Shown here: piece after piece, positions 1-64,000 of the stretch | Position numbering within the stretch: position 1 is the first letter of the stretch | Layout: each line of letters starts with the position of its first letter | Assembly: GCA_963781585.1 (NCBI GenBank) | Contig: CAWAGQ010000006.1 | Span: forward strand, 320,001 to 384,000 | Direction: 5' to 3' | Length of the DNA: 64,000 nt | From: an uncultured Gemmatimonadaceae bacterium | Lineage (GTDB): Bacteria; Gemmatimonadota; Gemmatimonadetes; Gemmatimonadales; Gemmatimonadaceae | Made by a program: the position numbers and the translations under genes | The notes under the pieces: generated by a model | Told to the model about the DNA's origin: nothing | Seen by the model: the letters and a program-made list of their open reading frames with translations, nothing else | Database searches by the model: none

Positions 1-23
1 CGGGAACGCCACGGAGGACAAAT

Positions 24-1376
24 ATGCCAAGCAGTGCGACCCGCGCCGCCGTGATTGGATCGCTCGTACTGAGCGCACTACCCCTGGCGTCGACGCCGAC
101 ACGCGAGGAGGGAATCGGCGATCGGCCGCCGAGCTCCAGTGCCGAGGCCGACACGTTTCCGACGTTTGATCGCGTCCTCCTCCTCGACTCGACCTCGGAG
201 ACCTCGGCGAACGTAAGCGCCGGGGACCTGAACGGCGACGGCTTCCTTGATCTCGTTCTCGCCAAGGGCCGACACTGGCCGCTGGTGAGTCGCGTGCTCC
301 TCGGTGACGGCGCCGGCCACTTCCCCACCTCCTACGACCTGAGCCCGACGGCGGACCGGTCCTACTCGGGCCGGCTCGTGGACCTCGACGGAGACGGCGA
401 CCTGGACGTCGTCATCAGCAACGATGCCCCCGATCCGAAGCCGGTCTACCTCAACGACGGCACCGGACACTTTCAACTGGGATCGACCTACGGCCGGCCG
501 GAGTGGCCGACGCGGAATGCGACGACGGCGGATCTCGATGGCGATGGAAACCCGGACATCGTGGCGGCCAACCGCGGAGACAGCACCGGCGCAAACTACA
601 TCTGCTTCAACCGGGGCGGTGGACGGTTCGACGCCAACTGCGTTGCGTTCTCCCACGAACCCGCGACCACCATCACGGCGGCGGACTTCAATCGAGACGG
701 CTTGATCGACCTTGCTGTGCCGCACCGCGATGGCGGCCAGAGTCGCGTGTATCTGTCCGGGCCGAAAGGCACGTTTTCACCCGAACGGACCATCCCGTTC
801 GGCCCTCCCAACGCAACGATCCGCATGGCGGAAGCCGCCGATCTCAATGGTGACGGCCTGCTCGACCTGGTCGCGATCGATGACGAGCACCGCAGCACCG
901 CGATCTATTTCGCGCAGCGCAACGGAGCGTTCTCGTCAGGCACTGCGGTCGGTGGCGGAGTGGCCACCCCGTATGCGTTGGCGACGGCCGATCTGAACGG
1001 CGATGGGAAGATGGATGTGGTGGTCGGCTATGTGGAGGCGCCGTCGGGGGTCTACTACAACGAAGGCGACGGTCGGCGCTTCCACGCCGTCCAGTTCGGG
1101 GACAACAAGGGCGCGGTCTACGGTTTTGCGATCGCCGATCTGGATCGCGACGGCGTGCTGGATATCGCCGCCGCGCGATCGGACGCGCCCAACGTGGTCT
1201 ACCTCGGGAGCCGCGCGCGGGGAACGGGGGGCGGGCGTCGCCGCTCAGATGGCGCGGGTCAGCCTGGACGCGCAGGGAGTCCTGCGTCGCCTAACCCGGA
1301 CCACCCGGCGCCCCGGACTCGGCGCCCCGCTCCGCCCGATCCCCGGCCCACGCGCTCACCGCCACCGCCGCGGTGA
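24..1376 (+). CDS. FG-GAP/VCBS repeat (integrin-like beta-propeller) secreted protein
   Basis: N-terminal hydrophobic signal and GGAGG RBS upstream; seven D-(L/F)-(N/D)-(G/R)-D-G-x-x-D repeats (e.g. GDLNGDGFLDL, ADLDGDGNPDI, ADLDRDGVLDI). The Pro/Arg-rich tail overlaps the convergent symporter gene. Confidence 0.85.
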   Translation: MPSSATRAAVIGSLVLSALPLASTPTREEGIGDRPPSSSAEADTFPTFDRVLLLDSTSETSANVSAGDLNGDGFLDLVLAKGRHWPLVSRVLLGDGAGHFPTSYDLSPTADRSYSGRLVDLDGDGDLDVVISNDAPDPKPVYLNDGTGHFQLGSTYGRPEWPTRNATTADLDGDGNPDIVAANRGDSTGANYICFNRGGGRFDANCVAFSHEPATTITAADFNRDGLIDLAVPHRDGGQSRVYLSGPKGTFSPERTIPFGPPNATIRMAEAADLNGDGLLDLVAIDDEHRSTAIYFAQRNGAFSSGTAVGGGVATPYALATADLNGDGKMDVVVGYVEAPSGVYYNEGDGRRFHAVQFGDNKGAVYGFAIADLDRDGVLDIAAARSDAPNVVYLGSRARGTGGGRRRSDGAGQPGRAGSPASPNPDHPAPRTRRPAPPDPRPTRSPPPPR

Positions 1377-2535
1377 TCTGCCCCACCAGGTTCACCGTGG
1401 TCCGGAACATGTCCGGAATCCGGTCGATGCCCAGCAACACCGACAGCCCCGCCAGGGGAACGCCGATGGCGTCGAGTGCCGGGGCGAGGGTGACCACGCC
1501 CGACGACGGGACCGGCGCCACGGTCAGCGAAACGAGGAACGTCGCCAGCAGCGCGCTGCCGATGGCCGACGCCGGGAAGGGGACCGCGTAGAGGTGGGCC
1601 AGGAACACCACGGCCGCGCCCTGAAAGAACGCGCTGCCCGGCCGGTACATCGATGCGCCCAGCGGAAGCACGAGGTCCGCCACTTCCTCCGACAGTCCGA
1701 GGTTCTTCTTGGTCTCTTCGAGCGTGACCGGGAGCGCGGCGGCGGTACTGGTCGTCGAGAACGAGATGGACGCCGCGCCTAACGTGCCGCCGAAAAAGCG
1801 CGCGGGGCGGATGCCGCCGAGGCCGGACATGAGGGGAAGACAGACGACGGCCACGAAGACGGCCAGCCCCAGGATCACCGTGATGACGAAGACCGCCAGG
1901 CTCTGAATGAGGCCCCATCCAAGCTGCGCCGTGATCGGCGCGGCCAGGCCGAACACCCCGATCGGCGCGGTCCACAGGATCCACCACACGAGCTTGATCA
2001 ACGCGTCTCCGGCCGCCTCCGACAGGCCGAGCAGGCGGCTGCGCGCCGCGTCAGGCAGGGTACCGGCGGCCGCGGCGACGAGCGCTGTGAAGACGATCAG
2101 CGGCAGCAGCGACCCGGCGGACGCGGCCTCGAACGGGTTGCCGGGGATCAGGCTCACCAGAAAATCGACCACCCCCGGCAACTTCGGGGCTTCGCGCGCC
2201 GCGACGGCGGGAACCGCGATCGTGGGCGCGAAGTGCAGCCCGACCCACATCGAACCCATCCCCATGATGATCGCGAGGGCCAGCGACGCCCAGAAAAAGG
2301 CCAGCGTTGTCGCTCCGAGCCGGCCCAGTTTCCTCGGGTTTCCGAGCTTTGCGACTCCGGTGAAGACCACGGCCACCACGAGGGGAATGACGACCATCCG
2401 GATGGCGTTCATGAACACGGTCCCGAGGGGCGCCGAGGCGTGAGCCACCGTGGCGAAGAAATCATAACCCGCCGAGGCGAGCAGCCCCGTAGCCAGGCCC
2501 AGCACGAGTCCCACGGCAATCGCGAGGTGCAGCAT
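1291..2535 (-). CDS. Dicarboxylate/amino acid:cation symporter (DAACS/GltP family)
   Basis: Multiple TM helices; family motifs FSTTSTAAALP, VLPLGASM, GIDRIPDMFRTTVN. Confidence 0.9.
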   Translation of the reverse strand: MLHLAIAVGLVLGLATGLLASAGYDFFATVAHASAPLGTVFMNAIRMVVIPLVVAVVFTGVAKLGNPRKLGRLGATTLAFFWASLALAIIMGMGSMWVGLHFAPTIAVPAVAAREAPKLPGVVDFLVSLIPGNPFEAASAGSLLPLIVFTALVAAAAGTLPDAARSRLLGLSEAAGDALIKLVWWILWTAPIGVFGLAAPITAQLGWGLIQSLAVFVITVILGLAVFVAVVCLPLMSGLGGIRPARFFGGTLGAASISFSTTSTAAALPVTLEETKKNLGLSEEVADLVLPLGASMYRPGSAFFQGAAVVFLAHLYAVPFPASAIGSALLATFLVSLTVAPVPSSGVVTLAPALDAIGVPLAGLSVLLGIDRIPDMFRTTVNLVGQITAAVAVSAWAGDRAERGAESGAPGGPG

Positions 2536-2819
2536 CGGTCAGTTCGAGGGAGGATTCACCCAGCGGGCGCGGGGAGTATGTGCGGGCCAGGTCCGCAGGG
2601 CAACATCGTGGCGCGGGCGCGACGCCGCTCCTGGCGTACTGCGCGACGGCGCGTCAGAACGGAGCGTCGACCGCCTGTCGGCGCCAGCGACGGGTTCGCC
2701 TTGCGCCGTCTCCTCCCTCGGATCCATTGTTCTGCTCGCCTGCCGCGGTCCACTACGACGGCAGTCGGCCATCCCCCCCACGAACACTGCCCCCTCCTCC
2801 CGCCTAGGCCTGACTTCGA

Positions 2820-5780
<2,961 letters not shown>

Positions 5781-5980
5781 GCGACCGCTCGCTTCGTTTT
5801 CGGACCGGTGCTGGATTCTACTCGATCACCAGCACGTTGAAGGGTGCATCGACCACTGTACCGCTGGGACTCCCTGGAAGGGCTGTCCCTCCTGAAGAGC
5901 CACCGGCCTCCAGGCCATTACTTGGCGACGGACTCGACCTGGAAGACCTCGCCAGTGGCCCATCCCCACGCGACCGCGTC

Positions 5981-6009
5981 TTGCAATTGGAAGAAGTCAT
6001 CAATATTCT
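5981..6009 (+). promoter_or_regulatory. Putative sigma-70 promoter of the TA operon, with overlapping inverted repeat
   Basis: TTGCAA-17 nt-TATTCT ends 8 nt before ATG 6018; AAGAA(5991-5995)/TTCTT(6006-6010) inverted repeat overlaps the -10. Confidence 0.55.
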
Positions 6010-6017
6010 TTCAGGTG

Positions 6018-6404
6018 ATGCCAGGCACCGCCCGCCCACGCAGAGCCCAGTCCGCACCGGCCGCCGAGCCCGTCCTCGCCAAAGCGGCCCTCAACGCGGC
6101 CGCCCGGCTCGGCCTCCGCAACCGCCAGCTCGCCGAAGTCCTGGGCACGAGCGAAGCATCGGTGTCGCGACTGCAGTACGGACGTGGACTCGACCCCGCC
6201 AGCAAGGAGGGCGAGCTGGCGCTCCTCTTCCTCCGGCTGTACCGCAGTCTCGACGCGCTGGTTGGCGGCGACGACGGCAAGGCTCGCCTGTGGCTGCACG
6301 CCGCCAACGACCACTTGGCCGGGATTCCCGCCGAACGCATTCGAACCGTGGAGGGGCTGGTGGATGTCGTCCAGTATCTGGACGCGATGCGCGGGCGACT
6401 CTGA
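6018..6404 (+). CDS. Antitoxin, Xre/MbcA/ParS family (HTH plus toxin-binding domain)
   Basis: HTH LGLRNRQLAEVLGTSEASVSRL; C-terminal ARLWLHAAN...P.ERI.TVEGLVDVVQYLDAMRG; overlaps a RES gene. Start moved from 5844 to ATG 6018. Confidence 0.88.
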   Translation: MPGTARPRRAQSAPAAEPVLAKAALNAAARLGLRNRQLAEVLGTSEASVSRLQYGRGLDPASKEGELALLFLRLYRSLDALVGGDDGKARLWLHAANDHLAGIPAERIRTVEGLVDVVQYLDAMRGRL

Positions 6405-7119
6405 GCTTCGGCCGCTGCGCCTCACGGCGTGGCGCGCGGTCGCAGCACAGCACCAGGTCTCCACCCGCAAGCTGGTCGATTCCGCAGAGGAGCAGCACCT
6501 GCTCGAGGAGTTGATCGATCGCGCCAAGCCGCCGGATCTCACCCGGGGCCGGTTGCACTATCTGCTGTTCACGCCGTTCCGCTATCCACCGCTGCGCCAT
6601 GGCTCGCGATTCGGTACGCGGTTCGAGCGCGGCATCTGGTACGGCTCGACCAGCCGCCGCAGCACGTTCGCCGAGGTGGCGTACTATCGGCTGGTCTTCC
6701 TCGAGGGCACGCGCGTCGACCTGAGCGCCGTGGCCACGCCGCTCACGGTGTTCACGGTGCGCGCGCATTCAGCGCGCGGCATCGATCTCAACGGCGCGCC
6801 GTTCGACGCGCATCGGCGCGCCATCGCGTCGCCGGTGTCGTACACCGCCACCCAGGCCCTCGGCGCCGCCATGCGCGCCGCGGGCGTGGACCTCCTTCGC
6901 TATCCGTCGGCGCGCGACGATCAGGGTGGTGTGAACGTCGCCGCGTTCTCACCCAGTGTGTTCGGTACCGCGAAGCCGCGCGGCTTCGAGACGTGGCATT
7001 GCACCGCGACGCGGCAGCGCGTGGAGCTCGCGAAGCGCGACTATTTCACGCGCGACACGTACGCCTTTGGGCGCGAGATCTTCGTTGTGGACGGCGCGAT
7101 TCCGGCGCCGGCGCTGTGA
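6364..7119 (+). CDS. RES-domain toxin (NAD+ phosphorylase family)
   Basis: TPFRYPPLRHGSRFG (R), TFAEVAYYR (E), RYPSAR (S); directly downstream of the antitoxin. Start probably ATG 6364. Confidence 0.88.
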   Translation: MSSSIWTRCAGDSELRPLRLTAWRAVAAQHQVSTRKLVDSAEEQHLLEELIDRAKPPDLTRGRLHYLLFTPFRYPPLRHGSRFGTRFERGIWYGSTSRRSTFAEVAYYRLVFLEGTRVDLSAVATPLTVFTVRAHSARGIDLNGAPFDAHRRAIASPVSYTATQALGAAMRAAGVDLLRYPSARDDQGGVNVAAFSPSVFGTAKPRGFETWHCTATRQRVELAKRDYFTRDTYAFGREIFVVDGAIPAPAL

Positions 7120-7246
7120 CGGCGCGGTTGCCGTCGGCGCTGGCGGTACGACAGCGCGCTTGCTGTCGCCGCTCGAATGAGCGATATCCGCAATCGGCCA
7201 GGCTGTTGCTCGAAGCCGGATCACCCCGACCCCGACGCGCTTTCCC

Positions 7247-8410
7247 ATGAATGAAATCAACATCAACCTCGGTGGCGGCGCGTCGTATCTCGCGCCGCTG
7301 TACTCGCTGCCCGACAACAGCACTCCAACCGAGGTCGCAGCGGCGGTCTACAAATGGTTCCTGCCGACCTTGGCCCGCGACGGATACACGGGCATCACGG
7401 TGAACGTACAGATCACCAGCAGCACCGGGGTGATCACCCTGACCGCTCAAGGCGGAGGACCGCTGCCGCCGCGTGTCTCGGGATACCAGTTCGCGATGAA
7501 AGCCTTCCTGGCGATCGGCTATCAGGCGCTGACCAGTGTCGTCCCCGCGCTCCACGCCAACGGCCAATGGGACCCGCAGAAGACCGGAAAGTGGTTCTTC
7601 TTCCTGCCGCTGGGGTTGCCGATGCTGAACTTCTTCACGGTGCAGTTCTTCCATTACCCTCCGCTGCGCTTGCTCCAATTGGGGGACTATCTGGAGGATC
7701 CGGTCCCCTATCGCTGGGGACAGTTATTGCAGACGGCCGGCACGACCCCGGCCCTCACAGATCGTTTTCAGCGCTACGTGGACGCGGTACCGATCGCCGC
7801 GCCGGACGATCAGGGCGCGTACATGCCGGTGGCCGCGTTCGCCGAATATCAGCGCCAGATGGTCCAGCTCTTTCTGCAACTCAATCGCCCCCCGGCCGGC
7901 ACCAGCACCGTGCCCATCATGGTGTTCGGCATTCCGGCGATGGCGCAGTTCGAGCATTTGTTCGGGGCGAACCTGGACATCCTGGTTCCGCAGGTGGCGA
8001 ACATTGTGCCTGGCTACACCACGCCGTGCCTCGGCGCCACGCATCCATATCACTTCTACGCCCAGGCGCAGATCGATCACGGCCGGGGCGGCACGATCGG
8101 CGACGGCAGAATGGGGCGCGGCTGCCAGTTGGCGAAGATGCTGATGCAACAGGACCTGATGGCGGCCTTCTGGCAGATCGGCATGGCGCAGAATCCCGGC
8201 GCCAGCGTCGGCGACATGCAGTTCAAGGCGACGGCGTTTGCGCTGGACCCGGCGCACGTGCAAACGGTCTGCGCGCTCACGGTGCACCAGGGATCATTGT
8301 GGTATCCGGACCCCAATTCGCTCGCTTTTCAGTTCAAGATCGATGACGCCGCCGCGAGGGCGCAGTGCGCGGCGAACGGTGCCAATCCTTGTAGCGGAAT
8401 CGGGCCCTGA
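7247..8410 (+). CDS. Hypothetical protein (387 aa)
   Basis: Long ORF with protein-like composition and GC3-biased codons; motifs FFHYPP, VDAVPIAAP, IMVFG, GATHPY; family not recognised with certainty. Confidence 0.75.
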   Translation: MNEININLGGGASYLAPLYSLPDNSTPTEVAAAVYKWFLPTLARDGYTGITVNVQITSSTGVITLTAQGGGPLPPRVSGYQFAMKAFLAIGYQALTSVVPALHANGQWDPQKTGKWFFFLPLGLPMLNFFTVQFFHYPPLRLLQLGDYLEDPVPYRWGQLLQTAGTTPALTDRFQRYVDAVPIAAPDDQGAYMPVAAFAEYQRQMVQLFLQLNRPPAGTSTVPIMVFGIPAMAQFEHLFGANLDILVPQVANIVPGYTTPCLGATHPYHFYAQAQIDHGRGGTIGDGRMGRGCQLAKMLMQQDLMAAFWQIGMAQNPGASVGDMQFKATAFALDPAHVQTVCALTVHQGSLWYPDPNSLAFQFKIDDAAARAQCAANGANPCSGIGP

Positions 8411-8543
8411 TGCCTCGGAAGCCGTTCCGGCCGCGAAGGAGCTCCGCGATTCCTGAGCCGGTCGCAGCCTCCTGATACCAAGGATGCCGGGTCGGCGCGC
8501 TCGCCCCTCAAGACCGTCCGGGAAACCAACGATCACCGAATCC

Positions 8544-9056
8544 ATGCCGGGCGATGGAATGCCCGTGCGAAACGCCGCCGCCGCCGAGATCCCTCACCTG
8601 GCCGGAGTCTGGTACCAGGCCTGGTGCGACGCGCACGGGGCGATCGTGCCGGCGGAGCTCACCCGGATCCGGACCCGGGAGAGTTTCCACGAACGGCTTC
8701 AGCAACTGCTGTCGGACGTGCGTGTGGCAGGTCCGGTCGGCGCGCCGCTCGGTTTCTGCATCGTGAAGGCCGACGAGCTCTATCAGCTCTTTGTGGCCGC
8801 GGAGGCACGCGGTTCGGGGGTCGCTGCCGCGTTGCTGGCCGATGCCGAGCGGTCGATGGCCGCCAACGGAGTTACCAGGGCCTGGCTCGCCTGCGCCGTC
8901 GGCAATGCACGCGCCGCGCGGTTCTACGAGAAATGCGGATGGCACCGCGCCGGAATCCTGGTGGACGAACTGCCCACGCCGAATGGCGTTCTTCCCCTGG
9001 AAGCGTGGCGATACGAAAAGACCATAGGTGCTCCGCAGGCGTCGGTCGATGCGTGA
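8544..9056 (+). CDS. GNAT family N-acetyltransferase
   Basis: LYQLFVAAEARGSGVAAALL (motif A) and GNARAARFYEKCGW. Start uncertain (8544 or 8559). Confidence 0.88.
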   Translation: MPGDGMPVRNAAAAEIPHLAGVWYQAWCDAHGAIVPAELTRIRTRESFHERLQQLLSDVRVAGPVGAPLGFCIVKADELYQLFVAAEARGSGVAAALLADAERSMAANGVTRAWLACAVGNARAARFYEKCGWHRAGILVDELPTPNGVLPLEAWRYEKTIGAPQASVDA

Positions 9057-9262
9057 CACGTCCGATGCAGCGATCCCGTCGTTCAACAGCGCCCGGTACG
9101 TGCGTGACCTGGCCGGCCTCAGAAGGTATTCCGTGTCGCCGCGGATCGCGACGCTCGCGTGTTCCACGTTGGGCCTACCTCATAGCGGCCGTCACGGAGC
9201 TGACTGTCAGCCCCGATGCTGATTCGCTGCCCGAGATGAAACGCGAGGAGCGCGTTAGGCAC

Positions 9263-10504
9263 TCACTGCTTCTTGAACGCGTAGACCTCGGCGTAGCCGC
9301 CCAGGTAGAGCCGGTCGCCCTCGATGGCCGGCGCGCTCGACAGCCCTTCGTTGCCGTCGTGCGGACGCAAGTCGTAGCGGTTGATTCGCCACACTTCGCT
9401 GCCATCCGCGCGGCGGAGGACAAGGAACTGCCCGGCGCCATGCCCCACATAGACGAAGGACGAGTCCAAGGCGACGCTGATCGCCGAGCCGATCGTAAGC
9501 GTGTGCCAGATCCGCCGGTTAAGGGCAGATGCGGACAGGGCAGTGACGTTGGGGCCATTGGGAGGCACAAAGTCCTCGCCGACTAGCACCAGGTCCTCTG
9601 CGGCGGCCAAGGCTCGAGGGAAGCTAGCGTACACGCCTGGCGGGGCGATGGTCCCGACTTGCAGGAACGTGGCGGCCGGTACGGTATCGCGTACTTCACC
9701 GGTCGCGCGATCCAAGCCGTAGAGGCGGCCATTCCCAGGAGCCAAGACCACACGGTCGGCCGTCAAGGCCAGGTTGTAGACGTCGGTGAAGTCCTGCACC
9801 TCGCGCTTGGGCAGGTAGACCGACCACAGGACACGGCCAGTCGCCGCGTCGAGGGCCGCCGCGCCACCTCGCAGGCCGCGCGTCACTGGCGGATCATCGA
9901 GAAAGAAATCCGTGTACGCGGCATACACCACGCCCTGAGCCACTGCAGGCGTGAAGACATTCGTGTTGGTATCGGCGACGAGGTGCGCCGTCCAGCGCTC
10001 GGCACCTGAAGCCCCGTCCACGGCAAACACATGGCCCGTGGCCGATCCGGTGTAGATGGTCGTCCCATCGGTGGTGAGCGTGCCGAAGCCGGGCCACGCC
10101 CCCACCGAGGGGTGATACGTCCAGCGCACCTGGCCAGTGGCCGGATCGAGGCCGAAGAGGTCGATGTCGCCCACCACCAGCGTGCCGCCGGCCAGTGCCA
10201 GCCCGAAGCCGCTTCGCCCAGGAGTCGACACGGGCAGCGAGATCTGCCAGCGGAGCGTGCCATCGGCCTTGTTCAACGCCGAGACCTGATGCGTGAGGCT
10301 CAGGGTGTAGACCGCCTCCGCGTCCAGAACAGGGGCGCGCTCGATGTCGTGGACCTGCGCGTTCCGCCAGAGGAGCAAGCTCGCCGGGTCGATCCCACCG
10401 GGGTGATTCTGTCCACCGTGTGAGCCCAGGACCGCTCGCTCGAGCTGGCAGCTCGCGACTGCGAAGAGGAGGAAAAGAACGAGTACTGGCATCACCGGGC
10501 GCAT
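9263..10504 (-). CDS. PQQ-like (BamB-type) beta-propeller lipoprotein
   Basis: Signal ending FAVASC (lipobox-like); repeated A(L/V)DxxTGxxxW motifs. Start moved to ATG 10504. Confidence 0.82.
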   Translation of the reverse strand: MRPVMPVLVLFLLFAVASCQLERAVLGSHGGQNHPGGIDPASLLLWRNAQVHDIERAPVLDAEAVYTLSLTHQVSALNKADGTLRWQISLPVSTPGRSGFGLALAGGTLVVGDIDLFGLDPATGQVRWTYHPSVGAWPGFGTLTTDGTTIYTGSATGHVFAVDGASGAERWTAHLVADTNTNVFTPAVAQGVVYAAYTDFFLDDPPVTRGLRGGAAALDAATGRVLWSVYLPKREVQDFTDVYNLALTADRVVLAPGNGRLYGLDRATGEVRDTVPAATFLQVGTIAPPGVYASFPRALAAAEDLVLVGEDFVPPNGPNVTALSASALNRRIWHTLTIGSAISVALDSSFVYVGHGAGQFLVLRRADGSEVWRINRYDLRPHDGNEGLSSAPAIEGDRLYLGGYAEVYAFKKQ

Positions 10505-10578
10505 CTTCGCGCGCCCGGACGTGCCGCGAGTTCCTCCTCGCCATGGCGAATCCGCGTTCATCCGAGTCGGAATGCCGA

Positions 10579-11274
10579 TTAGCGTCCAGTCATCTCGTTG
10601 AGGGCCGATACAATGGTAGTAGCGCCCGTACCCGCGCGAATTGTCTCGGAGTGCGCTAGCCCAGGGAGCTGAAAAGGAAGAGGTGCGTTTGGCAGAAACT
10701 CGGTCGCCGTGGGCAGCAGTCCATCGTTTGGGATCGCTCCAATCAGCCCGTAATTCACAAACCATGGCAAGCCCGTGACCAGTTCGCCGAGGTCTTCCAG
10801 AGCCCACGCCCCATTCATGTGCTCCCAATAGTTCACATCTTCCTCCGGATCGTCGAGAAGCTCGATCCCCAGTCCACCGAGCAGCACGAAGTAGCCGAGT
10901 GCATTTACGTACTCTGCCTCCGCGTCCGCCTCGCCTTGGGGCATGGTGAGCCGCCATGGCGCCGCAGCGTAGTCAAGCACGTCGGCCGCGATCGCGCGCC
11001 GAACCGACGTCTGCTCCAGCCCCGGGTTAGTGACCAGCGTGTTGATGTAGGGCGACCCCGGCGCCAGGTCCGAGACACTCGGATGGGTGGCGTAGAAGAC
11101 GTTGCCGTAAATCTCGACACCCACCGCGGCCAAGCCCCCGATCGAGAGGGCCTCCTCGCCAAAGCCTGCCACCGCGGCATACAACGGATTGTCGTACGTG
11201 ACGTCCAGAAATGCAGACCCGGCAGTCAGGGCATCGTCCGCGATAAACAGGAGTTCGAAATGGAAGTTCAGGGG
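10579..11274 (-). pseudogene. 5'-truncated alpha/beta-hydrolase (lipase-like) fragment
   Basis: Frame is open from 11274 behind an in-frame TGA, with no ATG near its 5' end. It contains SVSDLAPGSPYINTL, NDGLLP (acid) and GLAHSE (His) but no GxSxG half. Confidence 0.5.
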
Positions 11275-11307
11275 TCACAGATTGTCGCCTGATGCCTGGC
11301 GTGCCCT

Positions 11308-12525
11308 TCAGAAGAACAGGCTCAGCGCCGCGTAGCCGGTGGCCGGCAGACTTCCGTATTCCGAACGCGGCGCGATGACCAGGCGGCTCGACCGCCCGGC
11401 GCCCAGAAACGCACCAACGCGCAGCGCGACGTTCGCGCTGAGCGAGGCGGCAATCGCTGGTGAAAGCAAGGTGCTGCCATCGCGCAGATTCACCAACGAG
11501 AGCAGCTCGGTCGACACCAGCGGATGCACCTGATACGACAGCTGCGTCGCCGCCTCGTCTCTTCCATATACCTGCAGCTCCTGGTGCACGGCCGCCGGAG
11601 ACAACGCGACGCTGACCAGTCGCGACGCGCGTCCGGCGCCGAACGCGTCGTGCTGATATTCGATCACTCCGTACAGGTCGCGTCCCCAGAGCGTCACCCG
11701 TCGATCGATGCCGATGGCGGCGCGCAGCACGGCGTTGTGCGACGTGTCCTGTCGCACCGCGGCTTCCATGCGCAACGCCGACCCGACGATCGTGCGCGTC
11801 ACCCCGATCGCGCCCGCCGCTTCGTCGTTCATGGTGCCGCCCCACGCCGACAGCTCCCAGCCTCGCACCGAGGTCTTCCCTCGGGCGAGCGCTGTGAGGG
11901 TGTGCTCGCTGCCATAGGACGCACCACGAACGACCACGTCCACCACTGAGAATGGGCCCGCAAACCACTGCACCCGCACCGCATCCACACCGGTGCGATA
12001 CTCCCGGAAGGGATCGGCGGGATCGAACGGCCGGAAGGGATCAGCGGGCGTGAGAAACAGCGTGGTCGCCCAGGAAATGACCTGACGCCCGACCGTCGCC
12101 GTGACTGGGCCCGACGCGAAGCTCAGCGCCGCCCGATCGACGCGCTGGCGCCACGACACGCGTGCACTTTCGTGCAGGGTCCCGTCGAGCCGCATCCAGT
12201 CGCCGTCATGGCCGCTCGTCGCGTCGGAAAGGCCCGGGAAGAGTCCGGCGGCGAGGCCCTCCCTGCTGCTCTGCCAGGTGAATCGCTGCTCGTACGCGAG
12301 GGACATGCCTAACGGGCCACGCTTCAGGTCGAGCATGACGCGCGCCCGCTGGGCGTCGCTCACGCCCCCCGAGACGGGCGCGCGGCGCTCCACACCGAAG
12401 AGCACATTCTGATAGTAGCCGGTGACGGGACGTGTCTGAGCGGCCGCATTCGTCGGCAGCCACGCCAGCGCGGCGAGCAGCGCCGGCGCGAGAGCCCGCG
12501 CGCGACGCGGGGGCTTCGGGCGCAT
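11308..12525 (-). CDS. Outer-membrane beta-barrel protein associated with ABC exporter
   Basis: Signal peptide (AAAQ), alternating beta-strands, TVGRQVISWA, EYRTGVDAVR, C-terminal YAALSLFF; last gene of the operon. Confidence 0.75.
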   Translation of the reverse strand: MRPKPPRRARALAPALLAALAWLPTNAAAQTRPVTGYYQNVLFGVERRAPVSGGVSDAQRARVMLDLKRGPLGMSLAYEQRFTWQSSREGLAAGLFPGLSDATSGHDGDWMRLDGTLHESARVSWRQRVDRAALSFASGPVTATVGRQVISWATTLFLTPADPFRPFDPADPFREYRTGVDAVRVQWFAGPFSVVDVVVRGASYGSEHTLTALARGKTSVRGWELSAWGGTMNDEAAGAIGVTRTIVGSALRMEAAVRQDTSHNAVLRAAIGIDRRVTLWGRDLYGVIEYQHDAFGAGRASRLVSVALSPAAVHQELQVYGRDEAATQLSYQVHPLVSTELLSLVNLRDGSTLLSPAIAASLSANVALRVGAFLGAGRSSRLVIAPRSEYGSLPATGYAALSLFF

Positions 12526-13235
12526 CAGGCCGGAGACGCGCGCCGCTTGTCGCTCGCCACGGCCCCATCCACCAGATGGACCAGCCGCCGCGCACGCTCC
12601 ATTACCCGCGGGTCATGCGTCGAGAAGACGAACGTCGTGCCTTCCTCGCGATTGAGCCGCTCCATCACCGTCAGCAACGCGTCGCTGGTGGCGGAGTCCA
12701 GATTGGCGGTGGGCTCGTCCGCCAGCACGAGCGCCGGACGTCCCACCACGGCGCGCGCGACCGCCACCCGCTGCTGCTGTCCGCCGGAGAGTTTCCCGGG
12801 GCGGCGATCCTCCAGCCCGGTCATCCCGATGCGCGCGAACAGCTCGCGCACCCGCTCCCGACGCTCCCGCTCCGATACCCCGCGCAGCAGCAGCGTGAAC
12901 TCGGCGTTCTCCATCGCCGACAGCACGGGCAGGAGATTGAACGCCTGGAAGACGTAGCCGATGCGCTGCAGCCGAAGATGCGCCAGCGCACGATCGCTCA
13001 TCCCGCCGAGCTCCGCGTCATCGACCCAGATGTGGCCGCGGGTGGGGCGGGTGAGGCCGCCGAGCAGATTGAGCAGGGTGGACTTCCCCGAGCCCGATGG
13101 GCCGGCGAGTGCCAGGAACTCCCCTCGCTCCACTTCGAGCGTCAGGTCGCGCACCGCTTCCACCGGAGCCGGCTCCTGGGGGTAGATCTTCCACAGCGCC
13201 TCGGTGCGCACGGCGAAGCGTCTCTCGTCAGGCAT
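12525..13235 (-). CDS. ABC transporter ATP-binding protein (LolD/MacB-type)
   Basis: Walker A GPSGSGKST, signature LSGGQQQRV, Walker B LADEPTANLD, H-loop STHD. Confidence 0.95.
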   Translation of the reverse strand: MPDERRFAVRTEALWKIYPQEPAPVEAVRDLTLEVERGEFLALAGPSGSGKSTLLNLLGGLTRPTRGHIWVDDAELGGMSDRALAHLRLQRIGYVFQAFNLLPVLSAMENAEFTLLLRGVSERERRERVRELFARIGMTGLEDRRPGKLSGGQQQRVAVARAVVGRPALVLADEPTANLDSATSDALLTVMERLNREEGTTFVFSTHDPRVMERARRLVHLVDGAVASDKRRASPA

Positions 13236-13238
13236 GAA

Positions 13239-14499
13239 TCATTGCTCGCTCTGCATGGCGGTGGCGGGGTCGATGCGCGCCGCCTGCCACATGGGATAGA
13301 GGGAAGAGAGGATGCCGAGTACGATCACCACGACGACGCCCTGCCACGCGCGGGCCAGCCGCACCGCGGGGTGAACCACCGGACTCACCACCGCGCCGGA
13401 GATCGACAGATTGTCGCCGACGAATCGGGTGAGGTCGAGCCCGTGCCGGCCGAGCATCCAGGTGACGCAGAATCCCAGCGCCATGCCGGCGATGCCGCTG
13501 AAGACCGCGAGCGTGATGCCTTCGGCGAGCACCACGACCGACGTCTCGCGCGACGCGAGTCCCATCGCCCGCAGGACGCCGAACTCGCGCTGGCGGTGGA
13601 GCACCGACACCAGCAGCGCCTCCAGCACAGCGAGCGCGACGATCGCCAGCAGGATGGCGTTGAAGAGGTAATTGCCGAAGTTGTCGATCCGGACCGCGGC
13701 GTCGAGCTCGGGCGACGTCTCCCGCCACGAAAAGGCGCGCGCACCTTGCGGCAGCAGGGGGGTGAGGCGGTCGACGACCGGGGTGACGTCGCGCTCATCA
13801 CGCACCAGGATCGCGACCGAGGTCGCGGCGCCCGGCACGCCGAGCCACTGCCGCGCGGTTACCAGCGGGATGTCGACCACGCCGTCGTCGACCTCGCGGA
13901 TACCGGTGTGGAAGATTCCCACCACGCGCGCCAGCTGCTCCTGTACCTCTCCCGACGCGCCCTGCGAGGTGAGCACGAAGCGCGATCCGACGCCGATATC
14001 CAGCCGCTGGGCGAGTCCGGTCCCCACCACCGCGCCGAGGCGGTCGGCCGGCTGGAGGAACCGGCCGCTGTCGATCTTCGGTGGCAGGGCGGAGAAGCGC
14101 GCTTTCGATCGCGGGATCGACGCCGCTCACGCCGACCGGAAGTGCCGACGTCGCAGAGCTGGCAAGCGCGCTGACGGTGAGCCGCGGCGCCGCGACCGTG
14201 ATGCGTTGGGTCACCGTCGGGTCCTGCAGCGCGCGTTCGACCGCGGCGAGGACCTGTGCGCCGAGGCGATCGTCGAGGTTGCCGGTGCGCCGATACGCGG
14301 GAGACTCCACCGTCAGGTAGCCGTCGCCGAGCCGGACGCCGGCATCGATCCACTGGGAGTGCATCCCGTCGCCTAACGCGAGAAAGATGATGAGCAGGGC
14401 GACGCCGAGCATCATCGCGAGGGCAATGAGCAGGCTGCGGCGGCGCTGGCGGGCAACGTTTCGGACCGCGAGCCGGAGCAGCACGCCGGTGTGGTTCAC
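13239..14499 (-). pseudogene. FtsX/LolE-like ABC permease 2, +1 frameshift near 14103-14105 (possibly a sequencing artefact)
   Basis: GTG 14499 overlaps the upstream stop; N-terminal LAVRNVARQRRRSLL; removing one A from GAAAGCG joins it to the 13239..14030 frame (RQREFGVLRAMG...AARIDPATAM), about 419 aa. Confidence 0.8.
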
Positions 14500-15759
14500 T
14501 CGCGCCCTCCCAGCGCATCCGCCGGCGGAATCCGGGTGGCGCGAAACGCGGGATAGAGCGCCGCCAGCATCGACGTCACCAGCAGCGCGGCCGCCGCCTG
14601 CAGCGGCACGCCCCACGATGGTTCGGCGCGCAACACGGGCCGCACCAGCGCGCCGGAGACGGTGAAGTTGCCGACGAGGCGGCTCAGATCGGGCGGTGCG
14701 GCGTGCCACCAGTACAGGATCGGCGCGGCGAGGAGCGCGCCGGCGAGCAGGGAGCAGAGCCCCAGGACGAGCCCTTCGTAGACGACCGTGCGCGCGACCG
14801 CGCCGTCGGTCACGCCGAGCGCCTGCTCGACCGCGAACTCGCGGCGGCGCTCGAAGGTGCTCATCAGCAGGGTGTTGGTGACCCCGAAAATCGCCATCAG
14901 AAAGACGATCCCGATGAGCAGCCCGTTCGACCCACGGGCGAGGGCGGCATACGAGGCGAGCTCGGGGCGGAACTGCGTCCACGACTCCACCGCGAGGCCG
15001 GCCCGGGCCACGGCCGGAGTGGCGGCGACGGCGTGCGCGATCGCCGTGGCGTCCCAGGGCCGCCGGACGGACGCGGCGATCTCGTGCACGCGCCCGGGGG
15101 GTAGCACGAGCAGTGCCTGCAGGGCGCCGAGCGGCATCACCGCCACGCCCGCATCCAGGTCCGCGAGGCCGGTGTGGAAGACGCCGCTCACCACGTACAG
15201 ATCGTTGCCTAACGACCCGTCGGCGGCCGGCGCGACCACAACGATCTGGGTGTCGACGGCCGCGTGGAGCCGCCGTGCGGTCTCGCTGCCGATGACGATC
15301 TCCTTCGTGCCCTCGCGCGGCGCCCGACCCCGGCTGATGCTTGCCGCCAGGCGGCTGACCGCCCGGTTCGCGGGCCGGATCCATCCCGACGATCAGGGCC
15401 GCCTCGGTGTGGGCCGCGGTGCTCAGCAGGCCGGCGCCGTAGACGCGCGGGGCGGCCGCGAGCACGCCCGGCTGCGCCTCGACCGCCGCGACGAGCTGGT
15501 CCACCGCCACCGCGCTGTCGCCGATCGTGTCGTAGATGTGCCGCGCCGGCAGGTAGTCGCGGGCATGGAGCTGGATCTGGCCCGACAGGGCATGCGTCCC
15601 GTTCTCGATCATCTCGGCGGTCATGCCGTCCGACACCGCGGCCATCACGATGGCGGCGGCAAAGCCGAACGCGAGCGCGCTGGCGGCCAGCACGGTGCGC
15701 TTGGGGTTGCGGCCGAGGTTGCGAAAGGCGATGCGCCACCAGATTGAGCCGCCGGCCAT
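14496..15759 (-). pseudogene. FtsX/LolE-like ABC permease 1, +1 frameshift near 15362-15364 (possibly a sequencing artefact)
   Basis: N-terminal IAFRNLGRNPKRTVL; removing one G from CCGGGCGGTC gives EPAVSRLAAS..., which joins the 14496..15239 frame (ERRREFAV...RIPPADAL), about 420 aa. Confidence 0.8.
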
Positions 15760-15760
15760 G

Positions 15761-16585
15761 TCAGCCGCCGCTCCGGAGGTTGCGCAGCGAGAAGAAGGCC
15801 GGCGCGAGCCCGACGTCGAACGAGAGCGTGTGGTAGGTGATGGTCGTGTGCTCGTCAGGCTTGTCCGACGGCACCACGGTCAGGGTGGCCGGAACGAGCC
15901 GGCCCCCCATCGTCCGGTAATCGCCGAAAGTCATCGAGCGCGCCAGGCGACCGGCGTCGTCGTAGTAGCGCTCCCAGACCGGCATGAGATCGGCCTGACG
16001 CACCTGCATCACGATCTTCCCCCACACCACGGCGGCGTCGGGCTTCGGTACCAGCGCCAACTCCCAGACCCGCACCCCGTCCCGGTCGCCCTGGTAGTCG
16101 ATGGTGATGTCGTAGTCGCGCACCAGCCGGCTCTCCTTCACGAGATCGTCGTTGGTGAAGTGCGACCCCATCCAGGCACCGCTCATGAGCGACGGCGGAA
16201 TCCGGATGGTGCGGTCGACGCGCGGGAGGTAATTCCAGACCTCGTTCTTCACCTTGAGGGTCGCGGTCCCGGCATCCTTGGCGGGTGCCGTGACGCGGAG
16301 CAGGGCATAGTCGGTGCCCAGCGACCAGAGCTTGAGGTCGATGGAGCGCGACCACTGCCTGGTGGTGATGCTCATGGTGAGCGAGCCGGTGCTGGAAGAG
16401 CCGCGCAGCAGCTGGTCGACGCGATCGACGATCTGGGCCGGCGTCTGCGCGGTTGCGGCGCAGGGCACGGCCCCCGCGCATGCGAGCGTGGCGAGACGCA
16501 CCAGTGCGCGCAGCGATCCGCTGCCGCGGGGGCGGGGCCACGGCCCGATGCGCGTTTCCGCCCGCGCCGCGATGCGAGGCATCAT
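15761..16585 (-). CDS. Outer-membrane lipoprotein-sorting (LolA-like) protein
   Basis: APAKDAGTATLK, VWNYLPRVDRTIRI, WMGSHFTNDDL, FFSLRNL; ATG overlaps the TetR stop (ATGA). Confidence 0.85.
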   Translation of the reverse strand: MMPRIAARAETRIGPWPRPRGSGSLRALVRLATLACAGAVPCAATAQTPAQIVDRVDQLLRGSSSTGSLTMSITTRQWSRSIDLKLWSLGTDYALLRVTAPAKDAGTATLKVKNEVWNYLPRVDRTIRIPPSLMSGAWMGSHFTNDDLVKESRLVRDYDITIDYQGDRDGVRVWELALVPKPDAAVVWGKIVMQVRQADLMPVWERYYDDAGRLARSMTFGDYRTMGGRLVPATLTVVPSDKPDEHTTITYHTLSFDVGLAPAFFSLRNLRSGG

Positions 16586-17265
16586 CGGTGCTCCCGCGCG
16601 TGACTGGTGTGGCGCGACGGTGGGCCGATCGCCGGCGCGGACGCCTCCCGCGGCTCGAGCAGCCGATGGAACGCGTCCATCTCGGCGGCCAGGGTCTGTT
16701 CGCGATCGCGGCGGCTCATTGCTTTCCAGTGCTCGAACACCCAGCGGTCCCCGACTTCGCCGACCGCGAGGGTCAGCTCGACAAGGAGATCGAGCGGGAG
16801 GTCGGTGCGGACGACGCCTAACGCCTGGCCGCGTCGGAGGACCGCGGCCGTCCAGCGGCGGATCCACGCGAAGACGCGGCCGGTGCTGGCCCGGCCCGCT
16901 CCCTCGCGGACCCGGTAGAACGACCGGCCGAGGCGGACGAACCACTCGTTCCGCTGCAGGTAGTCGGCCGAGCGGCGGATGGCGCCCTCGAGCGACGGCC
17001 AGAACGATTCGGCAGTGAGCTCATCGAGGCGGAAGCCGGCAACGAGCCGGACCAGCGTGGTGGTGGCTTTCTCGACGAGGGTGGCGTAGAGGTCGCTCTT
17101 GTCGTCGAAGTAGTAGTAGAGCGAGCCCTTGCTCATGCCCGCGTGGTCGATGATGCGGTTGAGCGATGCGCGGTCGAACCCGTGGCTGCCGAACTCGTCG
17201 GCCGCGGCCTCGTAGAGCCGCTGCTGCTTGTGGGGATCGAGCTTGTCGAATCGATCGCGTGGCAT
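16582..17265 (-). CDS. TetR/AcrR family transcriptional regulator
   Basis: N-terminal HTH AADEFGSHGFDRASLNRIIDHAGMSKGSLYYYFDDKSDL. Confidence 0.93.
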   Translation of the reverse strand: MPRDRFDKLDPHKQQRLYEAAADEFGSHGFDRASLNRIIDHAGMSKGSLYYYFDDKSDLYATLVEKATTTLVRLVAGFRLDELTAESFWPSLEGAIRRSADYLQRNEWFVRLGRSFYRVREGAGRASTGRVFAWIRRWTAAVLRRGQALGVVRTDLPLDLLVELTLAVGEVGDRWVFEHWKAMSRRDREQTLAAEMDAFHRLLEPREASAPAIGPPSRHTSHAREHR

Positions 17266-17291
17266 GGCGCCGGGATCGGCGTGACGGCGTG

Positions 17292-17330
17292 GACTGGCGG
17301 ACTGGACCGCATGACTGGACCGACGGTCTA
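17292..17330. promoter_or_regulatory. Candidate TetR operator region
   Basis: Palindrome GACCG-A-CGGTC (17318-17328), direct repeats GACTGGACCG (17300, 17313) and GACTGG (17292), 30-65 bp upstream of tetR. Confidence 0.45.
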
Positions 17331-17429
17331 CTCCGCAACGTGTACGCCGATCTACGGCTGGTCAAGGCCCGCTCGAGCAAGTGACCGGCTCCAGCCGGCG
17401 GGCACGACCATCCGAGCCGGCGTACGAGG

Positions 17430-20400
17430 CTACTGGTTCGTCACGCGCTTCCCCGGTCCCTCCTTCAGCATCTTCAACGCCTCGTCGATCGCGGCCTTGA
17501 GCTCGCGATCTACCCCCTTCACCTCGTCGGTGGGTGAGTTCTTCACCCAGACGTCGGGCGGCACGCCGTAGCCCTCGAGGTTCACCCCGTAGTTGTTCGG
17601 CTTCGACGGGTCCCACGTCACCACCAGCGACCCCGGAGTGCGCACCGCGCCGCCGTTGATCAACCCGTAACTGCCGGTCGCGATCACCTGGGCCGAGGTG
17701 GGATTTCCCACGATGCGCCCCAGCCCGAGCTCGCGGAACCCCATCGGCGTCACCTCGGCGTCGCTGGCCGAGCGCGCGTTCACCATCATCACCTTGGGTC
17801 CGGCGATTGCCTGACGAGGACGGCGCCCCCAGGTGCGCGCGCCGTTGCGGTTGTTCCAGAACTCGTACGGGCGCCGCTCGAGGATGTCGAGCAACTCCTG
17901 GTCGATGTTGCCGCCGCCGTTGTTCCGGATGTCGACGATGATGCCCTTCTTGTTCCAGAAGCGGTCGATCTCGTTCTCGAACCGCGCCAGCGACGGCTGG
18001 TTCATGGCCCGGATGTGCACGTACGCGATCTCGCCGTTGGTGGCCTTCTCCACCTCGTCACGGTTGTCGGCCACCCATTCCTCGTACTTGATGTTATTGA
18101 GCGATTCCACGCTGGCGATGCGCACCGTGCGGGCATTCGATCCGTCGGCGCCCTTGGCGACCTTCACCGGGACGTAGTCGTTGGCGGTACTGGAGAGAAT
18201 CTTCCAGTAGTTGTCGCCGGCCTTCACGTCCTGGCCGTCGATGGCGAGCACGTAGTCGCCCACCGCGAGGCCCAGCCACTCCTTGTCGGCCGGTCCATCG
18301 CGATAGACGTGCGTGATCCGGTACCTCGCGCCGGCCGGCTCCATCTCGAAGCCGAGGAATCGCGAACGGTAGATGTCGGGCACCGCATGGGTGGGCGGAC
18401 CGCTCACGCCCGTATGCGACGAGTTAATCTCGCCGATCATGGCGTTGCCCAGATCGTAGAGATCTTCGTTGGTGCCGACGTACTTGAGCAACGGTTCGTA
18501 CCTGGAACGAATCGCCGCCCAGTCGTGGTTGTTCATCGAGGCGTCGTAGTAGCGGTACTTCATCGCGCGCCACACCTCGCCGAACATCTCCTTCCACTGT
18601 TCGCGCTGGTCGACGCGCACCTGGAACGAGAAGTTCACGCGCTCGCCGCTCTGCGCGGTTGCAGCGCCCCCGCCCCCGCCACCGCCTCCCCCTCCGGCCG
18701 CGCCCGCGGCCCGGCCGCCGCCACCGCCTGCACCGGTACCTGCAGGGATCGCGAGGCGATCGATCTCGAACCCGGCCGGTGGTGGTCCGCCGCCCTGAGC
18801 GCCGTCGCCCCCGGCGCGGCCCGGCGCGCGGAAGAAGATGGTCCGCCGATCGGCGGTGGGCTGCATGCCCGAGAACGTACCGGCAGCTATGCGGCGCTGA
18901 TCGCGCCCGTCGATCCCGATCGCGAAAAGGCCGGCGGCTGCGCCAGTTGCCGCCGCACCACCGCGACCGCCACCGCGTCCACCGAATCCGCCGCCGACGG
19001 CGAAGTACACCGTGCGACCGTCGTTCGACAGAAAGAAACCGGAGACGCCGGCCGGGCCGCGCGTGAGCTGCACCGCGCGCTTCTCGATGCCTTCGAGATC
19101 GATACGCGTCGGCCCCGATCCGCTGTCGGGTGCCGCGCCGCCGCGTCCGCCGCGGCCTCCGCCCGCGGCCTGGGCCGCCCGCCGCACGCGCTCGCGAACG
19201 AGCGGATCGTCGGGATCCTCGGTCAGTCGGGCCAGCGAGACGGCAAACAGCTGGTTCTGTGCCCCGTCACGATTGGAGACGAAAACGAGGGTCTTTCCGT
19301 CCGGCGTGAGCAGCCCCTCGCCATCGGTGCCGGGACTCTGGGTGACGTCGTACTCCTTGCGGGCGCGAATGTCGTACAAGTAGGTGTCGGCGTTCTGATC
19401 GTCGTCGCGCTTCGTGTACACGAGCCAGTTTCCGTCGCCGGAATACTCCGAGAGGTTGTAGCCGCCGGCGGGGTTGTACGCGAGCTCGCGCGGCGCGCCG
19501 CCGGCCAGGTCGACCTCGAAGATCCGATTGGCCGCCGTCCAGGCGAGCTTCTGCGAATTGGGCGCCCAGGTGAGGTCCGACTTCTCCGACTCCTGCTGCG
19601 AGAGCCGCTTGCGCACGCCGGTCGCGAGGTCGAACACCCAGACCTCCTCGTCGCCGGTTTCGTCCGAGACGTAGGCGATCTTCCTGCCGTCGGGGGAATA
19701 CACCTCGTTCCGGTCGCGCGACGGCGATGCCGTCACCGGCGTCTTCTCTCCGATGCCGGATTCGGCCGGCACGACCATGATCTCACCATGAAAGTCCACC
19801 GCCAGGTAGTCGCCGGTCGGCGACACGCTGAACCCCTCGGCCCGCGCGTCGGTGGCGAGCAGTTCCAGGTCGCTGATCTTGGCATCGAACGACAACGGGA
19901 TCGACACCTTCTTCGGAGCCCCGCTAGGCACGTCGAGGGTGTAGAGATCGAAGTCGCGCTGGTAGATGATCCGCTTGCCGTCGGGCGACATGGACGGAAA
20001 GAAGACGCCGTTGTCCTTGTAGGTCGTCACCTGCTGTGGAGAGCCGCCCTTCGCCGTCATCCGCCAGATGTTGTACGTGCCATCGCGCTCGGACGCGTAG
20101 TAGATCAGGCCGTCGGCGCCCCACATCGGGAACACGTCGTTCACGTAGGTGCGGAACTGCGCCGGATCGGTATCGGTGATGTCGCTGATCGAGCCGCTCT
20201 TCACGTCGAGCACGGCGATGTCGGCGGTGGCGTTGCCGCGAAACCCTTTTCGCCACGCCGAGGGGAGGCGCTTGTTGTAGGCGACCATCGACAGGTCCTG
20301 CTTCATGCTCCCGGCGGCGGCGTAGCCGGTTGGCAGCGCGGTGGCCGGCTGCCCGTCGAGCGGCAGGCGGTAGAGTGGCGACCCGAAGGCGTTCCAACCG

Positions 20401-20822
20401 CGGTTGCTCGAGATGATCAGCGACTGCCCGTCGGGCATCCAGTTCTGGACCTGATCGGGGCCCGGGTACCAGGTGAGCTGTCGCGGCTCGCCGCCGGTGG
20501 ACGGCATCACGAAGACATCGTCGTTGCCGGTGCGGTTGCTGGTAAAGGCGATCCACTTGCCGTCGGGCGAGAATTTTGGCCCGAAGTCCCGCGCCAGGTT
20601 GAGCGTGAGGCGTCGCGGGTTCGCGCCACCGGCATCCGCGGTCCAGATGTCGTCCTGGTAGGCGAAGGCGATGCGTCCGTCGCTGGCCACCGCCGGAGTG
20701 CGCGCGAATCTGATGGGCTCGGGCGTTTGCGCTCCCGCCGCGGGTGCGAGGAGCACGGCGCCGACGGCGAGGATCGAGATGGTACGAAGGCCGGCGGGTC
20801 GGAACGAACGGGGCACGAACAT
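17430..20822 (-). CDS. Tricorn-like S41 family peptidase (beta-propellers, PDZ, catalytic domain)
   Basis: Signal peptide; PD40 repeats (FSPDGKWIAF); SSHTG; DIRNNGGG; SASDAE; GVPPDV. Confidence 0.92.
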   Translation of the reverse strand: MFVPRSFRPAGLRTISILAVGAVLLAPAAGAQTPEPIRFARTPAVASDGRIAFAYQDDIWTADAGGANPRRLTLNLARDFGPKFSPDGKWIAFTSNRTGNDDVFVMPSTGGEPRQLTWYPGPDQVQNWMPDGQSLIISSNRGWNAFGSPLYRLPLDGQPATALPTGYAAAGSMKQDLSMVAYNKRLPSAWRKGFRGNATADIAVLDVKSGSISDITDTDPAQFRTYVNDVFPMWGADGLIYYASERDGTYNIWRMTAKGGSPQQVTTYKDNGVFFPSMSPDGKRIIYQRDFDLYTLDVPSGAPKKVSIPLSFDAKISDLELLATDARAEGFSVSPTGDYLAVDFHGEIMVVPAESGIGEKTPVTASPSRDRNEVYSPDGRKIAYVSDETGDEEVWVFDLATGVRKRLSQQESEKSDLTWAPNSQKLAWTAANRIFEVDLAGGAPRELAYNPAGGYNLSEYSGDGNWLVYTKRDDDQNADTYLYDIRARKEYDVTQSPGTDGEGLLTPDGKTLVFVSNRDGAQNQLFAVSLARLTEDPDDPLVRERVRRAAQAAGGGRGGRGGAAPDSGSGPTRIDLEGIEKRAVQLTRGPAGVSGFFLSNDGRTVYFAVGGGFGGRGGGRGGAAATGAAAGLFAIGIDGRDQRRIAAGTFSGMQPTADRRTIFFRAPGRAGGDGAQGGGPPPAGFEIDRLAIPAGTGAGGGGGRAAGAAGGGGGGGGGGAATAQSGERVNFSFQVRVDQREQWKEMFGEVWRAMKYRYYDASMNNHDWAAIRSRYEPLLKYVGTNEDLYDLGNAMIGEINSSHTGVSGPPTHAVPDIYRSRFLGFEMEPAGARYRITHVYRDGPADKEWLGLAVGDYVLAIDGQDVKAGDNYWKILSSTANDYVPVKVAKGADGSNARTVRIASVESLNNIKYEEWVADNRDEVEKATNGEIAYVHIRAMNQPSLARFENEIDRFWNKKGIIVDIRNNGGGNIDQELLDILERRPYEFWNNRNGARTWGRRPRQAIAGPKVMMVNARSASDAEVTPMGFRELGLGRIVGNPTSAQVIATGSYGLINGGAVRTPGSLVVTWDPSKPNNYGVNLEGYGVPPDVWVKNSPTDEVKGVDRELKAAIDEALKMLKEGPGKRVTNQ

Positions 20823-20923
20823 GGTGGCTCCACGTGGGTGTTGGAGATACGCTGATCTTGTACCTCGAACGATCGCTCGGCAAGGCGGCGAGGGCAGCCG
20901 GGTATTGGAGGCAGACTTGCCGC

Positions 20924-21200
20924 GACTTCATAATCGGCAACACCTGGCACGACCTGCTGGACGACACGCACACCTTCAGCCTGGCGTCGGGTGACGACAG
21001 CACGGCCTCCGGCACCTTCACCGGAGAGGAGAATCATCCTTCGCTGGGCCTTTTTTCGGATCTCGACGGCACCTTCACCCCGGCAAGCTGTCGTTCACAA
21101 TCCACCGCTCCGCTGGCGATATCGTGCATTCGGGGCGTTCCTGCAGCGCGACACGATGTACGTGTCGTCCAGCGAGGGGGCCTTGAAGATCGTGCGGTAG
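20924..21200 (+). pseudogene. Degraded small beta-rich protein remnant with two frameshifts
   Basis: Protein-like text continues across three frames: DFIIGNTWHD...SDLDGTFT / GKLSFTIHRSAGDIVHSG / AFLQRDTMYVSSSEGALKIVR*, shifting at CCCC (~21080) and GGGG (~21133); no clear start. Confidence 0.4.
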
Positions 21201-21433
21201 CGGCGAGGACGCACCGCGGCGCCGGCGATTCCGCGTGAGTTGGGTCGTGGGCGATAAAGGCAATGTCGGGGGCCGAACGTTGCGTCCATAGATGGGAAAC
21301 GTGAGGCGCGGCCGCCTCTAAGCGCCATCGGACGCGGCTGCACCATCTGCGCCCGGAGCGGCCGACCACACTATCCAATCGGCCCGGCCGCGCGTAATTA
21401 TCCGGTTCTTCGAACACCCTCCGGCCTCCCGAC

Positions 21434-24400
21434 ATGTTGAAGCGCATGATCTCACTCGCGTCGCGGTCTCGCGCCGCACTCGCTCTCACCTCCCTCCTGG
21501 TCGCCGGAGCGGCGGTGCCGATCAAGCCCGACCTCCTCTCGGGACTGGTCTGGCGCAACGTCGGCCCGTTTCGCGGCGGACGCATCTCCGCGGCGTCAGG
21601 CGTGATCGGCGAACCCGGCACGTACTATGTCGGCACGCCAGCCGGCGGCGTCTGGAAGACCACGAGTGCGGGCCAGGTCTGGTACCCGGTGTTCGACAGA
21701 GTGAAAGACGTGTCGTCGATCGGCTCGATCGAGGTGGCGCCCTCAAACGGCAACGTCATCTACGTGGGTACGGGAGACCAGGTCACCGGTGGCGTCATCA
21801 ATGAAGGCAACGGCGTCTACAAGTCCACCGACGCGGGCGCGACATGGACGCACATGGGCCTCGATTCCAGCAAGCAGATTCCATCCATTGTCGTGGACCC
21901 GCGCAACCCGGATGTGGTCCTGGTTGCCGCGCAGGGCGACCTGCACGCGAAGAGTGACACGCGCGGCGTGTATCGCTCCACCGACGGCGGCGTGACCTGG
22001 ACCAAGACGCTGTTTGTCGCCGATACGATCGGAGTGCAGAAGATCGCGATCGCGTACGACCGACCCGATGTCGTCTTCGCGACGACGATGCGCCACTACA
22101 CCGCACCGCCGCCACCCTCCGGCATCACACCGCCGCCTGCGGGTGGTGGAGGCGGTGGTCGGGGTGGGCGCGGCGGAGCCACCGGACCCACCGGCACGTC
22201 GGTCTACAAGTCCACCGACGGCGGCGTTACATGGAAGGAGCTTATGGGCGGCAGCCTGCCACGCCTCTCGGCCAGCCGCACGTCCATCGCGGTCGCGATG
22301 AATACCGATGCACGCCGCGTGTACCTCATCGACAACGGCGGGCTCCATCGCTCCGATGACGGCGGCGCGACGTGGCGCCAGATGGATCCCACGGACCAGC
22401 GCATCCGCAACGGTCAGGGCGGCTACAACTGCGGCGTGTTCGTGGACCCGACGAATCCCGACGTCGTGTACACCTTCAATACCGCGAGCTACAAGTCGAC
22501 CGACGGCGGCAACACGTTCACCGGATTCCGCGGCGCGCCGGGCGGCGACGATCCGCAGGCGCACTGGATCGATCCCACCAACGGGCAGCGCATTCTGCTC
22601 GGCTACGACCAGGGCGCCATCGTCACCTTCGACGGCGGGCGGAACTGGAGCGACTGGTACAACCAGTCCACCGAGCAGGTCTATCACATCTCCGTCGACA
22701 ACTCGTTCCCGTACTGGATCTACGCCACACAGCAGGATGCGGGCGCCATCCGCCAGCGCAGTCGCGGCGACCTCGGTGAGATCACGCCGCTCGACTGGGG
22801 CCCGGTGAACGGATGGGAGTGGGGGACGATCGTCGCCGACCCGCTCAACTCCAACATCGTGTATGCGAGCGGCTCCGGCATCGTGAAGATCAGCTATCCA
22901 TCGGCACAGTGGATCAACGTGAGCCCGACCGCGGACCCCGGCCTGCGGGCGCGCAGCACCTCGTCGATGCCGCTGGTCTGGGCGCCGTGGAATCAGCACG
23001 AGCTCATCGCCGGCTTCCAGTTCGTCATGTCCACGGTCGACGGCGGCGCGCACTGGACGAAGATCAGCCCTGACCTCGGCTATCCGAAGGGGATGAGTCC
23101 GCCGCCTGATTCCGCGCCACCGACCCCTGGCGGATTTCCTGCGGGGGCCATCGAGACCCTTGCCGCGTCGCCGGTGGGGCGCGGGACGATCTGGGCAGGA
23201 CTCAACAACGGACTGATCAAGGTGACAGGGGACGAGGGAAAAACGTGGGACGATGTGTCGATCCCCGACCTGCCCTTTGCCGCGCGCGCCCTCGTCGAGG
23301 GACTGGATACGTCGCCCACAATGGCGGGCGAGGCGTACGCAGCGATCGACCTGCTGCGGACCGGCGACTTCGCCCCCTACCTGTTCCGCACCAGGGACTT
23401 CGGCAAGACGTGGACGAAGATCACGAACGGCCTGCGCACCGGAGAGGCAGCCGGGAGTTCGGTGCGCGTGGTGCGTGCCGATCCCCGACACACCGGGCTG
23501 CTCTACGCCGGCACCGAGACCGGGATGTACGTGTCGTTCGACGACGGCGACAGCTGGCAGTCGCTGAGCCTCAACCTGCCTAACACCTCGTATCGCGCGA
23601 TCGCGTTCCAGGGGAACGACGTGATCGTCGGCACGTACGGACGCGGCATCTGGATCCTCGACGACGCGGCGGTGCTGCGTCAGATGACGCCGGCGATCGC
23701 CAGCGAGCCGGTGCACCTCTTCAGGCCCGACCCATCGGTACGCGTGCGCCGCAACGTGAACGCCGACACACCGTTTCAACCCGACGTCCCGTACGCGCTC
23801 AACCCGCCCGACGGCATGGTCATCTACTATTGGCTCGGGTCGAAGCCTTCGGGCGACATCACACTCGACGTCGTCGATGCCGACGGTGCGGTGGTCAGGC
23901 ACTACTCGAGCGCGCCGATCACGCCCGTTGCCGAAGCCGCGAAGCCGCCATTCCCGAACTTCTGGCTTGCGCCGCCGAGCCCATTGCCCACGCGCATGGG
24001 GACCAATCGGGTGAGCTGGGATTTCCGTTACGATGATCCTCCGGCGTTCACCCATTCCTTCGAGATCAACGCGAACCCCGGTCAGACTCCCGCGGCGCCG
24101 CAGGGCGCATTCGCGCCGCCCGGCACGTACACCATCCGGCTCACGGTGCAGGGCAAGACGTACTCCGAGACCGCGACGGTCGCCAACGATCCGCGCTCAC
24201 CGGCATCCGCCGCAGAGCTGCGTGCCCAGTCGGCGCTGACGCGCAAGCTCCAGGTGGACGTGACGGCGGCGTGGCAGGCCTACCATCAGGTGGAGGCGAT
24301 GCGGACCGCGCTCGACAGTGTGATGCCGAAGGACACGGCATCGGAGTTGGCGCGCGCGATCAAATCCTTCCGCGCCGAGGTCGACAGCGTGGGTGGAAGG

Positions 24401-24694
24401 GCCGGCGGCGGGCGCGGCTTCGGCGGCCGCGGTGGCGGGCCTCCGCCGACGCCGAACTTCGCCGCCGCGCACAGCCGCCTGCTCGGCGAACTTACCGCGC
24501 AGGAGAACGGTGACTTCGCACCGACCGCGAGTGTGTTGAAAGGATTTGCCGCAGCCTGCGCCGATCTCGGAACGGCCGTTGCGGACTGGCAGGCGATCAA
24601 CGGCAACTACCTCGATGCGCTCAACGCGGTGCTCGCGAAGAACGGAATGAAGTCCGTGCCGCGCGCAGTGCGGGCGATCCATCGGGAATGTTGA
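21434..24694 (+). CDS. Secreted BNR/Asp-box (VPS10/sortilin-like, putative glycosyl hydrolase) protein
   Basis: Signal peptide; WRNVGPFRGGR; repeated (K/R)STDGGxTW Asp-boxes; GTYGRGIWILDD. Confidence 0.88.
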   Translation: MLKRMISLASRSRAALALTSLLVAGAAVPIKPDLLSGLVWRNVGPFRGGRISAASGVIGEPGTYYVGTPAGGVWKTTSAGQVWYPVFDRVKDVSSIGSIEVAPSNGNVIYVGTGDQVTGGVINEGNGVYKSTDAGATWTHMGLDSSKQIPSIVVDPRNPDVVLVAAQGDLHAKSDTRGVYRSTDGGVTWTKTLFVADTIGVQKIAIAYDRPDVVFATTMRHYTAPPPPSGITPPPAGGGGGGRGGRGGATGPTGTSVYKSTDGGVTWKELMGGSLPRLSASRTSIAVAMNTDARRVYLIDNGGLHRSDDGGATWRQMDPTDQRIRNGQGGYNCGVFVDPTNPDVVYTFNTASYKSTDGGNTFTGFRGAPGGDDPQAHWIDPTNGQRILLGYDQGAIVTFDGGRNWSDWYNQSTEQVYHISVDNSFPYWIYATQQDAGAIRQRSRGDLGEITPLDWGPVNGWEWGTIVADPLNSNIVYASGSGIVKISYPSAQWINVSPTADPGLRARSTSSMPLVWAPWNQHELIAGFQFVMSTVDGGAHWTKISPDLGYPKGMSPPPDSAPPTPGGFPAGAIETLAASPVGRGTIWAGLNNGLIKVTGDEGKTWDDVSIPDLPFAARALVEGLDTSPTMAGEAYAAIDLLRTGDFAPYLFRTRDFGKTWTKITNGLRTGEAAGSSVRVVRADPRHTGLLYAGTETGMYVSFDDGDSWQSLSLNLPNTSYRAIAFQGNDVIVGTYGRGIWILDDAAVLRQMTPAIASEPVHLFRPDPSVRVRRNVNADTPFQPDVPYALNPPDGMVIYYWLGSKPSGDITLDVVDADGAVVRHYSSAPITPVAEAAKPPFPNFWLAPPSPLPTRMGTNRVSWDFRYDDPPAFTHSFEINANPGQTPAAPQGAFAPPGTYTIRLTVQGKTYSETATVANDPRSPASAAELRAQSALTRKLQVDVTAAWQAYHQVEAMRTALDSVMPKDTASELARAIKSFRAEVDSVGGRAGGGRGFGGRGGGPPPTPNFAAAHSRLLGELTAQENGDFAPTASVLKGFAAACADLGTAVADWQAINGNYLDALNAVLAKNGMKSVPRAVRAIHREC

Positions 24695-24824
24695 ATGGCT
24701 GTGTTCGCCGGAATTGCTTGCGCTGCGACCTAGCGCAAACAGATTCCGACCGGCGGGACGGCTACCGTTGGCTCCCTCCACAACCGTCAGCAGACCTTCT
24801 CGTGCCCGAGCCGGAGTGACTCAA

Positions 24825-25304
24825 ATGGCAACCAACCAGGCGCCGATCACCAACCCCGCGGACTTTCTCAAACTGTCCGGCGACAAGCTCGACGAAATCT
24901 TCCGCGCGAGTCCTGCTGGTGAGATCCCGACCGGCGAGGGAGAGGGCACGGCCATCATCGCCCCCGGCCACGAGGTGTCGGACGCGATCGCGAAATTCGT
25001 TCACATCTTCACCTGGAAGGGGAAAGTCTTCGAGCGCGATCCCGCGAACCCGGCGCGTGGCTGGCTGAAGAACCGCCTGTTGCTGCTCGGTCATCAGGCG
25101 ATCGTCGCCGAAGTGTTCAAGGGGCCGAGCTGGCTCGATGAGAAGGAGTGCATCGTGCTCGACTACTCGCACACGTCGATCGTCGCGCAGTGGATCCGCG
25201 ACGAGATTCGCCAGGTGAGCCCGGGCGTCTTCCTGGGGATCGTGTACTGGGGGAAGGAAAAACCGCACGCGCACCGGCTCATCCACTTCGCGCTGAGGTT
25301 CTGA
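24825..25304 (+). CDS. Conserved hypothetical protein (WxGK-motif small beta-rich protein)
   Basis: GGAG RBS; LDEIFRAS...WKGKVF...SWLDEKECIVLDYS...IRDEIRQVSPGVFLG; convergent with the heme-enzyme operon. Confidence 0.78.
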   Translation: MATNQAPITNPADFLKLSGDKLDEIFRASPAGEIPTGEGEGTAIIAPGHEVSDAIAKFVHIFTWKGKVFERDPANPARGWLKNRLLLLGHQAIVAEVFKGPSWLDEKECIVLDYSHTSIVAQWIRDEIRQVSPGVFLGIVYWGKEKPHAHRLIHFALRF

Positions 25305-25332
25305 GCGGCAGCATCCGATCCAGGTTCGAACG

Positions 25333-27312
25333 CTATTCCATGGCGAATATCAGAATCCCGTTCGCCGGAATGTTCACCGTGCCCGAACATTGGAGCCCGT
25401 GCATCGGGCGGCCGGTCGCTTCGATCGCGCCGAGATTCCCCACCATCTGCCGGTTCGGCCGCATATCGTAGTAGTCACTGTTCAGCGCCTCGCGCCACCG
25501 GCCGGGACGCGGAAAGCCGAGCTCGTACCGCCAATACGCCGTTTCGCTCAGGCTCGCCACCACCACCACGTCTTCGCCCGCACCCTCCACCCACCGGTGA
25601 AAGGCGAGGACGCGGTTGTCGTTGTGGACGTGAAACGGGTTGACGAGGTCCGAGCGAAGCGCACCAAGCGATCGCCGCGTTCGCACCAGGTCACCGGCAA
25701 ACGCGAGGAAGTCGCGCATCACGGCGTCCACGTCGAGGCCGTCCCACCATACCAGCGTCCCGGGCGCCGCCTCCGGGTTGTCGCTCCAATACTTGTCCTC
25801 GAGGATCTCCTCGCCCATGAACAGCATCGGAATGCCGGGCGCCGACAGCAGCAGACCGGTGGCCACGCGCGCCCGGCTCCGCGCATACCAGCTCCGCGGA
25901 TTGCCTCCATCGGCCAGCCGCGATACTCGCGGCTCGCGGTCTGCGTGGTCGAGGAGCAGGATGTCGTGATTCTCCAGGAACTGTACGGCTCGCCACGCGT
26001 CGGAGAAACCGGGTGGCGCGAGCAGGGCGCCGGCCACCGCATCGAGATCCACCGGCGCCGATGCTCCGTGGGCCGCGGCGCCGACCGCGGCACGCACGCT
26101 TCGCCTGAGCCGATCGGACCACGCAGCGTCGAAGCCAAGCCCGGTGGGAACCGGCTGCACCGCCAGCCAGCGCGAGTCCTTCCAGTATTCCGCGATCTGA
26201 ATGGCCTCCGGCTTCGCCGCGCGAACGCGGCTCGACAGCTCCTGCGCGAAGGTCCAGCCGCCGAAGTCGTCGATCACACTCACCTCGTCGTAACGCAGGC
26301 CGTCGACGTGATACTCGTCGAGGAGGAAAGTCGCGTTGTCCCCGAGAAAGCCGCGCACGCCTGCGTTCCAGAACGCGAACACCAGTCCCCCCGCCCATCC
26401 CTCGTCGGTGAAGAAGAGACTCTCGTTGTTCGACCCGAACGGTCGGCGATCGTAGAAGTAGATGCTGTGATCATCAAACCCGCCGCCGGCATGGTTGTAC
26501 ACAACGTCGCAAATCACCGCCATGCCATTGAGGTGGCACAGGTCGACGACGCACTTGAGCTGATTGGTTGCCGAAGTGATGTCGCCAACAGAGAGCGCGG
26601 GACGGCCATGCTGGCCGAGCAGCCGATTGGCTTCGTGCAGGTAGCGCAGGAGCTCATCCGCGTCACCCACGTGATAGTCCGTCTCCGGCGAGAAGTAGTC
26701 CGTCCCGTTGTATCCCTGACTGAACATCGACGGGAATTCCTGAATCGGCAGCGGCTGAACGGCATTCACGCCCAGATCGCGCAGATACTCGATGCGAAAA
26801 AGGAGGTCGAGGAACCTGCCTCGTCGCGTCTCACGCTGATCTTGTCCAGCGGCATCCGCGGCGTAATAGGTGCCGACGTGCAACTGGTAAACCACCAGAT
26901 CGCGAAACGCCGGCACCCGAAAGCCGTCGTCATGCCAGGGGTAGTCGTTCGACGGCCGTACCAGGCAGTCGCAATCGGGAAACGCCGGGACAGTGCCGAG
27001 CTCCCGCGCATACGGGTCTCGCTTGAAGCCGGTGCTGCCTTCACCGACAATCCAGTACCGGTAGGGTGTGCCGTTCGCGACGCCCGGAACAAATCCCGCC
27101 CACGAGCCGTCGGCGCGGCGGACGAGCAGATCCGCGGCCGCGGGCGCCCACCCCGGTTGTCGCGCTGCCGCCAGCGCGTCGGTGATCACGTAGACCTCGC
27201 GCGCCGATGGCGCCCAGGTTCGAAACGTCGCGCCGCCGTCTCGCAGCGTCGCCCCCATCGGGGTGTGATCGTCCACGTGCTCCTGGGTCACGGCCATGGT
27301 CAATCGTTTCAT
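25333..27312 (-). CDS. GH13 alpha-amylase family enzyme with CBM48 (branching enzyme/malto-oligosyltrehalose trehalohydrolase-like)
   Basis: FRTWAPSA, DPYAR, DVVYNH, DGLRYDEV (nucleophile), IAEYW (acid/base), FLENHD, PMLFMGEE. Start 27312 or 27297. Confidence 0.88.
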   Translation of the reverse strand: MKRLTMAVTQEHVDDHTPMGATLRDGGATFRTWAPSAREVYVITDALAAARQPGWAPAAADLLVRRADGSWAGFVPGVANGTPYRYWIVGEGSTGFKRDPYARELGTVPAFPDCDCLVRPSNDYPWHDDGFRVPAFRDLVVYQLHVGTYYAADAAGQDQRETRRGRFLDLLFRIEYLRDLGVNAVQPLPIQEFPSMFSQGYNGTDYFSPETDYHVGDADELLRYLHEANRLLGQHGRPALSVGDITSATNQLKCVVDLCHLNGMAVICDVVYNHAGGGFDDHSIYFYDRRPFGSNNESLFFTDEGWAGGLVFAFWNAGVRGFLGDNATFLLDEYHVDGLRYDEVSVIDDFGGWTFAQELSSRVRAAKPEAIQIAEYWKDSRWLAVQPVPTGLGFDAAWSDRLRRSVRAAVGAAAHGASAPVDLDAVAGALLAPPGFSDAWRAVQFLENHDILLLDHADREPRVSRLADGGNPRSWYARSRARVATGLLLSAPGIPMLFMGEEILEDKYWSDNPEAAPGTLVWWDGLDVDAVMRDFLAFAGDLVRTRRSLGALRSDLVNPFHVHNDNRVLAFHRWVEGAGEDVVVVASLSETAYWRYELGFPRPGRWREALNSDYYDMRPNRQMVGNLGAIEATGRPMHGLQCSGTVNIPANGILIFAME

Positions 27313-27322
27313 CCGGTTCCCG

Positions 27323-28834
27323 TCAGGCGCCGCGCTCGGTCGCGAAGAACCGCAGCGCCCGAAGTCCCGGCAGGAAGAAGTACGCGCCGCCGCGTACCGT
27401 GATGAATTGCGGGAGGCCGCTCACGCGGCGTGGCGCCGCGCCGTCCTGTGGCATCGTAAAGTCGGCGGTCACCGGACATCCTGGAACCGGGGTACGCCCA
27501 CCCAGCAGCGGATCGCTCTCTCCGCTCATTCCGGCGAACTTGGTGTTCATGATCCACGCGTTCTGCAGAAATTCGAACTGACGCGAGATGTTCGCGTTGA
27601 GGCAGACGAAATACAGTCCGCGCTCGGGATCCGACCCTGACGCGGGGGCAAGCGCCTCAGCGGGAGTGAGTCCGGCTCCATACTCGCGGCCGCGCCGCAG
27701 CAGACGATGGTAACGCACCGATGACGTCAGGTCGTCGTAGAACACCTGCCGGCCGAGACCGAGCATCGCCCGCAGCTTCGCCAGCCCGCTCGGATGACCC
27801 GGGAGATCGGTGTTGCGAGGATTCGCTCTCCGGACGTGCGCGCCGAACGGACAGCCGGTGCCCGCCGGATCCCCGTCGAACGTGAACTGATTGAGCCGGA
27901 TCGCATCGGGTTTGGTGCCGATGCCGGGAATCGGCTGCTCCTGAACCGGCACGAGCGGCTCGCCCGCCCGGGTACGCCCCACGAACGCCGCCGCGAGCTG
28001 GTCGGCGCGCTCGAAATTGCCACCGCTCTGCTGAGCGACGAACTGCCAGAACCCCCGCACGTCCTGCCGGAGCTGGCGCATAACGAGATACGTCCCGTTG
28101 CGGCCGACGTCCTTCTGTGACGGCGCGTCCTGGGCGGAGAGCAGATCGGCGGCCGCCGGATCGGCATCGACGACTGGTCGATCGGTGTACTTGCCGTATT
28201 CATTGCGATAGCCGAGCAGAAACTCTCCGAGCGCGACGACGTTGGTGTAGTCGAGCTGCGCGCGGAGGGGATCCCGCGCCTGCTGCCAGTCGATCTCGGG
28301 CTGGCTGATTCCGTCACTGAAGCCGAACGGCTCGAGCCCACCGAGATCGCCGGTGTCCAGCCGGCGCAGCAGGTCGAACGCATCGGTCCAGGTGCTTCCC
28401 TGCGCGCGATGCATGAACGCGTCGACGCCACCATTCCCTGGCTCGGCGAAGAACATCACGACCAGGTGCGGCACTCGCGATTGGCCGCCCGCCCCCCACT
28501 CCCACCGGGCCGGCGCATTGCTCCCGACGTCGCCCAGCCGGCGCGCGCGATTGTCCGCCGCCATCCCGCCGAGAAACTCGGCGGAGAAGCCGCCAACTAC
28601 GGACCAGGGTACGCCGAGCGCCTGCAGCCCCGCCGCGGTGAGCGCGACCTGCAACGCTGTCGATGGCGGGGGAGTCACCGTCACCGCGCTGGTGACCGGA
28701 GCGGATCTGAGCCATGCGCGCGCGGCCGCCGGATTCCTGACACGCGCCAGCAGGTACGCGGCCTGGGTCAGCTTCCCGTGGCCGAAGCGCACGATGCCCT
28801 GCACGTCGGCAAAGTCCAGGTCGCCGCGCGTCAC
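27323..28834 (-). CDS. DyP-type peroxidase
   Basis: DVQG, EPFGFSDGISQP (GxxDG), CPFGAHVRRANPR (proximal His), LLRRGREYG, GLYF...ISRQFEFLQ; GTG overlaps the upstream stop. Confidence 0.92.
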   Translation of the reverse strand: MTRGDLDFADVQGIVRFGHGKLTQAAYLLARVRNPAAARAWLRSAPVTSAVTVTPPPSTALQVALTAAGLQALGVPWSVVGGFSAEFLGGMAADNRARRLGDVGSNAPARWEWGAGGQSRVPHLVVMFFAEPGNGGVDAFMHRAQGSTWTDAFDLLRRLDTGDLGGLEPFGFSDGISQPEIDWQQARDPLRAQLDYTNVVALGEFLLGYRNEYGKYTDRPVVDADPAAADLLSAQDAPSQKDVGRNGTYLVMRQLRQDVRGFWQFVAQQSGGNFERADQLAAAFVGRTRAGEPLVPVQEQPIPGIGTKPDAIRLNQFTFDGDPAGTGCPFGAHVRRANPRNTDLPGHPSGLAKLRAMLGLGRQVFYDDLTSSVRYHRLLRRGREYGAGLTPAEALAPASGSDPERGLYFVCLNANISRQFEFLQNAWIMNTKFAGMSGESDPLLGGRTPVPGCPVTADFTMPQDGAAPRRVSGLPQFITVRGGAYFFLPGLRALRFFATERGA

Positions 28835-30132
28835 AGGAGCGCCACCCATGCGCGCGCCTCGGCCTCGCTCAGCGCCGGCGATTCCAGCCCGCGGCGAATT
28901 CCGCCGTTCCGTTCCAGGTCGACCGCCGTCATCCCCGGATACGCCTTGTACCAGACCTGGGTCGGCACCTGATGGCGGCGCAGGTACTCCTTGAACTTGC
29001 GCTCGTCGCTGCACCCGTCGAGCAGCAGCCACCTGGTTCGCGGGTATCCGATGCCTCCGCTGAACGCGATGTTGAGCCCGTACCCGACCTTGTTGATGAA
29101 GTCGTCCATGTAGCTCTCGAGGCTTCCGTCGTAGTTGCTGAAGAACACCGCGCGCTTCCTGCCGTCGAGAAAGACCCAGCGCGCGAAGTGGATCGTCCGC
29201 ACCCGGGCCAGCCCGCCGTGGGTGAAGACGTGGCGGGCCGCGTAATCGATCAGGAAGAACGCGGCGATCGCCATCCAGAGTCGCGCGATCCCGGGCTTCA
29301 GGCTCCCCATCGCCGTGAACTGATTGGTGACGTCGTGATCCTCCAGATCGGCCAGATCATCCGAGTATTGCATGTCGACGCGGGAACAGAGCTCCGGATC
29401 CGTCCGCTCCAGCGATCGCAGACGAAGGAGCGTGACGATCGCCACCGGTATGAGGACCGGAGACGCGATCAGCAGCGCCACCGGGACGCCGATCAGGTGC
29501 ATCAGGTTGCGCACACGCCAGCCAGCCGGCGTTGGTTCGTCTGGTGAGAGGCTGAGGCGTCCGGCTGCGCGCTCACCGTTGACGTACTGCCGGAGCGCCG
29601 CGTGGATCGCCGTCGCCGGCAGTCCGGCCAGCGTTTGCGCGTTGCTTTCCACGAAGCGGTCGATGGCCGCGCGCAGCGCGGCTTCCTCACGGACCCGGCG
29701 CACCGTTCGGCCGACCCAATTCACATAGTTGGCCGCCGACGGCACGGTGTGCGCCCGCATCCACCGCAACAGATCGGTGTCGGGCGTGAATCCCTCGCAG
29801 CACGCGAACAGCGAGCGCAATCCATCGGGCGCCACCCGGGCGGCCTGTCGCAGAAACGCATCGGCCTCGCCGTCGATGTCGCCGAGGAACGCGAGGTACA
29901 ACGGATAGGAGGCCGGGGTCAGACCGTGCGCGCGCACGTCGTCGACCGTCCGGTCGTCGATGATCAGGAATCGCGCGACGTGCACGGTGTCGAACTTCGC
30001 GAACGGCACCAGCCCGTTGTCCGGGTTCACGGATCCCGGCCCGTCGTTCATCGACGCCAGCAGCTGGCGAAGGGCCGCCTCGCGCCGCGGATCGATCGGC
30101 GCCAGCACCATGAACTGCGATTGCGGAGTCAT
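28831..30132 (-). CDS. Uncharacterised membrane-associated protein with internally duplicated H-x-A-R domains
   Basis: TVHVARF...FLGDIDG and TIHFARW...FFSNYDG, separated by a hydrophobic segment; ATG 30132 lies 5 nt after the catalase-like stop. Confidence 0.8.
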   Translation of the reverse strand: MTPQSQFMVLAPIDPRREAALRQLLASMNDGPGSVNPDNGLVPFAKFDTVHVARFLIIDDRTVDDVRAHGLTPASYPLYLAFLGDIDGEADAFLRQAARVAPDGLRSLFACCEGFTPDTDLLRWMRAHTVPSAANYVNWVGRTVRRVREEAALRAAIDRFVESNAQTLAGLPATAIHAALRQYVNGERAAGRLSLSPDEPTPAGWRVRNLMHLIGVPVALLIASPVLIPVAIVTLLRLRSLERTDPELCSRVDMQYSDDLADLEDHDVTNQFTAMGSLKPGIARLWMAIAAFFLIDYAARHVFTHGGLARVRTIHFARWVFLDGRKRAVFFSNYDGSLESYMDDFINKVGYGLNIAFSGGIGYPRTRWLLLDGCSDERKFKEYLRRHQVPTQVWYKAYPGMTAVDLERNGGIRRGLESPALSEAEARAWVALL

Positions 30133-30137
30133 CGCCG

Positions 30138-31412
30138 TTACTCGAAAACCTCGTCCCCGTCGGGCTCGTAATGCGGCACCGCGTTCATCGAGTGCCGCAA
30201 CTGCGACAAGGTCCAGTACATGCGCTTGCGCGCGCGACTCTGATTCCCCAACGGCCGATGCTCCGCAATCGTGTGCCACGGATTGTACGACAGGCGTCTC
30301 GCGAAATCCATTTGCGCCCGTGAGGTGAAGGTCTGCGGCGGAATGCGCAGCGTCGCGGCCGACACGCGCGGTGACAACCGCTCGGGCCACAGCACCGCGT
30401 TGTTCTCGATCGGCATCAGGTACGGGTCGGTCTGCCGCTGCAGGCGGATGTCGAACTCCACCGGTCCGCGGTCGAGAGCCGCGACCATGGCGTCGCGCAG
30501 GTAGTCGTCAGGCGGACGGAACGGGAGGCGCGGGATGCGGGTGCGCCGGTTCGACTTCGGCCACACCGAGTACTGCATGGCCTGGCCTTCGCCCAGCAGA
30601 TACGGCACGCAACTGAAGTACGGCGCCTCGAACGGACTGCTCTGCGTCTTGATCCAGAGCGCCTGCATGATGCCGTCAAGGACATGCGGCCGATGGAAGT
30701 TGAGGAAGTAGAAGATCTGCGCGTTCCGGAGGCTCTCGATCTGCAGCTGCGCGTTCGCCTCGGTGTCGGGCGTGACGAAGGTCGGCGTCGACACGCCGAA
30801 CACGTCCAGGGTGAACCTCTCGTCGTCCATCAGCTTCGGGCCAGGCACGCCCATCAGCTTGATGCTGATGCTCATGAAGCCGACGTCGTCGATGTCCGGG
30901 GTCACGTACGGCCCGGGCCCCGAGAATCGGACCCAGGCGCGGTAGGTCTTCGGCTCGGCGTAGATGCCGTGCCGGAACGCCGGCGGCAAATCGGCGTGCA
31001 CAATGAACTCTCCGCGCACGATGCCATGGGTCTTGGTGTTCCCCCCGCGCTCGAAGCCTCCGGGCTTCCAGAGTCCGCGCATCTGCTTCTCGAACGTCGC
31101 GATGATCGAGTCGAGAAACGCCTCCTCGTTCGGAAGCGGCTTCTCCTCGGCGATCCGCAGGCCCTCGTTGGGACGCTTCGCGTTGATCAGCGCGGTGACC
31201 ACGCGCGCGATCGGATCGCGTAGCACGGCGTCGAAGGCCGGGCGAAAGAACGGGTCGAACCGGCGCTCGAAATGGAGGAGCGCCATTGATGCGCTGGCCA
31301 GCCAGTTCCGCAAGGCCGAACCGGTGTTCGGCGGCGGGATGGGCCGACTCCTGTTGGAATCCACGGGCGCCATCGATGAAGGCCCGCCAGATCCGCCGGC
31401 GCCTTCCGTCAT
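30138..31412 (-). CDS. Catalase-related hemoprotein (short catalase/cAOS-like fold)
   Basis: RGGNTKTHGIVRGEF, AWVRFS, SIKLMGV, YFSCVPY, PIENNAVLW, LSYNPWH, HRPLG...RARKRMY (proximal R-x3-Y); ATG overlaps the P450 stop. Confidence 0.85.
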   Translation of the reverse strand: MTEGAGGSGGPSSMAPVDSNRSRPIPPPNTGSALRNWLASASMALLHFERRFDPFFRPAFDAVLRDPIARVVTALINAKRPNEGLRIAEEKPLPNEEAFLDSIIATFEKQMRGLWKPGGFERGGNTKTHGIVRGEFIVHADLPPAFRHGIYAEPKTYRAWVRFSGPGPYVTPDIDDVGFMSISIKLMGVPGPKLMDDERFTLDVFGVSTPTFVTPDTEANAQLQIESLRNAQIFYFLNFHRPHVLDGIMQALWIKTQSSPFEAPYFSCVPYLLGEGQAMQYSVWPKSNRRTRIPRLPFRPPDDYLRDAMVAALDRGPVEFDIRLQRQTDPYLMPIENNAVLWPERLSPRVSAATLRIPPQTFTSRAQMDFARRLSYNPWHTIAEHRPLGNQSRARKRMYWTLSQLRHSMNAVPHYEPDGDEVFE

Positions 31413-32710
31413 CGCCCGGGTTCTCCGGCCGCACCAACGCCGAACGGTGCGTCCCACTTCGGGAACGAGATCGGCAACGGATCGCGGGTCAGCCGATCCT
31501 GGCGCGCCGAGAGCCCGAGCTCGCCGAGCTGTATCGCCGCGGCCGCCTTGCACACGAACAGGATGAGATCCATGCCCGGACAGGCGCGCGGTCCCCGCAG
31601 GAACAGGTTCGACGCCGCCGCGGCGGCGTCGCGCGGCGCGACAAGCCACCGCTCCGGATGAAACCCGTGGACATTCGGCCCGAGGCGATCGTCGCGCTGC
31701 AGCAGCGGGAAGTAGTGCACGATCTCGCGACCAGCGGGTCCCGCATGAAACGTCCGGGTGACCGGCGGGAAGAGGCGTCCCGTCTCCAGGAGGCACGCCT
31801 CGAGATAGACGAGCCGCGCGACGGTCCCGGCGCGATCGGCCGGACCGGCGCTCCGAAATTCCTCGAGTACGCGCGCGTGCACGCCGGGGCGCGAGGTCAC
31901 CATGGCGAGTGTTCGTGCGAGCAGGTCGGTGCCCGAGCCCGTGAACGTGAACATCCAGTGCGGGATCTGTTGCAGGAGCAGGTTGCGATCGGCGTCCGGC
32001 GCCAGCCTGCGTCCCAGAGCGACGAGTGTTTGTTCGCCGCCTCCGTCTCCCGCCTGCTCCCACTTGCGACCAAGCAGCGCATACAGCCGCTCGCGGCGAC
32101 CACGGTACGAGAACCCGAACAGTTTGCGTCGTATCGGGCTCTGCACCGCCGCGAACAATGCCGTGACGTCGGCGGCCGGATCCGGTTGGCCCCTGGGAAC
32201 GTCACCGACCACGATCTGCACCATCGCCCGTCCCATCGCGGCGCGCACCGCCTCGATGTTGGGGACCGGCCGCGCGAATGCAGCCCGCACGTGCTCCAGG
32301 ATCGTTTTCGCGAATTGGTGCGGATGACCGGTCTCCAGCACGTGTTCGTTGAACGGCCGCAGGAGCAACCAGGATTCTCCGTCGGCGATCGTGAGCGCGC
32401 CGGGAGCGAGGAACGCCATCGCGCTCGCCTTGAGCGCTCCTGCCGGATATCCTTCGAAACCGGGCCGGCCGGCGAGCACGCTTTCGGAGCGCTCCGGATC
32501 CGTGACGAGCTCGACGGTCCGCCCGAAGATGCCGAACTCCGGGTCCGCGCCGCCGGGGCGGTTCGTGAGGGCGCGCGCCCACTCGCACACGGCCGAACCT
32601 GCGTCGGCGCGCCTTCCCCGAAGCGCGTTCGCGGCCAGCCTCACGCCCAGCCGCAGTGCGTCGAGCACACCCGCTCTCGCGGGGGCGCGCGCCGCTCCAC
32701 CGCTGGTCAC
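31409..32710 (-). CDS. Cytochrome P450 (atypical I-helix)
   Basis: ExxR (LETGRL), FHPERW, heme loop FLRGPRACPG; GTG start 1 nt after the dioxygenase stop. Confidence 0.88.
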   Translation of the reverse strand: MTSGGAARAPARAGVLDALRLGVRLAANALRGRRADAGSAVCEWARALTNRPGGADPEFGIFGRTVELVTDPERSESVLAGRPGFEGYPAGALKASAMAFLAPGALTIADGESWLLLRPFNEHVLETGHPHQFAKTILEHVRAAFARPVPNIEAVRAAMGRAMVQIVVGDVPRGQPDPAADVTALFAAVQSPIRRKLFGFSYRGRRERLYALLGRKWEQAGDGGGEQTLVALGRRLAPDADRNLLLQQIPHWMFTFTGSGTDLLARTLAMVTSRPGVHARVLEEFRSAGPADRAGTVARLVYLEACLLETGRLFPPVTRTFHAGPAGREIVHYFPLLQRDDRLGPNVHGFHPERWLVAPRDAAAAASNLFLRGPRACPGMDLILFVCKAAAAIQLGELGLSARQDRLTRDPLPISFPKWDAPFGVGAAGEPGR

Positions 32711-32711
32711 G

Positions 32712-35606
32712 CTACGGCTTCCGGAAAGCCGAATCCGCCTCCGCGCCCTTTCGGGCCTTCCATTGAAGCGAGTAGTAGCTCCCGCGATCGCGGCCCCAGG
32801 GATCGAAGGCGTTCACCACGCCGCTCAGCTCGTCCTTGAGCTCCGGCATCGTCCGCAGCAGGATCCGCTTGAGCGGACTCACGACCTCATCGTGTCCGTT
32901 CGGCCGCCCAGCCTCCTTCACCACACCGGTCGGTCCGTTGTTGGTGACCCACTCCACGCCGAGGCTCGTGTAGAACTCGGGTCGAAAGCTCGACGTGAAG
33001 AAGCGGTCGCTGAACAGCCGCCGCGACGCGTTGATGATGAACACGCTGAACTGGGTTTCGGAGATCGCAAATCCGTGCGGGCGCGCGGCCTCGGCGAGAA
33101 AACCCACCACCACGTCGAGGTCCTCGATGTTGTCCACCACGCTGCCGTCGGGGTGACCGAGACAATCGGTGACCGGCTTGCCGTCGATATTCTGCGCCGC
33201 CGTGATCGGCTTCGAGTCGTCGCACTGATGCGTCCCGTAGATGTCCCTGAGCTTCTTCACATATCCCTGCTCGCGCTGAATCTCGAGCGAATCGGCGGTG
33301 TGCGGGTCGAGGCGCCGATCGACGAAGTCGTCGAAGCTGGTCAGGCTCCTGAGGCCGTACTGCCGGCGGAATTCGTTGAACCGCGGAACGCCGCGTTCCC
33401 GGTCGCGGATGATGTCGAGCGCCGCCACGTCGATCTGGCCCGTCTTGCTGGCGGTGATTCTCGGCATGGGCAGGTTCTGGAGGAACTGCGGATGATTGCC
33501 CAGGGTGAGCGCGCCAAGGCGTTGACGCCCCATCGTGACCGCCCAGTTGGAGAGACCGCCCTCGTGCTCGTTCCGGGTCGCGAGCCCGCGGAACGTCGAG
33601 ACCACCGGCACCATCCGCTCCACGGTGTTCGGTTCGTGCCGGTCGCGGAACTCGAGGAGGTCGGGGACCAGGGGGTGAAGCCGGTAGACCGTGATGAACT
33701 CCTCGGGGAAGTTGAACGGCGAGCCGAAATGATTCACGCCGCCGTTCACATCGTCCGGGTTCCTGATGTCCCAGATGTCCTTCGCGTTCGGGTCGAGGCC
33801 AAGAAAGTTGCCGTGGTTGGCGTACTTGTGGCTTCCCAGGCCCATGATCCCGGCGCCCGACGCGAATACGGAATACCACGTGGTCTGGTCGGATTCCTTC
33901 ACGGACTTGCCCTTGAGGTCCACCGCCACCTTGTCGAGCACCCGGGAGACGAGGTTGTCGCTTCTGATCAGCCCGAACCAGTTGGCGTTCATCGCGGTGT
34001 ACAACGGTTCGTCGTACAGCAGCTGCGTGGTCCACTCAATGGTGTGGATCTTCGCGATCTCCGCGGCCACGACGAGCCGGGCCGCCTGGTACAGCTGCTC
34101 CGGCGTCACGTCGCGATTTCGACTCACGAGTTCCGGATGTGCCGGATCGCGAAGGCCCGAGTCGCCATCGGGGTCGGCGGCCGTGCGCCGGCGGAATTCG
34201 TCGACGAACTGGTTGTGCTCGCGCGCGAACACGTTGTGCAGGAAGCTGAGCCCGATCGACCAGTTGTCGGGAAAGGCCACCGATTCCTGCCCGGCCCACT
34301 GGGGATTGATCGGATCGCCCGCGGCGAACGTCGGGAGATACCCCTGGCGATCGCCCTCGGCGGTGTCGCCCGGGATCCGCACCATCAGCAGCTTCGCCGA
34401 ATCGCCTGGATCCCGCTTCACCCGGTGCGCCGACCGATCGCTGTATCCGTAGATCTGCGACGCATCCCACCACGCCGTGTTGGTGTTGCGCGTGGTCTCC
34501 GGTGCGCGCGCGAGATACGCCTGGCCGTTGTGCTCGAACGTGGGTGCCGGCGTGTTTTGCGCGATGATCGCCTTGTCCATCCGGTCGCCCGGACGGCATC
34601 CGAGCGCCGTCACCTCGGCTGGTGTGAGATCGCGCACCGAGTCTCCGTCACGGGTGGTCTTGCAGCCGACCTCCATGGTCGCCGGGTCGTTCTGGCCCTC
34701 GTCCAGGTGCGAGAACCAGTCGTGCGTCATGAACTGGATCCAGAACGCCGCAATGACGTTGAAGAACGGCGCCTTGATGTAGTCGCAGTGCGCGTCGGGA
34801 CCCGAATTGGTTCCCGCCTGGCAGCGCTCCGGCGCCGACTGCTGGCGCGTGAACAACTCGCGGCTTATCACTTGGGGATCGGGCCGCAGGAGTCCGATGC
34901 GGTCCCCATGCCGGTTCCTGACGAGCGGGTTCGCACCGAGAAGCGGAAACGTTTCGTCGAACGGCACGTTGCGCGCGAACAGGGTATTGGTCGAACCCAT
35001 CAGCGGGTTCTTGATGTCGTTGCAGATCCCGCTAAGAGTGCGATGGCGGATGAGCTCCCCGCTGCACACCTGAGGGCCACCGCCGCCCACGTCCTTGTAG
35101 TGCGGATCGCTCGGCGGAAGGCGCATCGCCGGCCAGACCTTGACCGAGCGGCCATGGATCGTACCGAGACCGCTGACGTAATCCTGATACGTGTTGTTGT
35201 CGAACAGGTTGAACTTGATCATCTCGATGCGCTGGTACTCGAGATCGAGCAGCGCCCCGTCGAGCCCACGGCCGTTTCGGGACAGATGGCCGAAGAGCGG
35301 TGAGCTGGATCGTGATGTCGAGTCGCCGGCGCCCCAATAGTTCGACCAGTCAACCCAGGGCGTCCCCCGCTGGGCCACGGCCCTCTCCCCGCCACGGCAG
35401 AGGGCCGTGAATTCCTTCACCTTGCCGAGGAACCGGTCCGCCCGGTTGTCCGCGATCGGGCGGAATCCCGAGACGGCCAGCTGCCGGCAGCCACGCAGCG
35501 ATCGCACCTCGGCACGGAGATTCGGCGACACGGCGATTATCGCGGCCGGGACGACGACCAGAACACCGATGAGAACGATGAGCGTGCGCGTGATTCGACG
35601 CTTCAT
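32712..35606 (-). CDS. Heme peroxidase-cyclooxygenase superfamily protein, fatty-acid alpha-dioxygenase-like, with N-terminal membrane anchor/signal
   Basis: WIQFMTHDW, WWDASQIYG, AKIHTIEWT, EEFITVYRLHPL (catalytic Tyr plus proximal His), RDRERGVPRFNEFRR, GFAISET, SRRLFSDRFFT; GGAGAGG RBS. Confidence 0.9.
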   Translation of the reverse strand: MKRRITRTLIVLIGVLVVVPAAIIAVSPNLRAEVRSLRGCRQLAVSGFRPIADNRADRFLGKVKEFTALCRGGERAVAQRGTPWVDWSNYWGAGDSTSRSSSPLFGHLSRNGRGLDGALLDLEYQRIEMIKFNLFDNNTYQDYVSGLGTIHGRSVKVWPAMRLPPSDPHYKDVGGGGPQVCSGELIRHRTLSGICNDIKNPLMGSTNTLFARNVPFDETFPLLGANPLVRNRHGDRIGLLRPDPQVISRELFTRQQSAPERCQAGTNSGPDAHCDYIKAPFFNVIAAFWIQFMTHDWFSHLDEGQNDPATMEVGCKTTRDGDSVRDLTPAEVTALGCRPGDRMDKAIIAQNTPAPTFEHNGQAYLARAPETTRNTNTAWWDASQIYGYSDRSAHRVKRDPGDSAKLLMVRIPGDTAEGDRQGYLPTFAAGDPINPQWAGQESVAFPDNWSIGLSFLHNVFAREHNQFVDEFRRRTAADPDGDSGLRDPAHPELVSRNRDVTPEQLYQAARLVVAAEIAKIHTIEWTTQLLYDEPLYTAMNANWFGLIRSDNLVSRVLDKVAVDLKGKSVKESDQTTWYSVFASGAGIMGLGSHKYANHGNFLGLDPNAKDIWDIRNPDDVNGGVNHFGSPFNFPEEFITVYRLHPLVPDLLEFRDRHEPNTVERMVPVVSTFRGLATRNEHEGGLSNWAVTMGRQRLGALTLGNHPQFLQNLPMPRITASKTGQIDVAALDIIRDRERGVPRFNEFRRQYGLRSLTSFDDFVDRRLDPHTADSLEIQREQGYVKKLRDIYGTHQCDDSKPITAAQNIDGKPVTDCLGHPDGSVVDNIEDLDVVVGFLAEAARPHGFAISETQFSVFIINASRRLFSDRFFTSSFRPEFYTSLGVEWVTNNGPTGVVKEAGRPNGHDEVVSPLKRILLRTMPELKDELSGVVNAFDPWGRDRGSYYSLQWKARKGAEADSAFRKP

Positions 35607-35884
35607 GGATTGCCTCTCCGTACGGGGGTTGGTGCAATCCGATCACATGGCTCGCGGGACGACGGGTCGGTTCGCGCCAGCCGAGGTCAGCAAACGGTGT
35701 GATCTTACATGCCGAATGAAGAAAACGCGATTCGCGTGATCACCGGTCGTCAGAGGATGCGAACTCCGTGCCTTGGTGCGGTGGCGTGCGGGCAAGGTCG
35801 AGCTCGCCGGTTGGAGATCTACTGCTGCACAGAGGTGCCTGTCGAGTTACAGCTGAGCCGGCCACGCGAAGGCTGGTGCTGCCC

Positions 35885-35926
35885 GCTGATGGCTGACCGC
35901 TGAGAACTGAGCGCTGTCGACTGACG
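35885..35926 (+). repeat. Degenerate 7-bp tandem repeat (RCTGWNN x6)
   Basis: GCTGATG GCTGACC GCTGAGA ACTGAGC GCTGTCG ACTGACG in the intergenic region. Confidence 0.7.
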
Positions 35927-36050
35927 GCACGCACGGCAGTCTTTGGGTCTTGCCGCCGAGCCCGTGATTACACAAAGTGTGCTCGTTGGGACGTGGTTCG
36001 GTCACGGGAACAGTTCCGGAGGATTTCGGCGACGCTGCAGCACAGCATCC

Positions 36051-37034
36051 GTGCCACAGCCTGAAAAGCCGCCCGCCAAGCGGGTCGAAAGCCTCGGGGA
36101 CTACGTCGCCTTGTGGCCGCTGCTCGGGTTGTTCATCGGAGGCGGCGCGTGGCTCAAGGCGCACGCGCACGGATTCGTGGAGTCGGGCGGACTGGTGCTT
36201 GCGGCACTGGGTGGCGCGGGATTCCTCTGGAACCTGGTGCCGGAAGAGACGCGCAAGAAAGCACGTCTCGACTTCGGGCAGCACCTGAAGTCGCGGCGCC
36301 TGGCCCGAGGGGCGTGGTGGGCGTTAGGCGTGGCGCTGGTGGTGTCGATGTTTGTGTCGAGCGTGCACGTGACGGCGGCGAAGGCCGGAGCGCCGGTCCG
36401 GGTCTTCCGGATGAACGGCTCGGTTGACGGTGCGAGCAGCGTAGGCGGGGAACGCGAGCTTTCCAGTTCGGAACCGTCGGCGAGTTTTCTGGTGTTGATC
36501 CCACCGATTGGGCGGCGCCAGTGGCTGCGGACGGAGACGGAGGAGCGATCACGGGAGTTCCGCCTGTTCCCGTTCCTTCCGCGGACGCTTCTCTATCCGG
36601 AGGACTTCAGTGCGAACATCGCCGCGGAGGTGCTTCCGATGGGAAGCTTCATTCCGGACTTCGGGGGGCCCCAGCCGCTCCGGCTGCTGGTGCGGGCGGA
36701 CGGAGGGCGAGGTGACACCTTGGCGGTCGATTCTCTGGTCCGGATCGAAACGCTGGTCCTCTCGGTGGCGGGGGCGGCGCATCCCGACACCGCGCTGGCG
36801 CGACCGCGATGGGTTGCGGCGGTGCGCCGCCAGTTCGGTGTCGATGAACGCGACGCGGAGGATCAGGTGAGGGACTGGATGCGCTTCCGGGAGGTGCGAA
36901 CCCGGCGCGCATTGAAGGCGGGCGAGACGATCGGCATCGTCGTGCTTTCGCCGGTCGGGGACACGGTGGCGGCGGACACGGTCACTCTTTCGGCGGTCTT
37001 TTCCGATGTCATACTCCGACGTCGCACGAACTAG
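36051..37034 (+). CDS. Hypothetical membrane protein (about 3 TM plus extracytoplasmic beta domains)
   Basis: Three hydrophobic segments followed by a beta-rich region; first gene of an overlapping four-gene run; start uncertain. Confidence 0.7.
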   Translation: MPQPEKPPAKRVESLGDYVALWPLLGLFIGGGAWLKAHAHGFVESGGLVLAALGGAGFLWNLVPEETRKKARLDFGQHLKSRRLARGAWWALGVALVVSMFVSSVHVTAAKAGAPVRVFRMNGSVDGASSVGGERELSSSEPSASFLVLIPPIGRRQWLRTETEERSREFRLFPFLPRTLLYPEDFSANIAAEVLPMGSFIPDFGGPQPLRLLVRADGGRGDTLAVDSLVRIETLVLSVAGAAHPDTALARPRWVAAVRRQFGVDERDAEDQVRDWMRFREVRTRRALKAGETIGIVVLSPVGDTVAADTVTLSAVFSDVILRRRTN

Positions 37035-37917
37035 CGCGTTCGCCGGGGCGCTGGCGCTGCTGGCGTTAGGCGCGCCGGCGCACGCACGGCGGTTTGCGCC
37101 GCCCGCGCGCCAGGCAGTTGCCCTGGAGCTGCGCATCGACGCCGAATCGTATCGCCGGCGCCTGCACGACGAGACCTGCTCGCAGGTCTGTCGCACCCTC
37201 GAGGAGAGCCTGACCGACTCGGTGCGCGTGCTTCTCCAGCGCTCCTACGGATTCTTCGACTGGGGGGCGGCCGGGGCGCGCGACACGGTGGTGATCCGAT
37301 GGGTCGAGCGGGCGCCGCCGGAGCTCCCGGGCAGCCAGCTCGACCTGCGGATCGACGGCCCGGTTCCGCGCATGAATCCGTCGCATATCTCGATCGATTT
37401 CGATCGATACGTGGACTTCAGCCGTCGTGAGGCGAAGCCGGCGGCGTGGGAACCTGCATCGCTGGAACGGGAGTGGGCGGCCCGGTTGGCGTCGCCCTCG
37501 ACCCTGCTGTCTCCCGATCTGCTGGTGGCGGTGTTCGGACGAATCCCGATCGCGGCGTCGGCGACCTTTCCGCGCCCCGGATTCGCCGAAGTGACGGTGC
37601 GACCCGAGGACGTCGCGGCTGCCGCGGACACCCGGCCGGTGTTCTCCGTGCACACCACGATCACCGATCCTGCGGCGAACACGGCCGATGACGCGGAGCT
37701 GATTCTCCACAAGTGCAAGACCACGATCGCGCACACCGGCTACGCGTGCGAGGTGCTGCTGGCCCAGTATCCCTCCGATCGTGTCACCGGGCAGCCGCTG
37801 GTCGCGCTGCTGGGACGGGCGCGGATTGCGATCCACAGCGTCCACGTTGTGGAGTTCGTGTCGCAGGGGCAGCAGTCCCGCTTCAGCGGAATCCTCCCGA
37901 CGGAGGGACTGCCATGA
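37006..37917 (+). CDS. Hypothetical secreted protein
   Basis: Signal peptide AGALALLALGAPAHA; Cys pairs; ATGA coupling to the next gene. Confidence 0.72.
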   Translation: MSYSDVARTSAFAGALALLALGAPAHARRFAPPARQAVALELRIDAESYRRRLHDETCSQVCRTLEESLTDSVRVLLQRSYGFFDWGAAGARDTVVIRWVERAPPELPGSQLDLRIDGPVPRMNPSHISIDFDRYVDFSRREAKPAAWEPASLEREWAARLASPSTLLSPDLLVAVFGRIPIAASATFPRPGFAEVTVRPEDVAAAADTRPVFSVHTTITDPAANTADDAELILHKCKTTIAHTGYACEVLLAQYPSDRVTGQPLVALLGRARIAIHSVHVVEFVSQGQQSRFSGILPTEGLP

Positions 37918-39587
37918 GGCTTTTCGCGGATTGCCGATGGGTCGCTCGCCGCGGGTCTGCGGCCTCCGGCCTCCGTCCGGTGGCCAGTGGCCGGCGGCGT
38001 CTGGCCTCCGGCCTCGGATACTGTCTCCCGGGGCTTCTGGCCGTCGCACTCGCCGCCGCCCCCGCAGCCGCGCAGGGGGGCGATTTCAGGCAGACGCTGG
38101 CCGGCGCCCGCCGGATGCTCGAGCGGGGTGACTTCCGGAACGCCGAAGGCGTCTACGCCGACGTGCTGCGGATGCTGCCGGAATCGGACAGCATCCTGCG
38201 GGCGGCCGCGCACTTCGGACGCGCGTTCGCGGCCCAGCAGCTGCTGGTCACCGGCGACACTGTGGACCGTCGCGTCGACGCCGACAGTATCGTCCGCGAC
38301 TATCGTCAGGCAGCCGCGCTCAACCGCGAGGCGTTAGGCGCCGCAGCAACCAACAACATCGCTGTCGTCCTTGGCGAACTCGGACGCCACCTCGATGCCG
38401 CGCACCTGTTCCTGGCACTGGCCGGCGTGAACGGCGCCGAGCGCTCGTCGCACTACGCGCAGGCAGGACGCGAGTTCGACCGCGGCGGCAACTCCGATTC
38501 GGCGACCTGGGCGTTTCGACGATCGCTGGAATTCGACCGGAACAACGGCGAAGCGCTGCGCGCGCTGCTGGACCTGCTGGTGCGATCGCGGCCGGCGTCG
38601 GAGGTGCTGAAGCTGACCACCCAGTACACGGATAGTGCGAGCGCACGCGATGTGAGCTCGGCCCTGGTCTCGCTCCTGGTGCGTCCCGGAGACCCCCTGG
38701 AGAAGGAAGATGCGACCGAAGCGATGGTCCAGCTGGCGCGCACCTGGCCCCGCATGCGCATGGGGACGCCGTACTTCGACGTGGCGCTCCGCGAGCCCCT
38801 CACCCAGGCCGTCGAGCGTCAACCGTCGGTGAAAGGGGGCCTGCTGGCGATGATCGAGGCGTACACGCTTCGGCCGTCGAACGCGCCGTTCCGGGAATCC
38901 GCCAGCGCGCACTGGTGGCACACCGACGACGGGCGGCCCGACGGGAAGAGTGCGGCGTGGAGCACCCTGCTGCGATCGATCGGCGACTGGCTCAACCAGC
39001 AGGGCTCGCTGGCCGTGGCGCGAAGCTACTACGAGGCCGCGGTCGGATTGCACGAGGGGTCATTGAACTCTCCGTCGATCGACCGGAGCGCCCTCCTCCC
39101 GCTTGCCCTCATCTACGCCCAGCAGGCCGACACCGCCAGCTCGTCCAGGCTCCACGATGATCTGCGGCAGTTCACGGAGATCATCTTCAGCGCGAAGGGC
39201 CAGGCATACCGGACTGGTGACCTGGAGCAGATTCGCATCTTCCACATGACCCTTGGCGCGCTTTACGCGGCGCGCGGCGACTGGACCGGTCCCGGCGCCC
39301 AGAATGCGGAGTTTCAGCTCGAGCACATGCGGCAGGCAACACGTGCTCTCGGTGAGGCCTCGTCGGCGAAGGTGACCGACCCGCCCGATCTCCTCGAGAA
39401 GCTGGCCATTCATTATAAGGGGCGTGGACGGGCCGATCTGGCGAACAGCGTGAAGCAGGACCTGGTCCGCCAGCTCCAGAGTCTGGGCCGCGCGGAAGAG
39501 GCGGCGGCCGCGGCCCGGCGCATCGATGCCGTCCGTCCGGCTCCCGAGATCCGACATCTCCTCGGCAGGGCGGAGGGCGCACGGTGA
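37914..39587 (+). CDS. Secreted TPR-repeat protein
   Basis: Signal-like LLAVALAAAPAAAQ; TPR-like helices (NNIAVVLGELGRHLDAAHLF, AFRRSLEFDRNN); ATGA and GTGA overlaps with its neighbours. Confidence 0.75.
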   Translation: MRLFADCRWVARRGSAASGLRPVASGRRRLASGLGYCLPGLLAVALAAAPAAAQGGDFRQTLAGARRMLERGDFRNAEGVYADVLRMLPESDSILRAAAHFGRAFAAQQLLVTGDTVDRRVDADSIVRDYRQAAALNREALGAAATNNIAVVLGELGRHLDAAHLFLALAGVNGAERSSHYAQAGREFDRGGNSDSATWAFRRSLEFDRNNGEALRALLDLLVRSRPASEVLKLTTQYTDSASARDVSSALVSLLVRPGDPLEKEDATEAMVQLARTWPRMRMGTPYFDVALREPLTQAVERQPSVKGGLLAMIEAYTLRPSNAPFRESASAHWWHTDDGRPDGKSAAWSTLLRSIGDWLNQQGSLAVARSYYEAAVGLHEGSLNSPSIDRSALLPLALIYAQQADTASSSRLHDDLRQFTEIIFSAKGQAYRTGDLEQIRIFHMTLGALYAARGDWTGPGAQNAEFQLEHMRQATRALGEASSAKVTDPPDLLEKLAIHYKGRGRADLANSVKQDLVRQLQSLGRAEEAAAAARRIDAVRPAPEIRHLLGRAEGAR

Positions 39588-41986
39588 GCGTCGATATCAA
39601 GGCGGCCAGCGCGGCGATGCTCGACGCCGCGCGTGGCGTCGTCGGAGGAGCGGACTTCCCGAAGGTCCGGGGATGCGTGCGGAAAACCCTGGCGGGCGAA
39701 AAGGCGTTTCTGGTGCGGGTCGCGAACGCGCGCCTCGACGGGGAGATCGACGACGATGTTCTGGCGCAGCAGCTGCAGGACGAGCGCTCGACGCTGGAAG
39801 CGGCGCTGCGCGTTTGCCTGGCTCTCACGAAGGAGCTGGCGCGCGACGTCGCCAACGCCGCGGTTGACGTTTTCGGTGCGGCGGTGGCCGACGCGTTGCG
39901 GGCGCTGGCGGTTCCGCGCGCCGGCAAACGGCGGGCCGGGCGCGCGGCGGCGGGGAAGCGCGGCACGCGTGCCGCCGCGCGCCGCGCGGCCCCGCGCCTT
40001 GCCGCCAAGGACCGGCGCCTCACCGCGCGACCCGATACGGTGGACTTCCGCGACCTGATGTACGTTCCGACACTCGTCGAGGTAGGGACGCGCATCCCGC
40101 TGGACGACTACCGGAAGGCCGGCGCGCCGATTCTCGATCAGGGGCAGGAAGGGGCGTGCACCGGGTACGGCCTCGCCACTGTGGCGCACTACCTGCTCCG
40201 CACGCGCCGCGTGGTACCCGACGCCACGACCATCAGCCCGCGCATGTTGTACGTGATGGCTCGCCGCTACGATGAATGGCCGGGTGAGGATTACGAGGGG
40301 TCGAGCTGTCGGGGGGCGATGAAGGGGTGGCACAAGCACGGGGTGTGCGCGGGGGATCTCTGGGTGCACGATCCCGGCCACCCCGACGCGACGCTCGACC
40401 AGAAGCGGTCGCTCGATGCCCAGCAGCGCCCGTTAGGCGCCTACTTCCGCGTCAACCACAAGGACCTGGTGGCGATGCACGCGGCCATCAGCGAGGTGGG
40501 CGTGCTGTACGCCAGCGCGAGCGTGCACTCCGGCTGGGACGACGTGGGCAAGGACGGCATCATTCCATTCGGCGACAAGGTGAAGATGCTGGGAGGGCAC
40601 GCGTTCGCGATCGTGGCATATGATGAGCACGGGTACTGGATCCAGAATTCGTGGGGGAAGGGGTGGGGGAGGCAGGGATTCGGCAGGATTGCCTACGAGG
40701 ACTGGATGCAGAACGGCACCGATGTGTGGGTGGCCAGGCTCGGCGTACCGATCGCGCAGACGGCGCAACGGGCGGCAACCGCGGCGGCATTCAGCGTCTC
40801 GTCGCGGGCCAAGGCGTACGCGTACGACGAAGTGCGGCCGCACGTCGTGAGTCTGGGCAACGACGGACAGCTGCGGGCCAATGGGAACATCGGGACCACA
40901 CCCTCGCAGGTGCGACAGATCTGTCGCGAGGATTTTCCGAGGATCACGGCGGGGTGGGCGAAACGCCGGCTGGTGCTGTACGCACACGGCGGGCTCGTCT
41001 CCGAAGATGCCGCCGTGCAACGCGTGGGCGACTACCGGAAAGCCATGCTCGAGGCCCAGTGCTACCCGCTGGCGTTCGTCTGGCACAGCGACTACTGGAG
41101 CACGCTCACCGACATGCTGACCGAGGCGCTGCGGCTGCGAAAGCCCGAAGGCGCGATCTCCAGCACCAAGGATTTCATGCTGGACCGCTTCGACGATGCG
41201 CTGGAGCCGCTGGCCCGGAAGCTGACCGGGAAGGCCTCCTGGGACGAGATGAAGGAGAACGCGATGACTGCCACGCGGTCGGCCAGCGGCGGTGCGCGGC
41301 TGGTGCTCGACGAAGTGGCGCGGATGGTCGCGTCCGATCCGGCGATCGAACTCCACCTGGTGGGGCACAGCGCCGGCTCGATCTTCCACGGGCCGCTGGT
41401 CCGCCGGCTCACCGATCCAGTCGGAGCGGGCGGGCTGGGGCTCTCGGTGCAGAGTTGCACGCTCTGGGCTCCGGCGTGCACCATGGCGCTGTTCGAGGAG
41501 GCCTATGCGCCGGCCATCCAGGAGGGACGCATCCGCGATTTCGCCATCTATACGCTGACCGACACGGCCGAACGCGACGACAACTGCGCCCGCGTCTACA
41601 ACAAGTCGCTGCTCTACCTGGTCTCGAATGCGTTCGAGAAACGACCCCACATTCCGATCCTCCGACCCGACGGTGAGCCGCTGCTGGGGATGGCGCGGTT
41701 CGTGGATCAGAGCCCGGTGATGAAGTCGCTGCTCCGGAATGGGCGGGTGGACTGGGTGCGGGCACCTAACGACTTGCCGGTCACCGATCGCGGTGCGTCG
41801 GCGGCGCACTCGCACGGGGGCTTCGATGATGACGGACCGACGGTGAAGTCGACCCTGGCGAGAATCTGCGGCGACGGCAAGCGGGTGCAGGATGCCCGGG
41901 GGAAGCTGGTATTCCGCCCGGGGTCCGGTCACATCCGGAGCCGGCGCGCGGAGCTCGATAGTGCCGATCGGGGCACCTCCAGATGA
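39584..41986 (+). CDS. C1A papain-like cysteine peptidase fused to an alpha/beta hydrolase, with N-terminal helical domain
   Basis: DQGQEGACTGY, GGHAFAIVAY, IQNSWG; then YAHGGL, LVGHSAG, HSHGGFD. Confidence 0.88.
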   Translation: MSVDIKAASAAMLDAARGVVGGADFPKVRGCVRKTLAGEKAFLVRVANARLDGEIDDDVLAQQLQDERSTLEAALRVCLALTKELARDVANAAVDVFGAAVADALRALAVPRAGKRRAGRAAAGKRGTRAAARRAAPRLAAKDRRLTARPDTVDFRDLMYVPTLVEVGTRIPLDDYRKAGAPILDQGQEGACTGYGLATVAHYLLRTRRVVPDATTISPRMLYVMARRYDEWPGEDYEGSSCRGAMKGWHKHGVCAGDLWVHDPGHPDATLDQKRSLDAQQRPLGAYFRVNHKDLVAMHAAISEVGVLYASASVHSGWDDVGKDGIIPFGDKVKMLGGHAFAIVAYDEHGYWIQNSWGKGWGRQGFGRIAYEDWMQNGTDVWVARLGVPIAQTAQRAATAAAFSVSSRAKAYAYDEVRPHVVSLGNDGQLRANGNIGTTPSQVRQICREDFPRITAGWAKRRLVLYAHGGLVSEDAAVQRVGDYRKAMLEAQCYPLAFVWHSDYWSTLTDMLTEALRLRKPEGAISSTKDFMLDRFDDALEPLARKLTGKASWDEMKENAMTATRSASGGARLVLDEVARMVASDPAIELHLVGHSAGSIFHGPLVRRLTDPVGAGGLGLSVQSCTLWAPACTMALFEEAYAPAIQEGRIRDFAIYTLTDTAERDDNCARVYNKSLLYLVSNAFEKRPHIPILRPDGEPLLGMARFVDQSPVMKSLLRNGRVDWVRAPNDLPVTDRGASAAHSHGGFDDDGPTVKSTLARICGDGKRVQDARGKLVFRPGSGHIRSRRAELDSADRGTSR

Positions 41987-42089
41987 GCGCGTAGGCAGCA
42001 CCAACGGGACGGCCGGACGCAGTGGCCTGCGACCGCCGTCGTCCCGAGGATGCGCTTGCCAGCGCTGAGGGGTGGTGGCACTTTCGGGC

Positions 42090-42548
42090 GTGAGCACGAC
42101 GTACATCAGTCGGCGCGTCAACGCGCCCCGCGCGAGCGTCTATCGGGCCCTGCTCGATGCGCAGGCGGTCGCAACGTGGATGGTGCCGGTCGGCATGACC
42201 AGCCAGGTGCACGAGTTCGACGCGCGCGAAGGCGGTGCGTTCCGGATCTCGCTCACCTACGATTCGCCGACCGGGACCGGCAAGACCAGTGAGCTGATCG
42301 ATACGTACCACGGCCGCTTCCTGCGGCTGGTGCCGAACCAGACGGTAGTCGAAGTGATGGAGTTCGAGACGAAGGATCCCGCACTGCGCGGGGAGATGAC
42401 GATCACCATCACGCTGGCCGAGGCGGGCGACGGCACCGAGATCCTTGCGGTACACGAGGGGGTTCCGCGCGGCGTGTCACCGGCCGACAACGAGACCGGG
42501 TGGCGGATGTCGCTCGACAAGCTCGCCGCGCTCGTCGAGGCCGACTAG
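42090..42548 (+). CDS. SRPBCC/AHA1-like domain protein
   Basis: APRASVYRAL, FDAREGGAFR, GRFLRLVPN, GWRMSLDKLAALVE. Confidence 0.9.
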   Translation: MSTTYISRRVNAPRASVYRALLDAQAVATWMVPVGMTSQVHEFDAREGGAFRISLTYDSPTGTGKTSELIDTYHGRFLRLVPNQTVVEVMEFETKDPALRGEMTITITLAEAGDGTEILAVHEGVPRGVSPADNETGWRMSLDKLAALVEAD

Positions 42549-42935
42549 ATGCCGCAACGGAGCAGCGATGAGCCTCGGCCGTGCCGCACCAGCCGGCACC
42601 GATCCATCCGTGAATCGGGATGCGCGACGTCTGGCGCCCTATCCCATCCCGTTTTTCCAGTAGTACTGAGCCGTTTGTCGCTTGTCCTGAGAGCACAATG
42701 TGCGCTGCTGCGGCGTCATCTGAAGGAAGAACGGACACGCAGGTCCGAAACCGCAGTAGCACTCGGACAACAGAACCCGCTCCGTCTCAGGCGCGGAGCC
42801 TCGAGGACCATGCAGGCCCTCCGGGTTGGTCGACGACCGTGGTGTGACGAACATTGAGACACCCCTCGGAGGGATTGAGGCGCCGAATACGGGAACTCAC
42901 AAAGCCGACGGAACTTGGCGCGACGCGCGCGGTTC

Positions 42936-43385
42936 CTACGGCTTCTGGGCCAACGAGCGCAAGTAGTCGATCACCGTCCAGCGATCTTGATCCTTCATCG
43001 AGTTTCGGGTGCTTGGCATGTCGCCCCGTCCCTCGGTGATCTTCCAGAACAGCGCACCGTCGGACTGTGACTGCACTGCTTCGGAGGACAGGTTGGCAGG
43101 CTTCTTCGACAGCGTCGATGCCTGCGTGCCGTCGCCGTGCCCAGCCTTTCCGTGACACATCGTGCAGTTGTTCTGGAATATGCCGCGGCCGCGACGGATA
43201 GCATCGGAAGTCGGCGGCACCGGGTTCGGCCGCGCGGCCGCGCGTTCAGGTGCGGTCCAGCTGGCATCCGACGGCCCCTGCGCCCACGCCGTTGCCGGCA
43301 CGAACGCGAGCGCCGCTATCGCGCCAACCAGCGCCGGCACAGCGGCGCGTACCGCGAAGACCGCGATCCTGCGAATGGCTGACAT
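42936..43385 (-). CDS. Periplasmic monoheme cytochrome c
   Basis: Signal peptide (AWAQ), CTMCH, SDGALFWKITEGRGDMP (axial Met). Confidence 0.92.
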   Translation of the reverse strand: MSAIRRIAVFAVRAAVPALVGAIAALAFVPATAWAQGPSDASWTAPERAAARPNPVPPTSDAIRRGRGIFQNNCTMCHGKAGHGDGTQASTLSKKPANLSSEAVQSQSDGALFWKITEGRGDMPSTRNSMKDQDRWTVIDYLRSLAQKP

Positions 43386-43388
43386 GGA

Positions 43389-45335
43389 TTAGCTCTCCTC
43401 TTTCAGTCGGGACATGGCAACGAGCTGCCCAACGACGTATACGTATGTGCTCCAGACGCAGAGCAGCAGGATGCATATGGTGAGCACCATCGGCAGCGGC
43501 GCACGCGGCGACCAGAGAGCCCTGGGAGCGCTCGCGCTCCAGTCGCGCGCGAGTGCGCCGCCGACCAGCGTCACCTCCACCGCGACGCCCGCCAGATCCT
43601 CCGGCGCCTGCACTTCGGCGCGGAACGTCAGCGCGCCCTTTGCGTCGCCCGGCAGGTTGTCCGGGAACTTCACCGCCGCCGAACCGTCCTTGAGCGTCTG
43701 GTCCTCACCCAGCGACATGAGGCCAAAGGTCCGCTTGACTGAAAAGGCGACGTCGGCCCCCGACACCGCCTGACGGTTCGCCGTTACCCTCGCCACCAGC
43801 ATGTCCTGTCCATCCTCGGTCGATCGCGTCAATTCGATGCGAGCTTTCGCTGCCGCGGACTGAGCGCGTGCCGTCGCCCATGGCGCGAGCGCGACGAGAC
43901 CGCCGGCGATCAGCAGCACGGTCAGCGCCGCCGGCGTCACGCGCGGCCGGAGTCGGGCGCGTGATCTGACGGGTGCGCGAACCGGCTCGCCGGCGTCCTC
44001 CTCGGTCTCCCAGATGGACAGGATGGGGAAGGCGCGGGAAAAGAGCGTGTAGAGCAGCATGAACGCCGCAAACGCGCCCGCCGTGATCGTGCACTCGACA
44101 AGGCTGGGGAAGTAGTGCGGCGTGATCCCTGCCGCTCTCGCCGGAATGAAGGGCGTCTGCATCGTCGGCACGATGATCAGGTAGCGCTTGACCCACATGC
44201 CGATGTTGATGAGCACCGAGGCCGTCATGATCGAGCCCAGCGACCGCCGGCTTGGGAACAGCAGCAGAAGGATGGGAATGAACAGCCCGAACGTCGCCCA
44301 TCCCCAGAACCACGGCCCCACCGTCGCGGTGCCCGCGAGCAGATCGAGAAGTCGCGTGTCCGTTTCCGTGGCGCCGTACCAGCTGGTGAGGTACTCGCTC
44401 AAGGTGAAGTAGCCGTAGAGCAGCGACAACGCGAGCAGAATCTTCGCCAACTTGTGAAAGTGCTCGGGCTGGAGGTAGCGCTCCAGGTGATATGCCCGAC
44501 GGAAGATGACCATTGCGGTGATGATCGCCGCCGTGCCCGAGAAGATCGCGCCGACGACGAAGTACGGCCCGAAGATCGTGCTGTGCCATCCGGGCCGCAG
44601 TGTCATGCCGAACACCCACGAGACGACCGTGTGCACCGACACTGCCACCGGAATGATGATGACGGCCATCGCCCCGAGCGCCCGCGTCAGGCGGCGCCGG
44701 TGTTGCGGCGTCTCGCGATAGCCGAGTGACAGCAGCTCGTAGAAGCGCACCAGCCGGGGCGAGCGACCCCGCTCGCGAGCGTTCCGGGCAAGAATCGGCA
44801 TGTCCGGGATCATCGCGACGTACAGGTAGAGGAAGCTGCCGGTGAGGTACGTGGTGACCGAGAGCAGGTCCCAGAGAATCGGCGACTGCAGACGCCCGAA
44901 CTCGACCAGGTACAGCACCCGATCGGGGCGACCCATGTCGATCACGACCATGCTCGCGCCGACCAGGAGCGCGATGACGGTAATCGCCTCGGCCATCCGT
45001 GTGATCGGCCGCCGCCAGCCGGCATCGGTCACTCGGAGAATCGCGGAGATCAGCGTGCCCGCGTGGCTGATGCCGATGAAGAACACGAAGTTCGTCATGT
45101 ACGTGCCCCACGACACGTAATTCCGCATGTCGGTCACACGGAGGCCGTGCGCGAGCTGGTAGATCCAGGCGACGAACGCGATGCTGCAGACGGCGAGCAG
45201 GCTCCCGATCCACAGTCGCCCGGCCTGAGTAAGCGGAGCGAGGGTCCCCAGCAGGTCGCGCTTGATGTCGTTCGCCTCGGGCCGCTCCGGCAACGTGACC
45301 TCCCCGTACGGGACGGCCACCGGCATCGTTGTCAT
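43389..45335 (-). CDS. nrfD: NrfD/PsrC (ActC-like) membrane anchor fused to a C-terminal Ig-like, membrane-tethered domain
   Basis: NFVFFIGISHAGTLISAIL, TRMAEA, DMGRPDR, SPILWD, VHTVVSW, PGWHSTIFGPYFVVGAIFSG; extra ~170 aa C-terminal; ATGA overlap with the FeS gene. Confidence 0.88.
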   Translation of the reverse strand: MTTMPVAVPYGEVTLPERPEANDIKRDLLGTLAPLTQAGRLWIGSLLAVCSIAFVAWIYQLAHGLRVTDMRNYVSWGTYMTNFVFFIGISHAGTLISAILRVTDAGWRRPITRMAEAITVIALLVGASMVVIDMGRPDRVLYLVEFGRLQSPILWDLLSVTTYLTGSFLYLYVAMIPDMPILARNARERGRSPRLVRFYELLSLGYRETPQHRRRLTRALGAMAVIIIPVAVSVHTVVSWVFGMTLRPGWHSTIFGPYFVVGAIFSGTAAIITAMVIFRRAYHLERYLQPEHFHKLAKILLALSLLYGYFTLSEYLTSWYGATETDTRLLDLLAGTATVGPWFWGWATFGLFIPILLLLFPSRRSLGSIMTASVLINIGMWVKRYLIIVPTMQTPFIPARAAGITPHYFPSLVECTITAGAFAAFMLLYTLFSRAFPILSIWETEEDAGEPVRAPVRSRARLRPRVTPAALTVLLIAGGLVALAPWATARAQSAAAKARIELTRSTEDGQDMLVARVTANRQAVSGADVAFSVKRTFGLMSLGEDQTLKDGSAAVKFPDNLPGDAKGALTFRAEVQAPEDLAGVAVEVTLVGGALARDWSASAPRALWSPRAPLPMVLTICILLLCVWSTYVYVVGQLVAMSRLKEES

Positions 45336-46267
45336 CGCTGTTCCGCTCCTCGTGGCAGGTTTCCGTTCTTGGCGCCGGGCTCGCCGGGCGCGGGATATTG
45401 GCGGTTCGTCGGCGGCAGGTAGTAGACACGCGGCTTGGTTCCGAGCTCCTCCATGTAACGGAATCCGCCCCGGTCGCGCAGCAACGTCGAAAGCCGAACC
45501 GTGTCGCCCTTGGAGTTGGTCACGGCGTCCTCGTTCTCGTCGCCATACCAGAGGGCGCCCATGGGGCACTGGCCTGCGCAATGCGGCAGCTTGCCTTCGC
45601 GCGCCATGTCCGCGCAGAAGTCGCACTTCTCGGCAGTGCCCACGCGCCGCGGAAAGCCCCACTCAGGCGAGTACCCGCGCTCGCGTGCCGCCGGTGGCTC
45701 GGCGGGCGGGGCCCAATTGAAGACGCGTACCGAGTAGGGGCACGCCGCCATGCAGAAGCGACACCCAATGCAGCGCTCGTTGTCGATCAGGACGATGCCG
45801 TCCTCCCGCTTGAACGTGGCGCCCACCGGACAGACGCGCGCGCACGGCGGGTCGTCGCAATGGAAGCAGGGGCGCGGGAAGAAATACGGCGCCGCGTCTG
45901 TCGAAGCCTGCATCTTGAATACCCGCAGGTACTCCCGATCGGCGGGAACGAAGTGACTCTTGCTGCATGCTTCGGCACACTTGCCGCAACCGTCACATGC
46001 CGCCAGGTCGATCACCATGAGCCACCGTCGTCCCGGTACCCCGCGCCGCACCTCCGCAGGTGTGGGAATCGCCGGCGCGCCCCTGGGCGTTGCTGCCAAC
46101 ACCAGCTCCCCGTCTGCGGTGAGCGCAAGCGTCGCTGCCGCACCAGGCGTGCCCGCCATCGATGGCGGGCCGCCGCCCCCTGAACGGTTCGTGGAGACCG
46201 CGCCGGCGGCCACTCCGCCCGCGGCCACCAGCCCCGCCCTCAGAAACTCCCGTCGTTGCATCTTCAT
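45332..46267 (-). CDS. Tat-exported 4Fe-4S dicluster protein (NrfC/DmsB family)
   Basis: QRREFLR Tat motif; CDGCGKCAEAC, CFHCDDPPCARVC, CIGCRFCMAAC, CDFC...CAGQC. Confidence 0.92.
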   Translation of the reverse strand: MKMQRREFLRAGLVAAGGVAAGAVSTNRSGGGGPPSMAGTPGAAATLALTADGELVLAATPRGAPAIPTPAEVRRGVPGRRWLMVIDLAACDGCGKCAEACSKSHFVPADREYLRVFKMQASTDAAPYFFPRPCFHCDDPPCARVCPVGATFKREDGIVLIDNERCIGCRFCMAACPYSVRVFNWAPPAEPPAARERGYSPEWGFPRRVGTAEKCDFCADMAREGKLPHCAGQCPMGALWYGDENEDAVTNSKGDTVRLSTLLRDRGGFRYMEELGTKPRVYYLPPTNRQYPAPGEPGAKNGNLPRGAEQR

Positions 46268-46362
46268 TGGGTGCCTGATGGCCTCCGTGAAATTCCTGGC
46301 ACGTGTCGCGACTCCACCAGCAACGTGACCGTGCGCGCTGGCAGGACCTGCGAGCCTCATGG

Positions 46363-46377
46363 GCAGGAGCGGTGCCG
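46363..46377 (-). promoter_or_regulatory. Candidate sigma-54 (-24/-12) promoter for the FeS-NrfD-cytochrome c operon
   Basis: Minus strand CGGCAC-CGCTC-CTGC (GG-N10-GC; consensus TGGCAC-N5-TTGC), about 95 bp upstream of ATG 46267. Confidence 0.55.
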
Positions 46378-46490
46378 CGCACCGGCCAGCGCAGCCCGCA
46401 TGGGCTACCTCGATGGCAAGTGACTGCGGGTAAACGCCTTGCACGCTTTCAGGCGCATCAGGCCGAGTGCATATTCCTGCGCTGGCTGCG

Positions 46491-46526
46491 CGTCCTGATG
46501 AGACACGGTATGTCGCAGTGCGACAT
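46491..46526. promoter_or_regulatory. Candidate tandem enhancer (UAS) for the NtrC-type activator
   Basis: Perfect palindrome ATGTCGCA-G-TGCGACAT (46510-46526) and a related CGTC-N7-GACA site (46491-46505), centres 20 bp apart. Confidence 0.6.
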
Positions 46527-46734
46527 GCGGGGGCCGTCGCGACGTGAGGGCGTCTCCGGCTGCTCGCCGTTGAAGTCGGGCAAGTCCTGTCGTCCTTCGC
46601 CCTACCTGCGCATCATCGTCGCGTAGTTACTCACATCTCAGTCGCGTACGCTAAGCTACTTCTATGGACGATGGGCTCCCCGACTCGATCCCTCGACGGG
46701 AGGTTCGACCGTTGTTGCTGCCGGTCTGCGTCCG

Positions 46735-49047
46735 ATGATCAACGTCAACAAGCTTTTTCCGCGGCTGAGCATCCGAGTCAAGCTCACGATCGCTTTCGCG
46801 CTTGTGGCGCTGGGGCCGCTGGCTGCCGTTTCGATAATCGGAGCTCGGGAAACCGTGGCCCAGATCGAGGCGCGCGCCCACGACACTCTGGCGTACGATC
46901 TCCAGATGGCAGACATGCAGACCACGATGTCCCTGGCCTCGGCGCAGAATCACCTCGACCTGCTCGCCCAGGACGTGCTGGGACCGTTGTTGCGCGAAGG
47001 GACGGTACGCGCGCGCGAGCGCGCTGAGGCCGAGCGGCTTGTGGAGACGCTCCTGTCCTCGGAGCCAGCACTCTATCAGGTCAAGCTGATCGATGCCGAC
47101 GGCGGGTACAGAATGTTCGTGCGTGCGACGGGTCCGGTGCGCACGCCATCTGGCGGCGGGGAGTACTACGCACTGCGAGCCAGTGTGCTGAAGCCGCATG
47201 CACGCCTTCTGTTCGCCGTCGAGGTCGCCGGCCCGGAGTCGCACGGCGTCGCGAGCCCGATGCCTGCTTTGGCGATTCTGCTCCCGATCCACGATCCCAG
47301 CGGCCATGTTCTCGGAGCGGTTGTCGGCGAAGCATACGCATCGGCGCTGTTTTCGCATCTCGACCGCGCCTCACCGGGCTTTGGTGGAGTCACCGGACTC
47401 GTTGACGACGATGGGCACTTTCTCTACCACAGTGTGCGCAAGCGAGACTGGTCAACGCTTTTGGATTCACGACGTCAGGTGCGGGTGCAGGACGACTTCC
47501 CCGGCGCCATTGCGGCGGCCATCATGTCCGGACGCACTGGAACCGTTTATGCGCCCGGCCGCCAGCTCGTCAGCTTCCAGCCGCTGTCGCTCGGCGCGTC
47601 GCTCGGGACGAATCTCTTTCTCTACCGGGTTGCGCCCCTCGCGACTGTGGCTGCCCCCACCAGTTCGTTCCGGCGTTCTGTGCTGCTCGCCGCCGGAATG
47701 GTGGCGCTGCTGGTACTTGGCGTCGCGATACTGGCCGCCGACGAATTCACGAAGCCCATCATCCGCATTCGCGATGCGACTTGGCGACTGGCGCGCGACG
47801 AGCCAGTGCAGCCGCTGGACGTCACCACGAACGACGAGCTCGAGGACCTGGCGCGCGACTTCGCGCTGGTCGCCGGGCAGGTCGCGTTGCATCGGGCGCA
47901 GCGCGAGACCTTCATTGCGGAGCGGACGCGTGTTCTCGAGCAAACGCACGCCGAGCTCACGGATATCCTCGAGCACTCTGCTGACGGCATCGTCGGCGTG
48001 GATCCGACCGGTGTGGTGCGGATCTGGAACCACGGCGCCGAACGCCTGTTCGGCCACCCGAGTGCAGAGGCGGTCGGGGCGCAAATCGACTTGATCCTCC
48101 CTCCCGCCGACGACTGCGCGGCACGAGAGCGCGCCGCACTGCGCCGCGAAGTTCAGCGCGAGGGCGCTGTCGTGAATTTCCTCACCGAAGTCCTCGCCAG
48201 GGACGGCACGCCGATCCACATCACGCTCACCGAGACGCTTATCACGGGGTCGGATGGCCGTCCGCTCGGGTCCTCGCTCATCATCCGCGACAACCGCATC
48301 CAGTCCCGCGTCGAAGATCAGATGCGTCGCTCGGAGCGGCTCGCCGCCATCAGCGTGATGGCGGCCGGCCTCGCACACGAGATCAACAATCCGCTGGCGA
48401 TCCTCGGCAATCGCATCGAGTGCATGCAGCGCGAAGGCCGCGACCGCCACGGCGATCCGTCGCTCGCCGCCGACCTTGACGTGCTGCAGCAGCACGTGTT
48501 CCGTCTTAGGGAGCTGACGTCGAGCCTCCTGCGTTTCGCGCGTGATGACCAGCGTGAGGCCGGTCCGATCGACCTCAGAGCGCTGGCCGAGGGCGTCGTG
48601 GTCCTGTTGGGTCGCCTGTTTGCAACGCGCCGTGTCGAACTGCGGCTGATGCTCGACGCGGCAGTTCCTGTGCCCGTGGGCTATGAAAAGGCCATCGAGA
48701 CGGTCATCGTCAACCTCCTGCTCAATGCTGCTGATGCGACGCCGCCAGGTGGGGTGGTTACGCTTGGCATCCGGCCGAGCCCGGATGGCGGTGCAGACGA
48801 AATCGAGGTGTGTGACTCCGGTCCCGGCATTCCGGCCGGCCTGCGCGAGCGCGTCTTCGAGCCATTCTTCACCACCAAGGAGGTCGGTCACGGGACCGGC
48901 CTCGGTCTCACCGTCTGTCGCACCATAGTCGACCGACACGGAGGGTCGATCAGAATCCATGAACGACCGGGCGGCGGATGTCGGTTCGTCGTCACGCTAC
49001 CCCTGCAGCCCACCGGTGCAGCATGGAAAGAGCACGCATACTCGTGA
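46735..49047 (+). CDS. Sensor histidine kinase (TM-Cache-TM-HAMP-PAS-HisKA-HATPase)
   Basis: Two TM helices; TNDELEDLARDF (HAMP); WNHGAERLFG (PAS); AHEINNPL; NLLLNA, DSGPGI, FFTTK, GTGLGL. Confidence 0.93.
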   Translation: MINVNKLFPRLSIRVKLTIAFALVALGPLAAVSIIGARETVAQIEARAHDTLAYDLQMADMQTTMSLASAQNHLDLLAQDVLGPLLREGTVRARERAEAERLVETLLSSEPALYQVKLIDADGGYRMFVRATGPVRTPSGGGEYYALRASVLKPHARLLFAVEVAGPESHGVASPMPALAILLPIHDPSGHVLGAVVGEAYASALFSHLDRASPGFGGVTGLVDDDGHFLYHSVRKRDWSTLLDSRRQVRVQDDFPGAIAAAIMSGRTGTVYAPGRQLVSFQPLSLGASLGTNLFLYRVAPLATVAAPTSSFRRSVLLAAGMVALLVLGVAILAADEFTKPIIRIRDATWRLARDEPVQPLDVTTNDELEDLARDFALVAGQVALHRAQRETFIAERTRVLEQTHAELTDILEHSADGIVGVDPTGVVRIWNHGAERLFGHPSAEAVGAQIDLILPPADDCAARERAALRREVQREGAVVNFLTEVLARDGTPIHITLTETLITGSDGRPLGSSLIIRDNRIQSRVEDQMRRSERLAAISVMAAGLAHEINNPLAILGNRIECMQREGRDRHGDPSLAADLDVLQQHVFRLRELTSSLLRFARDDQREAGPIDLRALAEGVVVLLGRLFATRRVELRLMLDAAVPVPVGYEKAIETVIVNLLLNAADATPPGGVVTLGIRPSPDGGADEIEVCDSGPGIPAGLRERVFEPFFTTKEVGHGTGLGLTVCRTIVDRHGGSIRIHERPGGGCRFVVTLPLQPTGAAWKEHAYS

Positions 49048-50420
49048 TCGACGATGAGCAGGCGATGCTCGAGAACTGCGAGCGCCTCCTTTCCCGAGAG
49101 GGATACCGCTGCACCACGCTCGCGGAGCCGCTGCGGTTCCGCCAGGTGGCGGCGGAAGTGGAGCCGAGCGTCATCATCACTGACCTGCGCATGCCAGGCG
49201 TGGACGGTATGACGATTCTCGCCGCGGGAATCGCTGATGACCCCACGCGGCCCCTCATCGTGATGACCGCATACGCCACCGTCGCCTCGGCGGTGGCCGC
49301 GGTGCGCGAGGGGGCGTTCGACTACATCGCCAAGCCGTTCACCGCGGACCAGCTGCTCGTCGCGGTCGAGCGGGCGGTTCGATATCGCGAACTCACCATG
49401 GAGAATCGCACACTCCGTCGACAGGTCGCGCGCCATTCCGGCGGAGACAGCATCCTTGGGTCGAGCCCCGTGATGACCCGCCTGCTGGAGCAGGCGGCGA
49501 TGGTCGCGCCGACCGACGCGAACGTACTGATCACGGGCGAGAGCGGCACCGGCAAGGAACTGATCGCACGCTTCATCCACGCACACTCGCAGCGACACGA
49601 CCGGCCGCTCGTTGCGGTGGACTGCGCTGCGATGCCCGAAGGCCTCCTCGAGTCGGAGCTGTTCGGGCACGAGCGCGGCGCGTTCACCGGCGCCGTGCAT
49701 CGCAAGGACGGGTTGCTGTCGAACGCCAATGGCGGGACGGTGTTTCTCGACGAGATCGCGGAGCTTTCCACCCCGCTCCAGTCCAAGCTGCTGCGCGTCC
49801 TCGAGCAACGACAGATGCGGCGCCTCGGTGATTCGCGCCTGATCGACCTCGACATTCGTGTGGTCGCGGCAACCAATCGCGATCTCAAGGCGGCGGTCGC
49901 CGGCGGAAGTTTCCGCGAGGACCTGTTTTTCCGTCTCAACGTCGTCCACCTCGCCCTGTCTCCATTGCGTGAGCGCCCGGGCGACATTCCGCTGCTCATG
50001 AACGCCTTTCTCGAGGAGTTCGCATCCGCCGCACACCGGAGCGCGCCGCGTGTGAGGACGGACGCATGGCCGGTGCTCGAGCGCCACACGTGGCCGGGGA
50101 ACATCCGCGAGTTGCGCAACGCGGCCGAGCGCCTGGTGGTGCTGGACGACGACGGCAGCATCAGTGCGGAAGACTTGAGCGGCGCATTGCAGCGCGTGGT
50201 GGGAGCGCGCCCGGAAGACCGTGCTCGTTCCCCTCTCGGGTACGCCAAGGCGCAGGACCGGGCGCTGCGGGAATTCCGCGCGGCGTACGTGACGCAGCTG
50301 CTCGAGGCGCATGGCGGCAACGTCTCACGGGCAGCAGAGGCGGCCGGCGTCAGCCGCCGGACGCTGCACCGCTGGCTGGCCGAACTCGGTGACGCGATTC
50401 ACGGGGGAACGTCCCGATGA
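49023..50420 (+). CDS. Sigma-54-dependent response regulator (NtrC/AtoC family)
   Basis: Receiver ILVIDDE...DLRMP; GESGTGKE, ESELFGHERGAFTGA, FLDEI, WPGNIREL; Fis-type HTH. Confidence 0.95.
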   Translation: MERARILVIDDEQAMLENCERLLSREGYRCTTLAEPLRFRQVAAEVEPSVIITDLRMPGVDGMTILAAGIADDPTRPLIVMTAYATVASAVAAVREGAFDYIAKPFTADQLLVAVERAVRYRELTMENRTLRRQVARHSGGDSILGSSPVMTRLLEQAAMVAPTDANVLITGESGTGKELIARFIHAHSQRHDRPLVAVDCAAMPEGLLESELFGHERGAFTGAVHRKDGLLSNANGGTVFLDEIAELSTPLQSKLLRVLEQRQMRRLGDSRLIDLDIRVVAATNRDLKAAVAGGSFREDLFFRLNVVHLALSPLRERPGDIPLLMNAFLEEFASAAHRSAPRVRTDAWPVLERHTWPGNIRELRNAAERLVVLDDDGSISAEDLSGALQRVVGARPEDRARSPLGYAKAQDRALREFRAAYVTQLLEAHGGNVSRAAEAAGVSRRTLHRWLAELGDAIHGGTSR

Positions 50421-51061
50421 ATTGGCGCCTGCTGGCGAGGCTCGCGCCCGCGTTACTCCTGCTGCCGGCGATGGTGCGCGCGCAGAGTGCTTCCATCGTG
50501 GGCACGATCACGGTCGCGAGCGCGAGCATCACCGGCATCGTCGTCTACCTGGTTCCCTCACCGCTGGCCGCGGCCCCGGATGCGTCTCCGGTGAGCGCCG
50601 ATGTGGACCAGCATGAACTGCGGTTCGTGCCGCCGGTCGTCGCCGTCACGCCCGGATCAACTGTGTTCTTCACCAACAGCGACTCGGTGCTGCACAACGT
50701 GTTTCATCCGCCCCGGCTTTTCCGCGGAGGCTTCGATCTGGGCACCTTCCCGCCTGGCGAACGGAGGAGCTTCACGTTCTCGAACGAGGGCGCATTCGTC
50801 ATTCTCTGTCGCGTCCATCCCGAAATGGTCGGTTATGTCGTTGTCGTCGCGTCACCTTATCGCGCCGTGTCGGACGACGAGGGGCGATTTCGCATCCAGG
50901 GCGTAGCCCCCGGCGTGTATACGCTACACACATGGCATGCGCGACTCCGCTCGCATCAAGAGGTCGTGACCGTTCCCAGCACCGGAACCTTGAATGTGGA
51001 TTTGTCGCTCACGCTCGGTCACCCGGACGACCCTACCGCGAAGCAGCGGCCGGAAGAGTGA
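50417..51061 (+). CDS. Secreted cupredoxin-like protein with carboxypeptidase-regulatory-like domain
   Basis: Signal peptide (VRAQ); NSDSVLHNVF and CRVHPEM (His, Cys-x2-His-x2-Met type-1 copper-like set); GVYTLHTWH. Confidence 0.8.
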   Translation: MNWRLLARLAPALLLLPAMVRAQSASIVGTITVASASITGIVVYLVPSPLAAAPDASPVSADVDQHELRFVPPVVAVTPGSTVFFTNSDSVLHNVFHPPRLFRGGFDLGTFPPGERRSFTFSNEGAFVILCRVHPEMVGYVVVVASPYRAVSDDEGRFRIQGVAPGVYTLHTWHARLRSHQEVVTVPSTGTLNVDLSLTLGHPDDPTAKQRPEE

Positions 51062-51294
51062 AGGAACGCGAGGCATCCAACTTATGGAAGCGTGCGCCGG
51101 CGGTTTGCGCCCTCGCAGCTGCAGCTCGGCGTGGAGTACCAGTTTGGCGGCCCGGTCCCGAACCCGTCGCGCGCGGGACGTGTTGACGGAGGATCAGCGG
51201 GCGCTCTTCCGGCCGACCATGGCGGGGAGGAAGGAGAAGCCATAGCGCATCACAGGCCACAGATGTTGACTTATTCCTGACAATCGAGGCCGCC

Positions 51295-53025
51295 ATGACC
51301 GAGCATCCGAGCCGCAGGGAGTTCATGGGTCTCACCGCCGCCGGCGTCGCCGCTACCCTCGCGCCGTCCTGGCTGCGTGACGCACACGCCGCGTCAGGCA
51401 CGCAGGGTGCACAAGGGACAGATCCGGATCTCGTTGTCCTGAACGCGAACGTCTTCACCATGGACTCGCGCGCGCCGACGGCGGAGGCGTTCGCGGTGAA
51501 GAACGGGAGGTTCGTGGCGGTCGGCCGTACTGCCGCGGTCAGAGCGCTCGCGGCCAGTGGCACGCAGACGTTCGACGCCAGGCAGATGACGGTGGTTCCG
51601 GGCTTCACCGACTGCCACAACCACGCGGGCGGCACCACGCTGCTCTACGAGGTGCTGGTCGGCAATCCGTTCGAGGTGGAGTTCGTCACCATCGCCAGCA
51701 TCATCGACAAGCTTCGGGCCAAGGCACGCCAGACGCCGGCGGGCACATGGGTCGAGGGGTATTTCTTCGATGACACCAAGGTGAAGGACAAGCGCCAGCT
51801 CAACGTCCACGACCTCGACCAGGTGTCGACGGAACACCCGGTGGTGGTCCGCCATCGTGGCGGCCACACCTCGTTCTACAACAGCAAGGCGTTCCAACTG
51901 GCCGGGATTACGCGCAGCACCCCGAATCCGCCAGGCGGAACGTTCGACCGGGACACCAGCGGTGACCTCAACGGCCGGGTGACCGACCGCGCCCGCAGCG
52001 CCCTCGATCGGGTGGGACAACGACCGTCCTTCACCGCCGAGCAGCGCGCGCAGCGCGATCGCGACGGGCTCGCGCACATCTCGAAGCAGTTCGTCCGGTA
52101 CGGCCTGACGAGCGTCCACCACGAGAGCGGGGACCTCGCAGCGCTGCAGGAGGTGCGTGCGCGCGGCGACCTCCTTCACCGGGTGAGCTACGAATCCAGC
52201 GGCAGGGTGCTCGACTCAATGATCTCGAGCGGCATCATGACCGGGTTCGGCGACGAGTGGATCAAACTCGGCGCCACCTCCGAGCACACCGTCGATGGTT
52301 CGTTCTCCGAACGCACCATGGCGCTGAGCACTCCCTATCCCGGCGTCCAGCCACCGTACAAGGGCAACGTCACCACCACGCAGAAGGACCTCGATGCCTG
52401 GGTGGAACAGGTGCACCGCGCCGGCATCCAGGTGAACTGCCACGCCAACGGCGACGTTGCCATCGACATGTATCTCACCGCATTCGAGCGCGCGCAGAAG
52501 GCGTTCCCCCGGACCGACGCGCGTCCCAAGATCACCCACTGCACACTCATCAACGATGATCTCGTCAGGCGCATCAAGGCGGTCGGCGCCGTGCCCGCGA
52601 TGTTCACCACCTACGCGTACTACAACTCCGACAAGTTCGTGTTCTATGGTGAAGAGCTGATGAAGCGATGCATGGCGTATCGCACGCTGCTCGACGCCGG
52701 GGTGCCGGCGGCGGCCGGCTCCGACTTCGCCCCGGGCCCGTTCGCGCCGCTGATGGGCATTCAGGGGATGGTGACCCGCACCGGCTGGGACGGGAAGACC
52801 TGGGGTGCCAACCAGCGGATCAGCGTGGACGAGGCGCTCGCGGTCAACACGATCAACGGGGCGTATGCCTCACGCGAGGAGTCGCTCAAGGGATCCATCG
52901 CCGTCGCCAAGCTGGCGGACTTTGTCGTGCTGGCCGACGATCCGCACGCGGTGGACCAGGAGAAGATCAAGGACATCCAGATCGTGCGGACGGTGGTGGG
53001 AGGCGTGCCGGTGTACCAGGCATGA
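51295..53025 (+). CDS. Tat-exported amidohydrolase (amidohydrolase_3/YtcJ-like)
   Basis: SRREFM Tat motif; PGFTDCHNH, HANGD, ITHC, GSD, KLADFVVL. Confidence 0.92.
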   Translation: MTEHPSRREFMGLTAAGVAATLAPSWLRDAHAASGTQGAQGTDPDLVVLNANVFTMDSRAPTAEAFAVKNGRFVAVGRTAAVRALAASGTQTFDARQMTVVPGFTDCHNHAGGTTLLYEVLVGNPFEVEFVTIASIIDKLRAKARQTPAGTWVEGYFFDDTKVKDKRQLNVHDLDQVSTEHPVVVRHRGGHTSFYNSKAFQLAGITRSTPNPPGGTFDRDTSGDLNGRVTDRARSALDRVGQRPSFTAEQRAQRDRDGLAHISKQFVRYGLTSVHHESGDLAALQEVRARGDLLHRVSYESSGRVLDSMISSGIMTGFGDEWIKLGATSEHTVDGSFSERTMALSTPYPGVQPPYKGNVTTTQKDLDAWVEQVHRAGIQVNCHANGDVAIDMYLTAFERAQKAFPRTDARPKITHCTLINDDLVRRIKAVGAVPAMFTTYAYYNSDKFVFYGEELMKRCMAYRTLLDAGVPAAAGSDFAPGPFAPLMGIQGMVTRTGWDGKTWGANQRISVDEALAVNTINGAYASREESLKGSIAVAKLADFVVLADDPHAVDQEKIKDIQIVRTVVGGVPVYQA

Positions 53026-54008
53026 CGGATCGCCGCCGGCACGCGCCGCACTCGAACGCGGTGATGCTGTTCCTCACCGTCGCGGCCTGCGCCCGGGAGC
53101 CGGCGCGTCTGACCGCGGGGAAGTCAGATACAGTCGTCGTGAACAGCCGCCACCCGGTACAGCTGTCCGTCCACGTCGTCGATGCGGCGGGACGCATTCT
53201 TGGCTCGCGTGGGCTGCGCTACGAGTGGGTGTCGGGCGATCGCGTCCCCCTTTCCGACGACGGTCGGGTGACATGCGCGCGTCCCGCCGACGCCATGGTG
53301 CGCGTGACGCGCGGCGACCTGACGATGCAGCTTTCGCTCCGGTGCCAGCCGATCGCAGGGTTCCGCCTCCCGAGGGGCGTTCACCTCCTGGTGGGCGGTC
53401 CCCCGCAGGAGCTGGTGGTGAACGCGGTTGACGCCGACGGCAGACCGGTCATGCTCATTGCCGGGACCGCGAGCGTGCGCGACAGCCAGGTGGCGGTCCT
53501 CCGCGACGGCCTGGTGTATCCACGTACCGCAGGATTCACCTACGTCAGGGTCGACGTGGGCGACTGCGTGTCCTGGATTCCCGTCGACGTGATCGCGCGG
53601 GAGACCACGCCGTCCCAGCTCGAGCCCTTTCAGGAGTTCGCTGCTTCGCTCCGCCTGGTGGGCGGTGAGATGCGAAGCTGGCACATCGTCCCCGGGCGCT
53701 ACGAGCTGTCGCTCCTGCCGGATCCGAGCGCGCATGCGGAGCCCGTGCTTGGCGCCGTCGGTACGAACTGCGCGCGCTTTCCCGGGGGTGGTCAACACTA
53801 CTCCTGCATCGCGCGCCAAGGTGCCGCCGTGGTCGTCCGTCATCCGCGGGGGGCTGGGCAGGGCCGGGAACTGGCCGGCGAACTTCTGGTGCGCCGCCTG
53901 CAGGACGTCGCCGAGGCCACCCTCACGGCGCAGTTGCCCGCACGTCACCCGGACCGTGACGGCCCGGCGCGGTCCACGCCTGACGAGTGTCCGATATTCC
54001 TGCGCTAG
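53022..54008 (+). CDS. Hypothetical lipoprotein with Ig-like domains
   Basis: ATGA overlap; LFLTVAAC lipobox-like; Big-like repeats (VVDAAGRIL, AVDADGRPV). Confidence 0.65.
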   Translation: MTDRRRHAPHSNAVMLFLTVAACAREPARLTAGKSDTVVVNSRHPVQLSVHVVDAAGRILGSRGLRYEWVSGDRVPLSDDGRVTCARPADAMVRVTRGDLTMQLSLRCQPIAGFRLPRGVHLLVGGPPQELVVNAVDADGRPVMLIAGTASVRDSQVAVLRDGLVYPRTAGFTYVRVDVGDCVSWIPVDVIARETTPSQLEPFQEFAASLRLVGGEMRSWHIVPGRYELSLLPDPSAHAEPVLGAVGTNCARFPGGGQHYSCIARQGAAVVVRHPRGAGQGRELAGELLVRRLQDVAEATLTAQLPARHPDRDGPARSTPDECPIFLR

Positions 54009-54038
54009 GCAATCTGTCCGCGACACGCCCGCGACCCG

Positions 54039-54152
54039 TCAGTCCGCGCCAAACACGGCGCGCGCGTCGGCGACGGGCATTTCCTCAAGGGGTGGGGCGC
54101 CCAGCGCCTGCAGCTGGTCGAGGAAGGCGCGTGCTTCCGAATCGAGTGGCAT
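54039..54152 (-). pseudogene. N-terminal remnant of an HSL-family (Aes-like) esterase
   Basis: AGGA RBS, then MPLDSEARAFLDQLQALGAPPLEEMPVADARAVF, a typical HSL cap start, ending after 37 codons. Confidence 0.55.
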
Positions 54153-54222
54153 GATGTGGTTGTCCTGTGATGGCTGGAATGTGGCCGGAGGGTTCCAGCG
54201 GGACTTTGGCCAATCGGTCTGG

Positions 54223-55410
54223 TCAGGAGTGCGGTGACAGAACCGGGAGCCGGTACCGCTGCAGATACTGCAGATCGTCATCATCGATGCGCGCGAGATA
54301 CACGGTCCCGGCGCCGAATCCCACCAGTCTGGTCGACTTCGGCAACACCACCTGCTCGACGAGCCGTCCCCGTCCATCGACCACGTCGTACACGGGAGGG
54401 GAATCCGCGGGGGTCGTTCGCTTCACCCACACCGTGCCGTCGCTGGCGAAGGTCGCCGGAGGCTGAAAGGCGCTGACGTATGGCGGGAGATACTCCGGCC
54501 ACGACGATGGGTCCTTGACCGGACGGGCTGGCATGAGTCGGAAGCTCGCTGGACCGCTGCGGTTGTAGACCATCGCCATCACCGGCTTGCTCCGCTCCGC
54601 GCGCCAGAGCTTCTTGTGCTCTTCCGTCACCTTCACACGCTCAAAGGGGATCGGCGGACCTTCGCGCGGCATTCCATTCGCGTCGAAGTAGTCCACGCGG
54701 TACGGATCGGCCCGCAGGACCGCGATGCGGCCGTCGGGCGCAACGAGCCACTGGTCCATTGACGGATACGGCGGCGGATCCGACATGGGCGATGAAAAGA
54801 CCAATCCACTGGGACTGACCCGCCGCGTCGGATCCTTCCGCACCGGCACGTAGCCTACCGTGTCGCGCTGGGGGCGCGTTCTCGACCAGCGCTGGATGGC
54901 GGCTGAGTCCGTAAACGACAGCGACCCGTCGGCCCCGACGCGCACCGGCGGGGACTGGCCATACATCCTGCCTGAAGTGTCCATCGCCGTGGCGCCGGCT
55001 CGCGTGGCCGCATTGCCTTCGTTCGACAGGCGGGGATCGAAGTCGCCGCCGGCCTTGCCGTCGGGCCCGTAGAGGTGCAGCCGCCCGCCGGCTGCATCCC
55101 AGACCGCGCTCGAGTCCGCGGGAAGCGCGAAGATGCGCGACGGCCACTGGTATTCGCCAGGACCCTGTCCATTTCGACCGACCTTGGTGTTGGTGGCTGT
55201 GGCGAAATCCACCAGCTGCACCGTGAGGTCGTGCGAGTCCACCAGGAGCAGGCGGCCGTCCTTCAGTTCACGGATGCCGTCGATCTGCGTGAAGGATTCC
55301 GGGAACTCGACGTCCGGCCTGGCCAGCGTGCGCCTGGGAACCGCCTGCGCCCGGAGGCCGGGCGCGAATGTGAGAACGACCAGCGCACCGGTGAGAATCG
55401 GTCTCATCAC
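54223..55410 (-). CDS. Secreted six-bladed beta-propeller-like hypothetical protein
   Basis: Signal peptide (LRAQ); RELKDGRLLLVD, GRNGQGPGEY, DGTVWV, YDVVDGRG, DDDDLQYLQRY. Confidence 0.78.
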   Translation of the reverse strand: MMRPILTGALVVLTFAPGLRAQAVPRRTLARPDVEFPESFTQIDGIRELKDGRLLLVDSHDLTVQLVDFATATNTKVGRNGQGPGEYQWPSRIFALPADSSAVWDAAGGRLHLYGPDGKAGGDFDPRLSNEGNAATRAGATAMDTSGRMYGQSPPVRVGADGSLSFTDSAAIQRWSRTRPQRDTVGYVPVRKDPTRRVSPSGLVFSSPMSDPPPYPSMDQWLVAPDGRIAVLRADPYRVDYFDANGMPREGPPIPFERVKVTEEHKKLWRAERSKPVMAMVYNRSGPASFRLMPARPVKDPSSWPEYLPPYVSAFQPPATFASDGTVWVKRTTPADSPPVYDVVDGRGRLVEQVVLPKSTRLVGFGAGTVYLARIDDDDLQYLQRYRLPVLSPHS

Positions 55411-55650
55411 GCACCTCGCTGTCCTGCAGACATGTCATAGTGGGGGCAGCCGGGTGGAGGGTCAAGGATGACCAACTCGAGAGGAACGAACGCAATCCGT
55501 GCAGGGAAGGTGAACAGCATGTGGGGGACGTTCGCACGGCGCCTTCCGCTGGATCGCGAGTTTGCTCCTGCGTCGGCAGGGCACGCGCCTACTGGCCTTG
55601 CGAAATTCGGCCGGCACGCCATAGTCGCACTATCCGTTTCAGGGAGCGCG

Positions 55651-56889
55651 ATGCGGCTGCTGACGCGAACGTGCTGCGCGTGCGCGGTCCTGTGTACGAG
55701 CGGCTGTGCACACGAACCGAAGACCATGGCCGCCACTGCGGTGCGTGATAGCGCCGGTGTCCGCATCGTGGAATCGTCAGGTCCGACGCTCGGACCTGGA
55801 GATTCGACGTTTGCGCGGCTCGACTCCGCACCCCTCCTGTCGATCGGTGTCGAGGAAGGCGAAGAGCCGTACCAGCTTCATCGCGTCACCGATGTGCTGC
55901 AACTGGCCGATGGGCGCATTGCCGTATCCAATTCCGGCACGCAGGAGATCCGCGTCTACGATTCAACCGGCCGCTACCTGAAGAGCGCCGGACGCAAGGG
56001 ATCGGGCCCGGGCGAATTCGCCGAGTTCTCGAGCGCGACGCTGTATCCCGTGGCGGACAGCGTGCTCGCGCTCGACAACTTCCGTCTTCACCTCTTCGGC
56101 CCCGACCTGACCTTCATTCAGACGCGGCCCTTCGTGCTCTCGGATGCGGCCCGGCGCCCCTTCATGGCGGGTGTCTTTTCCGACGGCTCGTGGTTCGCGT
56201 TCGCGTATGAAAACGGCGGCGCCCTGAATGGGCCGCCGGGAACGGTCCTGCGGACGCGCTACTCGCTTCTGCGGTACGATGCGAACGGGGCGCTCGTCAA
56301 CACCATCGTCGCCGGGCTGGATGCCCGGGCGCGCTACGTTCTCCAGGTCGACAACATCATCACATTTCCCTATATCCCGCTCACCGCCAGTCCGCTGCAC
56401 GCCGTCTCGGACTCGCTGGTCCTGCTGCTGCGGGGCACGAAGCCGGAGCTGGAGGTCCATGACGAGACCGGGCGACTCACCCGACTGATACGCTGGCAAC
56501 GGCCGCAGGTGCGGACGGCCGACGTCTGGGAGCGATACCGGAAGGACGAGCTGTCCGGCATGACGAATGCTCGCGACAGCGCGGTGTACGGCAAACTCTT
56601 TTCCGTCGACTTGCCGCTGCCGGAATTCGTTCCCCTGTACGACCGGATGCTCGTCGATGCAGCACGGCGCGTCTGGCTCCGGCGATTCCGGCTGTCACGC
56701 GAGAAGGGGTCGTATGTCTGGGACGTGCTGAGCGGCGACGGGACGTGGCTGGGGGGCGCCGCCACGCCCCGGGACTTCACGGCGTACCGGATCGGCGACG
56801 ACGCCATGCTGGGGGTGCGGCGGGATTCGCTGGGCGTGGAGCGCGTGCAGGAGATGCCGCTGCGCGTGGGAGCGAGCGGATCCCGGTGA
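55651..56889 (+). CDS. Six-bladed beta-propeller lipoprotein
   Basis: TSGC lipobox-like; VRDSAGVRIVE, GRKGSGPGEF, RRDSLGVERV; paralogous to the divergent neighbour. Confidence 0.78.
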   Translation: MRLLTRTCCACAVLCTSGCAHEPKTMAATAVRDSAGVRIVESSGPTLGPGDSTFARLDSAPLLSIGVEEGEEPYQLHRVTDVLQLADGRIAVSNSGTQEIRVYDSTGRYLKSAGRKGSGPGEFAEFSSATLYPVADSVLALDNFRLHLFGPDLTFIQTRPFVLSDAARRPFMAGVFSDGSWFAFAYENGGALNGPPGTVLRTRYSLLRYDANGALVNTIVAGLDARARYVLQVDNIITFPYIPLTASPLHAVSDSLVLLLRGTKPELEVHDETGRLTRLIRWQRPQVRTADVWERYRKDELSGMTNARDSAVYGKLFSVDLPLPEFVPLYDRMLVDAARRVWLRRFRLSREKGSYVWDVLSGDGTWLGGAATPRDFTAYRIGDDAMLGVRRDSLGVERVQEMPLRVGASGSR

Positions 56890-57085
56890 ATCGATCGCCG
56901 CGTTCCGGGAATAGGTGTCGCGAACTCGGTAACCTCCGCGCCTCAGCTCGGTATCTCCGGGTTACGTCATGTATCGCAACTACTCACTGGGTGTGGGCGC
57001 GGACCGCACCTCCAGCGCAGATTGAGGTCGGGTACTGACCCACTGGCTGCAGACGGGTCAGGGTTCTTCCAGCGGGCCGAATCAC

Positions 57086-57916
57086 ATGTCTACGCAAGCG
57101 GAACGCGACGCGCGATATCGGAAGCGGCGCAAGCAGAAGAGGTTCACGCGAGCGCTCTCGGAAGGCGATTCGTGGTTCGACTATCCGATGTATCCGAACC
57201 TCATCGATATCATCGATGAATCGGGCGACCTGGCCGTCGCGCGCCACGAGATCTGCGGCGACGTGGTGTCGAACATGATCGGCACGTTCCCCGAGTGGCG
57301 CGGCGTCGAAAACCTCGTGGAGATCGCCGATGAAGAGCATCCGTCGCTGGTGCTGTTCAGCGGCGGCGGCAACGACATGGTCGGAACCGGCGACATCGAG
57401 GGCATGATCGCACCGTTCGACGCCAACGCGCCCCTCGAGTACTACCTGGCCACCGCGCGATGGCGGGGAAAGCTCGGCCAGCTGAGCGACGCATTCGCCG
57501 TCCTCGCCGCGCACCTCGGCTCAATCGCTCCCGTCTACGCCCACGGTTACGACTACATCGTTCCCGCCTGGAAGCCGGTGCACTATGACGGCATCAACAT
57601 TCGCGTCGGACCGTGGGTGATTCGCGAGATGGAGCACGTGGGCATCCGGGACCCGGCGCTGCAACGCGCGATCGGCAAGCTGATGATCGACAAGTTCAAC
57701 GCGATGCTCGCGGAGCTCGCCGTCACCGCACGAGGCATGTTCGTGCACGTGGACCTGCGCGGCGTGCTCGACCCAGATGCCGACTGGGAGAACGAGATCC
57801 ACCCGACTCAGCGCGGCTTCGAGAAGCTCGCCGCGGAGTTCGTGAAACAGCTGCGCGCGAAGAAGGAGCAGGTGATCGCCACGCGAATCGGCCTCGGGCT
57901 CCCGGTGGTATCATGA
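57086..57916 (+). CDS. SGNH/GDSL hydrolase family protein
   Basis: EGDSWF (block I), SGGGND (block III), HGYDY, NEIHPT (block V). Confidence 0.88.
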   Translation: MSTQAERDARYRKRRKQKRFTRALSEGDSWFDYPMYPNLIDIIDESGDLAVARHEICGDVVSNMIGTFPEWRGVENLVEIADEEHPSLVLFSGGGNDMVGTGDIEGMIAPFDANAPLEYYLATARWRGKLGQLSDAFAVLAAHLGSIAPVYAHGYDYIVPAWKPVHYDGINIRVGPWVIREMEHVGIRDPALQRAIGKLMIDKFNAMLAELAVTARGMFVHVDLRGVLDPDADWENEIHPTQRGFEKLAAEFVKQLRAKKEQVIATRIGLGLPVVS

Positions 57917-58716
57917 AGCCCGTCGCGTTGCTCCCGTTCGTGGTTTGCGCCCTCGCGCACACAGGCCACGCGCAAGTGCACGTGGATTCGATCACCCTGT
58001 CCATCGAGTCGCGCAACATCTGGCGCGGATTCGCCCGGGGCGGTGCCACGCTGCGGTCGGATCTCGCGGTCGCGCTGCTGGGCTACCCGTCGACCACGGT
58101 CGGAGCGTACGGGCTGACCCTCGACGTGACCGGCTGGACGGGGCTGTCCGGCCTCGCCAGGTCCGCCGACCGCTACGTATCAACGCTCGAAGTCCTGCGC
58201 AAACTCGGCACCTCGAGGGAAGAGCCGCCGCTCCACGTGTCGCTCGGGGTATCGGGCTACTACCTGCCCGATGCACCGCACGGCGCGAGGACGACGTCCG
58301 AACTCGTCGCGGGCGTTTCAGGTGGGCGGGTCCCGTTCTGGCCGCAGGAGCGCCGTCCCCACTACTACATCGAAGGAGCGCACGACGTCGACCAGACACA
58401 CGTGACCTGGCTGCGAGCCGGGCTGGTGCTCGACTACGAGCTGATGCCGCTCATGATCCGCGGTGTGCCGGCGTGGCTCTTCATCGACCTGTCCGGCAGC
58501 TCCAGCGATGATCAGTGCGCCGGCGATGACTGCACGACGATGATCCTGCATGCGTGGCGCGCCGCGGCGCGGATCAAATGGGATTCGGACCAGCTGAGAA
58601 TGATGTCGCGGGACGTGAATCTCCGGGTGGCCCTGTACGGCGGCGGGTTGTGGCCTCGTGCGTCCATCGGTCCGGACGTCGGATTCGTGGGTGGGCTGTT
58701 CGCGGTGGTGTTCTGA
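57913..58716 (+). CDS. Hypothetical outer-membrane beta-barrel protein
   Basis: Signal peptide (GHAQ); SRNIWRG; amphipathic strands; C-terminal Phe; ATGA overlap. Confidence 0.65.
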   Translation: MKPVALLPFVVCALAHTGHAQVHVDSITLSIESRNIWRGFARGGATLRSDLAVALLGYPSTTVGAYGLTLDVTGWTGLSGLARSADRYVSTLEVLRKLGTSREEPPLHVSLGVSGYYLPDAPHGARTTSELVAGVSGGRVPFWPQERRPHYYIEGAHDVDQTHVTWLRAGLVLDYELMPLMIRGVPAWLFIDLSGSSSDDQCAGDDCTTMILHAWRAAARIKWDSDQLRMMSRDVNLRVALYGGGLWPRASIGPDVGFVGGLFAVVF

Positions 58717-58745
58717 CGCGACTTCGCCGCACGACCGGTCCCCGG

Positions 58746-59840
58746 ATGCAGCGACTGTTCATGGTGCGCCGCGGCCTGATGGGTGCGCTCGTCGTCTGCG
58801 CCCCGTCGCCCTCCGCACGGGGCCAGACGGCGGGCGCCGGGGCCGTAGTCGAAGCCGAGTTCATCGCGCCGGTCTTCCCGACCGGGTCGGTCCATGCGTC
58901 GACCATTGCCGGGACGCCACAGGGACTCGTGGCCGCGTGGTTCGGCGGAAGCGCGGAAGGCGCGTCCGACGTGGGGATCTGGCTCGCGCGGAAGAGCGGC
59001 GGCACGTGGTCGGCGCCGATCGAGGTCGCCACGGGGGCAGAGCCGGACGGAAGGCGCTACCCGTGCTGGAATCCGGTCCTGTTCCCGGCGTCGCCCGACA
59101 ACCTCCTCCTCTTCTACAAGGTAGGGCCGAGCCCCGGCGAGTGGTGGGGCATGGTGCGCGCGTCACGCGACGGCGGTATCACCTGGAGCGCGCCGCGCCG
59201 TCTCCCGTCGGGCATCCTCGGCCCGATCAAGGACAAGCCGGTGTGGGTCGCCGGCGGCGTCCTCATCGCGCCGAGCAGCACCGAATCGATGGATCGGCCG
59301 AGCCGGTGGCGGATTCACTTCGAGCTCAGCGGCGACACCGGCCGCACGTGGCAGACGGTCGCGCCGGCCAGCCTGCCTGACGACTCCGTGATCGACGCGA
59401 TTCAGCCGAGTGTGCTGGTGCACGCGGACGGCCGGCTCCAGGCCGTCGGTCGCACCCGCAGCGGGCGCATCTTCGAGACGTGGTCGGCCGACACCGGGCG
59501 TACGTGGGAGGCGCTTCGCCTGACGCCGCTTCCCAATCCGAATGCCGGAATCGATGCCGTCACGCTCCGTGACGGACGCCAACTGCTCGTCTACAATCAC
59601 ACCACATCGGGTCGCACACCGCTCAACGTTGCGGTGTCCCGCGACGGAAAGACGTGGGAGGCAGCGCTGGTTCTCGAAAGAGGCCCCGGTGAGTATTCCT
59701 ATCCCGCGGTGATCCAGAGCGCGGACGGGCTTGTGCATATCACCTATACCTGGCAGCGCCGGCGCATCAGACACGTGGTGCTGGATCCGAAGGCACTCGT
59801 GTTACGGCCCATGCCCCACGGCAGCTGGCCGGGGAGGTAG
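58746..59840 (+). CDS. Sialidase/BNR-repeat family protein
   Basis: HASTI, WFGG..EG..DV, CWNPVL, Asp-boxes SRDGGITW, SGDTGRTW, SADTGRTW, SRDGKTW; YSYP. Confidence 0.88.
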   Translation: MQRLFMVRRGLMGALVVCAPSPSARGQTAGAGAVVEAEFIAPVFPTGSVHASTIAGTPQGLVAAWFGGSAEGASDVGIWLARKSGGTWSAPIEVATGAEPDGRRYPCWNPVLFPASPDNLLLFYKVGPSPGEWWGMVRASRDGGITWSAPRRLPSGILGPIKDKPVWVAGGVLIAPSSTESMDRPSRWRIHFELSGDTGRTWQTVAPASLPDDSVIDAIQPSVLVHADGRLQAVGRTRSGRIFETWSADTGRTWEALRLTPLPNPNAGIDAVTLRDGRQLLVYNHTTSGRTPLNVAVSRDGKTWEAALVLERGPGEYSYPAVIQSADGLVHITYTWQRRRIRHVVLDPKALVLRPMPHGSWPGR

Positions 59841-59983
59841 GCGTTTCGACGGGCCTTCGGATGGCGATGTCAACGGGAGGAACGTGGAGGGGCGTTGATG
59901 GTAACGGTACCGCTGGCGCGCCGCCGGAGCGAGGGCGACCTTGTGTGCCACACGCGCCGATGCAATTCGACGAGGAGCGCCGC

Positions 59984-61453
59984 ATGACTTCCTGCACCAG
60001 CTCGCTCATGGGACACGCGGCCCACCACATGTTCCTGGGCGCCATGGCCTTCCTCGCCTGCTCGGAGCCGTCGCGCGCGCCCGTCACGCCGACCGACACC
60101 ACGAGCGTGCCGGCCGACCCCTCCGACTGGACGCGCTTCGGCTGGGACGCCGGTCGATCGAGCGCGCCCAATGTCGAGACCGGCATCACCGCCGGCAACG
60201 TCGTGTCGCTGCGCCGACAACAGGTGAGCATCGACGGCACGGTGGACGGGTCGCCCATCTACCTGCACGACGTGCAGGTGGCCGGCGCCGGGCACGACGC
60301 CTTCTTCGTCACCACCACCTACGGCAGGACGCTGGCGGTCGACGCCGACGACGGCACGGTGCTCTGGACCTACACGCCGCCCGGGTACGCGTCCTGGGTG
60401 GGATCGTACCGCATAACGACGGCGACGCCGGTGGCCGATCCCGGACGCGACTTCATCTACGCCGCCTCGCCTGACGGGAAGATCCAGAAGCTCGCGGTCG
60501 CGGACGGGCGCGCCGTCTGGAGCGTCGCCATCACGCTCCTGCCCCAGCGCGAGAAGATCGCGTCGCCGCTCAACTTCTTCCGCGGGCGCGTGATCGCGGC
60601 CACCGGCGGCTACATCGGCGACGCCCCGCCGTACCAGGGGCATGTGGCGATCGTCGACGGATCCAGCGGCGCGCTGCTCCACGTCTGGAACTCGCTCTGC
60701 AGCGACCGGCCCGGGCTCATTCAACCCTCGTCGTGCGCCACGAGCGGCTCGGCGATCTGGGGACGCAATGCCCCGGTGGTGGACACGACCAGCGGCGACA
60801 TCTTCGTCGCGACCGGCAATGGTCGGTGGGATGGGCGCACCAACTGGGGTGACGCGGTGCTCGAGCTCGACGCCGATGCCACCCGGGTGGTGGGCAACTA
60901 CACGCCCACCAACACGGCCTCGCTCGACGCGAGCGATGCCGACCTCGGCTCGACGGCGCCCGCGTTGTTAGGCGGCAACCTGATCGCGCAGGGCGGGAAG
61001 GACTCGGACATTCGTTTGCTCGACGTCGCGGCGATGCGCGGGAGCACGGGGCACCAGGACGGGGAAGTGCAGGTGGTGTCGTCGCCGTCGGGCGTGGATC
61101 GCTTCACCGCGCCGGCGGTGCTGCACCGCGGCGCCGAGACGTGGATGTTCACCGCCGACGATGCCGGGACGGCGGCGTGGACCCTGACGGGCGGGCGGCT
61201 GACCGTCGCCTGGCGTAACGGCAATTCAGGCACCAGCCCGGTGGTCGCGGGAGGACTCCTCTTTGTATACGACCCGGGCGGTGGCCTGCGCGCGTACGAC
61301 GCGAGTACGGGACGCCAGATCACGGTGCTCGATTGCGGCCGGGGGCACTGGAACAGCCCGATCATCGTCGACGGGCGGATCGCGCTGCCCGAAGGGAACG
61401 CCAACGATCGTCGGACGAGCGGGGTGCTGGACATCTGGCGCGTGGTGCCGTAG
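59984..61453 (+). CDS. PQQ-like beta-propeller lipoprotein
   Basis: GAGGAG RBS; AFLAC lipobox-like; DWTRFG, AVDADDGTVLW, SGSAIWGR, ATGNG, DADLGS. Confidence 0.8.
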   Translation: MTSCTSSLMGHAAHHMFLGAMAFLACSEPSRAPVTPTDTTSVPADPSDWTRFGWDAGRSSAPNVETGITAGNVVSLRRQQVSIDGTVDGSPIYLHDVQVAGAGHDAFFVTTTYGRTLAVDADDGTVLWTYTPPGYASWVGSYRITTATPVADPGRDFIYAASPDGKIQKLAVADGRAVWSVAITLLPQREKIASPLNFFRGRVIAATGGYIGDAPPYQGHVAIVDGSSGALLHVWNSLCSDRPGLIQPSSCATSGSAIWGRNAPVVDTTSGDIFVATGNGRWDGRTNWGDAVLELDADATRVVGNYTPTNTASLDASDADLGSTAPALLGGNLIAQGGKDSDIRLLDVAAMRGSTGHQDGEVQVVSSPSGVDRFTAPAVLHRGAETWMFTADDAGTAAWTLTGGRLTVAWRNGNSGTSPVVAGGLLFVYDPGGGLRAYDASTGRQITVLDCGRGHWNSPIIVDGRIALPEGNANDRRTSGVLDIWRVVP

Positions 61454-61593
61454 GGCGCACGCGCACTCCCGCCCTCCGGACCATTGCTGAATCGTCCGGG
61501 ACAGGCATCTTTGCGGCACGTCCCCGGAGTCACGGTCCTGCTCCGCAGGCCGGTCGTCCGTCTGCGGTCACCCACACCAAGGAGTACCTCACC

Positions 61594-62004
61594 ATGCGTC
61601 GCCTCATGCCATCGATCGCCGCCCTGATGTTCGGCGTCCTCTCAGCGGGTTGTTATCACGTCATCGTGGACACCGGCGAGAAGCCGTCCGGGCAAACCAT
61701 TTCCAAGCCGTGGGCGCCGTCGTTCATCGATGGACTCGTGCCCCCCTCGGTCGTCGAGACCGCGTCGAAGTGCCCGAACGGAGTCGCCAAGGTCTCGTCG
61801 CAATTGAGCTTTCTCAACCTGCTCGTGGGCGCGGTGACCTTCGGCCTCTTCACGCCGATGCAGATCGACGTGGACTGCTCGACCGGTGCGAAGGCTGGTG
61901 ATGACGCGGCCACGCTTTCCGGCGCTGCGAACCCGACCGCCGCGCTGAACGAGGCAGCGACGCTGGTACGCCGCGACGGGCATCCGGTCTACGTGCGATT
62001 CTAG
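61594..62004 (+). CDS. Bor/Iss-like lipoprotein
   Basis: AAGGAG RBS; LSAGC lipobox; C..GVAKV....SFLN.LV...TFGLFTP....V.C pattern of the Bor family. Confidence 0.78.
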   Translation: MRRLMPSIAALMFGVLSAGCYHVIVDTGEKPSGQTISKPWAPSFIDGLVPPSVVETASKCPNGVAKVSSQLSFLNLLVGAVTFGLFTPMQIDVDCSTGAKAGDDAATLSGAANPTAALNEAATLVRRDGHPVYVRF

Positions 62005-62050
62005 ACCGGCCCGGTCGGCGATCGCTCGTCGTCGGCCGGCCGGAGCGGGT

Positions 62051-62094
62051 TGCGACACGGCGCGCCGCACGATTGTGCGGCGCGCCGTGTCGCA
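62051..62094. terminator. Long perfect hairpin between convergent genes (probable bidirectional terminator or RNA stabiliser)
   Basis: TGCGACACGGCGCGCCGCAC-GATT-GTGCGGCGCGCCGTGTCGCA, a 20-bp perfect stem with no U-tract. Confidence 0.6.
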
Positions 62095-62124
62095 GCCGGA
62101 ACACTTCCGCCGGATCGATTGTCG

Positions 62125-64000
62125 CTACGGCCTCTCGAGCCCCGACGACGTCGCGCGCGTTGTGTTCTTCGAGCTGTAGCGATCGAACCAGCTGCGCAGA
62201 TACAACTGGGTGCGCAGGAAGTTCGAAGGCGTGCTCGACGTGCCATGATACTCGTTGTTCATCCGGATCATGACCGTCGGCGTCCCATGCACCTTGAGCG
62301 CGCGGTAGAACTCCTCGATCTGCGGAATCGGCGTCCGCAGGTCGAGCACTCCGGTCATCAGCATCGTCGGCGTCTTGATGTTGCCCACGTACATGATCGG
62401 TGAGCGCCGGAGGTACTCGCTCGGATCCTCCCAGAACGGCTTCTCGAAATTCTCGTACCACCCCGCGCCGTCGGTCTCCCCCACGAAGCTGATCCAGTCG
62501 ATCACCGGGCAGAGCGCGGCCGCCGCCGCGAAGCGGTCGGTATGGCCCACGGTCCACGCCGTGAGCACGCCGCCGCCCGAGCAGCCGTAGACGAACAGAT
62601 TCTTCGGGTCGATGTATCCGCGGCCGATGACCGTGTCGACGCCGGCCATCAGGTCGTCGAAATCCTTGCCCGGGTACGCGTTCTTGATCTCGTTGGTGAA
62701 CTTCTCGCCGTAGCCGGTGCTGCCGCGCGGATTGGTGTAGAGAATCACGTAGCCGTTGGCGGCGTGATCCTGGCGCGCATAGTTGAATGCCACGTTGTAC
62801 ATCGACTGCGGGCCGCCGTGGATTTCCAGAATCAGCGGGTATTTCTTCGACGCGTCGAAGCCCGGCGGCTTCACGATCCACCCCTGGATCCGCAGGCCGT
62901 CCTTCGACGTGTACCAGATCTCCTCCGTCTGCGCCAGGTCCTTGCCGTGCAGCACGTCGTCATTCACCGCGGTGAGCGGCGTGAACGACGACGTGGTGCC
63001 GGTCCTGGGAACCATGAACGTGTCGATGTCGTTAGGCGTCGTCGGATCGGTCCGGATGCCCACCGCGAGGCCGTTGGCGCCGACGTCGGTGGTCGTCAGC
63101 ACCTGCTTGCCCGCCGTGACGGCGCGCGGGCTGCCCGCGGGCGTCACGAAGTAGAGGTTCTTCGATCCCTCGCTCTCCACACTGAAGTACACGCCGCTGT
63201 TGTCCCGCGCCCAGAATACGCCCGAGATCGGCCGGTCCAGATTCCCCGACACGGCGTGGGCATTCGAGCCGTCGGCGTTCATCATCCACAGCTTCGAGGG
63301 CGCCCAGGCGGAATGGTCGACCGAGTCGGCCGCCATGAACGCGATCAGTTTCCCGTCTCGAGAATACTGGGGCCCGCCACTGGTGCCGGCGCGATGGGTG
63401 AGCTGGCGGATTTCACCGGTCTCGATATTCGCCGCATAGACGTGTGAGGTGCGGAACTGGTCCTCCGCGTTGGGCGAGAGGTTGCCCGAAAACGCCAGCC
63501 ACTTGCCGTCGGCCGAAAAGCTCGCGCCGGAATGATCGAAGTCACCGCTGGTGATCTGGCGGGGCGTCCCCCCATCGGCCGGAATCACGAAGATGTGCCG
63601 GTAGGCTCCATCGGTGAAGCCGACCCGGTCCCGCCGATAGTTCAGCCGCGAAACGATCTTCGGCGGCTCCACCCATTTGGCACCCTTGGGGGGCGCGGGC
63701 ATCGCAATGTGGAAGGTGTCGCGCCATGCCACGTTCATCGTGAACGCGATCGACCGGCCGTCGGGCGACCATTCGAGACCCGAGGGCGACTCGGTGAGGT
63801 GCGAGATCTGCGTGGCCGCACCCTCGGCGTCCATCCAGCGGGTGAAGATCTGCTGGCCGCTCGGCTCCCCCTTCGCGACGTACGCGATGCGCTTGCCGTC
63901 GGGCGACCATGTCACATCGCCGCCCTGCACCAGCTGCCGGGCGTGGGATCCGTCGGCATTCATCAGCCACACCGACGACTCCCAGCGGTCATTCATCTTG
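62125..64000 (-). CDS. S9 family peptidase (acylaminoacyl/dipeptidyl peptidase), 5' end outside the window
   Basis: PD40 repeats (WSPDG); IHGGP, NPRGSTGYG, GCSGGG, DLRT, EYHG. Confidence 0.93.
   Translation of the reverse strand, partial: KMNDRWESSVWLMNADGSHARQLVQGGDVTWSPDGKRIAYVAKGEPSGQQIFTRWMDAEGAATQISHLTESPSGLEWSPDGRSIAFTMNVAWRDTFHIAMPAPPKGAKWVEPPKIVSRLNYRRDRVGFTDGAYRHIFVIPADGGTPRQITSGDFDHSGASFSADGKWLAFSGNLSPNAEDQFRTSHVYAANIETGEIRQLTHRAGTSGGPQYSRDGKLIAFMAADSVDHSAWAPSKLWMMNADGSNAHAVSGNLDRPISGVFWARDNSGVYFSVESEGSKNLYFVTPAGSPRAVTAGKQVLTTTDVGANGLAVGIRTDPTTPNDIDTFMVPRTGTTSSFTPLTAVNDDVLHGKDLAQTEEIWYTSKDGLRIQGWIVKPPGFDASKKYPLILEIHGGPQSMYNVAFNYARQDHAANGYVILYTNPRGSTGYGEKFTNEIKNAYPGKDFDDLMAGVDTVIGRGYIDPKNLFVYGCSGGGVLTAWTVGHTDRFAAAAALCPVIDWISFVGETDGAGWYENFEKPFWEDPSEYLRRSPIMYVGNIKTPTMLMTGVLDLRTPIPQIEEFYRALKVHGTPTVMIRMNNEYHGTSSTPSNFLRTQLYLRSWFDRYSSKNTTRATSSGLERP

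Follow-up and report, generated by a model that had tools for sequence, protein, structure and literature searches.

An operon from a Gemmatimonadaceae bacterium joins an alpha-dioxygenase-type enzyme and a P450 to a widespread cassette with catalase-fold and DyP-type heme proteins

Why should one bacterial operon encode four distinct heme-enzyme folds? A sequence-only reading of the window (the whole 64,000-nucleotide stretch analyzed here, from an uncultured Gemmatimonadaceae bacterium) had proposed that a dioxygenase, a P450, a catalase-like protein, and a DyP act with a membrane protein and a glucan-active enzyme on lipid hydroperoxides, an interpretation that is partly supported overall. 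Recomputed gene models reproduced its six same-strand genes, which lie on the minus strand with spacings of 1, -4, 5, -4, and 10 nt (in gene order, a 1 nt gap, an ATGA overlap, a 5 nt gap, a GTGA overlap, and a 10 nt gap), and all four heme folds were confirmed by Pfam, PDB profile matches, and predicted structure. The GC3 of the six frames is 0.80 to 0.88 and drops to 0.47 to 0.53 in alternative upstream ORF extensions, which identifies the shorter starts as coding. However, judged from ortholog alignments, the starts of the catalase-fold protein and the P450 are less certain than had been assumed: orthologs of the former mostly start at the equivalent of its residue 17, a start at Met14 would leave a gap of ~35 nt and no ATGA overlap with the P450 gene, and the P450's N-terminal ~40 residues vary among orthologs. 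Gene order is identical in a sister species (one other species of the genus was searched). GC content is 0.65 to 0.70 across the window, with no island signal in base composition; a promoter/terminator scan of positions 24500-36300 returned no promoter-like sites and four terminator-like sites versus 6.5 expected by chance, which is uninformative.

The first gene (32712-35606, minus strand) encodes DOX, a 964-aa alpha-dioxygenase-type heme enzyme of the peroxidase-cyclooxygenase superfamily. DOX matches PF03098 (animal heme peroxidase) in Pfam at 6.8e-68, and its closest solved structures in a PDB profile search are the rice (4kvj, 7.8e-60) and Arabidopsis (4hhr, 9.5e-55) alpha-DOXs; lactoperoxidase and myeloperoxidase come next at 1e-6 or worse, and no cyclooxygenase is among the PDB matches listed at E ≤ 1e-3. 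Its MTHDW, AKIHTIEW, VYRLH, and ASRRL motifs align to functional residues of the rice enzyme (MVHDW, AKVHTIDW, VYRMH, and ASRRL, respectively), and these four catalytic/binding motifs are kept in 8/8 orthologs, as are all ten Cys residues (five conserved Cys pairs). The catalytic Tyr and proximal His (Y-x-x-H) and the distal His are present; according to the available parts of PMC8720084, this Tyr and the two His residues define the alpha-dioxygenase family, bacterial members of which are characterized enzymes. Equivalents of His311 and Arg559, numbered by chain offset, are present as well, and these residues bind the fatty acid in alpha-DOX according to a title cited in PMC8720084. Thus, every alignable alpha-dioxygenase catalytic residue is retained, in agreement with the peroxidase-cyclooxygenase dioxygenase named in the sequence-only reading; by domain, nearest relatives, and residues, DOX is a fatty-acid alpha-dioxygenase-type enzyme, with the corresponding activity predicted. 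A hydrophobic N-terminal signal or anchor helix (residues 8 to 26, lipobox-like) indicates that DOX is probably exported and periplasmic.

The P450 gene follows (31409-32710, minus strand; 433 aa) and belongs to a family found downstream of such dioxygenase genes. The protein scores 27.6 bits against PF00067 (cutoff 22.8); an alignment of 31 sequences shows its Cys pocket (FLRGPRACPG) and ExxR motif (ETGR) to be conserved and a PHWMF motif to be invariant, and a relative at 27% identity (L120) gives a P450 domain match at 1.4e-21. CYP24A1 (0.0064), P450 BM3, and CYP4B1 are the best solved relatives, and neither CYP74 nor prostacyclin synthase matched in the PDB at E ≤ 1. A dioxygenase lies directly upstream of P450 family members in 22 of 41 metagenome loci, a set that includes near-duplicate contigs (L092/L093; L101/L102/L109), and, when only the 30 loci with 300 bp or more upstream of the P450 are counted, in 21; this linkage persists at identities as low as 28% for the dioxygenase and 27% for the P450. 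A patatin-like gene directly precedes the pair in L096, an aldehyde dehydrogenase gene follows it in L119 and L120 (the latter with an alpha/beta hydrolase upstream of the pair), and a fatty-acid desaturase is encoded nearby in L101, a patatin-like, aldehyde dehydrogenase, and desaturase context that supports the lipid-hydroperoxide logic proposed earlier. An apparent P450-aldehyde dehydrogenase fusion in L119 was rejected, as the long ORF is out of frame with the P450 match and the genes are adjacent only. A search among longer proteins returned no fused dioxygenase-P450 or other long P450 form, which is weak evidence. By its genomic context, this pair constitutes module A, an exported alpha-dioxygenase-type enzyme followed by a P450 with dedicated coupling to it; that the P450 transforms hydroperoxides is suggested by this linkage rather than by clan membership.

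The third gene (30138-31412, minus strand) encodes catl, a 424-aa catalase-fold heme protein of an Asn-type subfamily. Searches of Pfam and NCBIfam gave no match; against the PDB, the catl profile matched 3e4w (3.3e-16), cAOS (1u5u, 8.4e-9), and catalases from 1.8e-8, with 34 catalase-family sequences at ≤0.01. Foldseek with the AF2 model (pLDDT 93.1), which begins with a long N-terminal helix (residues 33 to 79), returned 3e4y (1.3e-13, TM 0.76 on target) and 1u5u (9.5e-13), and on this model catl has the catalase core fold. The distal-His column is occupied by Asn125 in 65/65 orthologs, preceded by Gly, and the distal-Asn column by Ser208, also in 65/65, while wider relatives have His at the distal column in 48/56. 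The nearby His129 is His in 41 orthologs and is replaced by Gln in 24, and so is not essential. An R395-x-x-x-Y399 motif is invariant in 65/65 orthologs (53/56 and 54/56 in wider relatives) and is assigned to the proximal side by motif and fold only, the HMM alignments to solved chains ending earlier. The sequence-only reading had cast this protein as a second hydroperoxide-transforming partner; lacking the distal His, catl is not expected to be a canonical member of that kind, and because the distal His and Asn are replaced by Asn and Ser, cAOS/HPL chemistry should not be transferred to it. Across 80 loci, which span at least seven phyla, the protein is 72 to 83% identical (median 78% across phyla), and catalase-fold relatives of the His type are found as fusions with An_peroxidase (P0241) and with RoxA-like cytochrome c (P0204, P0215, P0219, and P0256).

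The next two genes encode memb (28831-30132, minus strand; 433 aa) and a DyP-type peroxidase (27323-28834, minus strand; 503 aa). Memb had no match in Pfam, NCBIfam, or PDB sequences. Its AF2 model (pLDDT 87.6) has 9lmn as the best Foldseek match (3.3e-6), and VIA gave Z scores of 13.1 to 9lmn (223 residues aligned, rmsd 4.0), 10.9 to 9ltx, and 9.0 to 3mcs. The modeled structure is a tandem ferredoxin-like ABM (dimeric alpha+beta-barrel) fold, an assignment at the fold level only because there is no sequence-family match. Memb also carries two HFAR motifs and a proline-containing hydrophobic helix of 27 residues at about 211-237. For the DyP, 8re3 is the best solved relative (2.3e-46, other DyPs following), and NCBIfam gave TIGR01413 at 2.2e-22. 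Its FSDGIS, GAHVRR, and LRRGREYG motifs, which we take to hold the GxxDG Asp, the proximal His, and the distal Arg, align to their counterparts in 8re3, and D174, H333, R380, and R381 within them are invariant in 34 sequences. A predicted DyP-memb complex scored 0.86 versus 0.00 for the best control, a score reached by 116/157 solved complexes and 2/215 mismatched pairs; contacts agree between runs to at least 90%, with partner pLDDT of at least 89. The predicted interface is built from the RQFEF and YDGSLESYMDDF motifs, both invariant, and does not involve the hydrophobic helix. Memb is thus predicted to be a membrane anchor and DyP partner: the "membrane protein" of the earlier reading stands as a predicted anchor, and is now identified as a protein of tandem ABM fold with a predicted role in binding the DyP. 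Memb was also considered as a DyP paralog and rejected, direct BLASTP giving only E 0.024 over 35 residues; memb and DyP had merged in the neighbor clustering because one ORF in L053 spans both genes.

EfeB-type DyPs and IsdG act on heme iron, and the trio of catl, memb, and DyP could be imagined to handle heme or iron, with the DyP as an EfeB-like deferrochelatase, memb as an IsdG-like heme-degrading enzyme, and catl as a heme store or chaperone. The ABM fold that memb shares with IsdG and MhuD (Z 5.8, VIA), the weak TIGR01412 deferrochelatase match of the DyP (9e-4), and the putative catl Tyr ligand with no distal base all point in this direction. However, the nearest relatives of the DyP are class-V enzymes (8re3, for example) and not EfeB, and the conserved neighbors of the cassette include no transporter, TonB receptor, or iron regulator, consisting instead of oxygenases and lipases; we consider a heme or iron function very unlikely.

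A further component had been overlooked. On the plus strand, convergent with the last operon gene and 28 nt from it, lies fam3 (24825-25304; ATG at 24825 with GGAG upstream), a conserved seventh component of 159 aa, 56% identical to the L003 family member. For this partner protein, searches of Pfam at E ≤ 10 (28 members) and of PDB sequences gave no match. It is present in 71/80 genome loci and also lies beside the dioxygenase-P450 pair in L091, L092, and L095 to L098; in L091, the closest relative with complete ends, it directly follows the DyP gene. In L096, fam3 is fused to a TM helix and a RoxA-like di-heme domain. A similar fam3-RoxA fusion in L098 was dismissed, as the frames differ and the genes are adjacent, leaving L096 as the only true fusion. 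In cyanobacteria, a family of 307 to 311 aa (fam12) is encoded between a dioxygenase and fam3; as a candidate catalase-related protein it was discarded (hhalign probability 0.6%, no Pfam match). A short RGFAPGLAIKW-like motif was seen in fam12 by eye, which makes the family no more than a lead.

By gene neighborhood, catl, memb, and DyP, with fam3 as partner, form module B. Memb and DyP adjoin catl in 69/80 genome loci from at least seven phyla, memb lies directly upstream of the DyP gene in 69/69 loci holding both, and natural fusions join DyP to catl (P0125, P0127, and P0149) and catl to memb (P0123 and P0264). Relatives of this cassette were found in 454 species-level genomes and >6000 metagenome protein clusters, cyanobacteria and Nitrospira among the phyla represented and Variovorax, Rhodanobacter, Leptolyngbya, and Microseira among its cultured hosts, and three of the four cassette proteins have no Pfam family; we found no published description of the trio cassette or of bacterial dioxygenase-P450 pairs. 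Its partners vary: elsewhere, the trio is coupled either to a c-type cytochrome protein (fam2) plus a GMC oxidoreductase or to a COX-like dioxygenase, with a GMC gene nearby in 47/80 loci and a patatin-like gene in 8/80. In the genome of the window (93.5% complete), fam2 was not found with the L003 query, and the GMC genes elsewhere are generic only.

The trio combines two peroxide-reactive folds, and its neighbors are often potential peroxide producers (the GMC oxidoreductase or a dioxygenase), as they would be if a tethered peroxidase and a catalase-like protein shielded the membrane from H2O2 or lipid hydroperoxides. The distal His required for catalase turnover is missing from catl, however, no conserved oxidative-stress regulator lies near the cassette, and the strong conservation of catl together with dedicated partners argues for a specific reaction, so that we regard peroxide defense as unlikely. 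DyP with a GMC oxidoreductase is also the classic fungal and bacterial pairing for lignin oxidation. The frequency of GMC neighbors would suit an oxidation of lignin or aromatic polymers by the DyP with an aryl-alcohol-oxidase-type partner, but this is highly improbable: catl, memb, and DyP have no predicted signal peptide, the cassette is present in cyanobacteria and Nitrospira, and no cassette-type GMC gene is near the operon in this genome.

Homologs are indeed co-located in other genomes, so that the co-location test set by the sequence-only reading does not refute it, but as two separate modules; the gene neighborhoods indicate that the six genes are two mobile modules plus a passenger, and not the single co-conserved unit envisaged before. 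The passenger is the last gene (25333-27312, minus strand), co-oriented 10 nt after the DyP gene and encoding a 659-aa GH13 alpha-glucan enzyme with CBM48, distantly GlgB/TreZ-like (GlgB 8zqa at 1.1e-25, TreZ at 8e-20). PF02922 (CBM48), PF00128 (Alpha-amylase), and PF02806 (Alpha-amylase_C) all matched, all NCBIfam equivalog scores were far under their cutoffs, and DVVYNH, GLRYDE, EYW, and FLENHD, which we assume to be the GH13 conserved-region motifs, are intact. The fullest version of the earlier proposal, in which all six genes yield one glycosylated or cross-linked lipid product, could draw on these intact regions and on the same-strand spacing, but it is exceedingly improbable. GH13 adjoins other operon genes in 0/80 genome and 0/41 metagenome loci, and in L091 the DyP gene directly precedes fam3; in the sister species GH13 is 97% identical versus 84 to 95% for the other operon genes. 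GH13 appears by this distribution to be genus-specific, an add-on that leaves a glycosylated lipid product without support.

The two modules are joined only in this genus (the operon and its sister species) and in nine soil contigs. A dioxygenase is near catl in 9/80 genome loci, and catl follows the P450 in 9/33 metagenome loci with at least 300 bp past the P450; L092 holds dioxygenase, P450, and catl, with memb and DyP absent. This mostly separate occurrence, and the differing compartments of DOX and the other proteins, are what would be seen if two unrelated systems shared one transcript, one for fatty-acid alpha-oxidation/aldehyde formation and the other a cassette acting on a different lipophilic substrate. 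We hold that to be somewhat unlikely: the junction recurs in several soil contigs (P450 identity 63 to 69%) and two species of the genus, fam3 accompanies both modules, His-type catl relatives are fused to An_peroxidase, and cyanobacteria offer an independent link, a COX-like dioxygenase lying beside the cassette in six loci (with all six genes on the same strand in L078).

Our best reading, to which we assign about even chances, is that in this operon two horizontally mobile modules together make up a single oxidized-fatty-acid pathway at the cell membrane. We propose that the exported, disulfide-rich DOX, whose activity is expected from its family and residues, would use a tyrosyl radical (on the Tyr of VYRLH) to convert a free fatty acid, held by the ASRRL arginines, to a hydroperoxide, most likely the 2-hydroperoxide. 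The P450, linked to DOX by its gene neighborhood, may then act on this hydroperoxide or on its aldehyde breakdown product, by analogy with CYP74, prostacyclin synthase, and the DOX-CYP fusions of fungi; the operon has no redox-partner gene, as the sequence-only reading had pointed out, and the aldehyde dehydrogenase that comes after the pair in distant relatives makes an aldehyde a likely product. In a third step, catl, DyP, memb, and fam3, which are associated in their gene neighborhoods, would form a complex, located at the membrane's cytoplasmic face, that consumes or further converts the lipophilic peroxide. Because the partners of the trio differ among bacteria, we read it as a constant peroxide-using core served by interchangeable oxygenating modules. 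Several points drawn from the sequences stand against this joint pathway: catl is His-less, the modules are mostly apart, L092 lacks part of the cassette, the P450 is not CYP74-like, and the compartments differ. The last point bears on the coupled partners proposed earlier, since DOX looks periplasmic and a signal peptide is missing from P450, catl, and DyP, so that coupling would need the product to cross the membrane. More tentatively, catl-memb-DyP-fam3 may be a new membrane-bound multi-heme machine, carried by gene transfer into at least seven phyla, that uses organic or lipid peroxides, with the near-invariant catl as a new catalytic class of the catalase fold. The peroxides would come from alpha-DOX plus P450 in this operon, from COX-like dioxygenases in cyanobacteria, and from GMC flavoenzymes and c-type cytochrome proteins in other bacteria.

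Bacterial oxylipin biology is barely charted, the characterized cases in the literature consulted being the Nostoc pair, a few cyanobacterial alpha-dioxygenases, and the Pseudomonas di-heme diol synthase. The locus gives evidence that in soil and marine bacteria alpha-dioxygenase-type enzymes are paired with a dedicated P450, an unfused equivalent of the fungal DOX-CYP and the animal COX-to-prostacyclin/thromboxane-synthase logic that bears on the origin of the fungal and animal pairings. It points to a bacterial route, so far unstudied, by which oxidized lipids are made or handled, offers a way into the function of a very widespread cassette, and highlights a catalase-fold heme protein with no distal His, whose chemistry, if the proposal is true, would be new to the catalase fold. 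If the multi-heme machine is real, the operon would be the first natural "wiring diagram" to name the substrate class of the cassette.

The oleate diol synthase of Pseudomonas aeruginosa reportedly comprises two di-heme cytochrome c peroxidase-like oxygenases. Its operon, as far as it is described in the accessible part of PMC5155153, resembles ours as a bacterial oxylipin operon with heme enzymes, and the cassette is elsewhere coupled to a c-type cytochrome (fam2) or RoxA-like di-heme proteins; unlike it, the window has no such c-type cytochrome gene, and the enzyme folds differ. A cyanobacterial heme dioxygenase acts with a separately encoded catalase-related hydroperoxide lyase (excerpts of PMC13049297), the example being the Nostoc punctiforme linoleate 10S-dioxygenase and 10S-hydroperoxide lyase (Brash et al. 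2014, J Biol Chem 289:13101, as referred to in parts of PMC13049297 and PMC9579011). Both loci pair a gene for a heme dioxygenase of the peroxidase-cyclooxygenase superfamily with one for a catalase-fold heme protein. In the accounts available, however, the Nostoc dioxygenase is a COX-type protein of 542 aa, whereas ours is of the alpha-DOX type with 964 aa; here, a P450 gene lies between the two, catl is of the Asn type with no distal His, and the DyP, the ABM-fold anchor, and the 159-aa protein are added. Compared with cAOS (1u5u and 3dy5) and the M. avium 33-kDa protein (3e4w and 3e4y), catl shares the catalase core fold and has a putative proximal Arg and Tyr, but the distal His67, Thr66, and Asn137 of cAOS (in the portion of PMC5617202 available) correspond to Asn, Gly, and Ser, and catl has an extra N-terminal helix and far stronger conservation than catalase-related hemoproteins.

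The fungal DOX-CYP enzymes (Ppo, linoleate diol synthases, DOX-AOS, and DOX-EAS; parts of PMC13049297, PMC9524268, and PMC11719350) likewise place the dioxygenase first and second a self-sufficient P450, which would use the hydroperoxide. In these partial descriptions the two are fused, with an HxC Cys pocket in the P450; here they are separate genes, the P450 has RxC and an invariant PHWMF, and the dioxygenase is nearer to plant alpha-DOX and probably exported. With the plant and cyanobacterial alpha-dioxygenases (4KVJ and 4HHR; CalDOX and LepDOX, from what is given in PMC8720084), DOX shares the distal His, the Tyr, the proximal His, and His311/Arg559; it differs from them in being ~340 residues longer, with an N-terminal signal or anchor, a Cys-rich N-terminal region, and three insertions, and in having ten conserved Cys residues and a dedicated P450 neighbor.

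The six genes proposed by the sequence-only reading exist and are arranged as it claimed, on the minus strand and with its gene models reproduced: an alpha-dioxygenase-type haem enzyme (DOX, 32712-35606, 964 aa), a P450 (31409-32710, 433 aa), a catalase-fold protein (catl, 30138-31412, 424 aa), a tandem-ABM-fold anchor protein (memb, 28831-30132, 433 aa), a DyP (27323-28834, 503 aa) and a GH13 protein (25333-27312, 659 aa). In that order the intergenic junctions measure 1, -4 (ATGA), 5, -4 (GTGA) and 10 nt. The short starts are supported by third-position GC, which is 0.80-0.88 across all six genes and 0.47-0.53 where ORFs extend further upstream. The starts of catl and the P450 are more tentative: catl orthologues mostly start at a position matching residue 17 instead of the modelled start, and the N-terminal ~40 residues of the P450 lack conservation. 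Base composition gives no island signal in the window, which lies on contig 6 of a 5.7 Mb genome (17 contigs, 93.5% complete, 7.2% contamination). Among 41 related genomes, DOX and catl are each found in only two, the window's own and that of a sister species of the same genus.

DOX is an animal-haem-peroxidase-domain protein (PF03098, 6.8e-68), and its closest solved relatives are the fatty-acid alpha-dioxygenases of rice (7.8e-60) and Arabidopsis (9.5e-55); no cyclooxygenase is among its solved-structure matches. Its MTHDW, AKIHTIEW, VYRLH and ASRRL motifs align with MVHDW, AKVHTIDW, VYRMH and ASRRL of the rice enzyme (4kvj) and, by our own reading with numbering taken from the 4kvj chain, would carry distal His157, His311, the catalytic Tyr379, the proximal His382 and Arg559. 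A paper on alpha-dioxygenases reports that the catalytic Tyr and proximal His are conserved in all alpha-DOX sequences, that enzymes of this type are present in five bacterial phyla and that two cyanobacterial ones are active (PMC8720084). The four motifs and all ten cysteines are conserved in 8/8 full-length DOX orthologues (58-78% identity), every one of which has a hydrophobic N-terminus that is lipobox-like in some, and the protein is probably exported and disulfide-bonded.

The P450 exceeds the Pfam cutoff (27.6 vs 22.8 bits) and contains FLRGPRACPG, ExxR and a family-specific invariant PHWMF; its solved relatives are remote and include neither CYP74 nor prostacyclin synthase. To define its neighbourhood we used 41 loci from a metagenome scan with the window P450, a set that includes the near-duplicate contigs L092/L093 and L101/L102/L109. 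In 22 of the 41, the gene immediately 5' of the P450, on its strand, encodes a dioxygenase, and in 2 more a dioxygenase gene lies elsewhere in the locus; where at least 300 bp upstream are available (n = 30), 21 loci have an adjacent dioxygenase and 7 have none. The pairing is still seen where identity is as low as 28% for the dioxygenase and 27% for the P450. Its contexts vary: L119 and L120 have DOX, P450 and then an aldehyde dehydrogenase (with an alpha/beta hydrolase upstream in L120), L101 adds a fatty-acid desaturase, a luciferase-like monooxygenase and an alpha/beta hydrolase, and L096 has a patatin-like gene, DOX and P450 opposite two RoxA-like di-haem genes. Downstream, catl follows the P450 in 9 of 33 metagenome loci with at least 300 bp of sequence there; it is followed in turn by memb and DyP in L088 and L091, memb lies at the cut end of L089, and L092 reads DOX-P450-catl and then fam3 (the partner protein family discussed below), with neither memb nor DyP.

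No Pfam or NCBIfam family matches catl, and as a single sequence it reaches coral allene oxide synthase (cAOS) only at E = 0.15. A full-library search returned 3907 representative relatives, and a profile (A1) built from 56 of them matches the M. avium 33-kDa catalase-related protein (3.3e-16), cAOS (8.4e-9) and true catalases (from 1.8e-8). Foldseek on the AF2 model (pLDDT 93.1) finds the same structures (3e4y, 1.3e-13; 1u5u, 9.5e-13). The earlier description of this protein as catalase-like is thus right at the level of the fold. In HMM alignments the distal His of catalases and cAOS falls on catl residue 125, which is Asn in 65/65 cassette orthologues. All 65 also carry Ser (Ser208) at the position of the distal Asn, and nearby position 129 holds His in 41 of them and Gln in the other 24. 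Two invariant residues, R395 and Y399, are consistent with the proximal R-x-x-x-Y motif, in a region that the alignments to solved chains stop short of. The catl active site is thus not canonical; for cAOS, PMC5617202 gives H67, T66 and N137 as distal residues and Y353 as the proximal ligand. The family comprises two types: Asn-type members share 40% identity or more with the window catl, and His-type members (~340 aa) share 32-38%, some of the latter passing Pfam Catalase.

The DyP is a genuine long DyP (8re3, 2.3e-46), whose FSDGIS Asp, GAHVRR His and LRRGREYG arginines do not vary among 34 sequences. For memb, sequence searches of Pfam, NCBIfam and PDB found no family; its AF2 model (pLDDT 87.6) is a tandem ferredoxin-like ABM fold (Foldseek, 9lmn at 3.3e-6; VIA Z 13.1 vs 9lmn, 10.9 vs 9ltx and ~9 vs two tandem-ABM "putative monooxygenases"). 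A long helix (203-244), with a 27-residue hydrophobic core containing three prolines, separates the two halves, and because these halves pack into one barrel in the model, the anchor is probably monotopic or re-entrant rather than a membrane-spanning helix. The predicted DyP-memb complex scores 0.86 (three runs, 0.89, 0.86 and 0.83; best control 0.00), a mark attained by 116/157 solved complexes and 2/215 mismatched pairs, counts that apply only approximately, since the prediction used our own alignments. Contacts agree between runs at 90% or more, partner pLDDT is at least 89, and the predicted interface joins DyP 417-432 (invariant RQFEF...) to memb 335-348 (invariant YDGSLESYMDDF), with the hydrophobic helix outside it. 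The prediction supports a putative binding of DyP to memb. Natural fusions also join the members of the trio: DyP-catl in P0125 (917 aa), P0127 and P0149, and catl-memb in P0123 and P0264. His-type catl relatives are fused to DyP (P0248, P0250, P0196), to An_peroxidase (P0241) and to RoxA-like cytochrome c (P0204, P0215, P0219, P0256).

Relatives of catl occur in 454 species-level genomes and more than 6111 metagenome protein clusters. We counted neighbours in 80 catl loci, the best 80 of the 454, which by their record titles span Pseudomonadota, Cyanobacteria, Acidobacteriota, Verrucomicrobiota, Nitrospira, Binatia, Polyangiaceae and one "Patescibacteria" bin. In these, identity to the window's own protein is 72-83% for catl (median 78%, n = 80), well above the values for memb (35-69%, median 52%) and DyP (37-69%, median 53%), and 135/408 catl positions are invariant across 65 sequences. 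Both memb and DyP are present in 69/80 loci, in the order memb-DyP-catl in 39, catl-memb-DyP in 29 and another in 1, with memb directly 5' of DyP in 69/69 and the gap estimated at a median of about -1 nt; of the other 11, nine are cut near the gene, and L031 and L062 have full flanks. The 146-aa fam3 is found in 71/80, fam2 (a c-type cytochrome protein of ~850-900 aa with CxxCH motifs, a weak Cytochrome_CBB3 match and a short RoxA-like motif) in 58/80, a GMC oxidoreductase in 47/80 and a patatin-like protein in 8/80. P450 and GH13 occur in 0/80. An_peroxidase has 9 real matches, 3 alpha-DOX-like (58-61% identity) and 6 cyanobacterial (27-30%). In the window's genome fam2 was not found, and GMC genes are generic ones located elsewhere than the cassette.

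Two of these settings have further neighbours. In cyanobacterial L005, L008, L013, L026, L076 and L078, the genes for the COX-like dioxygenase and fam3 are in every case separated by one for a 307-311-aa protein (fam12) that has no Pfam family; an "RGFAPGLAIKW" motif seen by eye suggested a catalase-like protein, for which profile comparison gives no support. In L023 (1973-9663), the catl-memb-DyP-DOX genes have a CoA-transferase, an LCAT-like alpha/beta hydrolase, a caspase-domain protein and a CHAT-TPR protein upstream and a TIR-domain protein downstream.

In the window, fam3 (24825-25304, +) is convergent with GH13, a distantly GlgB/TreZ-like protein with CBM48, catalytic and C-terminal domains. 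The sister species keeps the whole arrangement; its GH13 shares 97% identity with that of the window, its other genes 84-95%. This makes GH13 a recent insertion specific to the genus, placed between the DyP gene and fam3. In the same species the DyP orthologue (L086 13341-14839) aligns in three pieces in different frames, as could result from frameshifts, decay or an error in MAG assembly; its other genes are unbroken. One ORF of L096 (8335-10440, -) comprises fam3, a TM helix and a RoxA-like di-haem cytochrome c domain; this architecture implies a cytoplasmic location for the fam3 part of a periplasmic haem enzyme that spans the membrane. In the window, the gene immediately 5' of fam3, on its strand, encodes a 1086-aa BNR/Sortilin-Vps10 repeat protein (21434-24694, +), with relatives just upstream of catl in L036 (35% identity) and upstream of the fam3-RoxA fusion in L096 (54%); with three occurrences among ~120 loci, it may be an occasional accessory. 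The surroundings also hold a TetR regulator (16582-17361), a 1165-aa tricorn-type protease (17430-20927, -; PD40 repeats, Tricorn C1, PDZ, S41) and, unrelated to the operon finding, an 855-aa protein with a papain-family C1 peptidase domain (39419-41986, +) and a 757-aa NrfD-type membrane protein (43389-45662, -).

Starting from the observed folds, residues, gene linkage and fusions, the reading with the best support is that the operon encodes a pathway of two modules for oxidised fatty acids. We propose that the exported alpha-DOX-type enzyme would be the fatty-acid oxygenating component, partnered by a dedicated, self-sufficient P450, and that a complex of DyP, the ABM-fold anchor and the Asn-type catalase-fold haem protein at the membrane face would use or convert peroxide; substrate, products, topology and the chemistry of the trio are what we infer. 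The trio can be read as a constant core with interchangeable oxygenating partners, which would be DOX and P450 in the window, COX-like dioxygenases in six loci from cyanobacteria (L078 has all six genes on one strand), and fam2 with GMC in most others. Three points weigh against the two-module pathway: the modules are usually apart, their compartments do not match, and catl lacks the distal His.

In the literature searched, outside whose scope most subscription journals fall, we found no description of a bacterial alpha-DOX-P450 gene pair or of a catalase-related/DyP/ABM-anchor cluster. The new element is that the DOX-P450 and trio modules are physically joined, which offers a candidate substrate class for the cassette. 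As to the missing distal His, prostacyclin synthase and plant AOS are described in PMC13049297 as using Asn at the haem for O-O scission, and by analogy the Asn-type distal pocket of catl would not be incompatible with peroxide chemistry.
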